Below are positions 1 through 64,000 of a DNA stretch of 64,000 nucleotides, piece by piece. Position 1 is the first letter of the stretch. Every line of letters starts with the position of its first letter. The notes beneath the pieces were generated by a model. That model had not been told where the DNA came from, did not search any database, and saw nothing but the letters and a program-made list of their open reading frames with translations. The DNA lies in contig OZ024741.1 in NCBI GenBank assembly GCA_964016885.1, forward strand, positions 216,938,001 through 217,002,000. The letters run 5' to 3'. The translations under genes and the position numbers were made by a program. This stretch comes from Eledone cirrhosa. Lineage: Eukaryota.

Positions 1-11
1 TAAATAATATC

Positions 12-112
<101 letters not shown>

Positions 113-195
113 TATAAATTTACGAGTAATTCTCTTGAAACATGTGCAAGGGATTAAAAATGATTTTAAAACTAATTTTTCTGTCTATATATTTG

Positions 196-238
<43 letters not shown>

Positions 239-344
239 CATATAACATATATATATAACATATAACATATATATATATATATAATATAACGACGATTTGT
301 TAAGCTTTCGTTACGTTTGGTGATTGGTGACGCGCGTTTCGCTA

Positions 345-1376
345 TTGATCAGCTCAAGGTTCGATCTGTATCGATCTGGGCCGACTCTGGAATCAAAAGC
401 TCATCGGACCTCTGTTGTTGTAATGACAGAATGTCATATATATATATACATATATATAAGAAAATGAGGGTTGTTTTTAAAAGATGCCTCACACGAGTAA
501 AATTATAAGGAAAAGAAATTGAAAATACAACTGGAGTCTTTTAAGAATATTTATTTATTTACTTTACCGGTTTTACAGTTTTTATGATTTTCATGCGTGA
601 CTGGGTACTTTATTTTATCGACCCCGTAAGGATGAAAGGCAAAATTAACCAGGGCGGGATTTGAACTCAGATCATAATAATAAGAAGAATAAATCGCTTT
701 CTTTCACTAAACAGACCGCTCTTTACCGTATTCTTACATACGGATATTTTCGCTTCCTATATATATTTATATAAGGAAAAATTTAAGAATATTTATTTAT
801 TTACTTTACAGGTTTCACAATTCTTATGATTTTCAAAAGTAAAATTGAGATGGAGGGTTTGTGTTTCTGTTGTGGTTTGACTCGCATCTGGTTCGTGTTC
901 CAAAGTTCTTTCTGTTTTATTCGAAAAGAGTGGCTCAGGGTGGTGTTTCTTTAAAAGAAACAGCAATTTGAACCACTCTTAGATGCGAAATAAACTACAA
1001 CAGTAACACAAACCCTCCATCTCAAATTTATTTTTGAAAATCATAAAAACTGTAAAACCGGTAAAGTAAATAAATAAATATTCTTAAAAGACTCCAGTTG
1101 TATTTTCAATTTCTTTTCCTTATAATTTTACCCGTGTAGGACATCTTTTTTTTTAAAAAACCTCATTTTCTTATATATATGTATATATATATGACATTGT
1201 GTCAACAGCAGAGGTCCGACGAGATTTTGATTCCAGAGCCGGGCCAGATCGATGCAGATCGAACCTTGAGCTGATCAAGGTTTCTTTTAAAGAAACACCA
1301 CTCTGAGCCACTCTTTTCGAATAAAACAGAAAGAACTTTGGAACCCAAACCAGATGCGAGACAAACCACAACAGAA
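345..1376. mobile_element. Scrambled inverted Penelope-like terminal (pLTR) remnants
   Basis: 345-593 is the reverse complement of about 1034-1278, and 860-960 is the reverse complement of about 1279-1376. The region contains hammerhead-like motifs and is flanked by (TA)n. Confidence 0.6.
800..843 (-). ncRNA. Minimal hammerhead-like motif, U3-A8 core variant (degenerate)
   Basis: Minus strand: UUUACUU-UUGAAAA-ucauaagaauugu-GAAA-CCUG-UA-AAGUAAA. A second copy at 1027-1070 (+) has palindromic ACCGGU stem III. Confidence 0.45.
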
Positions 1377-1378
1377 AT

Positions 1379-1480
1379 TATCTGCTGACTGTGAGCGACG
1401 GTGCAGAATGCAATCTCGCTGTCCTGTACCTATCAACGTGAGTTTGCATTCTGTTCCATCGTACACAGTTTGTCGGTGAT
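1379..1480. other. About 100-nt imperfect hairpin (pre-miRNA-like or MITE remnant)
   Basis: actgtg/cacagt, cagaatgcaa/ttgcattctg and ctcgc/gtgag arms pair around a short loop. Confidence 0.45.
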
Positions 1481-1573
1481 TTCCACGCCGATGATTTCCA
1501 CGGCTATGCTTTGATACCTATTGTAACGTAATACATGTGTGTATAAATCATTATAAGAATAAGAATATATATG

Positions 1574-1673
<100 letters not shown>

Positions 1674-1773
1674 TGTTTTCATCGTGTGTGTGTGTTATAT
1701 ATGCAAACAAGATGGTCGATTGCCCTAATCTTATGAAACACTTACGCAGGTTTAGCTGTCCTACACATATATG

Positions 1774-1870
<97 letters not shown>

Positions 1871-2412
1871 GGGGTACATAAATAGAGACAGGCAGACACA
1901 CAATCACGGAAGCATTCACGCGCATAGTGAAAGCGTGGCTGGTCAAACGATTATACATCACGTGGTGAGTTTAGAGAGCAAAGCTACTTTCATACATGAA
2001 CGCTTCAAATAACACATGGCTGCCATTTTGAAACTTTTAAACTGATTTTCCCTTTTCTCTTCTCTCTTCTTTCTTCTCTTTTCTCTCTTCTTTCTTACAC
2101 AGACTCACTTCTATTTTCGAAAATGAATTTCAAAAAAAACAATCAAATTTCTGTGTATTTTTTTTTTTATTGTTCGTTCTATTTAAATAAAAATTATATA
2201 AATAAAATAAATATAGATATAAATATAAAATAATTTTTCAAAAGAACATTAAATGTAAATCTCTAAATGCCATTTTTCTTGTCTTGTTTTTTTTTATTGA
2301 ATTGTTATTATTTTTTTATGTACTTTTATTTCTGAGAACGCGTTCGCATTGTTTTTGCATTAATGGTCTAATTATTATTTATTTCAGATAATTTTATTGC
2401 TGTTTATTTCTT

Positions 2413-2464
<52 letters not shown>

Positions 2465-2727
2465 GGGGGGGGGGGGTATACATATACCAACTAGATAGTT
2501 GGTATATATATTTAAGTTCCAACTAACTGGAGATATCCTGAGTTAACGAAAAGGTTGGCGCTTCCCAAAGTTGTTCTGTTGTGGTCGTCTTCTAGATCTA
2601 GTGTATATCTTAACACATTGTACTTTCCCGTTCTCCAGGGGTATTCTACCCGACGAATTCAACTATTATTATTTATAGTTCATCTGCATCTGTGGCCGCT
2701 TTTCAAAAAGTAAGCAAACATATTTTT

Positions 2728-2735
2728 GTATAAAA
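2728..2735 (+). promoter_or_regulatory. Candidate TATA box of the host gene
   Basis: gTATAAAA about 35 nt before the exon 1 ATG. Confidence 0.35.
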
Positions 2736-2762
2736 CAAAGCTTTACTAGAAACTTCGAAACA

Positions 2763-2873
2763 ATGATTAAAGAAATATTTAACCGAGGTCTGACATACGT
2801 CATGCTATGTACTGTGGTGTCCTTTTCCAGTGCAATACTGGTTGCACAAACACCCGACGAGGAACTTTGCAAC
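2763..2873 (+). CDS. Exon 1 of a secreted AA15-LPMO-like/Cys-rich host gene (signal peptide)
   Basis: ATG at 2763 opens MIKEIFNRGLTYVMLCTVVSFSSAILVAQTPDEELCN, a hydrophobic stretch ending SSA. It is followed by a gtaagt donor at 2874 (phase 0). TATAAAA lies about 35 nt upstream. Confidence 0.72.
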
Positions 2874-2909
2874 GTAAGTGTTATACTGTTTGTTTTTATT
2901 TATATTGTT

Positions 2910-3535
2910 GTTATTATTATTATTATTATTATTGTTCTTTGAGTCTCAGTCATTGATGTTAGTTAACTGGAAAGTTTGTTGAAATGAATATCAAGCCACT
3001 ACCTGCAGCCTCAGATATTCAGGACCTACCGGAGGGTTCTTGCTGTTCCCAGCAAGCATGCCTTTTGAAGCGTTCCAAAAAGCGTGGCGGGGCCAATTTT
3101 CTTTAACCATCCCTGGAAACTTTTTGAGATAGTACCTAGTGCGCCTATGACAATCGGGACCACTTTGACTTCATGGCAGTCATCTTACCCACTTTAAGTC
3201 CTGGTATCGGTTAATTTTCTCCTCTCCTTCTTTCTTTTTCTAATCGGGACCACTTTGACTTCATGGCAGTTCCAAATCCTTTTTACCTCCCACTTTAAGT
3301 CCTGGTATCGGTTAATTTTCTCCCTCTCCTTCTCTTCCACTCTCGTGTCGAATGGGGAGGCCACATCTACAATCAGGCACGATCTTTTTTCCTTGTCCAA
3401 AACCACCAGGTCAGGTCTATTGTGTTCCAGTTTCTTGTCCGTCTGTATCCTAAAATCCCATAGCACCTTCACCTGATCGTTTTCTATCACCGACTCTGGC
3501 TTATGCTCATACCACTATTATTATTATTATTATTT
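2910..3535 (-). mobile_element. 5'-truncated R4/Dong-type RLE LINE fragment (family A) with an internal duplication, inside (TTA)n
   Basis: Encodes KVLWDFRIQTDKKLEHNRPDLVV...KYQDL-type RLE end. Its 3' UTR is close to that at 27850 and 39770. TTA repeats flank both sides. Confidence 0.88.
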
Positions 3536-3919
3536 TGTCGGTTCGTTTGTCGACGCATGTTGCACATCACTTCCGTAACTTTGTTATTATTTCTATTGTT
3601 TAGCAAAGTTATATATTGAAAAGTTATTACCGTTTTATAGATAAACTAACCAGAAACCTAGGGAAATGGATAGTTTTTCTTCATTTTCGGCCATTAGGGG
3701 GCTAAATCGGGGTTTGTTTAGCAAACACGACTCTCAATGGTGGACGAAGAATATTCGTCTGCTGAAATGAAGAGCCTGCCATCCGCAGAATTGTAAATAT
3801 CAGTGACAGCAGCAGCAACAACAACAATGGCAACTACATCACAACGCAGGATAAGTATGAAACTAATTTTCCGCTGTTAAAAATCACCGCCTTCACAGCA
3901 ACAACAACAGAGAATAAAA

Positions 3920-4220
3920 AGAGGGTAAAGACCCCTTTGATCACGACGAATGACCATAGGATTTGCACCTAGAAAGTTCCCCTCCCAGGTACAAGTCTGG
4001 GCAAAGTTTGTTTATGAAAGACCAGCACTCACCCATGCATACCAATCTCCCTTCTCCACGCCACCGATGTTGGCCAAGGGAAAAGCAATGACCGATACAG
4101 CTTGACACCATTGCCGTCGCAACCCATTTCTGCAACTGAGTGAATTGAAGCAACATGAAATAAAGTGTCTTGCTCGAGAACGAAAGCCCAATGCTCTAAC
4201 CACTAAGCCATACGCCTTCA
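3920..4220 (-). mobile_element. SINE copy (a related copy is at 16530-16750)
   Basis: Shared body (...ccaccgatgtt.tccaagggaaa.gcaatg.ccgatacagcttg...gaagcaacatgaaataaagtgtcttgct) is repeated within the window. Confidence 0.75.
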
Positions 4221-5099
4221 CAAAAAGAGAATAGTGACAACAAAAAACAACAATAGTGGCAGGAACACTACAACCAACACCAACCCCACCACCACCACCA
4301 CCACCATCACCACTACAACAAGAAATATAACAGAAGCAAACAACAAAAATAACACTAACTCAGACAACGACAACAGAAATGGCAACAACAACATCATGAA
4401 CAATAATAATGATTTCTACTATAGGCACAAGGCCAGCAATTTGAAGGGAGGGTAAAGTCGATTTAAATCCACCCCATTACATTACTGTTACTTTATTTCA
4501 TTGACCCCATAAGGATGAAAGACAAAGCTAACATCGGCGGGATTTGAAATCAGAAAGTAAAGAGACGTAACTCTATGCTGCAAAGCATGGTGTCTGCCGC
4601 TTTACCGATACTGCTAATCCACCGCCCTAACAACAATAATAACAGCAACAATACATTTGCAGCAATGGCTGCCAAATCATCTGATCTGTTCATCATAAAC
4701 ATTATAGTAAAGGAGATATGTTTAACCCAAGTGACCAAACTAATAAAAGTAGAAAAATCATGGGCTGACCTAGCCATTCGATCCGAAGTGTTGATAAACC
4801 CCTCAAAATCTGTGATCTACAAGTGCGTGTCCACAAACGTGAAACGGCCGGATCCACCAAATCCGTCAGGTGTTGAAAGGGCACTGAAACAAGTAATGGT
4901 TTCTGATTTAGGAACAAGGCCAGCAATTTTGGGAGAGGGGGGGGTCGAATAAATCTACCCCAGTATGTTACAGGTACTTTATTTTATCGACCTCATAAGG
5001 GTGAAAGGCAAAGGTAACCGTGGCGGGATTTTAACTCAGAACGTAAAAGGACGTAACTCTATGCTGCATGTTGTCCGACGCTCTACCGATACAAGTAAT

Positions 5100-5811
5100 G
5101 CCCGATATTCTCCATATTGCAAGGACCAGACAGTATGCGAGAATTTCAGTGCTCTCTAAAAGTGAAGCTCTGGCCGTTAAACATTCCGTGATACCCTGTC
5201 GGGGCGAGAAGTATGTGCTCTACCTATCTTATTTAGGAAGAAGAACAGTAAGGGTCAAGATTTCAAGGTTCCCACCGGAGGTGAATATCTTGTGGACATC
5301 GGCCTGCATTGTCCTAGAAAAAAGCAAAGCCCTCCCGGAGGTGAAAAAACCAGATGAGAAGACTCATCTGGGATCAGTGTGGAGTTGCCTCTCCACGTCA
5401 AACCAGATGACATACACAACATCCCAGACCTCATTCACCCTCCAGGAGAGTTGGGCCTGAAAGTTATTGTTACGAACAGATGACCTCCTTGCCATGTGTG
5501 TGGGCACACTGGTCGCTTGGGAGCTTTCTACCCTAAACAGAAGATAGAGAACCGCAAGGCCCCTTTGCTACCAACACTAGGACCCTACAACAACAGCAAC
5601 ATCAACCTCGGTAGTAGCAGCAAAATCATCAGCAAACCTAGCAACCGTAGCAGCAGTATCAACACAAGAAACAACAGCAACACCAACAATATCACCAACA
5701 GCAGCAGCGAAAGTACCACTACAACCACCAGCAACAGACAGCGTGCAAAACACTCAGGGGTCACCCATCGAAACTTTCATTCTCACTTGTTCTCTCTCTC
5801 TATCTATCTCT

Positions 5812-5845
<34 letters not shown>

Positions 5846-6600
5846 CCGTCTTCTCTAAACACAAATACACACATAGACACTCACACCAACACAAACACAC
5901 TGTCACCCATATCAGAGACATTCTGCAAACACCAGTACCTCCTCCTCTCGAAATGAAGATAAGGGAGGGGCCAACAAAACAACAGACACTAGAAAACTCA
6001 TTAAATATACCCACAACAAATACAGACACATTTACGACCACACCAAGCCCACCAACACCACAACTGTTAACGCAACTACAGCTACCACCACCAAGAACAC
6101 CACTGCTACCACAATCACAACTACCCACTAAAAGTAAACACATGCAACAACAACAACCAATCATTCAACCACCAATCCTCGTGCTAAAGAGGAAAAAACA
6201 ACGAAGAATTGATGACCTCATAACACGAAGTTCAGATATTGTGAGAAACGGGGAGATTTTCGGCACCAGCACTTTTAAAGTACCACAAAATCTAATGATG
6301 GTGCGCATGTCACTTGAAACCTATAAAGACATTAAGGAAAGCTTCCTCCACGACATGGGAACCCCTAATATAAAAGCCACGTGGAGGCTTTTAAAGGAGT
6401 TCCCAAAGGAACCACAACGAGATAGGGAGATCTTTTTATCGTGTCTACAAGAGTATCTGTTACAAAGCTTGGCTAGATGTGATTCCGCCACGTGGAATGA
6501 GGGGAGCGGTGGCCAAATAAATTTGAGAACTTCTGATCTAGACCAACCGTATAAGGTCATCTAGTAATAGTATAGACTAAATAGACTTCCTATACTAAGT
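5100..6600 (+). pseudogene. Decayed ORF1 fragment of a Tx1/L1-type LINE
   Basis: SYLGRRTVRVKISRFPPEV and a C..CGHTG.L...P knuckle remnant parallel ORF1 at 34147-36019 (SYCGQRLVKIRVTHVPPAI; CVVCGEGTHLRAFCP). Confidence 0.65.
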
Positions 6601-6775
6601 TTAAGATTTCTTTTGCCCTGCTCCATACCATATAATCAAAACTAAGCCTCTTATAAAAGAAGCAACCCCAAAATCCTCCCAATTATACTTGCAGGGTTTT
6701 AAATGTTTAACAAAAAATGAAGAATGGTTTGAATAATGTAATCTTAGATGTCGTTCGTTTCGTTATGACCCATAT

Positions 6776-7070
6776 CCAGGGCCAGATTTAATGAGAGGAA
6801 ATGGGGGAAATTGCCCCGGACACCCTGCAGTGCGAGGGGGGAGGGGGGAATGATGGTCTTAGCAATTTATTTGTACCCTCAGCTGGGTTTTTTAGTTTTA
6901 GGATGGTTTTGAATTTAATGCCTGTATGTATAACTTTTCAATTACTTGCGCCAAGCTAACTTAATATAAAATTAGGGGGTTTGCTGTGTATTCTAATTTT
7001 TGTGTTTGCGCCCCCCCCCCAAATCTGAAGTGCCCCGGCCCCCATCCAAAGTCTAAATATAACCCTCCTG
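6776..7070. mobile_element. Possible non-autonomous DNA transposon remnant
   Basis: Begins cagggccagattta and ends in a degenerate taaatataaccct. G/C-run-rich subterminal sequence. Confidence 0.3.
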
Positions 7071-7217
7071 TTGGAGTTGTTAGGGCGCCCTTTTTGGCAC
7101 TGTAAACCTGGCGGATCCCATCCCCTCACCGGGTCAGAACACAACCGATTTCTTCCAGAGAAGAAAAGAGTTAAGGACAGAAAGAAGTGAAACAGAAGAA
7201 TAATCGATCCTAGTGCA

Positions 7218-7371
7218 GGGCTGAGCTGGGCTGGCTGAGCTGGCTGAGCTGGGCTGAGCTGGACTGAGCGGGGTAGGGCTGGGCTGGGCTGGGCTGGGCT
7301 AGGCTGGGCTGGGCTGGGCTTAGCTGGGCTGGGCTGGCTGAGCTGGGCTGAGGTGGGCTGAGCTGGGCTGG
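7218..7371 (+). repeat. (GGGCT/GAGCT)n pentamer array expanded inside a SINE
   Basis: Direct reading of the sequence. It lies between SINE segments atcgatcctagtgca and ctggtaatattttcgttgacctcgaaaggat. Confidence 0.9.
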
Positions 7372-7791
7372 TAATATTTTCGTTGACCTCGAAAGGATAA
7401 AAGGCAGAGTTAACCTCGGTGGGATTGGAATTCAGGGAGCGCAGAGCACTGCGATGAATACAGCAAAGCATTAAATCCGACGTTCTAACGACTATGCCAA
7501 TCCACTGACTAGTCATATACTACAGCTATGAATAGAACAGGCGGGTTAGTTACAGCTATGTCTGCTCGATCAGTACTGAGCTGGGGGCTAAGCAGCAAAC
7601 ATATTCAAATAAACGAATTTTCCTGTGACACCTTCGTGCTTAAGAACCAACATAATATCCTCCTTTGTATTTTTACTTCATACTCAACCTTTTCAAGAAA
7701 TTTTGCTTTTTCCTATTATCAAAAGATTATGCACAATGAGTTGTCCGGCTACGAAAAGAATTTGTTTTATACATAATAGTTTACATTCCAT

Positions 7792-7844
<53 letters not shown>

Positions 7845-7849
<5 letters not shown>

Positions 7850-8345
7850 ACAGTGAATCCTGTGTCTAAAATTACGAGGGTAGAGAATACCACATTTGAT
7901 ATCAATAGGGTATCAATATGAGTTAGTAACTCTGTATTTTATTTGTATTTCGGCTCCCTAACTAGGTGAGCTTATAAGTTGAGTGTAATAAGGCTATTAT
8001 TTCTAGCATAACCACTCACACCGCGTATAACGTCCAACGCACGTGGAGTGAAATTCATTCCTGTGAATTGTAGTTACATGTGCTTTGTTTCATTTGATCC
8101 CATCTCTCGCTGAGGAAAGCCTACGGATTATCTGTTACAAACACAATTTTCAGGGCGAAACAGATTAAATCTCTAATCTGTCAGAGAGATGAAATAGTTA
8201 TTGGTAGGGTCTGTATATGAAAGAATTGTTTATATCTTATGAAAAAATATGTATATCATAAGTATGATTCAGATTAAATATATAAAACAAATGTTGTATT
8301 CTCTACCCTCGTAATTTTAGACACAGGATTCTATGTGTTTATTTC
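7845..8345 (+). mobile_element. Solo/truncated PLE terminus with an inverted end
   Basis: 7846-7890 is the reverse complement of 8296-8341. It encloses a hammerhead at 8101 and is flanked by (TA)n. Confidence 0.6.
8101..8191 (+). ncRNA. Type I hammerhead ribozyme motif with a full stem III
   Basis: CAUCUCUCg-CUGAGGA-aaGCCU...agGGC-GAAA-CAGAUUA(aaucuc)UAAUCUG-UC-aGAGAGAUG. Stem I is 8 bp, stem III is 7 bp, and the cleavage triplet is GUC. Confidence 0.8.
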
Positions 8346-8546
8346 TACATATATTATTATATAATTGTTTCTACTTTTGGTATAAGGCCAGCAATTGCCC
8401 AGTACATTATTGGTACTTTATTTTATCAATCCCGTAAGGATGAAAGGCAAAGTTGATCTCGGCAATGCTCAGTATTTATACTTTGAGCTTGTTAATTGCA
8501 GGGTATCAATATGAGTTAGTAACTCTGTATTTTATTTATATATATA

Positions 8547-8683
<137 letters not shown>

Positions 8684-11583
8684 CATCACAACAAATTGCA
8701 AAACGAGATCAATGCACTACTAAAAAAAACTACGCAACACCAACGGTATTATAGTAAAAGCGGACAAAACATCAAACGTATACACCATGAGCCTTAATAC
8801 ATACAATAATTTTATACGCCGTGAACTGCACAAAAAATACAAAATAAAAAACAGAATCTGCACTCACTAGCATTAATAAGGAAAGACTTAGCATAGTAAA
8901 AAAAATGAAAATATCTGATAGAACCGAGTCTCTAACCCCTTGTAACCCCACATTTAACCTAAAGAATCACAAAAATAATTTCGAAATAGACCCTGCATTT
9001 AGATTAATATGCTCATCGAAGTTGGATATAGGTAGAATTAGCAAGTATATACTAGATAGAGTAACCGCACAAATCAAGGACAAACTAGTAATTAAGCTAT
9101 GGGATAACACTAACGAAGCAATAGACTGGTTCAGCAAAATAGACAGTATAGAAACATCCAACTTTGTACAGTTCGACATTAATGGCTACTACTCATCCAT
9201 ATTCCAGTCACCCTATATAAAGCGCTAACGTTTGCTCAGAAAAATTCGGACCTTACCTCGAACGAAATTAAAATAATACTAGCTGCTAGGAGATTCGAAA
9301 ATAGTTACTGGGAACGAAAAAAACAGACAGAATAGCTTCGATATCACAATGGGATCTAACGACTCAGCACAGGTAACGGACTGGGAATATATAACGGTGG
9401 GAATATATATAGCGCACAACTTACATAAGGAATTCAATAACCTCCAGGGAGGAATTTATAGAGACGAGACACACCTTTTAGCCAAAAACTTAAATAATCA
9501 AAACATGGAAAAATTACGAAAAAACATCAGAGTCTTCTTCAACAAACTAGGCCTAGGTATCACTTTCGAACTTAACTCTAAAAAAGCAAACTTCTTAGAT
9601 GTAACACTCAACCTAAACACAGGATTAATAGAGCCCTTCCATAAAAATAACGAGAATCTAGCCTACATTAGTTATAACTCAAACCACCCCCGATCCATAA
9701 TTAACTCCATAACACAGTATATCCCTCAGAATATCCCGCCTATCTTCTAACCTAGAGATTTTTAACGAACACGCAAACTATTATAACAGCTTTATATAAG
9801 GCAGGACATAAAGAGGGGCTGGAATACATACCAGATAGAGACAGCAGCAACAAACCTAACGACAACTACACTAACCACACCTATAAAAATAACAAACATA
9901 GGACTAAGCATAGAATTAGACAACGAACACCAAAAATAACTGAACCGAACACTAATATAAGGACCCCTAAGAACTACAGAAGATCCAGAGATAGAAAATA
10001 CCTATGGTTCAATCCAATATTCAACTCCTATATAAAAACCAAACTACCTTCTACATTCTTTAAGCTAATAGACAAATACTTCCCTAAACTACACAAATAC
10101 CAAAGAATCATTAATAGAAGAACTATCAAGCGATCTTATTCTACTGCAGCCAACATAGAATCACACATACATAAAATCAACCACAAAAATATCTCTAAAG
10201 AAACTAACCTACCAACATACACCATAGCACCAAATACAAAACGCAAACACATAACAACATCGCAACCAAAAACACATCAGGGCGCATCACAACAAAGCAC
10301 TAATAGGCTTAAATCTCAACCCACCCACAACAACATACAAAACCACAACGGAGAACCTGCACACAAAAAAGCCTACAACTGTAACTGCCACCTACCGGAT
10401 AAGTGCCCACTGCAAAATAGATGCCTGGATTCGAGTATGGTGTACATGTGTACTGTAAATTCAGGCAACTCTACTTGGTTCCACGGCTGGGGAGTTAAAA
10501 AAAATGTGGTACGTCCACAGACACTCCATGAAGAACCGTAGACTGGAGAACTCTACGACGCTCGCCAATAAAATCTGGCAGCTTAAAAACACAAACCAGG
10601 AATATAGGATTAGCTGGTCAAAATTATCGGAAGCAAGGGCCTACAACAATGGGATGTCCCACTGCGGACTTTGTAATATGGAGCTATTCCATATTTTAAG
10701 GTACGATAAGATGCTGCTTAACAGCAAAATAGAAAGATCAATTTTCTGTAAGCATAAAATAGCTACCAAGTTCACAAATTTCAAACCACCGTGATTCGAG
10801 CCAGCAATCCTAAAATTAGAACTGAACCACCTGGATTTTAACGTATGGAATACACACCATCACACCGCTATTAACTGCCAAACGGCCAACTGGTCACTAG
10901 ATCATAAATCTCTTAACATCTCTTTCACCCCTCTCCCTGAAACCGCATCAACCCCATTAAGACAATACAATCAGCAAAAGATTTACCACACACATTTGTC
11001 AAACCTCCCTTCATCATCCACCCTTAGCCCTTAGATCTCATACTAGTATCTCCCAATTAATCTCTAATTTATTTATTTTCTTTTATCTGTCACTACCTCA
11101 GACTCTCTACACGTATCTATGTATGTTTCGAATATGACTTTTCATGTTAGCACTAAACCCACCACAGAATCCTTAAACGGACACTTACTCACCACCACCA
11201 CTATCATATTCTGTACTTATATGCTCTCACTTATCCTTATTTCTTTATATTTGTATTTTCTTATTTTTTTACTGTATCTTTTTTCTTGTCTTTTACTTTT
11301 TACTTTTTACATCTGTAACTTCTCTACCTATTTACCATATATATTTTATTATTGATCTTATTGTTTTGATTATACGTTATTTCTCTATATATAAATCTTG
11401 CCTTGTGTGAATTATTTTTGTATTCTGAGGAGTTGATCAGGGGTAAATAATGTAATGGAGATCGAGTGACGCAACTTCGAGCGATTAGCGACATCTAGAC
11501 TCACCTGATCAATGAAACAATTGTCAATACCTGAAATAAAGCCCCTTGTTGTACAGCCAATCATGTTACTCTTCATTCGTTCA
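8684..11583 (+). mobile_element. 5'-truncated, decayed Naiad-type Penelope-like element (RT + GIY-YIG) in intron 1
   Basis: Fragments KADKTSN, FVQFDINGYY, MGSNDSAQVTD, GGIYRDE, NFLDVTLNL, SNHP, WFNP, CNC..CPL..C and CGLC..E..CKH, with frameshifts. The 3' pLTR carries a hammerhead. Confidence 0.9.
11420..11530 (+). ncRNA. Type I hammerhead ribozyme in the Naiad 3' pLTR, expanded stem II
   Basis: GUAUU-CUGAGGA-GUUGAUCAGG...CCUGAUCAAU-GAAA-CAAUUG-UC-AAUAC. Stem III is palindromic. Confidence 0.88.
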
Positions 11584-11646
11584 CTATATATATATATATA
11601 TATATAATTATATATATATGCGTGTGTATGTGTGTATGTGTACGTG

Positions 11647-11776
<130 letters not shown>

Positions 11777-11912
11777 AATATATATGTATATATATAGAGA
11801 GAGAGAGCTACAAAACCAAATTGTAAAATCATAATATTATAAAAGTAAAATAAATTGTTTAGAACTACAAGCGAAGTCATTCTTTTCCTTTTTTTAAAAG
11901 TCACATTTTTTA

Positions 11913-12919
11913 TCGAGTTAAGTAACATCTTCTGTCGAATTAAGTAAGACCTTATGTCAAGTTAAGTGACATCTTCTGTCCTGTTAAATAACATCTTCTG
12001 TCGAGTTAAGTAACATCTTTTGTCGCGTGAAGTAACACCTTATGTCGAGTGAAGTAACATCTTCTGTCAAGTGAAGTAACATCTTCTGTCGAGTTAAGTA
12101 ACACCTTATGTCGAGTGAAGTAACATCTTCTGTCGAGTGAAGTAACACATTCTGTCGAGTTAAGTAACATCTGTCGAGTGAAGTAACACCTTCTGTCGAG
12201 TTAAATAACACATTCTGTCCAGTTAAGTAACATCTTCTGTTGAGTTAAGCAACATCTGTCGAATTAAGTTACATCTTCTGTTGAGTTAGGTAACATCTTT
12301 TGTCGAGTTAGGTAACATCTTCTGTCGAGTTAAGTAACATCTTTTGTCGAGTTAAGTAACATCTTTTTTCGAGTTAAGTAACATCTTCTGTCCAGTTAAG
12401 AAACATCTTCTGTTGAGTTAAGTAACACATTCTGTCGAGTTAAATAACACATTCTGTCGAGTGAAGTAACACATTCTGTCGAGTTAAACAACATCTGTTG
12501 AGTTAAGCAACATCTGTCGAATTAAGTAACATCTTCTGTTGAGTTAGGTAACATCTTCTGTCGAGTTAAGTAACATCTTCTGTCGAGTTAAGTAACATCT
12601 TCTGTCGAGTTAAGTAACATATTCGGTTGAGTTAAGTAACATCTTCTGTCGAGTTAAGTAACATATTCTGTCAAGTTAAGTAACATCTGTCGAGTGAAGT
12701 AACACATTCTGTCGAGTTAAATAACATCTGTCGAGTGAAGTAACACATTCTGTCGAGTTAAGTAACATCTGTCGAGTGAAGTAACACATTCTGTCGAGTT
12801 AAGTAACACCTTTTGTCGAGTTAAGTAACACATTCGGTTGAGTTAAGTAACATCTTCTGTCGAGTTAAATAACATCTTCTGTTGAGTTAAGTAACACATT
12901 CGGTTGAGTTAAATAACAC
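11913..12919 (+). repeat. Minisatellite with a unit of about 22 bp (GAGTTAAGTAACATCTTCTGTC) plus 19-bp variants
   Basis: About 1 kb of head-to-tail copies with no unique spacers. Confidence 0.95.
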
Positions 12920-13339
12920 GGTAATTTGACGAACACATTAAATACTAATCAGAAAAACATCAAAATATTTCAAGCGCAACATTTCTTTTTTTTACAAAAG
13001 ATGACGCCTCTCTGATTTCTAGATCTTTAATTCAAGCTTCAGTGACAAACAGAGGCTATAACGAAAATAATGATCACTATTAATTACTGTTTATCAGCAA
13101 CTAGGCGCAAAAAAATTACGATTCATGGATCAATGACACCACTTCTCTTTGTCACTGCATTTACCCTTGCGTTAGATATGCTAATGGGAGGGGGAGAAAG
13201 AGAGACAGGCAGTGGGAAAGTGTGGAGAGCTAATATGTGGTATATTTAAATGTTATAGAAATACAGGTGAGAAAAGCTTCCTCAAAACCAAAGGACGTTT
13301 TGAACAGAACAAAGTAGTGGCGTATATATATATATAAAT

Positions 13340-13881
13340 ATATATAAATGTAAGTATGTATACGTACATACATATATGTATACAGACGTACAGTAGTATG
13401 TATATATATACATACATGCACACATATATATATATGTACGTATGGGTTTACCGAACATTTATTATAATGTACGCCGTACAGTGTTCAGGCAACCATCGTC
13501 GCCTTTTTTTTTATACATACTTACATTTAAGTATCAGCCGTACTAAGAGTGAGAAATGAAATTTCATTTCATTCTTTTCCATTTATCGTTTTCGGTGCGC
13601 CCGGCCGACTAACTCACTCGATATGCAAATTAGGCTGCTCAGCCGTTAATATGCATAAGGAAAGTATATACTTTCAGACGTTCAATCATCTGGCAGGAAG
13701 GTATATGATGCTGAAGATAGCTAATAAGCTTGAAACTAGTACATCGTTCCTTTGTCAGTGTTGAACAAAAAGGCGACGATTGTTGCCTGAACACTGTACG
13801 GCGTAATTCGGGCTTTGTTTGTTTACAAACAAACCGAACATTATAATAAATGTTCGGTAAACCCATATGTACATATATATA

Positions 13882-13919
<38 letters not shown>

Positions 13920-14025
13920 CTACTGTACGTCTGTATACATATATGTATGTACGTGTACATACATACATTTAAGTATCAGCCGTACTAAGAGTGAGAATAA
14001 AATTTCGTTTCATTTTTTTTCCATT
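13340..14025. repeat. Inverted/direct mosaic of a dispersed repeat (also at 63410-63570)
   Basis: 13350-13508 is inverted at 13767-13965. 13515-13582 is repeated directly at 13960-14025. Confidence 0.7.
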
Positions 14026-14064
<39 letters not shown>

Positions 14065-14366
14065 CGTTTCTGAAAATTTGTTTAGCAAGATTCTTTATCT
14101 GAAAACGTGTGTTGAAACCGATATTGTTATGCTTTGGGAGGGTCATGTTGCCAATAAGAAGTTTTTATATGTGTTCAGGCAACCATCGTCTTCCTTACGG
14201 GGTCGATAAAATAAAGTACCAGTCACGCACTGGGGTCGATTTTATCGATTTCCCCTCCCCAAAAAATTGCTGGCCTTGTGCCTATAGTAGAAATCCTTAT
14301 TTTACACTCAAAGACAAGATGGCGTAGGACAGAACAAAGGAGAGGCACAAAAACAAAGAAAATAAT

Positions 14367-14442
14367 CTCCAGCCACTGAAGATGTCACAGAATGTGTGAC
14401 GAAAGAACTTTGACAATATATGAACAACTGTCCGGTTATGGA
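14367..14442 (+). ncRNA. Degenerate hammerhead-like motif
   Basis: CUGAAGA-uGUCAC(agaaugu)GUGAC-GAAA...GUC-cgguuaugga. Stems I and III are imperfect. Confidence 0.4.
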
Positions 14443-14558
14443 ACCAACCAAACGGAAATTTATAAATTCTTAAATTTATGAATTTAATTTATAATAAATT
14501 GGAGTGAAAGCAACTGGTGCGTGTGTTTCTTATTGGCAACATGACCCTCCCAAAGCAT

Positions 14559-14646
<88 letters not shown>

Positions 14647-14653
<7 letters not shown>

Positions 14654-14746
14654 CTTCTACAGGACTAGAACTGTTTCATTCGGGAGAAATCATCACCTGG
14701 TTATTTCTCCCGAATGAAACAGTTCTAGTCCTGTAGAAGCCTTTCT
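14647..14746. repeat. Perfect inverted repeat with about 44-bp arms and a 12-nt loop, built from a hammerhead 3' half
   Basis: agaaaggcttctacaggactagaactgtttcattcgggagaaat-catcacctggtt-atttctcccgaatgaaacagttctagtcctgtagaagcctttct. Confidence 0.9.
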
Positions 14747-14877
14747 ATATAAATATTTATACTCTGCTTTGTATTGAGTACCTTACTTACTGTGGTTACC
14801 CCCGATTGAACCCGGAATAAACTTATATATATATATAACAGGAGACTGGACTGGTGTAAATCCTTGAAAGGTTTATT

Positions 14878-14935
14878 ATACTATGATCATTTCAATGACC
14901 GGGTTCCATATGAATCCGGTGATATCATCAGGTAT
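14878..14935 (-). ncRNA. Minimal type I hammerhead motif
   Basis: Minus strand: AUAC-CUGAUGA-uaucACCGG...CCGGUcauu-GAAA-UGAUCA-UA-GUAU. Palindromic stem III. Confidence 0.65.
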
Positions 14936-16333
14936 TCGAAATATAACAAAGGAATATGTAAAAACCATGGGTCCGAAAAATCAGAGACAGAGAGGACGAC
15001 TGACCAACTAGCCGCTTTCACCTAGGCCAGTCGCCCTCAAAGTGATGGCAACTCAGTCTACTAATGACCATCTGGTGAGGTGGAGAAGGCTTATAATGTA
15101 CTACCACCTCTCCATCAAAGAATAAAAAAGGGGAAGAAAGAAAGAAAGAAAGAAAGAAAGAGAGAAAAAAAAAGAAAAAAAGAAAGAAAGAAGTCAGCGT
15201 AAGGGTCAAGCTAGAAAACGCCGCGAAAAACGTTATTCTAAAGAATCTATATTTTAACAAAGGCATATATAATGGGTGTCTGTATGGTCTAATGTGTGAA
15301 CAGAAATTTGGAACGTTAAACTTATTTTACGAGTTATAGGATGAAATTAAATTAAAAAATAATAAATTGAAAATTGGAAAATAAATAAAAAATTATTTAA
15401 TGAACTTACAGAGATAGTCTCATATGAAAAAGTTAATCTCGATAAGATATCAGGGTGAGACAAAGATTAAAGCCTTCGAATGTGAATCCCAGCCAGCACC
15501 TCCTAACCACGTGTCAGCCAGTTTCGAGTGGTATCGTCCAGCGAAAGAAATGGAAATTAATTTTTCCGAGTACTCAGGAACGTAGCTACCTTAAGCCCCG
15601 GGTGTGCTAGCGGGAAGTCTACAATTTCGACAGGCCATCGTCAATACCAAACGAATACTATTAATTCACACATGAGGGGTTTATTTACGTGCCAGTAGAG
15701 GCATGATACAGCTAACAGTTATGCCTAAGCCTAGAGTTTATAGGTATAAGTATAATATGGCGGTCAAAACAGGCGACGCGGCGCGCCCGGGGCAAGGCAA
15801 CCACTCCGAGTAATTTCGTTAACCAAAAAAGGGGAAATTTATTTTTCCAAGCACTCAAGGAAGGCTGAACTTTCCGAGAGATCATCGCGCAGCCGGGAAA
15901 AGCCACCACATCAATCGAAGGTAGCAAAACTAAATAAAGAGTGCAAATAGACTATAATTATTTTAAAGTCCCAGTTAGTCCGGGTTATAAGTAGTGTGGT
16001 TCTTTGGTGGGTAGGGGCTATGAAAGGTGCATAATGACCTGAGTAAGGAAAGTTACAAATAAATAAAAGTAGGATACAAAGATAAAATACAAAGATAAAG
16101 AAATACATTGATAAAAATAAAAAGTCTTCATAGCTAGGGTAGTGATGTAGTAAGACAGAAGTATGGAAGAGCATATCGGAGGAATTAGAGCAAAGGGGAA
16201 ATACAATAGATCGAGTTGCCATCACTTTGAGGGCGACTGGCCGAGGTGAAGACAGCTAGTTAGTCAGTCGTCCTCTCTGTCTCTGATTTTTCGGACCCAT
16301 GGTTTTTACATATTCCTTTGTTATATTTCGAAT
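14935..16333. repeat. Inverted repeat pair of about 120 bp (14935-15055 vs 16212-16333) bracketing an unclassified element
   Basis: Near-identical reverse-complement arms. Adjacent to a PLE hammerhead. Confidence 0.7.
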
Positions 16334-16861
16334 TATTTTTATTTATAATTAACTCCGTATTCGACCCACCAACTACACAAACGAAGACGGGTGAACTGCA
16401 CTACGTTGAGTACTCTCCACAATATTACACCAAGATTGACCATACGGAATGACCAATTCTATCCAGTGGTGAACCAACAAACCTAAAGATATATATATAT
16501 ATACGACTACTGTGTGTGTGTGTGTGTTAAAGGCGCGCATTGGTCACTATAACCATAATTTTGCACCTAGAAAGTTCCTCTCCAAGGTATAAGTCTGAGC
16601 AAGGTTTCTGTGTAGAAGACCAGTAGTCACCCATGTATACCAGTCTCCTCTCACCACGCCACCGATGTTGTCCAAGGGAAAGGCAATGGCCGATACAGCT
16701 TGGCATCAGTGACGTAAACTGAAGCAACATGAAATAAAGTGTCTTGCTATTTTAGTTTTTTTTTTTCCTTAGGACCCACGGAAATAGCGCTATTAATTAC
16801 ATGCAAAATGCAATCACTCAAACGTTTAGAACGTTTAGACTGATGAAATGACAAGTCAGTC

Positions 16862-17175
16862 AATCATATTGGTGTCCTCCCCAAAGCCCCGGCGGACAGA
16901 ATGGAGAAGGCGTTTCTCCGGAGGACGGCAAGGGAGACGCGCTGGAAAAGCCATTCCAACTCGCGTGGCTCACACCTGCGGCTGGCCAGCTCAGCGCCTA
17001 TGGTGGTGAGTAGGGTGGTAGCCCTAGGGCCGAGGACACCAGAAGTCTCCACTGCCAAGGGTACACCGCAAACCTCTCGGAGAGCGACCGATATTTGAAG
17101 AGTTTGGCCTCATCAGCTCGACGTGTAGCAGAACCTGGGTTAGTCGCAGACTGCACCAGGTTGCGGCTGGAGAAA
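16862..17175 (-). mobile_element. 3' fragment of a CRE-clade RLE non-LTR retrotransposon
   Basis: AVETSGVLGPRA...EPRELEWLFQRVSLAVLRRNA matches the ET.G..G...WL.QR.S.A..RGNA C-terminus typical of CRE elements. Confidence 0.75.
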
Positions 17176-17217
17176 CTGCTATTTTATGTTATCTTTTTTC
17201 CACCCCCTCTAATTTAG

Positions 17218-17506
17218 ATTCTTCCGCACCAAACCGTCTTGGAGAAAAATATCACCATTATTCCAGCCAAAGATGAGAAGATGATAACTGGATCGTTTCA
17301 GATCGATGACCCAGATCATGCTTCGGCAGAGGTATTTATTTGCCAAAGAGAGAACAACAGCCTTCCAGCTACAAGTGATTGCCTTACCAAGACTCCACTG
17401 AGACAGGTTCAAACTATAAAAGTCAATACTATTTACATGGTGACAACAGAATTACCAAAAACATGGAATTGTTCCAGTTGTGTCGTCCAGTGGATTCTGA
17501 AACAAT
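17218..17506 (+). CDS. Exon 2 of the host gene: degenerate chitin-binding type-4/AA15 LPMO-like core
   Basis: Polypyrimidine tract and tttag acceptor at 17216-17217. A phase-0 start gives ILPHQTVLEKN...HASAEVFICQ...TSDCLTKTPL...LPKTWNCSSCVVQWILKQ. The gtaaga donor at 17507 is phase 1. The F.C...T..CL...PL...LP....C..CV.QW pattern resembles the AA15 fold. Confidence 0.8.
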
Positions 17507-17534
17507 GTAAGAGTTCATTTATTATTTTACTGGC

Positions 17535-18230
17535 CCTTTACATTCTGGGTTCAAAGCCCGCCCAGGTTAGCTTTGCTTTTCATCCTTACGGGGTCGATAA
17601 AATAAAGTACCAGTAACGTACTGGGGTCGATTTTATCGATTTCCCCTCCCCCCAAAATTGCTGGCTTTGTGCCTATAGTAGAAATCGTTATTTTACAGAC
17701 TCATTACATTCTATATTCAAATCCCGCCCAGGTTAGCTTTGCCTTTCATCTTTACGAGGTCGATAAAATAAAGTACCAGTAACGTACTGAGGTCGATTTA
17801 ATTGACTTTCCCTTCCCCAAAAATTGTTGACCTTGTGCTTTAATTAGAAACCACTATTATTATTATTATTTGTCACTCAGTTCAAATCCCGCCGAGGTTA
17901 ACTTTGCATTTCATCTTTACGAGGTCGATACAATAAAGTACCAGTAATGCACTGGAGTTGATATAATCGACTTCCTCCTCTACATAGATTGTTGGCCTTC
18001 TGCCTAAATTAGAAACCATTATTTTACTGATTACGGTGGATTGGCAGTATCGGTAGAGGGTCGGACGACATGCTTTCCAGCATAGTTACGTCCCTTTACG
18101 ATCTGAGTTCAAATCCTGCCGAGGTTGACTTTGCCTTTCATCCTTACGGTGTCGATAAAATAAAGTACCAGTAATGCACTGGGTAATTGCTGGCCTTGTG
18201 CCTAAAGTAGAAACAATTATTTTACTGATT
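17535..18230 (+). mobile_element. Four tandem copies of an abundant SINE body
   Basis: Repeats ttcaaatcccgcc.aggtt.actttgcctttcatc.ttacg.ggtcgataaaataaagtaccag. Further copies occur near 600, 4420, 4900, 7380, 8370, 14195, 27110 and 63730. Confidence 0.85.
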
Positions 18231-18231
18231 A

Positions 18232-18810
18232 CATGCTGGGACAGTTCTTTTACTGGTTTCAGACTTTTGCCATGCTGGGGCACTGATCTTTTACTGTTCT
18301 CAGTCATTAGACTGTGGCCATGCTGGGGTACTGATCTTTTACTCGTCTCAGTCATTAGACTGTGGCCATGCTGGGGCATTAATCTTTTACTCGTTTCAGT
18401 CATTAGACTGAGGCCATCTGGAGCACTGATCTTTTACTGGTTACAGTTATTAGACTGTGGCCATGCTGGAGCACTGATCTTTTCCTGGTCGCAGTCATTA
18501 GACTGTGGCCATTCTGGGGTACTGATCTTTTACTGGTCTCAGTCATTAGATTGTGGCCATGCTGGGGCACTTATCTTATACTGGCTTCAGTCATGTGACT
18601 GTGGCCATGCTAGGCACTGGTTTTGTACTGGTTTCAGTCTTTAGACTGAGGCCATGCTAGGCACAGATCTTTTATTGGTCGCAGTCATGAGATTGTAGCC
18701 ATGCTGGAGCAACGCTGTTTTACTGGTCTCAGTCATTAAATTGTGACCATGCTGGGACATGCTGATCTTTTACTGGTTTCGACTTTGATCATTCTGCAGC
18801 ACTGCTCTTT
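18232..18810 (+). repeat. Minisatellite with a 48-bp unit (CACTGATCTTTTACTGGTCTCAGTCATTAGACTGTGGCCATGCTGGGG)
   Basis: About 12 tandem diverged units. Period 18281 to 18329. Confidence 0.92.
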
Positions 18811-19269
18811 TCGCGGTCTCAGATTACTGCATGATCCCATATCATACTAGGAAATATATACTGACGTTTGGTGCTTAATCCTGTCTAAACCAGAGTTTAT
18901 TCATTGGAGTTTCAAACTAATAACCGATTAAGTAACATGAAATAACAACTATATATATATAATGTGTCAGAACCAACCAAGTCACAACCAAGCCATTAGT
19001 AGAGAAGGATGGCCAGACAAATTAACTTTCGTCTCTGAAGGAACACGTATGTGAAAATTAACTTTTCTTCGCCTCTCTATATTTTTTTGTTATTATCATT
19101 ATTTTCACTATTTGTACAAATATGCAACTCAACAATATTCTGCATATCCGCAATTGACAATGTATATAATGCTGAAACCGGTATTGTAAATAAATTAATG
19201 CTTTGAAATTTCACTAAAAAAATCTCTTCAACATTTTCTACTGAAAAAATCTTTTTCCTTTCTACTATT

Positions 19270-19348
<79 letters not shown>

Positions 19349-19397
19349 GAGTTGGATGTGTATATATATGTAATATATTTAATTGTTTATATTCCAG

Positions 19398-20044
19398 CAC
19401 CAAAACAGGAGAACGCTACTACCAAGGAATATGTCAAATGTTATAAGATGTCGTATTCTATGGCAGACAAACCCACACCCGCTGTTCCCTTCACCCCCAC
19501 AAATGGCACTGACTTCCCGATGGCTATGCATTATCCAATGCACCACATTCCCTACGCCCCCTATATGCAAAACTACGGTTGGTGTGGTGGCTACGGATGG
19601 TATTCCCACGTCCCTGGCATCCAACACTGGTGTGGAAACAACTGTATGGGTGGCTACTGCCCAGGAACCCACTGCGCGTGTAACGGACACTGCAACGTAC
19701 ACACAGGCCTCTACCATGTTCCTGGCATGAATTACTGGTGCCACAACAACTGCCATTGGGGTCACTGTCCCGCAAGCCACTGTAACTGTATGTATAATCT
19801 CGAGATGCCGGAGTCATCTGACGAATCAGTAAAAGAAGCAGATGGAAACGTAGTACCAAAAGGGCCAAAATCACCCAAAGGACCTTCGGCTTCTCCAACA
19901 AATACCCCAACTGTAGACCCAACAGATTCAGAAGACTCAAACGATGAAAGCGACCTCTTCAAGGGGTGGTATGATCAACGGAAGTTCCAACAAGACAAAC
20001 TGAAGCGACAACGACTTTACGTCATTCAGATGTACTTTCGATAA
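19398..20044 (+). CDS. Exon 3 (terminal) of the host gene: end of the LPMO-like domain, Met/His/Pro/Tyr/Gly-rich linker, two Cys-rich modules, acidic/Pro tail
   Basis: ttccag acceptor at 19396-19397, phase 1 (T+CA=Ser), matches exon 2. Contains repeats HVPGIQHWCGNNCMGGYCPGTHCAC and HVPGMNYWCHNNCHWGHCPASHCNC. Stop TAA ends at 20044 and AATAAA is at 20075. The three exons sum to 1047 nt = 349 codons. Confidence 0.85.
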
Positions 20045-20074
20045 ATATTTTCAGCTTCCCTCATTTGTTGCGAA

Positions 20075-20080
20075 AATAAA
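20075..20080 (+). terminator. Candidate polyadenylation signal of the host gene
   Basis: AATAAA about 30 nt after the stop codon. Confidence 0.4.
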
Positions 20081-20760
20081 GTTTTAAATTTAAAAATTAC
20101 TTAAAAGCCAAACAACGCATGTGATGAAAACATGAAAGCATAGTTTTATTCAAAATTTCGGTCTTAAAAGACTCTTTTCAAAAGAATAGGTTTCAATAAG
20201 TCAGTATTGAAGTTGTGTTGTTTTTTAACGGACTAAAACAAGTGACTGTCCTCAATAGATAACGAGATTTTTTCCCCATTTTTTTTTATCTATTTCTTGT
20301 TTATTAAATATTTTATGGAATTTTATATTCTTTAATTAAAGAAATATTTTATTGGTCAAAATGTATAATTTGCTCGGCTTTTTAATGAATGCAACAATAA
20401 AAACTATAAAAAGCACAATCCTGTTTATTTTATTAAATCTCAATATTCTCTCGTTCCATTTCCTAACATTGTTTTTGGTTTTGTGCGTTTGTGTTTTTGT
20501 TTACCTAACATTCCACGGACAGTACAAAACTGCAAACACTGCATATGGCCTTCAGCAGCATACATCTGCAACAACTGTACATGGCACTGGACAACACACA
20601 ACTGCATATTCCCTTGAACAGCACATAAATGCAACAGCTGCCTTTCATACTTTTGAGATAGATAAATAAAGTTCCAGTCATGTACAGAGGTTGATTCTTC
20701 CTCTATTTCTCTTTAGCACTTTCTCTCGCTCTCACTTCTGCTCAGGAAGAAATCGGCTGT

Positions 20761-20992
20761 GATCCAACCTAAAGAGGGCTGGGCTACGCCAGGTTTTAAA
20801 ATACCCAAGACACGGCGTATATCATAACATCGCTCTTATGATTCCGACATAAAGCGAGGTGGGCTACCCCAGGTTTAAAATACCCTAGCCATGGCGTATA
20901 TCATAACATCGCTCTTAAGATTCCGACCCAAAGAGCGGTGGGATACCCCAGCTTTTAAAAGCCACGGCGTATATCAAAATGGCGCTCTTATT
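20761..20992 (+). repeat. Three tandem units of about 79 bp
   Basis: gat(t)cc.ac..aaag...gggctac.ccagg.tttaaaataccc...ca.ggcgtatatcataacatcgctctta starts at 20761, 20840 and 20919. Confidence 0.85.
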
Positions 20993-21404
20993 ACTCCCTC
21001 AAAAGCTATAGCTCCTTTACCTATTTATCTGCGAGCGGTGAAGTAAAAACAAACTGAGTTTTGTAAGTGGATAGTGTCTTATGTGAAAAGCATCGACTCG
21101 TATCAAGTATCAAATGAACAGGAATTGTATGTATGTGTGTATGTATGTGTGTATGTATGCATGGAAGTATGTATGTATGTTATATGTATGTATGCATGTA
21201 TGTATATATGTATGTATGTATGTTATATGTATGTATGTTATATGTATGTATGTATTTATGTATGTATGTTATATGTATGTATGGAAGTATGTATGTATAC
21301 ATGTATGTATGCATGTATATATGTATGGAAGTATTATTATGTATGTATGAATGTATGTATGTTATATGTATGTTATATGTTATCTCTTTCTCTTAATTTC
21401 GAGT

Positions 21405-23712
21405 ATATTTTTTTTGACCGGCCACCTTCCTGGTGGCAAGGTTGTAAAAGAAAAGAAATTGTCATCCCTTTAATCGGAAGAATGTTTTGCAAATTTTGAA
21501 GGTGCCAGCTATCGCAGCCATTTGTAGACTATGAATTAGGGAGCTGCGCTTTTTGTCCGCAAATCCAAGTTCAGTCATACTTTGGTCCAAGCGGGTTGGT
21601 ATATAACCCGTAGCGCCAATAATGATGGGTATGAAGCTAAAGCTGTATCTTGGATACTGGATTTGTAAACTCCTCATCATCAATGGTCCGTAGATGTCCT
21701 CCTTCTCCTGTATTTTTCTGACAACGTTTACATCAAGTGGGCAGCTGATCTCCACAACAGAACACGTTTTCAATGTGTGGTCCCAAACAACAATATCAGG
21801 CCGGTTGTGCTTTAATTTGGTTTTTATTTTCAGGTTCCACCAGTATTCCTTAGTGCCATCTGTCTCAATATATTCTTCCTCGTTTGTTGTTAATTTTGTT
21901 TTCCGAAGTGCGTTCCAGATGGTTCTAGCTATCCCATCGTGTCTCTTGGGGAGGTAGTAGCGAGAAGACATTCTTTCGCAGCTGGCAACAATGTGGCTTA
22001 CATCCTCGATTTTTGTTTTACATAGCCTACATTTATTGTCAGCTGCTGGCCCTCCCCTTTTGTGCAGCAGATATTTGGTAAGGAGTTCTTGTTCCTGTAT
22101 TGCATAGAGATATCCCTCAAGGTGTGATGTCATAAACTTGTCGGAACTCCATGCCAGGCTTTTTGAGTGGTTTATCCCCTCTATGGTCTGTGTTTTACGC
22201 CTCAAGTATCCATGCACAACTTTTTCTGTAAATTGGTCAATTTTTTTTATCTTGTTTGAACATTGAATAGGATCTTCCGATTTCTCTGGGTGAGAGATTT
22301 ATATCAGGCTTTATTCGATATATCTCCTCCAGATCAGTCGCTATTCTAATGATATTTTTTTTTTCATGCTCATAAACCTGGGCAAGATGGTTGCCAACCT
22401 TTTTCCTCTGTTGAAGGTGTTGCTTCAGTGTTACTATCCGGGTCTCATATGTTGTTAATATTGATTTTAGACCCCGGCCACCTTCCTTGCGTGAGAAGTA
22501 TAGCCTATCCACATCACCATTGATGTTAAAGTTCCCAGTAACACTGAGAAGTTTTCGAGTTCTAACATCCATCTCACTTAGTTCTTGCAATGACCAGTTC
22601 AGCAGGCCAAATGTTGGCGTTAGAATTGGCACAGCATAAGTATTGTGGGCAATGTATTTGTTGTATGCTGGCAGTTCTGATGACCATATTTTCTTTACTC
22701 TTCTGAGGTATTCAGTTCTGGTTCTCTCCTTATTTATGGGTCCATCATATCTGATAGTCTCATCCTGTCCAAGATATCTGTATTTGTCACCTGACTGTCG
22801 AGGTTGTATTGTCAGGCCGTTCATCTCTAGATTTCAAGAGGAGGTCACAGCTCTTCCACGTTTTACTGCCAAATATGCACACTTGGACTCACCAAATTTC
22901 ATTTTGATGTCGGTTGAAAATTGTGTAATGAGGTCCAATTGTTTCTTGATGTCATTGATATTTGGCCCATACAACTTCAGGTCATCAACAAAGAAAAGAT
23001 GGGAGATACTTCTGGGCCCACTTCTTTGTCCACCTTGTTTCCTGAGTAGGTAAGTTAGTGGAGTCAGTGAGAGAACGAAGAGTAGCACTGACAAGCTATC
23101 ACCCTGAAAGATGCCCTTCTGGTAATGTATCTTATCAGTCTTAACTTGCTCCTGCTCACCTCTAAGGATCAAATTGGTGTACCAGTTCTTGGTCAGGCGT
23201 TCAACAGAAGCTACCAATGGTTGTGGGACTTTAGCTAACTGTAAATCCTTAATAATCCACCCATGAGGTACACTATCAAATGCTTTTTGATAGTCCAGCC
23301 ACACCACAGTCATGTTTCTGCGATTCTTTGTTGTTTTTTCCTGAATCATTTTGTTAGTTAGTAGGTGACCTATGCAACCCCACACCTCCCTCTTTCCACC
23401 AGCTTTCTCAGGTGTTATGATGTTGTTGGTAGCACAGTGATCCTGTAAGAACAGGTTAAGGCACCCAGTATATAATTTATACATGATGTTTTGGCAGGCT
23501 ATTGGGCGGTAATTTTTAGCAAGGGTGGTTTGGCTATTTTGGGGAATGAGGAGAGTAGTGGCAGTTGAAAACCATCTGGGAAGTTCTTGTGTGCCTTTAA
23601 TGGTTTCTGTAAACAGCCGTATGAGATCTTGCCGATAGAAAGTGAAATTCTTCAACCAGTATCCTGTAATGAGGTCTGGGCCTGGCGATTTCCTATTCGA
23701 CATTTTCTGTAG
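21405..23712 (-). mobile_element. 5'-truncated, frameshifted R4/Dong-type RLE LINE (family C)
   Basis: KSPGPD, YRPIAC, DYQKAFDSVPH, FQGDSLS, HLFFVDDLKL, CRLC...HIVASC, RHD and RPDIVV across three ORF pieces. Confidence 0.92.
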
Positions 23713-26107
23713 AGCTGTTGATAACAGCATCAAACTAGCTAATTTCTTGGATGTATCTCTTAATCTTGACACTGGCCTATATTACCCTTACCATAAAAAC
23801 AATGAGAACCTAAATGATGTTAATTTTAAATCTAACCACCCCACTAATATTAAGAATGCTATAGTTAGTAATATTGGAAAAAGAATATCCAACCTATCAT
23901 CTAATAAAAACATCTTTGATGCTAACGCCAATTACTATAATAACGCGCTTTCTAAAGCCGGTTATCCTGATAAAATCAAATATAGTAAAGAAACAAATTC
24001 TAGAAGATCTTAATTAATCATGATCATTCCAATAACTTTAATAAAAGACCTAGATACAAAAACATAATCTCGTATAATGCTCCTTTCTTCATCTCTATTA
24101 ATAATAATATTCCTAAATTATTCTTTAGTGCCTTAAATAAATGCTTCCCTCCCTCACATATCTATAGTAAAATATTTAACAAACACACTATAAAAGTTTC
24201 CTATTCGACCTCCTCCAACATCTCCAACATTATCTCTAAACACAACAATATATTACTAAATACTAAATCTCTTCCATCCAACACTGAATATCATAATAAT
24301 AGTAATAGTACTCCCGACGTCATTGTTAACTCTAGGCTAATTTCTGCAAACTCAAATACAACGTCAAACGCAACTTCGTTAAATGTTCTTAATCCCATTC
24401 TAAATCAAGAAACTATTATTCCTATCGTAAATAACTTCTGCAATCCAATTCCTTCTATAGATAACACTAGGTCACTTGTTAATAACTCTGTTAATTTCTC
24501 TAATCGCAATTGTAATTGCCCTGTTAAAAATAAATGTCCTCCCAACAACTATTGCCTTGAAAAAAACTTAATCTACGAATGTAAAGTTATAACTGACACC
24601 AATTCCTTTACCTATTTTGGCTCCACTTCCACCTCCTTTAAAGCTCGTCTTTATAATCATCATTCGTCTTTTAAATACCAACTTAAAAGAACCAACACGG
24701 CTCTCTCAGAACTCATATGGTCCTTGAAAGACAAAAATATTAACTATAACATCTCTTGGAGGAAGGTTTGTTCTGCTTCTTCATACTTGAATGGTTCTCT
24801 ATCCAAGACATGTAATCTGTTTATGTGAGAAATTTACCATTATATCTAATTTAGATTCTATAATAAATAGACGCACTGACTTGTTTTCTCTCTGCTTGCA
24901 TAAATTCCACAGAACATTCCATAAAGTATACAGCTAATATCTAATACTTTACCAATTTAAAATCCTTTTCTCAAAGGCACATATATATACATATATATTT
25001 CTTTAAAAATGTACCCATCTTTCTACCTTATTTCAATGTTATTTATTATACATTATATAATACTTGTTACTTATTCTATATCACTCCTATTTATCACTTC
25101 CCTTTCTTTCTTTTTTCCTTTTTTCTTTTTTTCTTTTTCTTTTAATTTATAACCTCTAATCTGTACCTTTTCTTCCTAGATACTTCTCAATTCTCATTAT
25201 TACTCACCACAATATATCCTTACCCTTTTAAATACTTTATAATATCACCTTGAAAAATCCTTCGTAAACATAAACATTTTTTTGACGTTAGATTATTCAT
25301 CCACAATTCATTATTTTTTTCTCCCTTTCATGCTCATCTAACTTATACATATTACACTTATTCATCCACTCTTCTACTTCTTTTCACAATATATCCTTAA
25401 TTACATTACTATTGTTATATTTTTATATTTTTTTAATAATACATATGAACAATTTCTTTCCATCGCACATATTATTAAACCCTTAAATATTATTCTTAAT
25501 ACATATTAACAATTTCTTTTCATCGCACATATTATTAAACCCTTCAATATACAAACCTTAATTTAACATTATTCTAAAATTTTTCTCTTCGTTAATTTTC
25601 AAATTCTTTTAATTTATATATTATCTTCCAACGGTTTTTTAACCTCTCTATGTAAAACAATATATTTTTCTCAGTTATAAAAGCTATCTCTCTGTCTCTA
25701 TCACCCATCTCTCCTCCTATCGCATCCCTCCTTATTATACTCCTCCCCCTCCATTCTTTACTCTCATCTCCTCCTCTTTTTCATCCTTTCCACCCCCACC
25801 CTCTCAATTTTTTCCCAATATCACACATCAATCTAAAACTATTTTTCATATGTTGATTTAAAACTGCACTATTCACAAATGTTTTTTAACCTTCATATCA
25901 TGTTTCCCTATTTTATCTGACGAAAACGCAAATGTCATCGCATGATGATATTTGTTTTTGAAATGCGCATAATAAAATACATGGAACTCTTTTAACCATC
26001 TTTTGATCTTATATATTATTTATACTCCAGTCCTACAAACTGTAGAGTGCTACTTATACGATATCTGCATTGCTTTATCGTACTACAATAAAACTCACCT
26101 CCTACAT
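23712..26107 (+). mobile_element. 5'-truncated Naiad-type PLE (second family)
   Basis: NFLDVSLNL..SNHP, CNCPVKNKCP..C and GIY-YIG-type YEC..YFGST..FKAR..H. Long AT-rich 3' UTR and a pLTR with a hammerhead. Confidence 0.88.
25909..25979 (+). ncRNA. Minimal type I hammerhead ribozyme
   Basis: UAUUUUAU-CUGACGA-AAAcgCAAAUGUCAUC(gcau)GAUGAUAUUUGuuUUU-GAAA-UGCGCA-UA-AUAAAAUA. Stem I is 8 bp, stem II is long, stem III is palindromic. Confidence 0.88.
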
Positions 26108-26120
26108 ATATATATATATA

Positions 26121-26770
26121 TGATGACGGGATGTTTCTCTACACCTTCTTCGGAAGATGTATCTACTTCATTCCAGAAACTAATTAGTTGGAAGTGATAT
26201 TTTAGTAAGTAAGTTAATTTTATAATTTTCTTATCTTACGTCTCTTATATTATTGTTCTGCAACCGCATGCATTGAACCACAATGTTATTAAGACAAAAC
26301 CTATATATTTGCTAGCATCGATATGCATTTGTATGTATATATATGTTACTAGATATAAATTCTTTATTATTATCTCCAAAATATTTGTCGAGCAATACTG
26401 GCCATGACTGCTGCTACGGTAGTAGGCTGGCCGCTGTCTTATTAACAACCCACTTTCCACCGATTGACCTCGATGTCACGTGTTCGATTCTTTTTGAATT
26501 TGCCACAGACACAGAGGCAGTGATTTTCTCAATGGCTAGGAAGTAAGTCCACGCTTTGCTATTTCCTATTCACTGATTTATTTTTTAATAAGCTTCCAGA
26601 GTCCTCGCTTTGCCTGGAAACTTATATGAGAATAGACTTTCCTGATGACGGGATGTTTCTCTACACCTTCTTCGGAAGATGTATCTACTCCATTGCAGAA
26701 ACTAATTAGTTGGAAGTGATATTTTAGTAAGTAAGTTAATTTTATAATTTTCTTATCTTACGTCTCTTAT
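26121..26770 (+). mobile_element. Short non-coding PLE derivative with direct terminal repeats (26121-26247 and 26643-26769)
   Basis: Near-identical direct repeats of about 125 bp, each carrying hammerhead sequence. Flanked by (TA)n. Confidence 0.75.
26636..26717 (+). ncRNA. Type I hammerhead ribozyme
   Basis: ACUUUC-CUGAUGA-cGGGAUG...CAUUgca-GAAA-CUAAUUAG-UU-GGAAGU. The upstream copy (26121-26195) has the better stem II (CAUUCC) but lacks stem I and C3. Confidence 0.75.
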
Positions 26771-27317
26771 ATATATATATGTATGTATATCTGTGTATAT
26801 ACATCACTCAGTCAAACGACCAGATTTCAACCCCAACATCTACAACACCGGCACTAATGTTTACAGCAACAACAGCTTCAGAATGAATTGAAATGAACAT
26901 TTACAACGGCATCAAACGATTAAAAAATTAAAAAACCACAAACAAACAAAAAAACTCAAAATAACAAAACACACACACGCACACAACACAACACAACAAC
27001 AACTGCCACCACCACCACCACCACCGCCGCCATCACCATCACCATCACCAACTTTAATAATAATAATTTTTCTGCTTTTGGTACGGATCCAGCGACTGGT
27101 CCAGCGCATTACTGGTACTCTCTTTTGTTGACTCCGTGGGGATGAAAGGCAAGGTTGACCTCGGCGGGATTTAAGCTCAGAGCGTGGAGAGCCATAGCTC
27201 TATGCTGTAAAGCAATTATAATAATACTGGACTGTAATACGAACGGCTTCAACTATACGAACTCTTGAAAGTCAACAGTTGACATAATCTTGTAATCTTG
27301 TATCAGTAATGACGGTA

Positions 27318-27349
<32 letters not shown>

Positions 27350-27532
27350 AAGTGAGTAGCGTGTGTTTGTATGTATGAGTGTTGCTGTGCGCGCGCGTAT
27401 GTATGCGTGTGTGTGTGCGCGTATGTATGCGTGTGTGTGCGCGCGTATGTATGCGCATGTGTGTATGTCGTACGTATAAGCGTCAATAAGTGAATTTTTT
27501 TGTTTTTGTTTTTTGCGCGGGGACATAGAAAT

Positions 27533-27800
27533 AATTGGGCTGGATGCCCGATCGCGCAGTTAAACCGCTGGGAGTGAAGAACCCCTAGCCCTTGTCAGGG
27601 CATTCTTCTAGGAGAAGGCATCTCAGGAAACTGGGTTAACTCCGACATAAAACCTGCGGCTCAGTAGTTACCGATGATGTTGATCTTTTCTTCTTTTCGG
27701 GTTATAGCTACTGTCGCTCGGAGAGTGGGATTGGCTCAGTGCACAGTCTTTCCTCACTTTAAAAATATTCGTCACGCACAGGCATTGCACGAGTGCATTA
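27533..27800 (+). mobile_element. Short GC-richer retroposon-like segment resembling an RTE-type 5' UTR, ending in an A/T-rich tail
   Basis: cagggcattcttctaggagaaggcatctcaggaaactg...taaaacctgc motif, followed by (TTA)n. Confidence 0.35.
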
Positions 27801-27817
27801 ATAATTATTAATAGTGT

Positions 27818-30609
27818 ATTATTATTATTATTATTATTGTTGTTGTTATTCCTTGAATCTCAGTCATTGATGTTGGTTAACTGGAAAGTCCGTTGGATTG
27901 AATATCAAGCCACTACCTGCAGCCTCAGATATTCAGGACGTATCGGAGGGTTCTTGCTGTTCCAAGCAAGCATGCCTTTTGAAGCGTTCCAAAAAGCGTG
28001 AAGGGGCCGATTTTCTTTAACCATCCCTGGAAACTTTTGGAGATAGTCCCCAGTGCGCCTATGACAATCGGGATCACTTTGACTTCATGGCAGTTCCAAA
28101 TCCTTTTCACCTCCCACTTTAGGTCCTGGTATCGGTTAATTTTCTCCCTCTCCTTCTCTTGCACTCTCGTGTCGAACGGGCAGGCCACATCCACAATCAG
28201 GCACGATCTTTTTTCTTTGTCCACAACCACCAGGTCAGGTCTATTGTGTTCCAGTTTTTTGTCCGTCTGTATCCTAAAATCCCACAGCACCTTCACCTGA
28301 TTGTTCTCCATCACCGCCTCTGGCCTATGCTCATACCATTTCTCAGAATGTGGTAAATTGTTTACTTTGCACAGGTGCCAGTGGATCACCCTGCCCATCA
28401 CATCGTGTCTCCAGCCCTTATAGTGGGTCTGGGCTAGGTGTTTACACTCGGACACAATGTGAGCCACAGTTTCCTCTCTCTCTCCACAGATCCTGCACAG
28501 TGGGCTAGCCTCCTCCTTGTAAATATGGTGCTTCAACCACTTCGTTTTGAGGGCCTGCTCCTGCGCAGCCATTAGCATTCCTTCTGTAGCCTTTTTGAGG
28601 TCTCCTCTTCTCAAACAGTTCCATGTCTGTGGATCTCTAAATTCAGTTTTCTCAAAGAAGGTACTATGAAGGGATTTTCCCTTAAGGCTGCTCTTCCTCC
28701 TTGATGTTATTTCCTCCTTGGACATCCCCTGGCCTACTGTCCCCTCCTTCAGTACAGTTCTGAGCATTGGCTCCTTACTATAGGTCACGTATTTGTATAG
28801 GTTGTTTTTCTCCATCTGAACACAGTCCTCTATGCTGATAAGACCTCTTCCACCCTCAGATCTCCTTAGGTAGAGTCTATCGACATCACTCCTCTTGTGG
28901 AACATGTTGTAGATAGTCAATAGCTTCCTAGTCTTCCTATCCATTTCTTTTTGTTCAGCAACATTCCATCTCAGAATTCCCGCACTGTACCTAATAATAG
29001 ACACAGCTCGGGAATTTACTGCGCTTATGGCATTTCTGCTGTTCAGATGTGACTTCAATACGCTCCTTACTCTCCGAATGTATTCAGTTCTTAACAATTC
29101 CTTCATTTTTTTGTTCTTTATGCCATCAGCCTCCAGAACGCCCAAATACTTGTATCCTTCCTCAGAGTCAATTTCCTTTATCATCTCACCTGTTGGTATC
29201 TGGATCCCGTTACTTCTGCTCAACTTACCCCTCCTCATCACAATGACTCCACATTTACCAATACCAAACTGCATACATATATCACTGCTGAAAATACGGA
29301 CAGTGTCAACAAGCACATCCAACTCCTTCTCACTTTTCCCGAAGAGCTTAAGATCGTCCATGAAGAGGAGGTGATTGATGGTAAGCTCTCCCCTTCCCAA
29401 CTTGTATCCTGCTCTCACTTTTCGCAGCATAATGGTCAAGGGCATCAGGGCAAGGACAAACAACAGAGGGGACAGGCTATCTCCCTGGAAGATACCTCTC
29501 TTGATCTTCACGCTTCCCAAGGATACTCCAGTTGATGTCAACTCTGTCTCCCAGGACCCCATACTCCTGCCTAGCAACTGTCTGATGTTATCTGCCACCC
29601 TGAAGATCTCCAGGCTTTTGGTGATCCAAGAATGAGGCACCATGTCAAATGCCTTTCTGTAGTCTATCCATCCCATGGCAAGATCAGTGTGTCTCCTCCT
29701 GCAATTCCCCATTACCATCTTATCAATAAGTAACTGGTCTTTTGTACCACGTGACTTCTTTCGGCATCCTTTCTGTTCGTCCGGTAACAAGTTGTTTGTG
29801 TGGAGGTGATGGTAGATTTCCTCAGACACAATGCTCGTCAACAGTTTCCACATTACGGACAGACATGTGATAGGTCTATAGTTGGTAACATCATTACCCT
29901 TGATTCGGTCTTTCATTATCAGAACTGTGGTACCTTTTGTCAACCACTCTGGCACCTCACCCGACACCAAGCAGTCATTGAACATGGCCGTCAGCTTCGG
30001 GTGGAGGGATGTTAAATGTTTAATCCAATACCCCTGCACACCATCTGGGCCTGGTGATTTCCAGTTGGTTAGTTTTTTGGCCTGCCCCTTAAGAGTTTCA
30101 ACTGTGATACTCAAATCAGTTTGTTGTTGTGCCTGCTCACCGATCTCCCTCTGTACTGTCTCAATCCACCCTGCCTGGACATTATGTCTAACATCCTGCT
30201 CCCATATTCCTCTCCAGAATGTTTTAGTTTGCTCCGCCCCAGGGATCAAGTCGTTGCCTCTTTCTTTCCCCTCAAGCTGTCCAAACAGCATCTTCTGGTT
30301 GTTGTCGAACATGCGGTTCTGTTTATACTGACTGACTCTGTTCTCGTATCGCCTGATTTTTGCACTCTTTGCTACAATGCGTTGCTTCAGTTCCTCTATG
30401 ATAATATTTAGCTTTTTCCTCCTAGTTTTGTATTTTATTTCCAGTCTATTTTTAGTGCCTATGTTTTTTAGTGTCCCATTCAGTAGTGACTCAAGCTTTC
30501 CTATGTCATTTCTCATTTCCCCGATTTGCCCACTCAGTCGCTTCTTCCACCACGGCTCTGCTCTTTCTTGTCTGTTGTTTCCTCTCGCTTTTATACCAAG
30601 TAGTTTCCT
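27818..30609 (-). mobile_element. 5'-truncated R4/Dong-type RLE LINE (family A), open ORF 27925-30516
   Basis: RT (FQGDSLSPLLF, HLLFMDDLKL), CCHC and RHD/RPD RLE. Near-identical to 39841-43233 and truncated exactly where a (TTA)n array begins. Confidence 0.96.
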
Positions 30610-33279
30610 ATTATTATTATTATTATTATTATTTGCATTTATCTTGCTTTATGTTTATACGAGTTATCACCAAGTCACAACCAGTGACCTCAAGAGACAA
30701 CAAGGTCCGCCATGTTCAAGAAAGAACACACATATTCACACATGCATCCTTAGTGTTTAGACTTGTGATGTACTTATATTGACAGGATCTTCCTTAGTAT
30801 ATGGGCAGTTCCCATTAGTACTATCTTTTGTATTTCTCCTATACGCGGGTTTCCTGGGATTTGCGATAAGTAGTCGTTAGACCCCTTAGCGCCTACAACC
30901 ACTGGTATTGTTTTAGTTCTCAATTTCCACATTTTTCCAATTTCTATCTCCAGGTCCTTATACTTGCTCAATTTTTCAAATGTTTTTATAGATACATTCT
31001 TGTCTATTGGAACAGACATATCAATTAGCAGGCATACCCTCCTTTGAAAGTCCTTCAATATTATATCAGGTCTATTTGCATCTATTTTTCGGTCTGTTTG
31101 GATGCTAAAGTTCCACAAGATTGAGATGTGATCTTTTTCAAGTATGGGAGGTGGTTGATGCTCCCACCAATTCTTTTGATGGGGCAGGTCAAAATGCTTA
31201 CACATTATCCAATGTATGTATTGTGCAGCTCTGTCATGCCTGTTTAGGTATTCGGTTGGAGCTATAGGACTGCACATTGAAATTATATGGTCAATGGTCT
31301 CTGGTTGTTTTTTGCATACACGGCATAATGGGCTGCACCCATTTTTTATTATGTTGGCTTGGTAATTTTTTGTTGGCAGACACTGATCTTGTGCCGATAT
31401 AATCAGTCCTTCAGTCTCCGATTTCAGTCCAGAGGATGCCAACCACTGATGGGTTAAAGTTTTGTCAACATCAGGATTGTTAGCTCGCTCTGGGTATTTT
31501 CCATACAGAGGCTTTTCTTGCCATTTCTTAGCCAGTTTCTGTAGCAGTTCTTTCTTTGCAGTTACTTTTACCTGCTTTGCTTTTTCTGTGTTTTCCATTT
31601 CAGCAGTAAATGGGACTTCTGAAATTTGTAGTCCATTACTGTATCTTTGTGCATCTTTTGTAATGGAATATGATCTTTTGGTGCTTTCGTGTTTCAAAAC
31701 GAGTTTGATCATCCAATCATGTGATTCCCTTAGATATGTGGATAATCCAATTGTTGCAGTTTTCAACGCAATGTCTAACTGGATTAACCCACGTCCTCCT
31801 TCTTTCCTAGGGAGATATATTCTATCTATGTCTGCCTTAGGGTGATGCATTCTGTGCATGGTTAAGAATTTTCGGATTTTTGTATCGAGCCTACGGATCT
31901 CTGTGCTTGACCAGTTGATGACATTGTAACTGTAGGTTACTACTGGTATGGCAAGCGTGTTTATGGCATCGATCCTATTCCTTGCATTCAATTCCGTTCT
32001 TAAGATTGCTCTGACTCTGCGGTAACATTCCTTCCTTATCCTTTCCCTCATTGTCGAGTGCTTGATTCCGTCTCCTTCACAAACACCTAGATATTTGTAA
32101 GTTTGTTCTTGATCAAGCTCTCTTATCACGTTCCCCCGATCAAGATTAATGTCTGAACTCTTCAGCAGCTTTCCTCTGGTGAACGTTGCTTTGGCGCATT
32201 TATCCAGTCCAAACTCCATTTTAATGTCATCACTGAACTGCTTCACAGTGGATAATAGCCCTTGCAATTGTTCATCATTTTTTGCGAATAGTTTCAGGTC
32301 ATCCATGTAGAACAGGTGATTAATGGTTTTGTCATAGACTCTATATCCATGTTTTGTTTCATTGAGCATTTTACTTAATGGTATAAGTGCGATGCAGAAT
32401 AAAAGCGGTGATAAAGAGTCACCCTGAAAAATTCCACAATTAATATTAACTTCTCCAGCTTCCAGTGATTTTGTTTCACTATTCAAAAGGAGTGTCGTTT
32501 TCCATGTCTTCATACTGAATGACAAAAACCTCCTGACAACGGGGGATATTTTGAAAATCTCTAAACAATTTTCAATCCAACTGTGTGGCAAACTATCAAA
32601 TGCTTTTTTATAATCTATCCAAGCAATCGATAGATTTTTGTGTCTATTATGACAATCTTCCAGTATCATTTTGTTAACCAGAAACTGATCCTTACAGCCA
32701 TATGAGCCTCGTTTACACCCTTTCTGCTCAATGGGAAATAGGTCATTTGTTATCAGGTGGTCATATGTGTATTCAGTTAGGACTGATGTTAAAATTTTAT
32801 ACATTGTGGTCAAGCAGGTTATCGGTCTGTAATTTTTGGGATTGTTTGTCTCATCATTCTTCGGTAGCAGGAATGTAATGCCATTAACTAGCCATGATGG
32901 TATCTTTTCTGGCTCCTTAACTATTTCATTGTAAAGTTGGGCCAACAGCTCATGAGACTCTGTGAAGGCATTTATCCAAAAGTTTTGTATTTTGTCTTTT
33001 CCTGGGGATTTCCATTTGCTGGTTTTTCTTAGAGCCAAGCGCAGCTGTTCAACTGTTATATTTTCCCATGTTTGTTCTTCAAGGTGAGCTGTTTCTTTCA
33101 TTTGTCTGTCTATCCATGGGGCATGTATGTTATGAACTTTTTCTTCGGCCCAGATCTTTTCCCAGAATTCTTGCACTTCCTCCTTGGGTGGTATTGATTT
33201 AGCAGTTATTGTTGACTTACCAATTTTTCTGTAGAAGTTTCTTTGGTTGTTTTTGAACATATTATTGTCATATTGAACA

Positions 33280-33282
<3 letters not shown>
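30610..33282 (-). mobile_element. 5'-truncated R4/Dong-type RLE LINE (family B), open ORF 30774-33260
   Basis: 828-aa RT-CCHC-RLE (HLFYMDDLKL, CRVC..HIISMC, RHD, RPDII). (TTA)n at both ends. Confidence 0.96.
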
Positions 33283-33349
<67 letters not shown>

Positions 33350-33734
33350 GGCGACCTACGTAGTAAATCGTATCATCGTGAGCTCCGCAAAGGTTTGTTA
33401 TTTCCGTTTGTTAAAAATTGTCATTTATGGAAAATTTTATTGGTTTTATTGGTTTTATTGGGATTTCCATTTGCTGGTTTTTCTTAGAGCCAAGCGCAGC
33501 TGTTCAACTGTTATATTTTCCCATGTTTGTTCTTCAAGGTGAGCTGTTTCTTTCATTTGTCTGTCTATCCATGGGGCATGTATGTTATTAACTTTTTCTT
33601 CGGCCCAGATCTTTTCCCAGAATTCTTGCACTTCCTCCTTGGGTGGTATTGATTTAGCAGTTATTGTTGACTTACCAATTTTTCTGTAGAAGTTTCTTTG
33701 GTTGTTTTTGAACATATTATTGTCATATTGAACA

Positions 33735-33798
<64 letters not shown>

Positions 33799-33891
33799 GG
33801 CGACCTACGTAGTAAATCGTATCATCGTGAGCTCCGCAAAGGTTTGTTATTTCCGTTTGTTAAAAATTGTCATTTATGGAAAATTTTATTG
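33005..33891. repeat. Tandem duplication of about 450 bp spanning the Dong-B/(TTA)n/Tx1 junction
   Basis: 33005-33442 is repeated at 33460-33891. Junction filler is ggttttattggttttatt. Confidence 0.92.
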
Positions 33892-34146
33892 TTAACTGTT
33901 TATAAGCGCACATACATTGTTTTCCGAAAAGGACACCCAAAAAGATTGGGGCCTTGTGCCCAAAAAAAACATTTAAACTTTATTATTATCAAAAAATTTC
34001 TTTGAAAAAAATGGCTAATTCCCCTCTGCACCAAGCAGCTGAAAGCCTTCCTCACAAAATAACACCTCACACCGACACCACCATTGTAAATGTTACTACG
34101 TTTGCCAACACAAAAAAAATATATAAGCAGTAGCAATATTTTAAAT

Positions 34147-36019
34147 ATGTCTCAGGCAGACATTCATTTCCCGCTATTACCAATGACTGCAGGTGTTAAA
34201 GCCTCCACCACCACCACCACCGCGACAACCACCACCCCCACCACCACCGCGACAACAGAAACAAAAGAAGAAAAAAATAAATTAACTCGTGATGTCGAAA
34301 TGAAATCAAGCAAAATGGACTCTTCCCCACCAAAGACGACTGACGTCACCACCACCACAACTGAAACTAAAATTAATATTAACACAAATAACGATAGCAA
34401 CAACAACAATGACATTATAAAAACGACCCCCAGTTTTGCAATAGTAGCAAAACAGTTCGAAGCATTTACGGTAACTCAGGAGGATTTAGAAAATGCCAAA
34501 CAAATGGTAAAGAAAGATGGGTACAGGGTCAGCCTCACCCCACCCCCACCCCCACCCCCCACCTAATAAAATGGAGCATCGGCGCCTATGCACCGTGTCG
34601 TATCGAACTATAAATGTAAAATCGCGCCGAGTGGAACGGGCATCCGAATCCCAAATCCAAAAAGCTTTGGGACATGTGTGGGCAAGAAAAACCCACATCA
34701 GACGTGGGCAGAAGTATGGAACCGTGGACGTGTTCTTTGAAACACCAGAGGAGGCTAGAGAACACTCCATGGCCCCATTAAGAAGTGACGACTTCACACT
34801 CGTCCCAAGCTATTGTGGCCAGAGACTCGTAAAGATCAGGGTGACCCACGTTCCACCGGCCATCGAAATTCCCTGGCTAATAGCGGCCGTCCTCGCCGGC
34901 ATCGAAGCCAACACAAAAATAATAGCAATAGCATAAGAAAAGCAGGAGAACTGGTCCGGATCTGGGATGGAGCTCCTGATCCAAGCGGACCAAAAAAGCA
35001 TTGAGGAGATCCCAGAGGTAATAGACCTCACTGACGGCAGCCACCTCACGGTAATAGTCGAGGGCAGAAGACCTAGGTGTGTCGTTTGTGGTGAAGGAAC
35101 CCACCTAAGGGCTTTCTGCCCTCAGGCTAAAAGGTTGAGGCCACCTCTCCTACCCACCCCAGTGACACAACCATCAACACCACCAGTAGCAGAGATGGCA
35201 GCAACAACTGTAGCAGCAACAACAGAAGCAACTATAACAGCAACAACCCCAGCAACAGTAGCAAAACCAACACCACCACCACCACCAGCAAAACCAACAC
35301 CACCACCACCCAACGCTTCAGAACTAGCACCAGCGCCTACACCATCCACCACGCCACAACCAAAACTAACGCCTGTGGAGGATTTTCCACTCCCCGGCCT
35401 ATCACAACTGGAGACAGATTGTGACGACGAGGAATGGGAAACGATATCCGGAAAAAAAAAAAGAAACCAAAAAAGAAAAAATTCTCTTCCTTCCCCCACC
35501 AAAAACAAAATACAGAAGGAAACAAATAAACTAAGAAACAAAAAAGTTAGGACAGATATGCCACCATCCACACCAGCATCACCAACCCCATCAACCCAAA
35601 CACCAACACCATCACCATCATTAACTCCAACACCACCATCACCTACACCACAAAAGTCACCAAAATGCGAAACAGAAACAAACCCATAACAAACGCAAAC
35701 AAAACAAAACAACCAAAACGATACACACTACACAGCATTAAATTTGAACAACAAGCAATTATTACACTACATCCAACACAACACCAGCATCACAGAAAAA
35801 GACTACACAACAACCCCAAAATTCACACCACCTCCACACATACAAATCACTCGCATCACACAGAAAACGTACATGACACTAAAACAAAAATTCCCCAAAG
35901 ACATCGGAGACTTCCGACAAGCACTCTCCAGGAGGATTTATAAGGACATCCTTCCTGAGGAAGCCACAAGCAGGGAAAAGGATGGAAAAACCGTCCTTCC
36001 CCTACGAGAAGTAAGGTAA
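34147..36019 (+). pseudogene. Tx1-type ORF1 (Thr/Pro-rich, zinc knuckle)
   Basis: One frameshift in the C-rich run near 34550 and two in-frame TAA stops (34934, 35687). ORF pieces at 34517, 34967 and 35744 share one frame. Confidence 0.85.
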
Positions 36020-36053
36020 GTGGTCTTTCCCATCTTTTCCACTCCTTTTCAAC

Positions 36054-39000
36054 ATGACCTCACTCAGAATAGGCAGCATAAATGCGCGTGGCTTGGGGTC
36101 GTCATGGAAGCAGGGCCACCTGCTCAACGACCTCAGGTCACTAAACATAGATGTAGTGGCCATCAGCGAGACCAGAATCTCCGAAGCACAGGCTTTCGCA
36201 CCGATCTTCGGCGGCTACGATGTGTACGCATCTCCCAGCCGTCCGGGATCGGGGGGAGGAGTTGCTGTGCTTTTTCGGAGAGGTTTGGATCTTGCCATAC
36301 GGGCCATCTTCCTGGACCCAGAAGGTAAGTTGGTGGTGCTGGACGTGACCAGCGGAGACGGACAAGCTTTCAGGTTAGTGGCCGTCTATGCCCCGACAGG
36401 AGCAGGGCGGCCTGATTTCTTCCGGCGTCTGGAGACCTTTCTTGGAACTTCCCGCTCTTTAGTGTTAGTGGGCGACTGGAACGGGATCTTAGATGCACGC
36501 TGGGATTGTGTGGGATTAGTGGATAGGGAAGGAGGGTGCAAGAGTCTCACCGACCTGCTCAGACGTTTTGAACTGTCTGACAGGTACCGAATAGATTTCC
36601 CGAATGCACCAATGTGGACTTGGACAAATCGCATAGGGTCATCCAGATCATATCTAGATAGAGTATTTTGTAGGGAAATAGATAGGTCTAGCATAGGCTG
36701 TCCACAATTCAAGATAGTCAGCTACACGGGCCACAAATTCGTGATCTGTGTGCTTGACTTAGATAGCCTTCATAGGCGAGGACCCGGCTACTGGAAGCTA
36801 AACGCGTCCTTACCAGCGCGCAAGGCCTACAGAGACCGGATTAGCGAACTAGTTAAGCGGGCGTTGACGGGGGCCATCGTCAACAACAAGTGGTGGTTTG
36901 CTGTGAAAAGAGCAATTAGAATAGAGTCCATTAGGTTTAGTAAGACTTTAGCAATAGAGAAAAATAGAGCAGAGGGAGAACTAGTTAGAAAATTAGATGA
37001 GGCGCTTAGCAAAGACATCGCGACCGACGTACTTGCGGCGAAATTGGCCCTTGGCCAATTCTTCAATGCAAAGCACGAAGGCTGCGTTGTCAGAGCTAGG
37101 GTGCGTGCTCTCAGACACGAGGGGACGAAAGCCGTTCAATGGGCCCGAGTGGCGGAGGCGCGTCGTGGCAACAAAGCCACGATCCGGTCTTTGGTGGACC
37201 ACGACGGGCGCATGCTACTCGATCCCGGGCAAATGTGTGAAGCTTTTCAGCGACACTTCGCTCAACTGTTCGGGGGCAGTGGCGGGCCGGATCGAGGGAT
37301 GGACTTTAGTGTCTACCTCGACGGACTGCCGCGGCTTTCGGCCACTGAGGCGGAGTGTTGCGAAAAGCCGATAACAACCGCTGAAGTACGGGATGCAATG
37401 ACTACTTGCACAAGGGGTAAATCGCCTGGTTTGGATGGTCTGCCCTATGAACTTTACGTACAAATGCCAAACTTGTTCGGAGGCCTCTTGGCGGACGTCT
37501 ACTGCAACTGGCAACAGAACGGGAGAATTCCCAGCTCTGTGAGCCGAGGAGCGTGGCGCTGCTGAGAAAGGATCCGAACAAGGGGGATAACATAGATAAT
37601 TTTAGGCCCATAACTCTGCTAAACACAGAGTTCAAGATTTTGGCCAAGGTGCTAGCAAAGAGGTTGGCGCTTGTCGTTGGTGGTCTGGTGGGAGAGGCAC
37701 AGACATGCGCCATTCCCGACAGATCCATCCACGACAACCTCCACCTCATGCGATACATCGTAGAGAGGGTAGCTAGGGAACCTGGCACGGGTGGGTCTTT
37801 GATCAATTTAGATCAGTCGAAAGCCTTCGATAGGGTCGACCATCGTTACCTAGAGGCAGTCCTGAGGGCGGCTGGCTTTGGGCCCGTCTTCAGAGACTGG
37901 ATCGCTGCCATGCACAGCAACATCTGCTCTGTAGTGAGAGTGAACGGTCACCTTTCGGAACCGTTCAACATCATGCGCTCGGTCCGCCAAGGATGTCCCC
38001 TCTCGTCCCTATTGTACGTATTGACTCTCGAGCCATTACTGCACAAACTGGAGACGTTGAGGGGGATCCCGCGCGAACTAGGATGCGGAAGATCCGTGTC
38101 AGCATATGCCGACGATGTCACCGTAGTGGTGTCGAACGCCAAACACATCGAGGCGATCGGCACTACACTAAGAGAATACGAAGCGGTGACAGGAGCAATG
38201 ATCAACCAGGAAAAGTCAGTGGGCCTGCAGCTCGGCACCTGGAGAGGCAGGTCCATGCCGTCCAACAGCGTCGTCGGGCGCTGGACAGACGGACCGGCTA
38301 AATTGCTAGGGGTCTGGTTCGGTCCAGACCTCCAGACGGACAAAAACTGGGACGAGGTGACGACAGGGTGGCTTCTCTCACCCAGAAATGGGCCGAGAGG
38401 AAGCTATCCCTGAAAGGTCGAGCGGAGGTGGCTAACGCGTACATCGCGTCCGTCATCTACTACCGCCTGACCGTCGTACCTTGTCCTAAGCCCCGCCTGA
38501 CTGCGCTGGAGCGTTTGCTCTTTCGCTTCTTGTGGAAGGGACGCGCTCCGATGGTCAGGCGGTCCATCTGCTGTCAACACCCGCTACGTGGAGGGCTGGG
38601 CATGCCGTGGCTGATGATGCGCAGACACGCGCTCAGGCTACGACATCTCCACCTCTTCCTCGACGGTGATCAGGTGTGGTCGCCGTTTGCTAGACACGTT
38701 TTTCCCCAGCTCGTCTCCTTGACGGAGCTGCAGTCCTGGGTCAAGCGAAGACCGAGAGGGAGCGCTTGGAGACTGGAATGTCTTCAGGCGCTCACAGCCC
38801 TCGACCAATCGGGCAATGTGATCGGTGGAAACTCCACCTTGGCGTTCTATAGGGGATTAGTGGAGGGGAAGAGCGACGACGTACTTGGAGAAACTCTAGG
38901 CGTCGACGAAAATCAACTAGCCAATCTCTTCGGAAGGACTTTCGGGCCGGGGCCTATGGACAACTTCCAGAAATCCCTGGCCTGGCAGTGCTACCGGGGT

Positions 39001-39471
39001 GCTTTGCCAGTTCGGGATAAACTTTACAGGCATGGAGGTGCCGTCAGCCGGGCATGTCCGAGATGCGCACAGGGCGACGAAACCGTCCTGCACGCACTCG
39101 TCCAGTGTCCGAGCATTGCTGACTTGTGGGTTTATGTCGAACACCTGCTGTCACGTGTAGGACGGATCCAGCTATCAGCTGAGTCCATCGTGAGGATTGC
39201 CCCGCCCTCTTCCTTTAGCCGGGAAGGGCAGGCAGTTTTTATCTGTCTGGTGGCCATGGCGAAAGAGATAGTATGGTGGACACGTTTGAAAGGGCTGAAG
39301 ACGAGCACTTACCTCTTCGGTGATGCCCTGATTAACTTTTTCAAATTTCATCTGAAAAGGAAAATCAGGGTAGAGAGGGAAGTGCTCTCTTCCCAGCATT
39401 TTGTTGAAAGATGGGTGAGAGAAGCAAGTATGGCCCGAATGAATGGGCCTTCTCTGAGTATGTGTCTGTAA
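36054..39471 (+). pseudogene. Tx1-type ORF2 (APE-RT-zinc domain) with two frameshifts
   Basis: ORF pieces 36054-37565, 37553-38413 and 38368-39471 are collinear. Confidence 0.93.
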
Positions 39472-39714
39472 ATTAAAGGTGGAAAACTGGGAGAGGGCAC
39501 TTGCCCTGGTGGTCAGGGCCACTGTGGTCTTTTAATGGGCTTTCTCCACAAATGTCCCTCGGAAGTCTCCCCCCTATTGGGGAATTTTTCTTTGTAATCT
39601 TATTTCATCCTCTGTTTTTTTTACACGCAGAAATGCCCATTTGTACCGTCCTGTATTGTCCTGTACTATCCTTAATGTCTACTTTATGTAAACCCTTGTG
39701 GTTAATAAAGAAAA

Positions 39715-39754
<40 letters not shown>

Positions 39755-39840
39755 GTTATTGTTATTCCTTGAATCTCAGTCATTGATGTTGGTTAACTGG
39801 AAAGTCCGTTGGATTGAATATCAAGCCACTACCTGCAGCC

Positions 39841-42800
39841 TCAGATATTCAGGACGTATCGGAGGGTTCTTGCTGTTCCAAGCAAGCATGCCTTTTGAAG
39901 CGTTCCAAAAAGCGTGAAGGGGCCGATTTTCTTTAACCATCCCTGGAAACCTTTGGAGATAGTCCCCAGTGCGCCTATGACAATCGGGATCACTTTGACT
40001 TCATGGCAGTTCCAAATCCTTTTCACCTCCCACTTTAGGTCCTGGTATCGGTTAATTTTCTCCCTCTCCTTCTCTTGCACTCTCGTGTCGAACGGGCAGG
40101 CCACATCCACAATCAGGCACGATCTTTTTTCTTTGTCCACAACCACCAGGTCAGGTCTATTGTGTTCCAGTTTTTTGTCCGTCTGTATCCTAAAATCCCA
40201 CAGCACCTTCACCTGACTGTTCTCCATCACCGCCTCTGGCCTATGCTCATACCATTTCTCAGAATGTGGTAGATTGTTTACTTTGCACAGGTGCCAGTGG
40301 ATCACCCTGCCCATCACATCGTGTCTCCAGCCCTTATAGTGGGTCTGGGCTAGGTGTTTACACTCGGACACAATGTGAGCCACAGTCTCCTCTCTCTCTC
40401 CACAGATCCTGCACAGTGGGCTAGCCTCCTCCTTGTAGATATGGTGCTTCAACCACTTCGTTTTGAGGGCCTGCTCCTGCGCAGCCATTAGCATTCCTTC
40501 TGTAGCCTTTTTGAGGTCTCCTCTTCTCAACCAGTTCCATGTCTGTGGATCTCTAAATTCAGTTTTCTCAAAGAAGGTACTATGAAGGGATTTTCCCTTA
40601 AGGCTGCTCTTCCTCCTTGATGTTATTTCCTCCTTGGACATCCCCTGGCCTACTGTCCCCTCCTTCAGTACAGTTCTGAGCATTGGCTCCTTACTATAGG
40701 TCACGTATTTGTATAGGTTGTTTTTCTCCATCTGAACACAGTCCTCTATGCTGATAAGACCTCTTCCACCCTCAGATCTCCTTAGGTAGAGTCTATCGAC
40801 ATCACTCCTCTTGTGGAACATGTTGTAGATAGTCAATAGCTTCCTAGTCTTCCTATCCATTTCTTTTTGTTCAGCAACATTCCATCTCAGAATTCCCGCA
40901 CTGTACCTAATAATAGACACAGCTCGGGAATTTACTGCGCTTATGGCATTTCTGCTGTTCAGATGTGACTTCAATACGCTCCTTACTCTCCGAATGTATT
41001 CAGTTCTTAACAATTCCTTCATTTTTTTGTTCTTTATGCCATCAGCCTCCAGAACGCCCAAATACTTGTATCCTTCCTCAGAGTCAATTTCCTTTATCAT
41101 CTCACCTGTTGGTATCTGGATCCCGTTACTTCTGCTCAACCTACCCCTCTTCATCACAATGACTCCACATTTACCAATACCAAACTGCATACATATATCA
41201 CTGCTGAAAATACGGACAGTGTCAACAAGCACATCCAACTCCTTCTCACTTTTCCCGAAGAGCTTAAGATCGTCCATGAAGAGGAGGTGATTGATGGTAA
41301 GCTCTCCCCTTCCCAACTTGTATCCTGCTCTCACTTTTCGCAGCATAATGGTCAAGGGCATCAGGGCAAGGACAAACAACAGAGGGGACAGGCTATCTCC
41401 CTGGAAGATACCTCTCTTGATCTTCACGCTTCCCAAGGATACTCCAGTTGATGTCAACTCTGTCTCCCAGGACCCCATACTCCTGCCCAGCAACTGTCTG
41501 ATGTTATCTGCCACCCTGAAGATCTCCAGGCTTTTGGTGATCCAGGAATGAGGCACCATGTCAAATGCCTTTCTGTAGTCTATCCATCCCATGGCAAGAT
41601 CAGTGTGTCTCCTCCTGCAATTCCCCATTACCATCTTATCAATAAGCAACTGGTCCTTTGTACCACGTGACTTCTTTCGGCATCCTTTCTGTTTGTCCGG
41701 TAACAAGTTGTTTGTGTGGAGGTGATGGTAGATTTCCTCAGACACAATGCTCGTCAACAGTTTCCACATTACGGGCAGACATGTGATAGGTCTATAGTTG
41801 GTAACATCATTACCCTTGATTCGGTCTTTCATTATCAGAACTGTGGTACCTTTTGTCAACCACTCTGGCACCTCACTCGACACCAAGCAGTCATTGAACA
41901 TGGCCGTCAGCTTCGGGTGGAGGGATGTTAAATGTTTAATCCAATACCCCTGCACACCATCTGGGCCTGATGATTTCCAGTTGGTTAGTTTTTTGGCTTG
42001 CCCCTTAAGAGTTTCAACTGTGATACTCAAATCAGTCTGTTGTTGTGCCTGCTCACCTATCTCCCTCTGTACTGTCTCAATCCACCCTGCCTGGGCATTG
42101 TGTCTAACATCCTGCTCCCATATTCCTCTCCAGAATGTTTTAGCTTGTTCCGCCCCAGGGATCAAGTCGTTGCCTCTTTCTTTCCCCTCAAGCTGTCCAA
42201 ACAGCATCTTCTGGTTGTTGTCGAACATGCGGTTCTGTTTATACTGACTGACTCTGTTCTCGTATCGCCTGATTTTGGCACTCTTTGCTACAATGCGTTG
42301 CTTCAATTCCTCTATGATAATATTTAGCTTTTTACTCCTAGTTTTGTATTTTATTTCCAGTCTATTTTTAGTGCCTATGTTTTTTAGTGTCCCATTCAGT
42401 AGTGACTCAAGCTTTCCTATGTCATTTCTCATTTCCCCGATTTGCCCACTCAGTCGCTTCTTCCACCACGGCTCTGCTCTTTCTTGTCTGTTGTTTCCTC
42501 TCGCTTTTATACCAAGTAGTTTCCTCACCGTATTTGCTGTTGCTTTGAGGATATTGTTGCACTGGTGAAGGCTCCTCGCCTCAAGGTATGGGATGACTTT
42601 GTTTACCTTAGCTGTTGTTTCTTTTAACTTTTTCCTGTCTACAAATCTTAGGTTCATAGGTCTCCCACTATCATTGTTCAATTCATCTACCACTAAATTT
42701 AGGATGTCAACCGAATCTTGTCCTAGCCCGTCAGCATTCATCTCCTCAGTGGCCGTATCTCTGTTCCAGGTATTATTTATCTCAGTATTCAGATCATTGT

Positions 42801-43233
42801 CTGCTTCGGGTGGTTCCTCCGTTCTCAGGACCTCCTCACCTTCATTTCCCACCGGCTCGCTTGTCTGGCATACTACACCCGCCATCTCCAAGCCATTCTC
42901 TCTGCTCAGTTCCTCCAGTTCCAGCTCGCTTATCCACCCATTAGTTCTTATTACCCGAGCCTGCCCGGCCAATTTTTGTTCATCTAATTTAAATAAACCA
43001 ATCTCGTTCCAGATGTTATGCATCCGTCTCCTGTAGCCCCTCTCCTTGGGGTTACTTTTCAGGTAGCATTGCATAACAGTTCTATTCAATTCTTTCGTCC
43101 AGTTGGTTCTGGCCCCTTTCCTTCTTCTTCTTCCTCCAACATCATCAGTATTTGGTTGACAGTCAGGTTCCTGCTGCTGAGCCAGGGGGCACCTGTTGGG
43201 TGAGAGTCTGTCACATGACGTTCTAGTCTCCAT
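39841..43233 (-). CDS. Intact 1130-aa ORF of the R4/Dong-type RLE LINE (family A)
   Basis: N-terminal WTKELN..VMQCY...GYRRRMHNIW domain, RT, CCHC and PD-(D/E)xK RLE, with no stops. 3' UTR and (TAA)n tail at 39717-39840. Confidence 0.96.
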   Translation of the reverse strand: METRTSCDRLSPNRCPLAQQQEPDCQPNTDDVGGRRRRKGARTNWTKELNRTVMQCYLKSNPKERGYRRRMHNIWNEIGLFKLDEQKLAGQARVIRTNGWISELELEELSRENGLEMAGVVCQTSEPVGNEGEEVLRTEEPPEADNDLNTEINNTWNRDTATEEMNADGLGQDSVDILNLVVDELNNDSGRPMNLRFVDRKKLKETTAKVNKVIPYLEARSLHQCNNILKATANTVRKLLGIKARGNNRQERAEPWWKKRLSGQIGEMRNDIGKLESLLNGTLKNIGTKNRLEIKYKTRSKKLNIIIEELKQRIVAKSAKIRRYENRVSQYKQNRMFDNNQKMLFGQLEGKERGNDLIPGAEQAKTFWRGIWEQDVRHNAQAGWIETVQREIGEQAQQQTDLSITVETLKGQAKKLTNWKSSGPDGVQGYWIKHLTSLHPKLTAMFNDCLVSSEVPEWLTKGTTVLIMKDRIKGNDVTNYRPITCLPVMWKLLTSIVSEEIYHHLHTNNLLPDKQKGCRKKSRGTKDQLLIDKMVMGNCRRRHTDLAMGWIDYRKAFDMVPHSWITKSLEIFRVADNIRQLLGRSMGSWETELTSTGVSLGSVKIKRGIFQGDSLSPLLFVLALMPLTIMLRKVRAGYKLGRGELTINHLLFMDDLKLFGKSEKELDVLVDTVRIFSSDICMQFGIGKCGVIVMKRGRLSRSNGIQIPTGEMIKEIDSEEGYKYLGVLEADGIKNKKMKELLRTEYIRRVRSVLKSHLNSRNAISAVNSRAVSIIRYSAGILRWNVAEQKEMDRKTRKLLTIYNMFHKRSDVDRLYLRRSEGGRGLISIEDCVQMEKNNLYKYVTYSKEPMLRTVLKEGTVGQGMSKEEITSRRKSSLKGKSLHSTFFEKTEFRDPQTWNWLRRGDLKKATEGMLMAAQEQALKTKWLKHHIYKEEASPLCRICGEREETVAHIVSECKHLAQTHYKGWRHDVMGRVIHWHLCKVNNLPHSEKWYEHRPEAVMENSQVKVLWDFRIQTDKKLEHNRPDLVVVDKEKRSCLIVDVACPFDTRVQEKEREKINRYQDLKWEVKRIWNCHEVKVIPIVIGALGTISKGFQGWLKKIGPFTLFGTLQKACLLGTARTLRYVLNI

Positions 43234-44318
43234 TTCACCGTTATTCGAACTGTTTATGTTCGATATTTAAACACTCTTATCGAGGATTGGCGAATGTATG
43301 TTTACATAGCCATCTGTGGATCCGCCATCCCACTTGGCCCTTGTGTGGCATTATCACCACGCTGTATACGAACACACATAAACAAACAAACACACGGGCA
43401 GAAAGGGCCCCAAAAATGAATAAGCATAAGTTTCATTGTAATGTAGTATTCGAATGTCTGACTTAGTTTTTGTTTTTTAAGTTTTACTTTTTCCCCCCTC
43501 TTCTCTGTCCGTCCGCCTGCTTCTCTCTTCATTCTTATTTTCTTTACGTTTTTGGGGTTTCTTTTTTTGTTTTTGTTTTTCTCTGTTTGTTTTTCTCGTT
43601 TTTGCTGTTGTTGCTGTGCTGCTTTGGTTTTGTTGTTTGTTTTTTCTTTTTTCTTTTGAGTCTATCTATATATTTTGATGCCTTCCTCTTTGTTAGTAGT
43701 AGGAATTCTATAATGTGGAAGTAGCAGCCAGCAGGGAGAAGTGGGAGACTGGCGGCGGTAGCGATACTGAGACAGTGGTGGTGGTGATGTCGATACCGAG
43801 GCAGTGGTGGCGGTGATGCGACCGTATTACTGTAGTGATGGTGCTGTAGCGGTGGCAGCAGTGAAGGAGTCAAGGGGTGGTGGCGGCGGTGATGGGATAG
43901 TGGTGGTAATGATGGCCGTAGTGAGCGGTGGCGGTGAAGGTGAAAATGTCGTTATCTGGCTGTTGTGTTTAGTGTACACAGATGATGGGGTGGGTGGTGT
44001 ATCTAGTTTCTGGTGTTGGTGAGTTTAGCTGTCCTATATAGTGTAGCCAGAGGAGAGGAGGGGGGTGGTTCTTCTTCTTCCATTTATAGCCATTTTTTTT
44101 TTTTTTGGATATACAGTGTACAATACAAAGTTGAATATTTGAATATTTGAGCCTTATAACAATATATTTTGGGTCCGAATTTTTGGGGGCTCAAGCCGGG
44201 TGCTTTACGTAGCATTTGTACTAAGAGTTGTTATTTCACAAATGATTTAAATATGTTAAAAATTCAAAACTTACGGGAGCGATTTCATGACCTCCGTCAC
44301 CTCGTGCGTCTTCTTCCC
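43234..44318 (-). mobile_element. Long leader or decayed upstream ORF 5' of the intact Dong-type ORF, starting at a (TTA)n array
   Basis: Minus-strand sequence begins immediately after (TAA)n at 44319 and has an ACC/CCA-rich low-complexity stretch. Whether it belongs to the Dong element is uncertain. Confidence 0.45.
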
Positions 44319-44353
<35 letters not shown>

Positions 44354-44547
44354 GTTACTATTATTATTACTTTTTTTTTTTTTTTTTTCCAATTCAATGA
44401 TGTTCCAGAACAATATAAAAGAGATAATTGGCAATTTAGGTTCTGGAACAAAAAAGATAATTGGCAATAAGGGCAGGGGCCCCAGGTTATCACAGTCTGG
44501 GCCCGCTCGTCATCGTGCCATTGTAATAGAGCCAAACAAAGCATTTT

Positions 44548-47500
44548 CTTGGCTGCTGGAACGTACGGACGCTGCTTGACAGGGATTCCTTGGAGCGTCC
44601 TGAACGAAGGACCGCTCTTGTTGCAAAGGAGCTTCGACGTTACGATCTTGACATCGTGGCTTTATCTGAGACGAGGTTAGCTGGAGATGGTCATCTTACA
44701 GAATTTTGTGGAGAATATACATTCTTCTGGAAAGGAAGAGATGAAGGAACCAGAAGAGAGGCTGGGGTAGGATTTGCTGTTAAGACTGTTCTTGTGAATA
44801 AATTAGAAGAATTCCCAGTAGGCATTAGTGAGCGTCTTATGTCTATGAGAATTCCGCTGGACAAAGGATGATATGCGACCCTGGTGAGTGTGTATGCTCC
44901 AACTATGAATTCTGTCGATGAAGAAAAAGTGTCCTTTTACCATGCCTTGAAAGGTGTTTTAAGAAATATCCCTCAGGCAGACAACGTCATCGTGCTTGGT
45001 GACTTTAATGCTAGAGTTGGTAGGTATTTTAACACATGGAATGTAATCGGAAGGCATGGGGTGGGAAAGTGTAACAACAATGGTATGCTCCTGCTGCAGA
45101 TGTGTGAGGAGCTGGATCTGTGTGTTACCAACACCATGTTCCAACAAAAGAACAAATTCAAGACCACATGGATGCATCCTGCATCTAAGGAATGGCATCT
45201 TTTGGACTACGTCCTAGTCAGGATGCGTGACAGAGAGGATGTGCAGTGTGTTCGTGCTCTTCGTGGAGCTGAGTGCTGGACGGACCACCGCCTGGTACGC
45301 ACAAAAGTGAAACTAATCACTAAACGTAAAATCCGGGCTCCTGGTGTTGCCCTGCCCAAAATATTGAATGCTGCTCGTCTTAAGGATAAAAATGTGAAGA
45401 GGGCATTGGAAGAAGAGATGCAGGCTGCAGATCTTGGTGAGGATTGGCCGACCCTTAAAAAGTCGGTTTATGATGTAGGCAGGCGTGTTCTGGGATTGGT
45501 GCAGAGAGAACATCAGGACTGGTTTAATGAGAATGATGTACATATAGAAAACTTGTTGGCTGATAAGAGACGTGCTCTGTCACGCTACTTGACGGCAAAA
45601 CCACAGGAGAGGAATACGTTGCATGAGGAACTCAAGGATGTAAAATCACGTGTTAGGCAGAGTCTTTCTCAGATGAAGGATCAGTGGTGGAGTGAGAAGG
45701 CTAGTGAGATACAAACTGCGTCAGATTCCAATAACACAAAGCTGTTGTACAGTCTCTTGCGTGAGGTTTATGGACCCTCTTCTTCTCTAGTGACACCGCT
45801 TCGCAGCAAGGATGGCAAAGAACTTCTTCGTGACTCACAAGGAATTCTTCGAATGTGGCGAGAGCACTTTGATGATCTTTTGAATCAGCTGTCTGTCGTC
45901 AATGAAAATTTCCTCAATCTCATTCCAGAAATTCCTGTGAAAGTAGCTCTCGCAGAACCTCCGACGCTTGTGGAGGTTGCAGTGGCTATTTCGAAGCTGA
46001 ACAATGAAAGATCTCCAGGTATGGATGGCATACATGCTGAGCTCCTACAATATGGTGGTGAGAGACTCCTGCAACATTTTCACTCTTTGTTTGGCAGGAT
46101 ATGGGCTAATGAATCCGTACCTGAGGACTGGAGAGATGCAGTAATGGTGGTCATGTACAAGGGAAAGGGTAACTGGAATGATTGTGGGAACTACAGAGGT
46201 ATATCATTGCTTTCTGTCGTGGGGAAAGTTTTATGTAGGGTGCTTCTGGACCGTCTGCTGACACACATTGCATATTGTGTTCTTCCTGAAAGTCAATCTG
46301 GTTTTCGTGCTGGACGTGGCACTACTGATATGATCTTCTCAGCTAGACAGCTCCAGGAGAAGTGCATGGAACAAGGCTTGGATCTGTATCAGGTTTTTGT
46401 CGATCTGACAAAAGCTTTCGATACTGTTAACAGAGATGCATTATGGAAGGTTCTCCAGAAACTTGGTTGCCCTGATAAAGTTCCTTGCTTTAGTTAGGTC
46501 TTTCCATGACGACATGAAGGCTTGGGTTAATGTCGGAGGTAACATGTCGGAGCCTATCTCAGTAAAAAATGGAGTGAAACAGGGGGATATTCCAGCACCG
46601 ACCCTGTTTGCCATATACTTTGCAATGGTTTTCTGTATTGCATTCAGGAATTGCGAGCATGGTGTTTACATCCGATATCGAACCTCAGGCAGCATATTTA
46701 ACATCAGGCGCGTTGCTGCAAAGACAAACGTATTTACATCAATCATAAGAGACCTCTTGTATGCAGATGATTACGATCATGTAGCGCACACAGAGAGTGA
46801 TATGCAGCACATTTTGAATGCATTTTCTGACACTTGCACTGCCCTAGGATTGACTGTCAGTCTCAAGAAAACCGTCGTCATGTACCAACCTACCCCTGGT
46901 AAGCAGTACACTGAACCAAATATCTATGTGTATGGTAGGGAAGCACTGTCAATCGATACAGCAACCTTGACAGTGAAATCTCACTTAGGATTAGGAAAGC
47001 AAGTGATGCTTTCGGAAAGCTAGAAAGGCGACTCTGGGGTCGGCGAGACATATGCAGGAGGACAAAGGTAAAGGTGTACAAGGCATGTGTGCTCTCTTGT
47101 CTTCTTTATGCTTGCGAGACGTGGGTCACATATCGACACCACCTTAAGCAATTGGAGCGTTTCCATCAGATGTGTCTCAGACGGATCCATGGCGTTCACT
47201 GGAGGGACCACATCAGTGATGTCAAGATTTTGGAAAGCTCTATGTGTGACAGTATAGAAGCTCTTGTGCTTAGGCAACGACTCCGTTGGAGTGGTCACCT
47301 TGCCAGGATGAAGGATTCTAGAATACCAAAACAACTCTTTATGGAGAGTTGGTTAAAGGAAAACGACCGCCACATAAACCAAAAAAGAGGTATAAGGACT
47401 CCTTGAAAGCCTCTTTGAAAGACGCTAACATCTCTGCTGATACATGGGAAAATATTGCTGCTGATCGTAATAAATGGAGAAAGACTGTATTTGAGGGAAA

Positions 47501-47915
47501 AGTTGCCTTTGAGGCATCTCGAATCGCATACGTGAAAGTAAAGCGGGATGTGAGGAAGGGCATTGCTGTTGCACTTCCAGACGGCGAGGGTCCTCCTATG
47601 GTGCTGACATGCAGCGTCTGTGCGAGACTCTGCCTCAGCAAAGCTGGACTTGAAAGTCATCTTCGCAGTCATAAAGTAAGACCAGTGGTTGACTACCAGG
47701 CTGCTGTTGGAGATGCTACTCATCATGCTTGCCAAACATGTGGTAGAGAATGTAAATCAGCAGGAGGGCTCAAGCGACATGCACAAGTACATGAACTCCA
47801 ACCACAGCCGACTATTCCCAGTGAATGTTTTGGTTGCCGACTCTGTGCAAGACATTTTAGATCATTAGCTGGGCTAAAAAGCCACATTCGATCGCAGCGC
47901 TGTTAGTTGCTATCG
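44548..47915 (+). mobile_element. Near-full-length decayed RTE-clade LINE (APE-RT) with three C-terminal C2H2 fingers
   Basis: WNVRTLLD..ERRTALVAKEL..ALSETRL, GDFNARVG, TWMHP, LDY, WTDH, DLTKAFD, GVKQG, LYADD and LRWSGHLARM. Carries stops and frameshifts. Confidence 0.95.
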
Positions 47916-47994
47916 TGTGTGTGTGTGTGTGTATAGATATGTTTATGTGTGCGCGTGTGTGTGTATATATATATGTATATGTATATTATTATTG

Positions 47995-48515
47995 TTGTTT
48001 TCCTCTGTCTGGTGGCAGTTGCGAAAGAGATTATATGGTGGACCAGGTTGAACGGACTAAAGACAGACACTTTTCTCTTCGGCCAATCCCTCATCAACTT
48101 CTTCAAGTTTCACCTGGAAAGGAGGGTGAGGGTGGAGAGAGAAGTGCTGCCCCCCAGTACATTTGCTAAAAGGTGGGTGAATGCGGCGAGAATGGCTCGT
48201 GTGAATGGGCCTACTCTGACCATAACTTGAGGAGAGGGGTGCTCTCCTTGATGCCCTAGAAGCGCAGGGTGGTTCAGGATTGGTGGGGTACCCGAATCAC
48301 CCCAGGGTCGTCCACCCCCTATCGGGGAATTTATTTTGTTATATTTTGCATAGTTTATTTTATATTTTATATTTTCATTGTTAAATTAGTCTTGCCATTG
48401 TGCACTTTTACTCGACCTTATTGTAAACCCCCACTGTCCCTGTCTTTGTATTGTCCCCTACATGTCGGCCCTTGTGGCTAATAAATGAAATCGTTATTAT
48501 TATTATTATTATTGT
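47995..48515 (+). mobile_element. 3' fragment of a Tx1-type LINE related to 33798-39716
   Basis: VFLCLVAVAKEIIWWTRLNGLKT...FFKFHLERRVRVEREVL parallels the ORF2 end. Ends aataaa...(TTA)n. Confidence 0.9.
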
Positions 48516-49101
48516 TATTAATGTATATGTGTGTATGTATATATATATGCGTGTATATATGTATATGTATGTGTGTGTATATATATATATATATATATTT
48601 CTTTTTTTTATTTTATTTTATTTTTTATTTATCTATTAATTTTTTTTCTCCTCGTGCAATAGCCATACTCGATAACGAGGGGGCAGCCATCATGTATGTA
48701 TGTATGGAAGTATGTATGTATACATGTATGTGTGCATGTATATATGTATGGAAGTATGTATGAATGTATGTATGTTATATGTATGTATGTTATATGTATG
48801 TATGGAAGTATGTATGTATGTTTTATAATTTCATAATTTTTTACCAATAGAAACGTATGTATGTATATATGTATGAATGTATGTATATTATATATACTAT
48901 ATTATATGTATGAGTTTATGTTTGTATGTTGTTATGTAGCTATATATGTATGTATATATAGCTGTCGTCTATATAAATTATGTACGTCAAATGATAGAAT
49001 AAACAAGAATTGTATATATGTGTGTAAGTTTGTCTTTGTGTGCGAATAGTTATTAGTGAGTATATCTTAAAGTTTATTCAGTCATGCTTTGTATTTTTGT
49101 A

Positions 49102-49494
49102 TAGACTCTCGGGTCACGAATGATCTTCCCCCACCTTCACCCCGCTTGTTAATTTTTCAGATATTTTCCAACCATCCCGCGTTTATTCCACCACCACCAC
49201 CACCACACCCGCTTATTAAATTTTGTTAATCTATCTCCGGCGAAATTATATTTTATGTGGAAATGTGGAAGCATTCCTGCGACAATTAATTTTTTTATGT
49301 CATAAATTCAATAGGATCGGTTGTGGGTTTCGTTGGGGGTTTATGTCATAAATTCAATAGGATCGGTTGGGGGTCTCGGTATATAGACTAAACGATTAAT
49401 TCTGGTTTTTAAACAAATCAACGAAAACAACTTGAAAAAATTACCGATATTCCACCAACACCACCCCACCCCTATTATTTGAGACCTGAGAGTA
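49102..49494. mobile_element. MITE-like element with degenerate TIRs and TA ends
   Basis: ta-gactctcgggtcacgaatga ... ttatttgagacctgagag-ta. Confidence 0.5.
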
Positions 49495-49669
49495 TTCGTG
49501 GTTTCATTTACAAGTAACGTCGTAAGACTTAGAATTTGAGGAACTTTGTTTGTTGCACAGAAGTCTAAATACCTAATTATATAAAATTAGACAGCAAAAA
49601 ATGTGCAAAGATGACACAAAAGACACATAACATAGAGATCTCACCGTGGTACTCCAGCATGGCCTTAAA

Positions 49670-49738
49670 TATTTGTCTGTATATCTGGCTGTCTGCATTA
49701 CGACATTATGGCGCTATGTGTGTGTGCATGTATATATA

Positions 49739-49776
<38 letters not shown>

Positions 49777-50527
49777 TGTAACGTTTTTCAAAATATTTAC
49801 TTCTGCGTTCACAGATTGATTTTTTTAGTTTCAGAAGATCCCGTTAAGGGTGAAAGCAGCGATTCTTTGCTTAAATTTTAATCTGTTATTATAATATATA
49901 TATATATATATATAATTATATATTCGCATGCAGATATTTTTGCATACACAATAACAAAATATAAACAAACGTTTTTATTTCACGAGGCTCGATAAGGATA
50001 AATATATATCAAATATATAAGAACCCTAGAGCAAATCCCGAGCAACGCCGGGCCATTCTGCTAGTCTATATATCTAAAACAGAGAATGTCTGTCTGTATG
50101 TCTGTCTGTCTGTATGTATGTCTGTCTGCCTGACTCCCTAAAGCATGCGAACCACCCAACCGATTGTTTTCAAACTTTACACATGTAATACTTATGGTCC
50201 TGTGAGTGTTTTGAGGAAAAAGAATTTCAAATTTTCAATGCCCTAGGGACCGCATTAGGCGATTTAGCGATCTCTTTCTATAATTCTTAGTCTTTCTTTT
50301 TTGATAGATACATAGATATAACGTTGTGCCCTTATAATATCTGTCTGTATGTCTGGCTGTCTGCATTACGACCTTATGACGCTATATGTGTGTGTGTGAG
50401 TATATGTATATATAGTGTGTAACGTTTTTTAGAAATATTTACTTCTGCGTTCACAGATTGATTTTTTAGTTTCAGAAGATCCGTTAGGGTGAAAGCAGCG
50501 ATTCTTTGCTTAAACTTTAATCTGTTA

Positions 50528-50545
<18 letters not shown>
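49670..50545 (+). mobile_element. Head-to-tail non-autonomous Helitron-like copies
   Basis: 3' hairpin cccgagcaacgccggg followed by CTAG (50037-50064), directly abutting a new TC-start tctatatatctaaaacagagaatgtctgtctg. 49672-49900 is repeated at 50340-50545. An inverted piece lies at about 54210-54250. Confidence 0.7.
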
Positions 50546-50572
<27 letters not shown>

Positions 50573-50724
50573 CTAACAGCAGTATCTGCTTTGATGAAAA
50601 GGTGTTGGTCTTAGCGACTGCGAGTTTCTTGAAAATCGGTCGTAAGGTGTAGCAAATGGCGAAATGTTGAGTGAAATCGTATGGAATATGTGGGAGGTGG
50701 AAGAAATCGTATTTTGAAGAGTTA

Positions 50725-51245
50725 AACGGCTGCCACGCCATCCCTGAACAAAAAATGCAAAGTGTAAAGCTACTATAAGATGTGCAATGATAGGGTCTAT
50801 CGTAGTATAAAAGTTGAACCAAATAAATTGATTTATGTGTGAGGTGGAGCCGAAGTTTCGAATTTAAACGAACTCGGTTTTAAAATGTGGGAGCTAATGA
50901 TAGGTCGCCGCCCCTGAACAAAAAATGCAAAGTGTAAAGCTACTATAAGATGTGCAATGATAGGTTCTATCGTAGTATAAAAGTTGAACCAAATAAATTG
51001 ATTCGTGTGTGAGGTGGAGCCGAAGTTTCGAATTTGAACGAAATCGGTTGAGAAATGTGGGAGCTAGAGCCGAAAAAGCGGAAATTTGAGCGAAAATGTG
51101 ATATTTTCGAATATTTAAGCGGCTGCCACGCTGTCCCTAAACAACAAAAGCAAAATATAAAGCAATTACAGGATGTGCAATGGTAAATTCTATTTTGCTT
51201 TAAAATTTGAACGTAATCGGTGGCAAAATGTGGGAGCTAGAGCCA
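50725..51245 (+). repeat. Three tandem units of about 170 bp within a probable non-autonomous DNA element
   Basis: gctgccacgc..tccctgaacaaaaaatgcaaagtgtaaagctactataagatgtgcaatg...aaatgtgggagcta recurs three times. Confidence 0.8.
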
Positions 51246-51385
51246 AAAATCTTATTTTTCGATACCTAAAAAAAAGTGACCCCTCTATCGATTTTTATCT
51301 GCAGAATGACCCCGGAATAAAAAGAAACGATACGCTGATATATAGAAGACACTCCCCGATGAGTAATCTATGAGCCTGTAAAGTT

Positions 51386-54100
51386 TCATGAAATATTACT
51401 GTGGTGTGATTTAATTTTTTTTATGCCCTCTGTATAGGGGTCGGGGTTTTCAATACTATGATCATATTTAATTTTATTCGTGGCCGTGTTGTGTGAAATT
51501 ATATTAGGTTGTCTATGGTTGGTTGATGATTTAGGTTTAAATTTAATTTTATCTCTATGGCCGGAACGAGCTAAGGCTTCATTATAGTATTGGGAGTTAC
51601 GGTTAAACGTATTCTCGTTGTAAGAAAGACTGGAGATTCTATTAGATACTCCTTTAATGATTGAGGTCAATACAGATTTAGGGTGGTTAGAGTTGGTATT
51701 AACATAGAAAAGTTTTTCATTAGGTTTATGATAAGGAGTATATTTTTTAGAGTCTAAGTAGAGAGTAACGTCCAGAAAGTTAACATTTTTGGTGTTTTTA
51801 TCTAAAGTGATACCTAAGTTGTAGTTTTTAAATATTTTATGTAATTGTTTTCTAGTTCTTTCTATATTGAATTTTTTAAAGTCTAAGAGGAAAAGTGTGT
51901 CGTCTCGATAGAGACCCCCGTTAAGGTAAGGTAGGTTCTTATGCATTTCGTTTAAGAGAAATAGACCAACTAAGTCGGTTACCTGTGCCGAGTCGCTAGA
52001 TCCCATAGTTGGTCTTCAAATTTAATTATTGTTTTCCTGGTCCCAAGGATTATATCTACCTGGGATCTAGTGAGTTCACTATTGTTCATGGTCATTATTA
52101 ATGCTTTATTTAAAAGTATAGGTGAAATAGAGGTGTAGTAGGAGTTTATATCGAATTGGATGAATTTCTTATTATTATATTCATTAATACCATTAAACCA
52201 TTCGATTACTTCACTAGTGTTTCCCCAGAGGTTAAAATTGTTCGTTTAATTTGGGGGATTACTTTATCTAAACGTTTTTACTAATAATACCAATGTCGGA
52301 TCTGGATGGGCAAATAAGTCTAATTGGGGGGTTAGTATTGAAGTCATCCTTATGGTCTTTCAAAGAGAATGGTGAGGGATTAGGGGTGTACAGTTGAATA
52401 TATCTCTCTAGTCCTAATTTACATATTAAACTACGGGCTTCAATATTTATGTCATCCAGATTTTTATGAGATGCTTTTTTGTAGTTCCTATAAAGTTCTT
52501 TATATATAAATTCTCTATATGTATCGTAATCTAGGCTATATATGTTTTTAGTTTTATCAGCTAGTACTAAGATATTCCTATTTTTATTAAAGTTTTTTAT
52601 GGTGGAATTTAGGTCATTTAGGAAGTTCTTCTTATTGTAGTATTTCCTGTACTTAATTGTTTTAACAAGTGACACAAGGTCGTTTTCAAATGAGTCCAGT
52701 AAGATATTGTGTGGAGGGATTTTATGTTTTGAAGCCGTATGTTTCAAACGAAGGTGCATCTTGTTCTTTCACAGCGCGGTTCCTATCATAGTGGAAAGCC
52801 CTCCATCTAACTCTTTTAATAAAAGATTTGACATTATTAATCAGTAGTTTTTCATATGTATCCTTAGATGGTATAGGTATGTTCTCTAAAGACAAAGGAA
52901 GATAATCTTTGATCAAAATATCGGTAATTTTATATATGTCAGCTCTACAAGAAGGAACAGAATTAGTAATGAGGATATTTATATTTATATATGTTTAATA
53001 CAACTATAAATATGGATGGTAGTACTAAGTACTAGCCGGTTACCGGTATGATAAAAGACTCAATGCAAATTTTCAAGTGTTTTACAGAGCTGAGATACAA
53101 AGTCTTAAAACGATCAAATTTTAGTTTAGAACATTTATTTGCTGACAATTGTTTCTTCCAGAGGGAAGTCTGGAACCATCGGAGCATGAGGAATGTTGAA
53201 ACATATGACTAAAATCCTAGTCATTCAGAACATTTAGGGTACATAATTGTTTTTAGTGTCAAAAGCATCGTGTGGAGAGTCAGGAGTTAAAAAGATGTTA
53301 TGCTTGAGAGAACACAATTACAGACAGCACTTGTTGAAAGTGTAAGAGGTATAAACAAAATGTACAGGCAAACAAGTAACAAGCAAGGAAAACTGGTGTA
53401 CAATTCAGGAGTCAATACAGTCAATAAGGCATGTATGAGGAAAGAGTTATAGTGCAATTGAAATAAACATATTTTGTGTGGGGTGTTAAAGCATGTTATA
53501 ATTGTTATAAATGTTTAAGATAGTCTGCAATTTATTAGAGAGGTATGTGGTGATGATGTAGGTATTTGTTATGTGAGGTCTAATGCAAAGCACGTGATAG
53601 AGTTGGATAGGATTTTCATTCAAGTGTTTATGTGTTGTAGTTCGTATGTATATGTATATGTTGTTTGTAACTCACAGCTATTAACCATGGGATTATTTTG
53701 AGTCGTTTAAAGTCAATAGGTGTTTGTTTGTTAAATGTAGATTCCACCGAATTACTGGCCATGTTGTTATTGTAGGTATATTATCTTATGCATTTTTTAT
53801 CTACAAATTATCCTTTCTAGGGTTTGTATTAACCGTTATTAAGCTGTTGGTAAACCGTTAGGCTGCTTAATTTTATGAGTTTACACAGGAAGTTGCAAAG
53901 GGGTTAATAATAAACGGAGGTAATTAAGGTTGTTGATAAATGCAGGGTTGTTTATTTATTATTGTAGTAGTGTTATAAATTAATCTTTATAGAGTATATA
54001 AAATATTATTGGTTATATAATTGTTATCTTTTAAACTTGTGTGGAGGGAGTTAGACACATTTTCTTAATTATTTTATTATAACTAGAAAGTTTTTATATA
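51386..54100 (-). mobile_element. 3'-truncated decayed Naiad-type PLE (third family) with upstream pLTR
   Basis: SLENIPIP, FIKRVRWRA, ADKTKN, LKDHK..F..NP..RLICP, MGSSDSAQVTD, GGLYRDD and SNHP. Hammerhead at 53140. Confidence 0.9.
53140..53186 (-). ncRNA. Minimal hammerhead motif with a variant core (CCGAUGG)
   Basis: Minus strand: UGCU-CCGAUGG-UUCCAGA(cuuccc)UCUGGAA-GAAA-CAAUUG-UC-AGCA. All three stems are intact. Confidence 0.72.
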
Positions 54101-54149
54101 GTTAGTATATGTATATATAATATAAGGTATATATATATGTGTGAGAATG

Positions 54150-54193
<44 letters not shown>

Positions 54194-54399
54194 ACATTCC
54201 CTGAAATATAAGTATTACATGTGTAAAGTTTGAAAACAGTCGGTTGGGTGCTTCTCGAGGTTTAGGGAAGCTAGCTCAGTACCGCTGAAATATGTATAAT
54301 AAAATATACTTGATCACACGAATGTCTATTTTTGTTAATATTTTGAATTAATTTTTTTTTTAGCGATCGACTTTCGTCAAATCGGACCGAGGAAACAAT

Positions 54400-54582
54400 G
54401 TTTCCGTCGGTCTTTCCAGTTGCTAGTACTATCTATAGGTCGCAACTCCAGGTAGAAGGAACAACGTGAAATAAAGTGTCTTGCCCAAGGACATAACGCA
54501 TCGCCCGGTCCACGAATCGAACTTACAACCTCAACAAGATTGTGAATACAATTCTCTAACCACTCAGCCACACGCCTTCACC
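54400..54582 (-). mobile_element. tRNA-derived SINE head
   Basis: Minus-strand A box TGGCTGAGTGG and B box GTTCGATTC, followed by gggcaagacactttatttcacgttg as in the 3920 and 16530 family. Confidence 0.75.
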
Positions 54583-54583
54583 A

Positions 54584-54761
<178 letters not shown>

Positions 54762-54974
54762 TTAAAAATGTACATCTACATATGCATACTGAAATACTAG
54801 TATGCATATGAATACACACACGTATACATATGTAGATGTACCAAGTCTTTCACTGGTTACTTTACTGTGAGTATCCAGCTATTCTGTATGTAAACACACA
54901 GACAAACCGGTTTTTAGAGTCATACTGGTTTTTGAGGAAACACCTTTGTTATTTGTTTTTATATATATATATAT

Positions 54975-55398
<424 letters not shown>

Positions 55399-55446
55399 CA
55401 GGAAAGAAGGTTTACATGGTTTGCTATACAAAAAAGTTTTTAATCA

Positions 55447-55559
55447 CATAGCTTACATTTGTTTCACTGAGCTGGCCTGTCTAGAGATCGCTATCCGCCT
55501 AATTTTGCGTCACTCGATCGCCAATACAGAATTATAACCAGTCAGATCTTCGGAGCATG
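55447..55559 (-). ncRNA. Hammerhead with CCGAAGA core and expanded stem II (3' pLTR)
   Basis: Reverse complement of 63043-63155 with few differences. Confidence 0.75.
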
Positions 55560-55912
55560 CGAGAATGAAGAAAATACACAGGCAAGAAAAGAAAAGAAAA
55601 TATGGAGTAGTTATGGCATTCAATTAGAACAATAACAACAATTATTACAACAATGCTATCAATAAACTATTTAAGGAGACCCTGACATTACTTAGGTGGG
55701 GGGTATATAATGTATCTAATGTTACGGCGTGAAAATCAGCTGTCATAAGGCAAAAAGTATCGTAGTGTGTATCAATTTTAAATTATAAAGATAAGCTAGT
55801 TTTTACAGTCCTTCTCTTCATCTTCAACAGTATACATGAGTGGGACCACTGTCAAAGCTCAATAGTTGTAGAGTTAATACAGAGGTTAACGAATTAATAT
55901 ACGCATATATCT

Positions 55913-55953
<41 letters not shown>

Positions 55954-55986
55954 AATAAAACGAATTAATATACGCATATATCTACG

Positions 55987-56018
<32 letters not shown>

Positions 56019-56050
56019 AATAAAACAAAACACATCGAATAAGAAAAGAA

Positions 56051-57100
56051 ATGTGGAAGACATGGAAAAAATTCCTTAACATAAGAAAACAAAATTTCTG
56101 GAAAGCATACAGATGCGAAAAATATGTCGAAACACATTCGAAATGGCTCTCTCTAACGGCACCCATACTCCCTCGTAAATACCTAATTACAGAAATTGCA
56201 GGAGAACCAGAAGAAGAAACAAAACTCCGATGGGAACTTACATTGACAAAATTCAGGACCGACATCTCCATTTCTGAATGTAAACAATCCCGCTACAAAG
56301 CCAAATATGAAGCTATTGATGACCAAATTGAAGTTGAAATTTCAAAGCTAACGACTGGTATTATAGCTGAAAAACTACGAGAACTATGGATCGGAGATAT
56401 CTCAAAAGAAGAAAACAAATCAAGAAAGGTATGGCAGCAGAAACAATTATTTCTCGATGAATATGCTGCAAATTACGGTAAAGACTCTGGAACCCTGAGA
56501 AAAAGCATTAAAAGTGGACAATCTCATCAACACAACATACGCCAGAACACATGCCAACACAAACACTCACCTTACCTTGAATCAAAGAAGAACTACGGTA
56601 ATAACTCTTCGCTTTTTCTACAAAAACACCCTATCGCACACAACATGAACAAAAAGCACAAACACGATAGGTATTCCTTTGACCAGACCATGAGAAGTAG
56701 TAAAACCAGGAGATCATTCTCAAGATCTCAACAGAGACTACCAACAAGGAATGTGGAAACAAAACGTAGAATAACCAGATCACTCTCAAGATCTTAACAG
56801 AGATTGCCCACAAGAAACTGGACGAAAAAACGATCTAAACCTGAAAGCAAACCTAGGTCATTTTCCCAGATTGTTAAAAATAATGCTAACAGGAAGAAAA
56901 ATAATATACAGAATACCAAAAATAGGACAAAATACATAACGAAACCAAATATAATATCACGACCAAAAGTTCATCAAGCGAACACCAACAGGAATATAAA
57001 TCCTGAACAGAGAAAAATTCATTTTTTAACGTCAGGACAACAAAAACCGGAAAAAGAAAAACTCCAGGAGGAAACATACCCAAAACAGCTGTACACGTAG
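56051..57100 (+). pseudogene. ORF1 of the Neptune-type PLE (helical N-part, basic Ser/Arg-rich C-part) with one nonsense mutation
   Basis: 56051-56797 and 56804-57100 are in the same frame. The TAA interrupts a peptide repeat (SRSQQRLPTRN vs SRS*QRLPTRN), which implies CAA>TAA. Confidence 0.75.
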
Positions 57101-59334
57101 ATCCTAAAATAATTAATTTATCTAAAAGAGATCTTGACAATGATGAAATGCAAATTCTGTCAAAAGGACTGAAATTCACACCGACTCCAGCAGTCAACCA
57201 CCAAGAACTGAAGGAGGATACCCAAGAATTCTGTCGAAAATTACGTCTTGTAGAATTCTTCGCTGATAAAAATAATGAGAGTGATGAATCACTAGTAAAG
57301 AATAAATCAAATTTCACTCCGCCAAAAGGAAGAAATATCTATCTCGACCAATACATTGACATCCTGTCTAAATTTCCTCTTAGACATAATACTAATGTTA
57401 GGCCAAACATTAACAAATCAGAAATGTCTGCACTTAAACGTATACAAAATGATAAAACAATAATAATTAAACAAGCAGATAAAGGGGGTGCAGTTGTTAT
57501 AATGGATACTGAATACTACAAGGATTTGGTTGAGGAACAACTGAAAGACACAACATTCTATCATGAAATACCGTCAAATATAGACCACAACATCATGAAG
57601 AAGATCAACAACCTGGCTTCAAAATACCACAACTCATTTACTGATAAGGAAAGAGACTACATCACCAATTTTGAGCCGAAACCCAGCAACCTGTATGGCC
57701 TACCGAAAGTTCACAAGTCAAAAGAAATACAACTGGCAGTAAGAGCACAAAACAGTGAGTACATTAAATTATTACACCCAAAAGACTTAAAACTTAGACC
57801 TATTATAGCTGGTCCAACATGCCCCACTCACCGTCTAAGCAATTTTGTTGACATTATTTTGAAACCACTATGTATTCACATACCCAGTTTCATCCGGGAT
57901 GATATCGACTTCCTGTCCCATCTTCCCAAAACCACGGAAACGAATTCACTTCTACTCAGTTTTGATGTGGTAAGCCTTTACACCAACATTACACATGATT
58001 TAGGAATAAAGGCGGTTAAATACTGGGTGGAAAAACATAGAGAAGTGATTCCCATTAGATTCACAGCGCCATTTATATTAGACGCAGTTAAACTTATTCT
58101 GGAAAACAACACTTTCTTCTTCAATGGAAAGAATTACATCCAAATTAGAGGCACAGCGATGGGAACGAAGTTTGCTCCCGTTTACGCGAACTCTGTAATG
58201 GGATACTTAGAACAACAACTCTACCAAGAAATAGAGGAAAAATATAGTACTGACTTTAGAAAGTACATTGAAAAATCTTGGAAGAGATACCTTGACGACT
58301 GTTTCATCATCTGGACAGAATCTCTAGATACTCTGGATGAGTTCAATATCCTCCTGAATAACCTACACCCATCTCTCCAATTCACAAAAGAGATGAGTAG
58401 GACCAAATTACCATTCCTAGATATAATGATAATCAAAAACGACACCACCATTACCACGGATATATATTATAAACACACAGACACCCATCAATATCTGAAT
58501 TTTAAGTCGTGCCATCCACCTCATACAAAACGCAACATCCCATACTGCCTAGCCAGAAGAATTTGTACCATTGTAGAAGATACGAATACCAGGTACAAAC
58601 GCCTAACAGAACTAAGAGAATTTTTGCTCAAACAAAAATACCCATCTCTACTTATAGAAAATGGCATACAGCGGGCTATAAAAATACCTATACAACAACT
58701 TAGAACAACCCAAAGAAGAAGAAACCAAGAACTGGTCATACCATTTATAATGACACACAACCCATGTCACCAGAATATCTTCAACACTGCCAAAGCAAAC
58801 CTACCGATCATTGCTCAAAGTAATGAATTAAAAGGCTTAATCACAGATCGATCTTTGACTCTTAGTAAAAGACAGCCAAAAAATTTGAAGCAATTGCTAA
58901 CAAAAGCAAAGTTTGACCTTAACAACAAAGACCAATCATTCACTGTATCTAAATGCAATGATAATCGATGCGGCACATGTCAATCCATACACGCCGGTCA
59001 ATATATGAAAACAAAAACTGGAAAAATATTCACAAATGCAAATATGAACTGCAAAAGCAGAAATCTAATTTACTGCATTAAATGCCCGAATTGTGAAGAA
59101 CTATATGTCGGTCAAACTGGAAATGCACTATCGGAACGTGCACGGGTACACCGTCAACAAATCAGAGACCCAAATGTCCGTCAGATACCCCTAAGCGGTC
59201 ACCTGGCAACATGTGGTCAGGGAATATTTATAATATTCCCATTCTACAAATTACACAGCCCAAATGAAATCAAGAGAAAAATCAAAGAAAAGAATTTTAT
59301 TGATAAATTCAAACCCAAGCTAAATGAACAATAA
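57022..59334 (+). CDS. Intact RT + GIY-YIG ORF of the Neptune-type PLE, probably entered by -1 frameshift
   Basis: The frame is open from 57007 to 59334. The conserved IINLS motif precedes the first ATG (57148). T_TTT_TTA lies at 57022-57028. Confidence 0.9.
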   Translation, partial: FFNVRTTKTGKRKTPGGNIPKTAVHVDPKIINLSKRDLDNDEMQILSKGLKFTPTPAVNHQELKEDTQEFCRKLRLVEFFADKNNESDESLVKNKSNFTPPKGRNIYLDQYIDILSKFPLRHNTNVRPNINKSEMSALKRIQNDKTIIIKQADKGGAVVIMDTEYYKDLVEEQLKDTTFYHEIPSNIDHNIMKKINNLASKYHNSFTDKERDYITNFEPKPSNLYGLPKVHKSKEIQLAVRAQNSEYIKLLHPKDLKLRPIIAGPTCPTHRLSNFVDIILKPLCIHIPSFIRDDIDFLSHLPKTTETNSLLLSFDVVSLYTNITHDLGIKAVKYWVEKHREVIPIRFTAPFILDAVKLILENNTFFFNGKNYIQIRGTAMGTKFAPVYANSVMGYLEQQLYQEIEEKYSTDFRKYIEKSWKRYLDDCFIIWTESLDTLDEFNILLNNLHPSLQFTKEMSRTKLPFLDIMIIKNDTTITTDIYYKHTDTHQYLNFKSCHPPHTKRNIPYCLARRICTIVEDTNTRYKRLTELREFLLKQKYPSLLIENGIQRAIKIPIQQLRTTQRRRNQELVIPFIMTHNPCHQNIFNTAKANLPIIAQSNELKGLITDRSLTLSKRQPKNLKQLLTKAKFDLNNKDQSFTVSKCNDNRCGTCQSIHAGQYMKTKTGKIFTNANMNCKSRNLIYCIKCPNCEELYVGQTGNALSERARVHRQQIRDPNVRQIPLSGHLATCGQGIFIIFPFYKLHSPNEIKRKIKEKNFIDKFKPKLNEQ

Positions 59335-59710
59335 TAACGCCTAGGGGTATTACTTCTACTACCACTATGACCACGACCACTAACAACAACAACAACAACA
59401 ATAATAATAATAATAAAAGTGATGTTGATGGTGATGATTAATAGAAAATGCTATTTTCATCATTTCAAAAAAGCAAAACAATTGATACGTTGGATATGAC
59501 TATTGGTCGTTAGCATGCTCAACCAGCCGTGACGCTTAAACCAATCAGCTGTAGTAATTCAGTGAAACTACACACTGATTGGTCGAAATACAGTTTACAG
59601 GGCTTTGCATTCTGGAGCCACTTTTCTCTGTATAAAATGTATAAAAGGTAGGAAATTTACCCATCTCATTACAGTTGAAAATTGCAAACTCGACTGTCAC
59701 CATATATCAT

Positions 59711-59750
59711 GAACCTGAAGATTGCGAAAGCATGAAAGTACTTAGAATTT
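59711..59750 (+). ncRNA. Degenerate minimal hammerhead in the Neptune 3' pLTR
   Basis: CUGAAGA-uUGC(gaaa)GCAu-GAAA-GUAC-UU with palindromic AAGUACUU. Stem I does not pair well. Confidence 0.4.
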
Positions 59751-62700
59751 AATATTCTATCATACTATTTCATTATAATACCATTATATATATTTTAAAG
59801 GATTGTAAATAAAACGAGTAAATCAGACAAAGTTGGAATTCCTCTTATTAATATAATCTTCTATACACAATCATACACACCCGTGTATATTTACCTATCT
59901 ATATCTATATATATAAATATATATACACATATATGTGTACATAGACACATACATACACATCAATATACACTCGTACAAAAATATACATACATGCAAAGAG
60001 AAAAGCGTGCTAATTGTAGTTATGGCAAAAAGAAGGTAAAGTAACATTGTAGTAGTGAAATGAGAAAAACTAGGATCTAGGATCAAATGATTGCAGCAGC
60101 TGAGAAGGAGTAAGATTGTTGGTAGATGAGGTATTTACAGACAATTGTGTGGTATAGACTTGTGAAGGAAATAGTATACTTAATGAATATATTTCTGTGG
60201 GTAGTAGGTATCCTAATTTAAAGCTATGTTATGTTGGTTCGATTCACGGAGGTTTGAATCTTATGAATTTAGTGGCTATACTATGTCTGCAGAAGATAGA
60301 TCTTTCTAACTTATTATTAAGTAGCCTTTTAACATTTCTAAGGATATACAATAGCTCAAGATCACACAGCCCGCAATAGGACATCCCTGTACTATAGGTT
60401 TTAGCAGCCGACAACTTCGACCAGTTGATAGTGTAGCTAGCGTTGCTGTCCTTCAATTCCCATATTTTTCTGGCGAGGGTGGTGGAACCCATAAGTGCTC
60501 GATTTTTCATTGAGTGCCTGTGCACATACCATCTTTTCTTAAAAGAACCCGCGGTGGATCCTATGTAATTCCAGGTGGAGTTACCCGAGATGACAGTGCA
60601 CATGTACACCAGGCTCGAATCGAGACATCTGTTCGCCAATGGGCACCTATCTGGGAGGTGACAGTTGCAGTTTGAGGCGCTATTTTGTGCAGCTTTTACA
60701 TTCCTATTTAGTACCCTGTTATAAGTGGGTTGTGATATATGCCCCATGGGGTTTTGCTGCTGCGCGTTTGTATGCGCTTGTGGTTGTGATGTTGTGATGA
60801 GTTTGTGCTTATGTATAGGTGCAATTGATTTACTTGAGATATTTCTGTGGTTGATCTTGCGTATGTGTGATTCTATGTTAGCTGCTGTTGAGAAAGAGAG
60901 TTTTATAGTAGATCTATTGAGTATTTTGTGATATCTATGCGAGATAGGGAAGTGTTTATCTATTAGTTTAAAGAATGTAGAGGGCAGTCTAGTTTTTATA
61001 GAGGAGTTGAATATTGGGTTGAACCATAGGTATTTTCTTTGTCTGTTTCTTCTATTGTTTCTAGGGTTTACGTTATTAGTGTTTTGGCCGTTTACTCTAG
61101 GTGTTACATGTCTAACCCTATGTCTAGTCAAGCTATTCCTATTATTATGTGAGCGGTTGGAGTAGAAATTACTAGGATTGTTTATGTTGTCCTTATTCAC
61201 TATATACTGTAGTTTATCTTATGACCGGCCCTACTTAATGCTGCATTATAATAGTCAGCATGCTCGTTAAAGATTTCTAGGTTTGAGGATAGGCGGGATA
61301 TTCGGAGGGATATACTACGTGCTATGGATTTAATTATGGATTTGGGGTGATTTGAGTTGTAACTAATGTAGGCAAGATTTTCATTATTTTTGTGGAAAGG
61401 TTCTATTAATCCAGTATTTAGATTTAGAGTTACATCTAGAAAATTTACCTTCTTATGGTTTAGTTCGTAGGTAATACTTAGGCCTAGTTTTTTGAAGAAT
61501 ATTCTAATATTTTTCCTTAGTCTTTCCATGCTCTGGTTGTTTAGGTTCCTAGCTATAAGTAACGTGTCGTCCCTATAAATTCCTCCTTGGAGGTTACTGA
61601 ATTCCTTATGTAGGTTGTGTGCTATGAATAGCCCCACGATATCTGTAATTTGCGCAGAATCATTTGATCCCATTGTAATATCGAAGCTATTTATTCTATC
61701 CTTTCTTACCCAGTAGTTATTTTCAAATTTTACGATAGTCCTTCTAGCCGCTATTATTATTTCAATTTCATCATGGGTAAGATTAGAGTTATTTTGGGCA
61801 AATATAAGCGCCTTATCTAGGGTAGCTGGGGATATGGATGCATAATAGTCGTCTATATCAAATTGTATGAAGTTACACGTCTCCCTATTTTGTATTTTAT
61901 TGAACCATTTAATTGCCTCGTTAGTGTTGCCCCATAAATTGATTTCTAGTTTACCCTTTATTTGTGCGATTACCCTATCTAGAATGTTTTTGCTAATTTT
62001 ACCTATGTCTGACTTGGATGGGCATATTAATCTAATGGTGGGATTAGTTTCAAAGTTATTTTTGTGATCTTTCAGGTTAAATGTAGGGTTGCACGGGGTA
62101 AGCGGTTCGGTCCTATCTGAAATTCCGAGTTTATTAACTATCTTGAGGCCCTCCATGTTTATGCTGGTGAGTGTAGATTCATATGTTTTTTTATATTTTT
62201 TATGTAGTTCACGCTGAATAAAGTTATTGTATGTGTTAATGTCCATAGAGTATACGTTTGATGTTTTGTCTGCTTTTACTATGATACCGTTAATGTCTTT
62301 TAGTTTTTTAAGTAATGTATTTAAGTCATTTTGCAATTTGTTGTGATTTGTTCTTTTTTTAAATTTAGTTTCACTTATCATGTTCATAAGGTCCAGCTCG
62401 AAGGCATCGAGTGCGGGGTTGTTTGGCGGGTTTTTGCAGGATTTAAACCCGTAATTCTCCTTGGAAAATTCCCTTCTGTTGGTATTCGGTCCCTTATCGA
62501 AATGGTAAGCTTTCCATCGGACCCTGCGGATGAAATCATTAGTCCGTCGTATCATGCCCAGTGTATAGTCCTTTTTTGTAGGTACAGGTTTGTTTTTTTA
62601 GTGACATACCTATACAGTGCTTCTCCATGTTGTTGCCGTGCGTTAATGGTGTTGCTCGACCAGGTGGGAGCTAAATATACGGATTAACAAATAATAGTTA

Positions 62701-62959
62701 AATGCAGTCCACTTAGGTGAAGTCCAGTTATGGTATTCCAGGTAGTGGATGATATTAACGCTTGGCTTGGTTTGACTCAACAAGGCGTTTTCATAGTGAT
62801 GCTGCGGGTGTGCTGTAATTCCTATGTTGTAAACACTTGGAGTAATAATGAATCAGGAAAGAAGGTTTACATGGTTTGCTATAAAAAAAAGTTTTTAATC
62901 ACATAGCTTACTGTCTAGAGATCGCTATCCGCCTAATTTTGCGTCACTCGATAATAATT

Positions 62960-63385
62960 GTTGTTGTTATTGTTCTAATTGAATGCCATAACTACTCCAT
63001 ATTTTCTTTTCTTTTCTTGCCTGTGTATTTTCTTCATTCTCGCATGCTCCGAAGATCTGACTGGTTATAATTCTGTATTGGCGATCGAGTGACGCAAAAT
63101 TAGGCGGATAGCGATCTCTAGACAGACCAGTTCAGTGAAACAAATGTAAGCTATGTGATTAAAAACTTTTTTGTATAGCAAACCATGTAAACCTTCTTTC
63201 CTGATTTATTATTACTCCAAGTGTTTACAACATAGGAATTACAGCACACCCGCAGCATCACTATGAAAACGCCTTGTTGAGTCAAACCAAGCAAACCAAG
63301 CCAAGCGTTAATATCATCCACTACCTGGAATACCATAACTGGACTTCACCTAAGTGGACTGCATTTAACTATTATTTGTTAATCC

Positions 63386-63386
<1 letters not shown>
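62960..63386 (+). mobile_element. Inverted pLTR at the 5' end of the Naiad element
   Basis: 63146-63386 is the reverse complement of 62678-62911. Confidence 0.9.
63043..63155 (+). ncRNA. Hammerhead with CCGAAGA core and expanded stem II
   Basis: CAUGCU-CCGAAGA-uCUGACUGGU...ACCAGuUCAGu-GAAA-CAAAUG-UA-AGCuAUG. Confidence 0.75.
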
Positions 63387-63434
<48 letters not shown>

Positions 63435-64000
63435 AGTATGTATGTATGTATGTATACGTACATACATATATGTATACAGACGTACAGTAGTATGTATATA
63501 TATACATACATGCACACATATATATATATATGCACGTATCGGTTTACCGAACATTTATTATAATGCTCGGTTTGTTTGTAATATATATATATATGCATAC
63601 GTATATATATCGTAACATACAGCACGTCTTGTACTTTAAAACTCGCCAAGTCTGAACACATTCGTTTTCTTTTAGAGTAAGAAAAGGTTAGAGTGAGGGG
63701 GAGTGGGAAAAGATATAAAGGAAGAATCGACCCTAGTGATGGACTGGTACTTTTTCTTTCTTCTTTTTTATGTTTCGAAAAGATGAAAAGCAAAGTTGAC
63801 CTCGGCGAGATTTGAACTTAGTGAGCTCAGACTGCCGGGACCAGTACCGCAAAGCATTCTAACCACCATTCTAATGAGTCTACCTATTTGTCTCCTTTAC
63901 GTAAATCTAAGTACATAAATATCTTACAACAATATAAGAGTACGAAACACTATTACGTATAACATGTTATCTGAATCGGAACTGTAACTCTGCCGTTCAT

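What the first reader, a model, noticed from the sequence alone, without database searches (positions are those of the whole stretch)
11432..11513. Conserved UGA/GA (K-turn or SECIS-core-like) module inside hammerhead stem II of two Naiad subfamilies
Seen: the hammerheads at 11420 and at 63043/55447 differ in stems I-III, yet both have a stem II insert of about 80 nt sharing the exact 15-mer GATCGAGTGACGCAA (11460-11474; 63083-63097), a CGC/GCG mini-stem with different loops, then TAGCGA and TCTAGAC. In the 63043 copy it can fold as GAUCG-ag-UGA-CGC(aaaauuag)GCG-GA-uag-CGAUC, i.e. tandem G-A pairs next to a bulge. The 11420 copy is one base short. Established: such cores bind L7Ae-family proteins (15.5K, SBP2), and some Naiad elements are reported selenoproteins with SECIS elements. 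Inference: a protein-binding module grafted onto a ribozyme. Alternatively TGACGCAA is a CRE/CEBP-like promoter site in the pLTR. The helix is far too short for a canonical SECIS.
Basis: partly seen in the sequence, partly recalled or inferred. Interest (0 to 1): 0.75.

Follow-up and report, generated by a model that had tools for sequence, protein, structure and literature searches.

The report
Conserved hairpin extending retrotransposon hammerhead ribozymes
A conserved hairpin of about 49 bases caps stem II of thousands of hammerhead-ribozyme motifs carried by Penelope-like jumping genes in this genome; it lacks the conserved G-A core of the proposed K-turn/SECIS motif and likely serves as a protein-docking platform, which is untested.

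Summary
The shared 15-mer is real: 3 exact window copies plus one with 1 mismatch, and 1010 in the genome against 3 for a reversed control. It lies in stem II of a type I hammerhead motif. The host elements have reverse transcriptase followed by a C-terminal GIY-YIG-like endonuclease, so they are canonical Penelope-like elements, not Naiads.

I aligned 41 sequences (40 subfamily representatives plus the window copy). In most subfamilies its "UGA" pairs as U-A, G.U, A-U. The insert is a 17-pair rod (88% paired) with two identical 2x1 loops (A,N opposite G) 11 bases apart, one bulge and an 8-nt loop.

A phylogeny-aware count gives 27 pair-preserving changes against 13.0 +/- 4.2 for shuffled partners (8 of 3000 shuffles reach 27). 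The rod is more conserved (1.2-1.5 bits per column) than stem I and basal stem II (0.9-1.0).

Long stem II inserts are general here: 4182 canonical-core and 4665 C4-core motifs, none of those tested found by Rfam.

Function is inferred: most likely protein docking on the element's RNA. The feature is a new variant of a known kind. K-turn, SECIS, bZIP-site and mini-intron readings are not supported.

The parts
11420..11424 (+). Hammerhead stem I, 5' strand (GUAUU)
   Evidence: Pairs with 11526-11530. Stem I pairs 5-112 (AU 13, GC 10) and 6-111 (CG 18, UA 15) vary compensatorily across subfamilies.
11425..11431 (+). Hammerhead core CUGAGGA (C3-A9)
   Evidence: C3, G5, A6 and G8 are invariant in 41 of 41 aligned sequences, but the search patterns required them.
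11432..11441 (+). Basal stem II, 5' strand (10 pairs with 11504-11513; 10.1-11.1 is G.U)
   Evidence: Read. The script scan finds 10 consecutive pairs. Pairs 17-96 (UA 20, CG 7, AU 6) and 20-93 (AU 25, GU 10, GC 4) vary.
11442..11451 (+). A-rich 5' strand of the asymmetric junction (10 nt, opposite 11501-11503)
   Evidence: Poorly conserved, 0.93 bits per column.
11452..11500 (+). Conserved distal hairpin (alignment columns 36-84): a 17-pair rod. Outer 2x1 loop 11454-11455 opposite 11498. Inner 2x1 loop 11465-11466 opposite 11488. Bulge at 11484. Apical loop 11473-11480.
   Evidence: 88.2% of cells paired over 17 pairs in 41 aligned sequences. Internal-branch test. Column conservation. This window copy carries two mismatches in the rod (A11461 x C11492, G11460 x A11493).
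11460..11474 (+).
11504..11513 (+). Basal stem II, 3' strand
11514..11525 (+). GAAA, 2-pair stem III with palindromic loop (CAAUUG), U16.1 and C17. Cleavage is predicted after 11525.
   Evidence: Position 17 is never G (C 16, U 21, A 4 of 41). Cleavage was not tested.
11526..11530 (+). Stem I, 3' strand (AAUAC)
11535..11540 (+). AATAAA, 9 nt after the predicted cleavage site
   Evidence: AATAAA or ATTAAA stands at this place in most of the 41 sequences (alignment printed). Use as a poly(A) signal is inferred.
11541..11584 (+). Conserved 3' terminal segment. The insertion ends at ...TTCAC, followed by (TA)n.
   Evidence: In the 45 of 53 A-type copies printed, the sequence after ...TTTCAC either runs into (TA)n or continues into the element body.
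8685..10806 (+). Decayed coding region of element A (ORF pieces 8848-9228, 9283-9750, 9756-10541)
   Evidence: 72.55% nucleotide identity over 2157 nt to 62347-60232 (-). ORF list.
63043..63155 (+). B-type hammerhead-like motif: core CCGAAGA at 63049-63055, distal hairpin 63075-63123, GAAA at 63137-63140, predicted site after 63148
   Evidence: The MFE fold shows the rod. It belongs to a homogeneous subfamily.
55447..55560 (-). Second B-type copy, inverted relative to 63043
   Evidence: 55393-55647 is 98.4% identical to 63209-62955. Sequence.
62905..62953 (-). 5'-truncated B-type copy that starts inside the 15-mer. It lacks 21 nt including GAAA and lies head-to-head with the 63043 copy.
   Evidence: 62672-62952 is 89.4% identical to 63394-63084.
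60244..62597 (-). Element B coding region: RT-like ORF 62597-61200, then ORF 61218-60244 in another frame with a Cys-rich linker and a GIY-YIG-like C-terminus
   Evidence: No Pfam family at E<=0.001.

Best explanation
The 15-mer is part of a ~49-nt distal hairpin that extends stem II of type I hammerhead motifs in the pseudo-LTR of Penelope-like elements whose endonuclease-like domain is C-terminal, and this hairpin likely acts as a docking platform for a protein (predicted: the element's own RT/endonuclease protein), not as a K-turn or SECIS core.

Shown: the sequence, its copy number, its place inside a motif that obeys the hammerhead rules, the domain order of the host element, and the pairing pattern across subfamilies.

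The structure is as follows. A basal stem II of 9-10 pairs leads to an asymmetric junction (about 10 nt against 3 nt). Then comes a 17-pair rod interrupted by two identical 2x1 loops (5'-A,N opposite G). Their adenines are 11 nt apart, which I infer places them on one face of the helix. The rod also has one bulged base and is capped by an 8-nt loop.

Inferred: that the unit works as RNA, that the twin loops are the recognition surface, and that the partner is the element's protein or a host factor. The domain is kept in subfamilies whose catalytic core carries C4 or U9. Its role is therefore probably not to speed cleavage.
For: (1) Real, abundant and always seen in this context. The 15-mer has 1010 genome copies against 3 for the control. 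The module pattern has 4540 against 15. TCTAGAC...GAAACAAWTGT has 4878 against 0.

(2) Hammerhead rules are met in the 41 aligned sequences. Position 17 is never G, N7 is variable, and stems I and II vary compensatorily.

(3) Structure. 84.4% of cells are paired, against 30-43% when partners are slid. 123 cells changed on both sides, against 54.0 +/- 9.0 for shuffles (0 of 500 reach it). The rod is 88.2% paired.

(4) Phylogeny-aware count on branches leading to at least 2 copies (132 copies). There are 27 pair-preserving changes (3 double), 13 disrupting and 9 restoring. Shuffled partners give 13.0 +/- 4.2, and 8 of 3000 shuffles reach 27. Doubles are 0.47 +/- 0.68, and 34 of 3000 reach 3. Slid partners give 4-15 preserving changes.

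(5) Unpaired bases are near invariant: A38 41/41, A49 38/41, G72 40/41, G82 38/41. The rod holds 1.2-1.5 bits per column, against 0.9-1.0 for stem I, basal stem II and the junction.

(6) The rod's length is fixed. Nearly all listed module matches are 39 nt.

(7) The module is kept with C4 cores in the B, C, G and F families.

(8) Analogy. In the Anolis Poseidon element the protein binds RNA next to the hammerhead. That hammerhead cleaves only with protein present, reverse transcription starts internally downstream of it, and the protein is predicted to be a dimer (Frangieh 2024, PMC11167929, main text read). Here, A-type insertions end about 59 nt after the predicted cleavage site.
Against: There are no binding, probing or expression data. 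No RNA run was available.

The strongest covariations in the rod (pairs 44-77, 47-74, 42-79) trace to about one deep split between two clades. treekit's independent-pairs test had no power, and non-partner columns gave the same result.

RNAalifold on the sequence alignment predicts only the 3-pair mini-stem.

Single-sequence folding is not unusually stable. Z-scores run from -1.52 to +1.64 in 8 sequences, and the full rod appears in the MFE or centroid of only some of them.

In the Anolis element, RNA truncated to +20 still supported insertion in vitro and hammerhead mutants did not affect it. Stem II is therefore not needed there for target-primed reverse transcription.

Conservation could not be tested in another species. 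The metagenome and viral contig scans gave 0 hits.

TCTAGAC conservation is inflated for the sequences picked with the pattern.
Confidence: 0.45

Rival explanations
1. K-turn or SECIS-core-like module that binds an L7Ae-family protein (15.5K, SBP2).
For: In the B subfamily the bases can be drawn as helix, internal loop, UGA/GA, then a CGC/GCG helix. SBP2 prefers an internal loop next to the G.A/A.G tandem (Clery 2007, PMC1874613, abstract and passages).
Against: The tandem G52.A69 + A53.G68 is present in 1 of 41 aligned sequences, and a 3' GA in 2 of 41. In the rest, U51-A71 (39/41), G52-Y70 (37/41) and R53-U69 (33/41) pair normally. There is no 3-nt bulge with GA abutting the other helix. The helix beyond the 'core' has 3 pairs, whereas all SECIS elements have a long helix II. 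No Rfam SECIS match at E<=10. Reading TGA as Sec joins no ORF pieces.
Confidence: 0.04
2. A DNA-level regulatory site in the pseudo-LTR promoter: TGACGCAA as a CRE/CEBP-type bZIP site.
For: Penelope-like elements are thought to be transcribed from a promoter in the pseudo-LTR. TGACGCAA is exact in the A, B and D subfamilies. That this word is a bZIP site is recalled, not tested.
Against: The word is not kept in C (GTAACGTGAA), E (ATAACGCAAC) or F (GAGTGGCACT). G55 changes to A together with C66 to U (GC 20, AU 16). That pattern fits pairing in a single strand, not a duplex binding site. The best conserved bases are the loop bases and GUA.U/UAGAC, not the bZIP word.
Confidence: 0.08
3. The 47 nt from G36 to G82 are a spliceosomal mini-intron inside stem II. 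Splicing would leave a compact hammerhead.
For: The near-invariant bases look like splice signals: GUA.U at the start, UGAC 29 nt before the end, and a pyrimidine run plus UAG at the end. Penelope-like elements are known to keep introns, and in D. virilis an intron ends at hammerhead helix I (Cervera 2014, PMC4209133, passages).
Against: Of 178 motifs with a 25-45 nt stem II, none of the 100 listed shows precise loss of columns 36-82. Position +5 is U in 41/41 and the exon side is not AG. The fixed length and pair-preserving changes fit a hairpin better. No RNA data.
Confidence: 0.08
4. No function of its own. The insert is inherited baggage of one successful lineage, and the apparent conservation and covariation reflect relatedness and recent amplification.
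For: Many non-partner columns 'covary' as strongly as partners because of one deep clade split. independent_pairs shows about one event per pair. Folding energies are ordinary. The excess conservation is modest, about 0.3-0.5 bits per column.
Against: The coding regions of A and B are only 72.55% identical, yet the loop bases are 38-41 of 41. On internal branches, preserving changes exceed shuffled partners (8 of 3000 shuffles reach the observed count) and slid partners. The rod's length is fixed across clades.
Confidence: 0.15
5. An RNA element that tunes the ribozyme or translation. It could act as a folding switch controlling when the hammerhead cleaves. It could also be an IRES-like platform for the uncapped RNA left by cleavage.
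For: Hammerheads in 5' UTRs of RNA viruses are reported to support translation initiation (PMC13725137, passages). In full-length copies the motif lies upstream of the ORF. Alternative MFE folds compete with the hammerhead fold.
Against: The rod is kept in families with C4 or U9 cores, which are expected (recalled, not tested) to cleave poorly. Nothing here bears on translation.
Confidence: 0.12

Closest known systems
Minimal/type I hammerheads in pseudo-LTRs of Penelope-like elements (Cervera and de la Pena 2014, PMC4209133)
   Same: Same place (pseudo-LTR near the element's end) and type I topology. Stem III is short (2 pairs) with a palindromic loop, suited to dimer cleavage. Stem I is short, and there are thousands of copies in subfamilies.
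   Different: Published helix II is 'larger than usual' at 6-8 pairs with a small loop. Here stem II spans 70-95 nt with a conserved distal rod. Rfam 15 finds none of the motifs tested. Searches of the paper library (listings and passages only) turned up no description of such inserts.
Poseidon element of Anolis (PAc): protein-assisted hammerhead and internal start of reverse transcription (Frangieh 2024, PMC11167929)
   Same: A hammerhead is followed within about 60-90 nt by the point where genomic copies end. The target is AT-rich or (TA)n. There are tandem and inverted arrangements and a 'tail'.
   Different: The PAc hammerhead is compact and overlaps the ORF start. Here the motif carries the long rod, is followed by AATAAA, and lies a few hundred nt before the ORF. 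Whether the protein touches stem II is unknown in both.
K-turn (15.5K/Snu13p/L7Ae sites) and SECIS core (SBP2)
   Same: Helix - loop - helix with purines in the loop. The B subfamily can be drawn with UGA/GA.
   Different: There is no 3-nt bulge closed by tandem G.A/A.G. The tandem is in 1 of 41 aligned sequences. The distal helix is far shorter than SECIS helix II.
Naiad clade of Penelope-like elements (Craig 2021, PMC8557442)
   Same: (TA)n target preference, and inverted 5'-truncated copies next to the upstream pseudo-LTR.
   Different: Naiads have an N-terminal endonuclease, a CxC domain and no canonical hammerhead. Here the endonuclease-like domain is C-terminal and a hammerhead motif is present.
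3' UTR RNA structures recognised by the reverse transcriptases of R2 and stringent LINEs (recalled, no paper read here)
   Same: A conserved hairpin near the template's 3' end in a retrotransposon that uses target-primed reverse transcription. This is what the rod may work like.
   Different: Here the hairpin is embedded in a ribozyme helix, and no binding has been shown.

Membership tests
Type I hammerhead ribozyme | Core C3-U4-G5-A6-N7-G8-A9 and G12-A13-A14 | tested here: met
   11425-11431 reads CUGAGGA and 11514-11516 reads GAA. The descriptors 'cuganga' and 'gaaa' are those used by Craig 2021. Not met by the 63043/55447 copies, which read CCGAAGA.
Type I hammerhead ribozyme | Three helices around the core, A15.1-U16.1, and a non-G base at position 17 | tested here: met
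   Stem I 5 pairs, stem II 10 basal pairs, stem III A-U plus C-G. Position 17 is C 16, U 21, A 4, G 0 of 41. Stems I and II show compensatory types.
Type I hammerhead ribozyme | Match to the curated Rfam hammerhead models | tested here: not met
   No match at gathering score in the window. None at E<=10 in the two local stretches. None at E<=1 in 14 loci. The long stem II is the likely reason (inference).
Type I hammerhead ribozyme | Self-cleavage after position 17 | not testable with these tools
   No RNA run was listed. No assay was possible.
Penelope-like element, canonical (C-terminal endonuclease) clades | Reverse transcriptase followed by a C-terminal GIY-YIG endonuclease | tested here: inconclusive
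   P0001 aligns collinearly with residues 72-522 of the neighbouring 775-aa RVT_1 + GIY-YIG ORF (E 8e-05). P0002 residues 198-239 align with residues 682-721 at the start of its GIY-YIG domain (E 0.015). Pfam itself gives no hit for P0001 or P0002. The clade (Neptune, Nematis or Poseidon) was not determined.
Penelope-like element, canonical (C-terminal endonuclease) clades | Pseudo-LTRs, inverted 5'-truncated copy, hammerhead in the pseudo-LTR | tested here: met
   Repeats 55393-55647, 62672-62952 and 62955-63394. Features as described in Craig 2021.
Naiad | N-terminal GIY-YIG endonuclease linked to the RT by a CxC domain | tested here: not met
   The RT-like ORF starts about 350 nt after the upstream pseudo-LTR copy and shows no endonuclease motif before it. 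The GIY-YIG-like motif lies after the RT.
Naiad | No canonical hammerhead | tested here: not met
   Element A ends with a motif that meets the hammerhead rules. Craig 2021 states that Naiads lack them.
K-turn | 3-nt bulge closed by tandem G.A and A.G pairs (definition from Clery 2007) | tested here: not met
   The loops are 2x1 (A,N opposite G). The tandem is possible in 1 of 41 aligned sequences.
SECIS element | Non-Watson-Crick quartet with UGA/GA, a long helix II, and a 3' UTR position after an ORF with in-frame UGA | tested here: not met
   The GA partner is in 2 of 41. The helix beyond it has 3 pairs. No Rfam SECIS match. Reading TGA as Sec joins no ORF pieces.

The most novel reading that the evidence does not exclude
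Penelope-like elements of this animal carry an undescribed RNA domain grafted onto hammerhead stem II. It is a rod with twin A,N/G loops on one helical face that recruits the element's dimeric RT/endonuclease protein (or a host factor). The hammerhead fold serves as a scaffold rather than a cutter, since about half of the long-stem-II motifs have a C4 core. Such long-stem-II hammerheads escape Rfam and the usual descriptors.
Probability: 0.22. Interest if true: 0.7.

Novelty: new variant of a known kind. Interest (0 to 1): 0.5.

Why it matters
Hammerheads in Penelope-like elements have been known since 2014, but their role is unsettled. The Anolis work shows that cleavage is protein-assisted and dispensable for insertion in vitro.

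This genome holds thousands of motifs that keep the hammerhead architecture but carry a 70-95 nt stem II. One superfamily also keeps a conserved twin-loop rod there, even when the core has C4. That gives a concrete, mutable RNA element for asking what the element's protein recognises, and whether the hammerhead fold acts as a scaffold.

It also shows a blind spot. Rfam 15 and descriptor searches with short stem II limits would report these elements as lacking hammerheads.

Tried and rejected
Rfam at gathering score and at permissive E-values gave no hammerhead, SECIS or other relevant family.

RNAalifold on the MAFFT alignment returned only the 3-pair mini-stem.

My first model, a symmetric 5x5 internal loop, was replaced by the 2x1 loop + 3 pairs + bulge register after the MFE folds of L153 and L155 suggested it.

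An all-against-all column covariation scan for a pseudoknot was swamped by clade structure and gave nothing usable. A three-state match between columns 5 and 85 was left unexplained.

treekit independent_pairs had no power.

The look-up of sequencing runs listed no RNA holder, only 4 contig-kept runs of unknown kind from one study.

Cross-species search with a degenerate pattern gave 0 hits in metagenome contigs and 0 in viral contigs.

The search of earlier findings gave nothing on this genome or sequence.

The mini-intron idea found no precise-loss copies among the 100 listed.

CpG decay as the source of canonical CUGA cores was rejected. CCAANGA has only 269 hits, against 4665 for CCGANGA and 4182 for CTGANGA.

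Resemblances to a tRNA T-arm/B box, the 11-nt tetraloop receptor, the loop E/sarcin-ricin motif and the SRP Alu UGUAAU motif were considered by eye and dropped. The bases concerned either pair with covariation or do not fit; none was tested by a tool.

Two rare variants with a different distal hairpin (L200, L201) looked decayed and were not used.
Full report
OBSERVATION

The 15-mer GATCGAGTGACGCAA stands exactly at 11460-11474 (+), 63083-63097 (+) and 55505-55519 (-). A fourth copy with one mismatch lies at 62939-62953 (-). Dinucleotide shuffles give 0.01 matches on average, and 0 of 100 shuffles reach 4. The genome (3.0 Gb; the window is C2:216938001-217002000) holds 499 + 511 = 1010 exact copies, against 3 for the reversed control.

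The copy at 11420-11530 obeys the hammerhead sequence rules:
- stem I GUAUU/AAUAC
- core CUGAGGA
- ten basal pairs of stem II (11432-11441 with 11504-11513)
- GAAA
- a two-pair stem III with the palindromic loop CAAUUG
- C at position 17 (script scan)

The 63043 and 55447 copies are near-identical inverted duplicates, 98.4% over 255 nt. They are not canonical. The core reads CCGAAGA, stem II opens with U.U and has a bulge. Both copies measure 41 nt from GATCG to TCTAGAC and align without a gap there.

Rfam 15 reports no hammerhead, SECIS or other relevant family. This holds at gathering score over the window, at E<=10 in the two local stretches, and at E<=1 in 14 related loci.

HOST ELEMENT

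Region 8685-10806 (+) is 72.55% identical over 2157 nt to 62347-60232 (-). So the two motifs belong to two related elements, A (+) and B (-).

B's first ORF (62597-61200) has RT-like motifs. Its second ORF (61218-60244, another frame) ends with a Cys-rich stretch and a GIY-YIG-like motif. Pfam finds nothing in either. However, the first ORF aligns collinearly with residues 72-522 of the neighbouring 775-aa ORF at 57007-59334 (E 8e-05). The second aligns with residues 682-721 of that ORF (E 0.015). Pfam scores that neighbouring ORF as RVT_1 (27.5 bits, just under its cut-off of 29.6) plus GIY-YIG (27.8 bits, cut-off 22.6).

The domain order is therefore RT then endonuclease, which is the canonical order for Penelope-like elements. 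Naiads are defined by an N-terminal endonuclease and are reported to lack canonical hammerheads (Craig 2021, PMC8557442, passages only). The 'Naiad' label is not supported. I did not determine which canonical clade this is. Reading TGA as selenocysteine does not join the ORF pieces in either element.

HOW WIDESPREAD

- TCTAGAC, 11-15 nt, then GAAACAAWTGT: 4878 matches against 0 for the control.
- CTGANGA, 70-95 nt, then GAAACAATTGT: 4182 against 4.
- The same with CCGANGA and GAAACAAWTGT: 4665 against 10.
- The same with a 25-45 nt gap: only 178 against 5.

In this genome, hammerhead motifs with this stem III almost always carry a long stem II. The module pattern TYGANTG, 15-21 nt, AGYRANNTNTAGAC gives 4540 matches against 15, and it excludes the abundant C subfamily. 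Other families (loci L188-L199) have unrelated inserts of 62-95 nt that also fold as closed extensions of stem II.

SAMPLING AND ALIGNMENT

From loci fetched, I extracted 133 distinct motifs of the module-bearing group. I clustered them at 90% identity into 45 clusters and aligned 40 cluster medoids plus the window's A copy (A1: 41 rows, 117 columns, mean column identity 74%).

Five medoids were dropped. L166, L136 and L052 have internal deletions. L169 has an internal duplication. L022 belongs to another family.

Selection caveats:
- The core and GAAACAAWTGT were required by the searches.
- TCTAGAC was required for the loci.
- I picked the loci by eye from the list as module-bearing.

STRUCTURE OF THE INSERT

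RNAalifold on A1 predicts only the 3-pair mini-stem. A hand-drawn model was tested with the count of structure pairs. My first version had a symmetric 5x5 loop. The MFE folds of L153 and L155 suggested a better register, which I then tested:
- U51-A71 pairs in 39 of 41.
- G52-Y70 pairs in 37 of 41 (GU 25, GC 9, AU 3).
- R53-U69 pairs in 33 of 41.
- Base 68 is bulged.

With this register the whole structure is 84.4% paired, against 30-43% when partners are slid by 1-3 columns. It has 123 cells changed on both sides, against 54.0 +/- 9.0 in shuffles (0 of 500 reach it). The distal rod (columns 36-56 with 65-84) has 17 pairs that are 88.2% paired.

The rod is interrupted by two loops of the same form. 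One is A38,W39 opposite G82 (the commonest flanks, UAUU/AGA, in 26 of 41). The other is A49,N50 opposite G72 (GAGU/AGC in 20 of 41, GAUU/AGC in 8). The two adenines are 11 nt apart. That they therefore lie on one helical face is my inference.

Near-invariant unpaired bases are A38 41/41, A49 38/41, G72 40/41 and G82 38/41.

Information per column:
- stem I 1.02
- basal stem II 0.91
- junction 0.93
- outer rod 1.36
- outer loop 1.52
- columns 49-53 and 68-72: 1.27
- mini-stem 1.20
- apical loop 0.87

HOW GOOD IS THE COVARIATION EVIDENCE?

It is weaker than the raw counts suggest. An all-against-all scan shows many non-partner columns 'covarying' equally well, because the sample splits into a GAUCG clade and an AAUUG clade. 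treekit's independent-pairs test finds about one informative contrast per pair, and non-partner controls give the same result.

I therefore counted changes by parsimony on a FastTree tree of 132 copies, using only branches that lead to at least two copies. These are changes that happened in lineages that went on copying. For the 17 rod pairs there are 27 pair-preserving changes (3 of them double), 13 disrupting and 9 restoring. With partners shuffled among the same columns, the mean is 13.0 +/- 4.2 preserving (8 of 3000 shuffles reach 27) and 0.47 +/- 0.68 double (34 of 3000 reach 3). Slid partners give 4-15 preserving and 0-2 double (earlier version with 14 pairs).

Single-sequence folding is unremarkable, with z-scores from -1.52 to +1.64 in 8 sequences. 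I call the rod moderately well supported.

A K-turn needs a 3-nt bulge closed by tandem G.A and A.G. SECIS elements add a long helix II (Clery 2007, PMC1874613, abstract and passages). The tandem (G52.A69 with A53.G68) is possible in 1 of 41 aligned sequences (the B subfamily). A GA on the 3' strand occurs in 2 of 41. Elsewhere the 'UGA' is simply helical. The helix beyond it has 3 pairs.

The alternative bZIP reading of TGACGCAA fails as a general explanation. The word is absent from the C, E and F clades. Its G55 changes together with the pairing partner C66 (GC 20, AU 16, GU 3).

CONTEXT THAT BEARS ON FUNCTION

Nine nt after the predicted cleavage site stands AATAAA (11535-11540). AATAAA or ATTAAA is at that place in most of the 41 sequences, followed by a conserved AC-rich stretch. 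In the A-type copies printed (45 of the 53 collected), the sequence after ...TTTCAC either runs into (TA)n, which marks the end of an insertion, or continues into the element body.

This matches the picture from the Anolis Poseidon element (Frangieh 2024, PMC11167929, main text read):
- Reverse transcription starts internally, downstream of the hammerhead.
- The protein binds RNA close to the hammerhead.
- The hammerhead cleaves only when the protein is present.
- Cleavage is dispensable for insertion in vitro.
- The protein is predicted to be a dimer.

Against a simple transfer of that picture: RNA lacking most of the Anolis hammerhead still supported insertion.

CORE VARIANTS

C at position 4 is not a decay product of CpG. 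The other decay product, CCAANGA, has only 269 matches (control 19), against 4665 for CCGANGA and 4182 for CTGANGA. C4 occurs in the B, C, G and some F families, and in an unrelated-insert family. U at position 9 (CUGAUGU) marks the A2, E and some D subfamilies, in 25 of 132 copies.

Natural hammerhead cores match the consensus 'almost without exception', and U4 contacts the A6-N7 phosphate (Perreault 2011, PMC3088659, passages and section 8). That C4 or U9 cripple cleavage is recalled from older mutagenesis work that I did not read here. The rod is intact in these families. This argues that its role is not to boost catalysis.

MECHANISM, STATED WITH ITS LIMITS

Shown: a conserved, probably base-paired 49-nt rod caps stem II of a motif that obeys hammerhead rules, in the pseudo-LTR of a Penelope-like element whose endonuclease-like domain is C-terminal.

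Inferred: it works as RNA, and its twin A,N/G loops are a recognition surface. The partner is most likely the element's own protein (or a host factor) during RNP assembly, with the hammerhead fold as a scaffold.

Rivals are listed with their odds: inherited baggage, a ribozyme or translation tuner, a promoter site, a mini-intron, and a K-turn/SECIS core. For the mini-intron, none of the 100 listed short-stem-II motifs shows precise loss of columns 36-82.

NOVELTY

Published hammerheads of Penelope-like elements have helix II of 6-8 pairs (Cervera 2014, PMC4209133, passages). Craig 2021 tried spacers of 7-17 nt and noted half-cores 35-50 nt apart. Five library searches found no paper describing stem II inserts of this size or this rod (listings and selected passages only, supplements not opened). 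Subscription journals are outside the library, so this is not proof of absence. I rate it a new variant of a known kind.

WHAT COULD NOT BE DONE

- Expression, cleavage and splicing: no RNA run was listed.
- Other species: 0 matches in metagenome and viral contig scans, and no relatives are held for this genome.
- Any binding test.

Noticed in passing
window 63049-63055 and 55554-55548 (-); genome-wide: About half of the long-stem-II hammerhead motifs have C instead of U at core position 4. CCGANGA has 4665 hits, CTGANGA 4182 and CCAANGA 269. C4 is therefore a state of copying lineages in several families (B, C, G, some F, and one unrelated-insert family), not CpG decay.
   Followed up: partly
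loci L004, L005, L008, L009, L020, L022, L030, L086 and others: Subfamilies A2, E and part of D read CUGAUGU (U at core position 9) in 25 of 132 sampled copies. Stem I shows a compensating change (GUACU/AGUAC).
   Followed up: partly
loci L188-L199 (G000 C1): At least five other hammerhead families have unrelated stem II inserts of 62-95 nt that fold as closed hairpins or a three-way junction. One (L196-L198) contains GGTTCGATCC, which looks like a tRNA T-arm/B box. One (L191-L193) has AAATAGCGAGG, reminiscent of the module's 3' strand.
   Followed up: partly
window 57007-59334 (+): An uninterrupted 775-aa ORF with RVT_1 (just under the Pfam cut-off) and a GIY-YIG domain. This is a second, different Penelope-like element. 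It lies between element B's coding region and the B-type pseudo-LTR copy at 55393-55647, possibly inserted into B. No hammerhead was found beside it by my strict scan.
   Followed up: no
window 62672-63394: A head-to-head inverted pair of B-type pseudo-LTR copies (89.4% over 311 nt). The minus-strand copy starts inside the 15-mer and lacks 21 nt including GAAA. Similar inverted pairs 90-2500 nt apart are common in the genome list (for example L001, L017).
   Followed up: partly
loci L010, L044, L057, L058, L059, L088, L105: 5'-truncated copies are joined to (TA)n through a recurrent extra segment of about 60 nt beginning GGGGTAACAAG... This is probably the 'tail' described for Penelope-like elements.
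   Followed up: no
window 11535-11584 and alignment: AATAAA/ATTAAA lies 9-12 nt after the predicted cleavage site. It is followed by a conserved TTGTAC.G....ACCAT stretch in all clades, before the point where insertions end. This may be the counterpart of the AC-rich stem-loop where the Anolis element starts reverse transcription.
   Followed up: partly
alignment A1 columns 5 and 85: The stem I base at column 5 and the base right after UAGAC (column 85) form A-U, G-C or U-A in 33 of 41 sequences, with three pair types. This could be a tertiary contact or a coincidence of three clades.
   Followed up: no
window 19199-47900: A cluster of LINE-like ORFs (RVT_1, Exo_endo_phos, zf-RVT) on both strands. 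This includes 27925-30648 (-), 30774-33281 (-) and 39841-43266 (-, 1141 aa).
   Followed up: no
window 11585-11700 and many loci: Insertions sit in (TA)n microsatellites. The window copy is followed by (TA)n and then (TG)n.
   Followed up: no

Follow-up and report, generated by a model that had tools for sequence, protein, structure and literature searches.

How can an endonuclease-bearing Penelope-like element (PLE) produce its reverse transcriptase (RT) when the RT frame lies at -1 relative to an upstream frame and the conserved N-terminal motif of the enzyme precedes any ATG? The question is posed by an element in a 64,000-nt stretch of the Eledone cirrhosa genome (GCA_964016885.1, OZ024741.1, positions 216,938,001-217,002,000, forward strand), referred to below as the window, with coordinates counted from its first base; the family to which this PLE belongs is called the window-copy family. 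A first-pass annotation of the window had suggested that a gag-pol-like -1 ribosomal frameshift joins the two frames. For the family, the pattern of conservation described here supports that suggestion, but the window copy itself cannot use the site. We consider it likely, from sequence conservation, that -1 frameshifting at the heptamer U_UUU_UUA makes the enzyme; the feature is real and clade-wide, and it varies on an arrangement for which other PLEs provide precedent.

The window element is a dead copy of a two-frame retrotransposon

All features of the element lie on the forward strand. ORF1 extends from about 56022, where the copy starts, to a TAG at 57098-57100, and close to its end it reads CAT TTT TTA (57020-57028; His-Phe-Leu), exactly where first reported, so that the heptamer T_TTT_TTA, the candidate -1 slippery site, occupies 57022-57028. 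The RT frame is closed upstream by a TGA at 57004-57006, 15 nt 5' of the heptamer, and is then open from 57007 to 59334 (775 aa), which bears out the earlier reading; from the heptamer onward (57022-59334) it constitutes ORF2, without stops. The open frames overlap by 94 nt (about 90 had been estimated), or by 79 nt counted from the heptamer, and the -2 frame meets a TAA immediately at the heptamer (57027-57029). The motif IINLS, conserved among RT homologues, is found at 57109-57123 and does precede the first ATG (57148-57150), again as annotated.

ORF2 has Pfam matches to an RT core that includes the YLDD motif (57901-58323; RVT_1 E 3e-06, just below the curated cut-off) and to a GIY-YIG endonuclease at the C-terminus (59065-59325, above the cut-off), whose CCHH-like positions are filled by two Cys and two His. 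Between the two lies a C-X4-C-X2-C linker (58954-58980) that fits the C-X(2-5)-C-xx-C definition given in passages of PMC8557442 for Neptune and Nematis. A 3' pseudo-LTR (59552-59915) matches sequence 5' of ORF1 in fuller copies, and tandem or inverted partial copies are present. RT followed by endonuclease, pseudo-LTRs and partial copies are the marks of C-terminal endonuclease-bearing (EN+) PLEs, and the endonuclease sets the element apart from the EN- Athena/Coprina group. The linker agrees with the label Neptune-type given in the first-pass annotation, although the label reflects motifs, one of them common to Nematis, and not a tree. Within the pseudo-LTR, a hammerhead-like core (CTGAAGA...GAAA, from 59715) was recognized by eye against a consensus and has no Rfam match; this region carries a 15-nt deletion near 59740 in the window copy, and a minimal motif of the same kind, below Rfam detection, is also seen in the pseudo-LTR of another locus (L009).

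Two lesions had escaped the first-pass annotation. ORF1 is 449 aa long in intact copies and lacks its first ~90 codons here, and an in-frame TAA at 56795-56797 is private to the window copy (1 of 59 matches drawn from loci L001-L060, some of which overlap). Because of the 5' truncation and the private stop, ribosomes never reach the site in this copy, and our claim therefore concerns the family. The window element is thus dead, one copy of a young Penelope-like retrotransposon that has two frames and carries an endonuclease.

Elsewhere in the window, a segment on the reverse strand (60244-62597) has similar fragments at 9756-10541, 24004-24828 and 51386-52015. ORFs of non-LTR retrotransposons were recognized by eye from translations at 27925-33281 and 39841-43266 on the reverse strand and at 36015-39471 and 44872-47023 on the forward strand, one of them open for 1141 aa. 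A single-copy host exon on the forward strand (19399-20044) encodes a Cys/His/Gly-rich repeat with no Pfam match.

The two-frame state is the family state

The 40 genomic matches with the highest scores hardly differ from the window element, and the fuller copies combine the 449-aa ORF1 with a pseudo-LTR 5' of ORF1 that is the same as the one 3' of ORF2 in the window. We counted copies with a pattern that leaves a free gap of 4-9 nt at the T-run and requires exact flanks, and so favours young copies. Six T were present in 298 of the 324 genomic matches and seven T in 3; the remaining 23, seen in part, include four substitutions and one five-T run among the first 100 matches listed. An independent contig set agrees, with no indel at the T-run reaching 5% in a contig run that behaved as genomic DNA. 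Of four contig runs of unrecorded type, this one was taken as genomic from its coverage of unique host DNA without differences, a second spans repeats only, and neither of the two enters the case for or against splicing. When the genome was searched with the ORF1 protein, only the window-copy family was returned among the 150 candidates scored of 1637, and none of 597 pattern matches in metagenome contigs was confirmed.

These counts bear directly on the possibility that the element has a single ORF and that mutation or misassembly produced the offset in the window copy, a suspicion to which the damage elsewhere in this copy lends some colour. The first-pass annotation had looked to a seven-T consensus as the sign of a single ORF, and with six T in 298 of the 324 copies and seven in 3 that reading is refuted. 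The same state also recurs in the independent contigs, in four other families and in 80 of 97 distant homologues (see below), and we give the single-ORF explanation virtually no credence.

An offset fixed in DNA could also be repaired in RNA. One extra T fuses the frames, so RNA polymerase slipping on T6 and adding a U to some transcripts would have the required effect, and T7 does occur in three genomic matches. Slippage of this kind would, however, require neither the terminal A nor the codon phase of the heptamer, a T7 share of about 1% is compatible with ordinary mutation of a homopolymer, and a run of six is on the short side for slippage by Pol II. We therefore hold polymerase slippage to be most unlikely.

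The heptamer is retained in four other families of the same genome

We searched the genome with a degenerate pattern for an RT motif, written so as to leave out the window-copy family, and obtained 906 matches. From the first 100 listed, all on one contig, we took 56 loci covering each codon signature, with the junction ignored in the choice; they comprise four main families plus singletons. RT N-termini are 31-57% identical among the five families (the window-copy family and these four), and the flanks of the heptamer are otherwise unrelated between them. TTTTTTA was nevertheless found 60-200 nt 5' of the GLKFTPTP motif in 45 of the 56 loci and was absent from 11; in each of two equal-sized control windows it occurred in none. 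In 32 of the 45 the heptamer is in the -1 phase, 28 of these with an open RT frame. We read the 13 out-of-phase loci as copy-specific indels, although four singletons are not resolvable in this way.

The modal distance from T6A to GLKFTPTP is 144, 156, 120, 123 and 132 nt in the five families, every value a multiple of 3. The RT frame is open from the heptamer onward in all of them, the run has neither more nor fewer than six T, and the sequence over the 20 nt 5' of it is A/C-rich with only 3-5 T. Two of the four other families have an upstream frame that matches the ORF1 profile HMM, with E 2e-59 and 1.7e-31; homology is confirmed for these two only, the copies retrieved for the remaining families being truncated or broken. 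Related families thus keep both the six T and the -1 offset, the comparison that the first-pass annotation had called for. The word CAGGAY also appears 4-22 nt after the heptamer in several families (57032-57038 in the window; loci L075, L069, L082 and L092), in differing frames, and is possibly a binding site or a product of chance.

Distant homologues carry Phe-Leu near the end of ORF1

A profile built from four ORF1 sequences retrieved 568 clusters at 50% identity, the best 150 of which were listed. We examined 151 ORF1 proteins, 97 of them at least 300 aa long, with a median pairwise identity of 28.6%. The dipeptide FL occurs in the last 45 aa of 80 of the 97 (the rest of these tails is hydrophilic and resists alignment), compared with a mean of 4.4 and a maximum of 11 over 1000 shuffles (mean 7.3, maximum 16 in a second set). 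The preceding 45 aa contain FL in 4 of the 97, and the reversed pair is found in 6. In a 45-sequence alignment the only invariant residues of ORF1 are W105, P141, F425 and L426. A Fisher test against FL elsewhere in ORF1 was dropped, since one conserved K-F-L motif dominates that comparison.

FL could in part be a protein motif, but the residue before it points to the nucleotide sequence. K, E, Q, M and W, whose codons cannot supply the first U, never occupy this position (0 of 80, against a background of 19.4%; binomial p 3e-8, which overstates independence because the homologues are related), and their absence fits a codon that ends in U. The preceding residue has a U in its second codon position in only 1 of 80 proteins, which implies a run of six U in one frame and not a pyrimidine tract of variable length. 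The 17 proteins without FL in the last 45 aa include, by eye, three with FL further upstream, three with FF, three with FR and a remainder that appears truncated or out of frame. The FF proteins (P0166, P0173 and P0178) fit U_UUU_UUY, and FR (P0186, P0227 and P0269) could reflect UUU_CGN, which is a motif for +1 frameshifting.

Taken from other sources, ORF1 tails and RT N-termini can be compared as proteins alone for their fit to a single DNA. In the -1 frame they fit over as many as 15, 11, 11, 11 and 9 codons, against up to 8 codons in a +1 control (151 tails by 120 RTs). Among 211 RT homologues, the best 120 are proteins in their own right and do not exceed 845 aa in a search that allowed up to 1357 aa, and no longer relatives of ORF1 were found, which is weak evidence. 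The nearest named homologues come from mussels, oysters and a clam. Four mussel gene models (P0021, P0025, P0046 and P0121) appear to bridge or to start at the ORF1/RT junction, likely through false introns.

Separate initiation and splicing as possible alternative routes to the enzyme

The RT might be made as a protein of its own, through reinitiation, leaky scanning or use of a near-cognate start codon close to where ORF1 ends, in which case the heptamer would be incidental or encode an ORF1 peptide motif. One family does have an ATG before PKIINLS and two have a GTG at a similar place, and 64 of 120 RT homologues have been called with a start 5' of IINLS. Yet the remaining 56, as called, lack the motif, all these starts being those of a gene caller. 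The first RT-frame ATG lies 3' of IINLS in four of the five families, about 340 nt beyond GLKF in two, and the RT frame of the window-copy family offers no ATG, GTG or CTG from the heptamer to IINLS; the lack of an ATG before this conserved motif supports a fusion over an independent start. A separate RT would also leave the exclusion of K, E, Q, M and W before FL and the fixed -1 phase unexplained, and we judge it quite unlikely.

Alternatively, the T-run and the AG that follows it may form a conserved 3' splice site, such that unspliced RNA would encode ORF1 and spliced RNA would join an upstream exon to the RT at phase 2. The candidate acceptor in the window is the AG of TCAG|G (57034-57035), which lies in phase 2 with respect to the RT frame. 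In four of the five families the heptamer is followed directly by G, giving TTTTTTAG, and with the TCAG|G of the window-copy family a same-phase YAG is present at +1 or +7 in all five. Among the homologues, 63 of 80 could have such a YAG within three codons, and a G-starting codon follows FL in 57. PLEs carry and retain introns, according to passages of PMC8557442, the mussel models P0021 and P0025, read as predictions, begin or join exactly at the residue after the AG, and the three FR homologues could be TTTTAG in another phase. Against this, a splice acceptor needs no fixed ORF1 frame, no exact run of six T and no A-rich 5' flank, all of which are kept. A same-phase YAG within three codons is impossible in 17 of the 80 homologues, 11 of which could have none before the ORF1 stop, and no consensus-like phase-2 donor is present in ORF1 of the window-copy family or in two others for which long copies of ORF1 were examined. 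If the first exon were non-coding, four of the five families would have no ATG ahead of the conserved motifs, and a G after U6A is the state of HIV-1 as well (abstract of PMC4373837). We saw no family of spliced genomic copies (five matches, four of them single substitutions), an absence that carries little weight because PLEs keep introns. Overall, splicing is the main rival to frameshifting, but it strikes us as an improbable explanation of the junction.

Probable frameshifting in the apparent absence of a structured stimulator

Ribosomal frameshifting at U_UUU_UUA, our preferred reading, draws on two elements of a canonical -1 signal that are in place here: a heptamer in the phase of the upstream ORF with an open -1 frame, and its conservation beyond that of its flanks. 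The third, a stimulatory stem-loop or pseudoknot 5-9 nt downstream, was not found by simple folding and a simple pseudoknot scan. The ccgga/tccagg stem noted in the first-pass annotation proved no better than shuffled sequence (z +0.6 to +1.0 over five downstream windows), and the same is true of downstream folding in the window-copy family generally. Across 12 representatives, downstream folding yielded one z of -2.5 among 36 values, and between 3 and 40 of 40 shuffles equalled the pseudoknot scores. The heptamer can be enclosed in a TCCTGA/TCAGGA hairpin (z -1.5), but this is not evident in other families. Downstream of the heptamer there is a preference for G at +1 and at +7/+8 (57035-57036 and homologues; a G-starting codon at the latter position in 48 of 80); +7 is where a stimulatory stem would begin, and no conserved partner strand is seen.

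If frameshifting operates as proposed, most ribosomes would stop 25 codons past the Phe and release the basic, 449-aa ORF1 protein, and a few percent would slip on Phe-Leu to produce an ORF1-RT-endonuclease fusion of about 1,195 aa, 426 of them from ORF1 and about 768 beyond. Because no conserved stem or pseudoknot was found, slippage would probably arise mostly from the intrinsic slipperiness of U6A. In reticulocyte lysate bare U6A supports 4-6% -1 frameshifting (passages of PMC3458567), which is enough in principle for an enzyme. The closest parallel is HIV-1 gag-pol, which according to the abstract of PMC4373837 and passages of PMC3458567 has the same heptamer in the same phase, usually followed by G, and an immediate stop in the -2 frame. 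In contrast to HIV-1, no stable stem-loop lies downstream here, and the element is not a virus and has no sequence relation to gag or pol.

The ORF1 protein is predicted to form long helices over residues 11-241, followed by a basic disordered tail. Three ORF1 proteins matched no Pfam family below E 0.01; Atlas matches were 0.84 or lower, and there was no PDB match at E 0.001. We suspect that the protein probably binds RNA and acts as a gag-like chaperone.

Relation to other PLEs and implications

In its domains the element resembles the Neptune-clade EN+ PLEs described in passages of PMC8557442, sharing their RT, their C-X(2-5)-C-xx-C linker, the GIY-YIG domain with its CCHH-like residues at the C-terminus, the pseudo-LTR and insertions in tandem or inverted orientation. 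It differs from canonical EN+ PLEs, single-ORF according to the abstract of that paper, in that a conserved ORF1 of 350-500 aa precedes the RT, which is in the -1 frame. The annotation's premise that GIY-YIG PLEs are usually single-ORF agrees with the abstract, but the Fig. 1 legend of the same paper (Craig 2021) and a preprint legend note that in some PLE types, which may include Neptune, a frameshift accompanied by a pseudoknot can set ORF1 apart. Passages of PMC6431247 divide PLEs into single-ORF elements with an endonuclease and two-ORF elements without one, and those of PMC12602865 describe a killifish Neptune with two ORFs and do not mention frameshifting; the portions consulted of PMC3846280, PMC5408684 and PMC11167929 add nothing further on PLE frameshifting. 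In the texts searched, which excluded figures, Repbase entries and most subscription papers, we found no paper describing U6A frameshifting in an endonuclease-bearing PLE, a result that does not imply its absence from print. With the PLE types that combine an ORF1 frameshift and a pseudoknot, the element shares a PLE RT preceded by a helical or coiled-coil ORF1, to which a frameshift would join it; unlike them, it bears a C-terminal endonuclease, is dispersed and has no pseudoknot that we could find. We take the types drawn with this combination to be Athena/Terminon elements.

A broader proposal, to which we give slightly less than even credence, is that an undescribed ORF1 family (the 568 clusters, with no significant Pfam or PDB match among those tested) is common to hundreds of Neptune-type PLE lineages with an endonuclease, together with -1 slippage on U6A that needs no conserved RNA structure, the heptamer acting either bare or with the aid of a bound protein such as ORF1. 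If this is correct, the real enzyme is a fusion of ~1,200 aa, which existing annotations truncate or span by means of false introns.

An ORF1-frameshift arrangement has already been noted for some PLE types, and it is against this background that the implications should be read. If our interpretation holds, a widespread group of PLEs usually treated as single-ORF uses a gag-pol-like control of protein ratio, the protein to express in transposition studies is indicated, and a large unnamed ORF1 family is defined. The many independently diverged natural U6A sites without an obvious stimulator would also constitute a test set for the action of the heptamer and the next base alone, and the frameshift would explain the truncated or intron-bridged gene models of molluscs.
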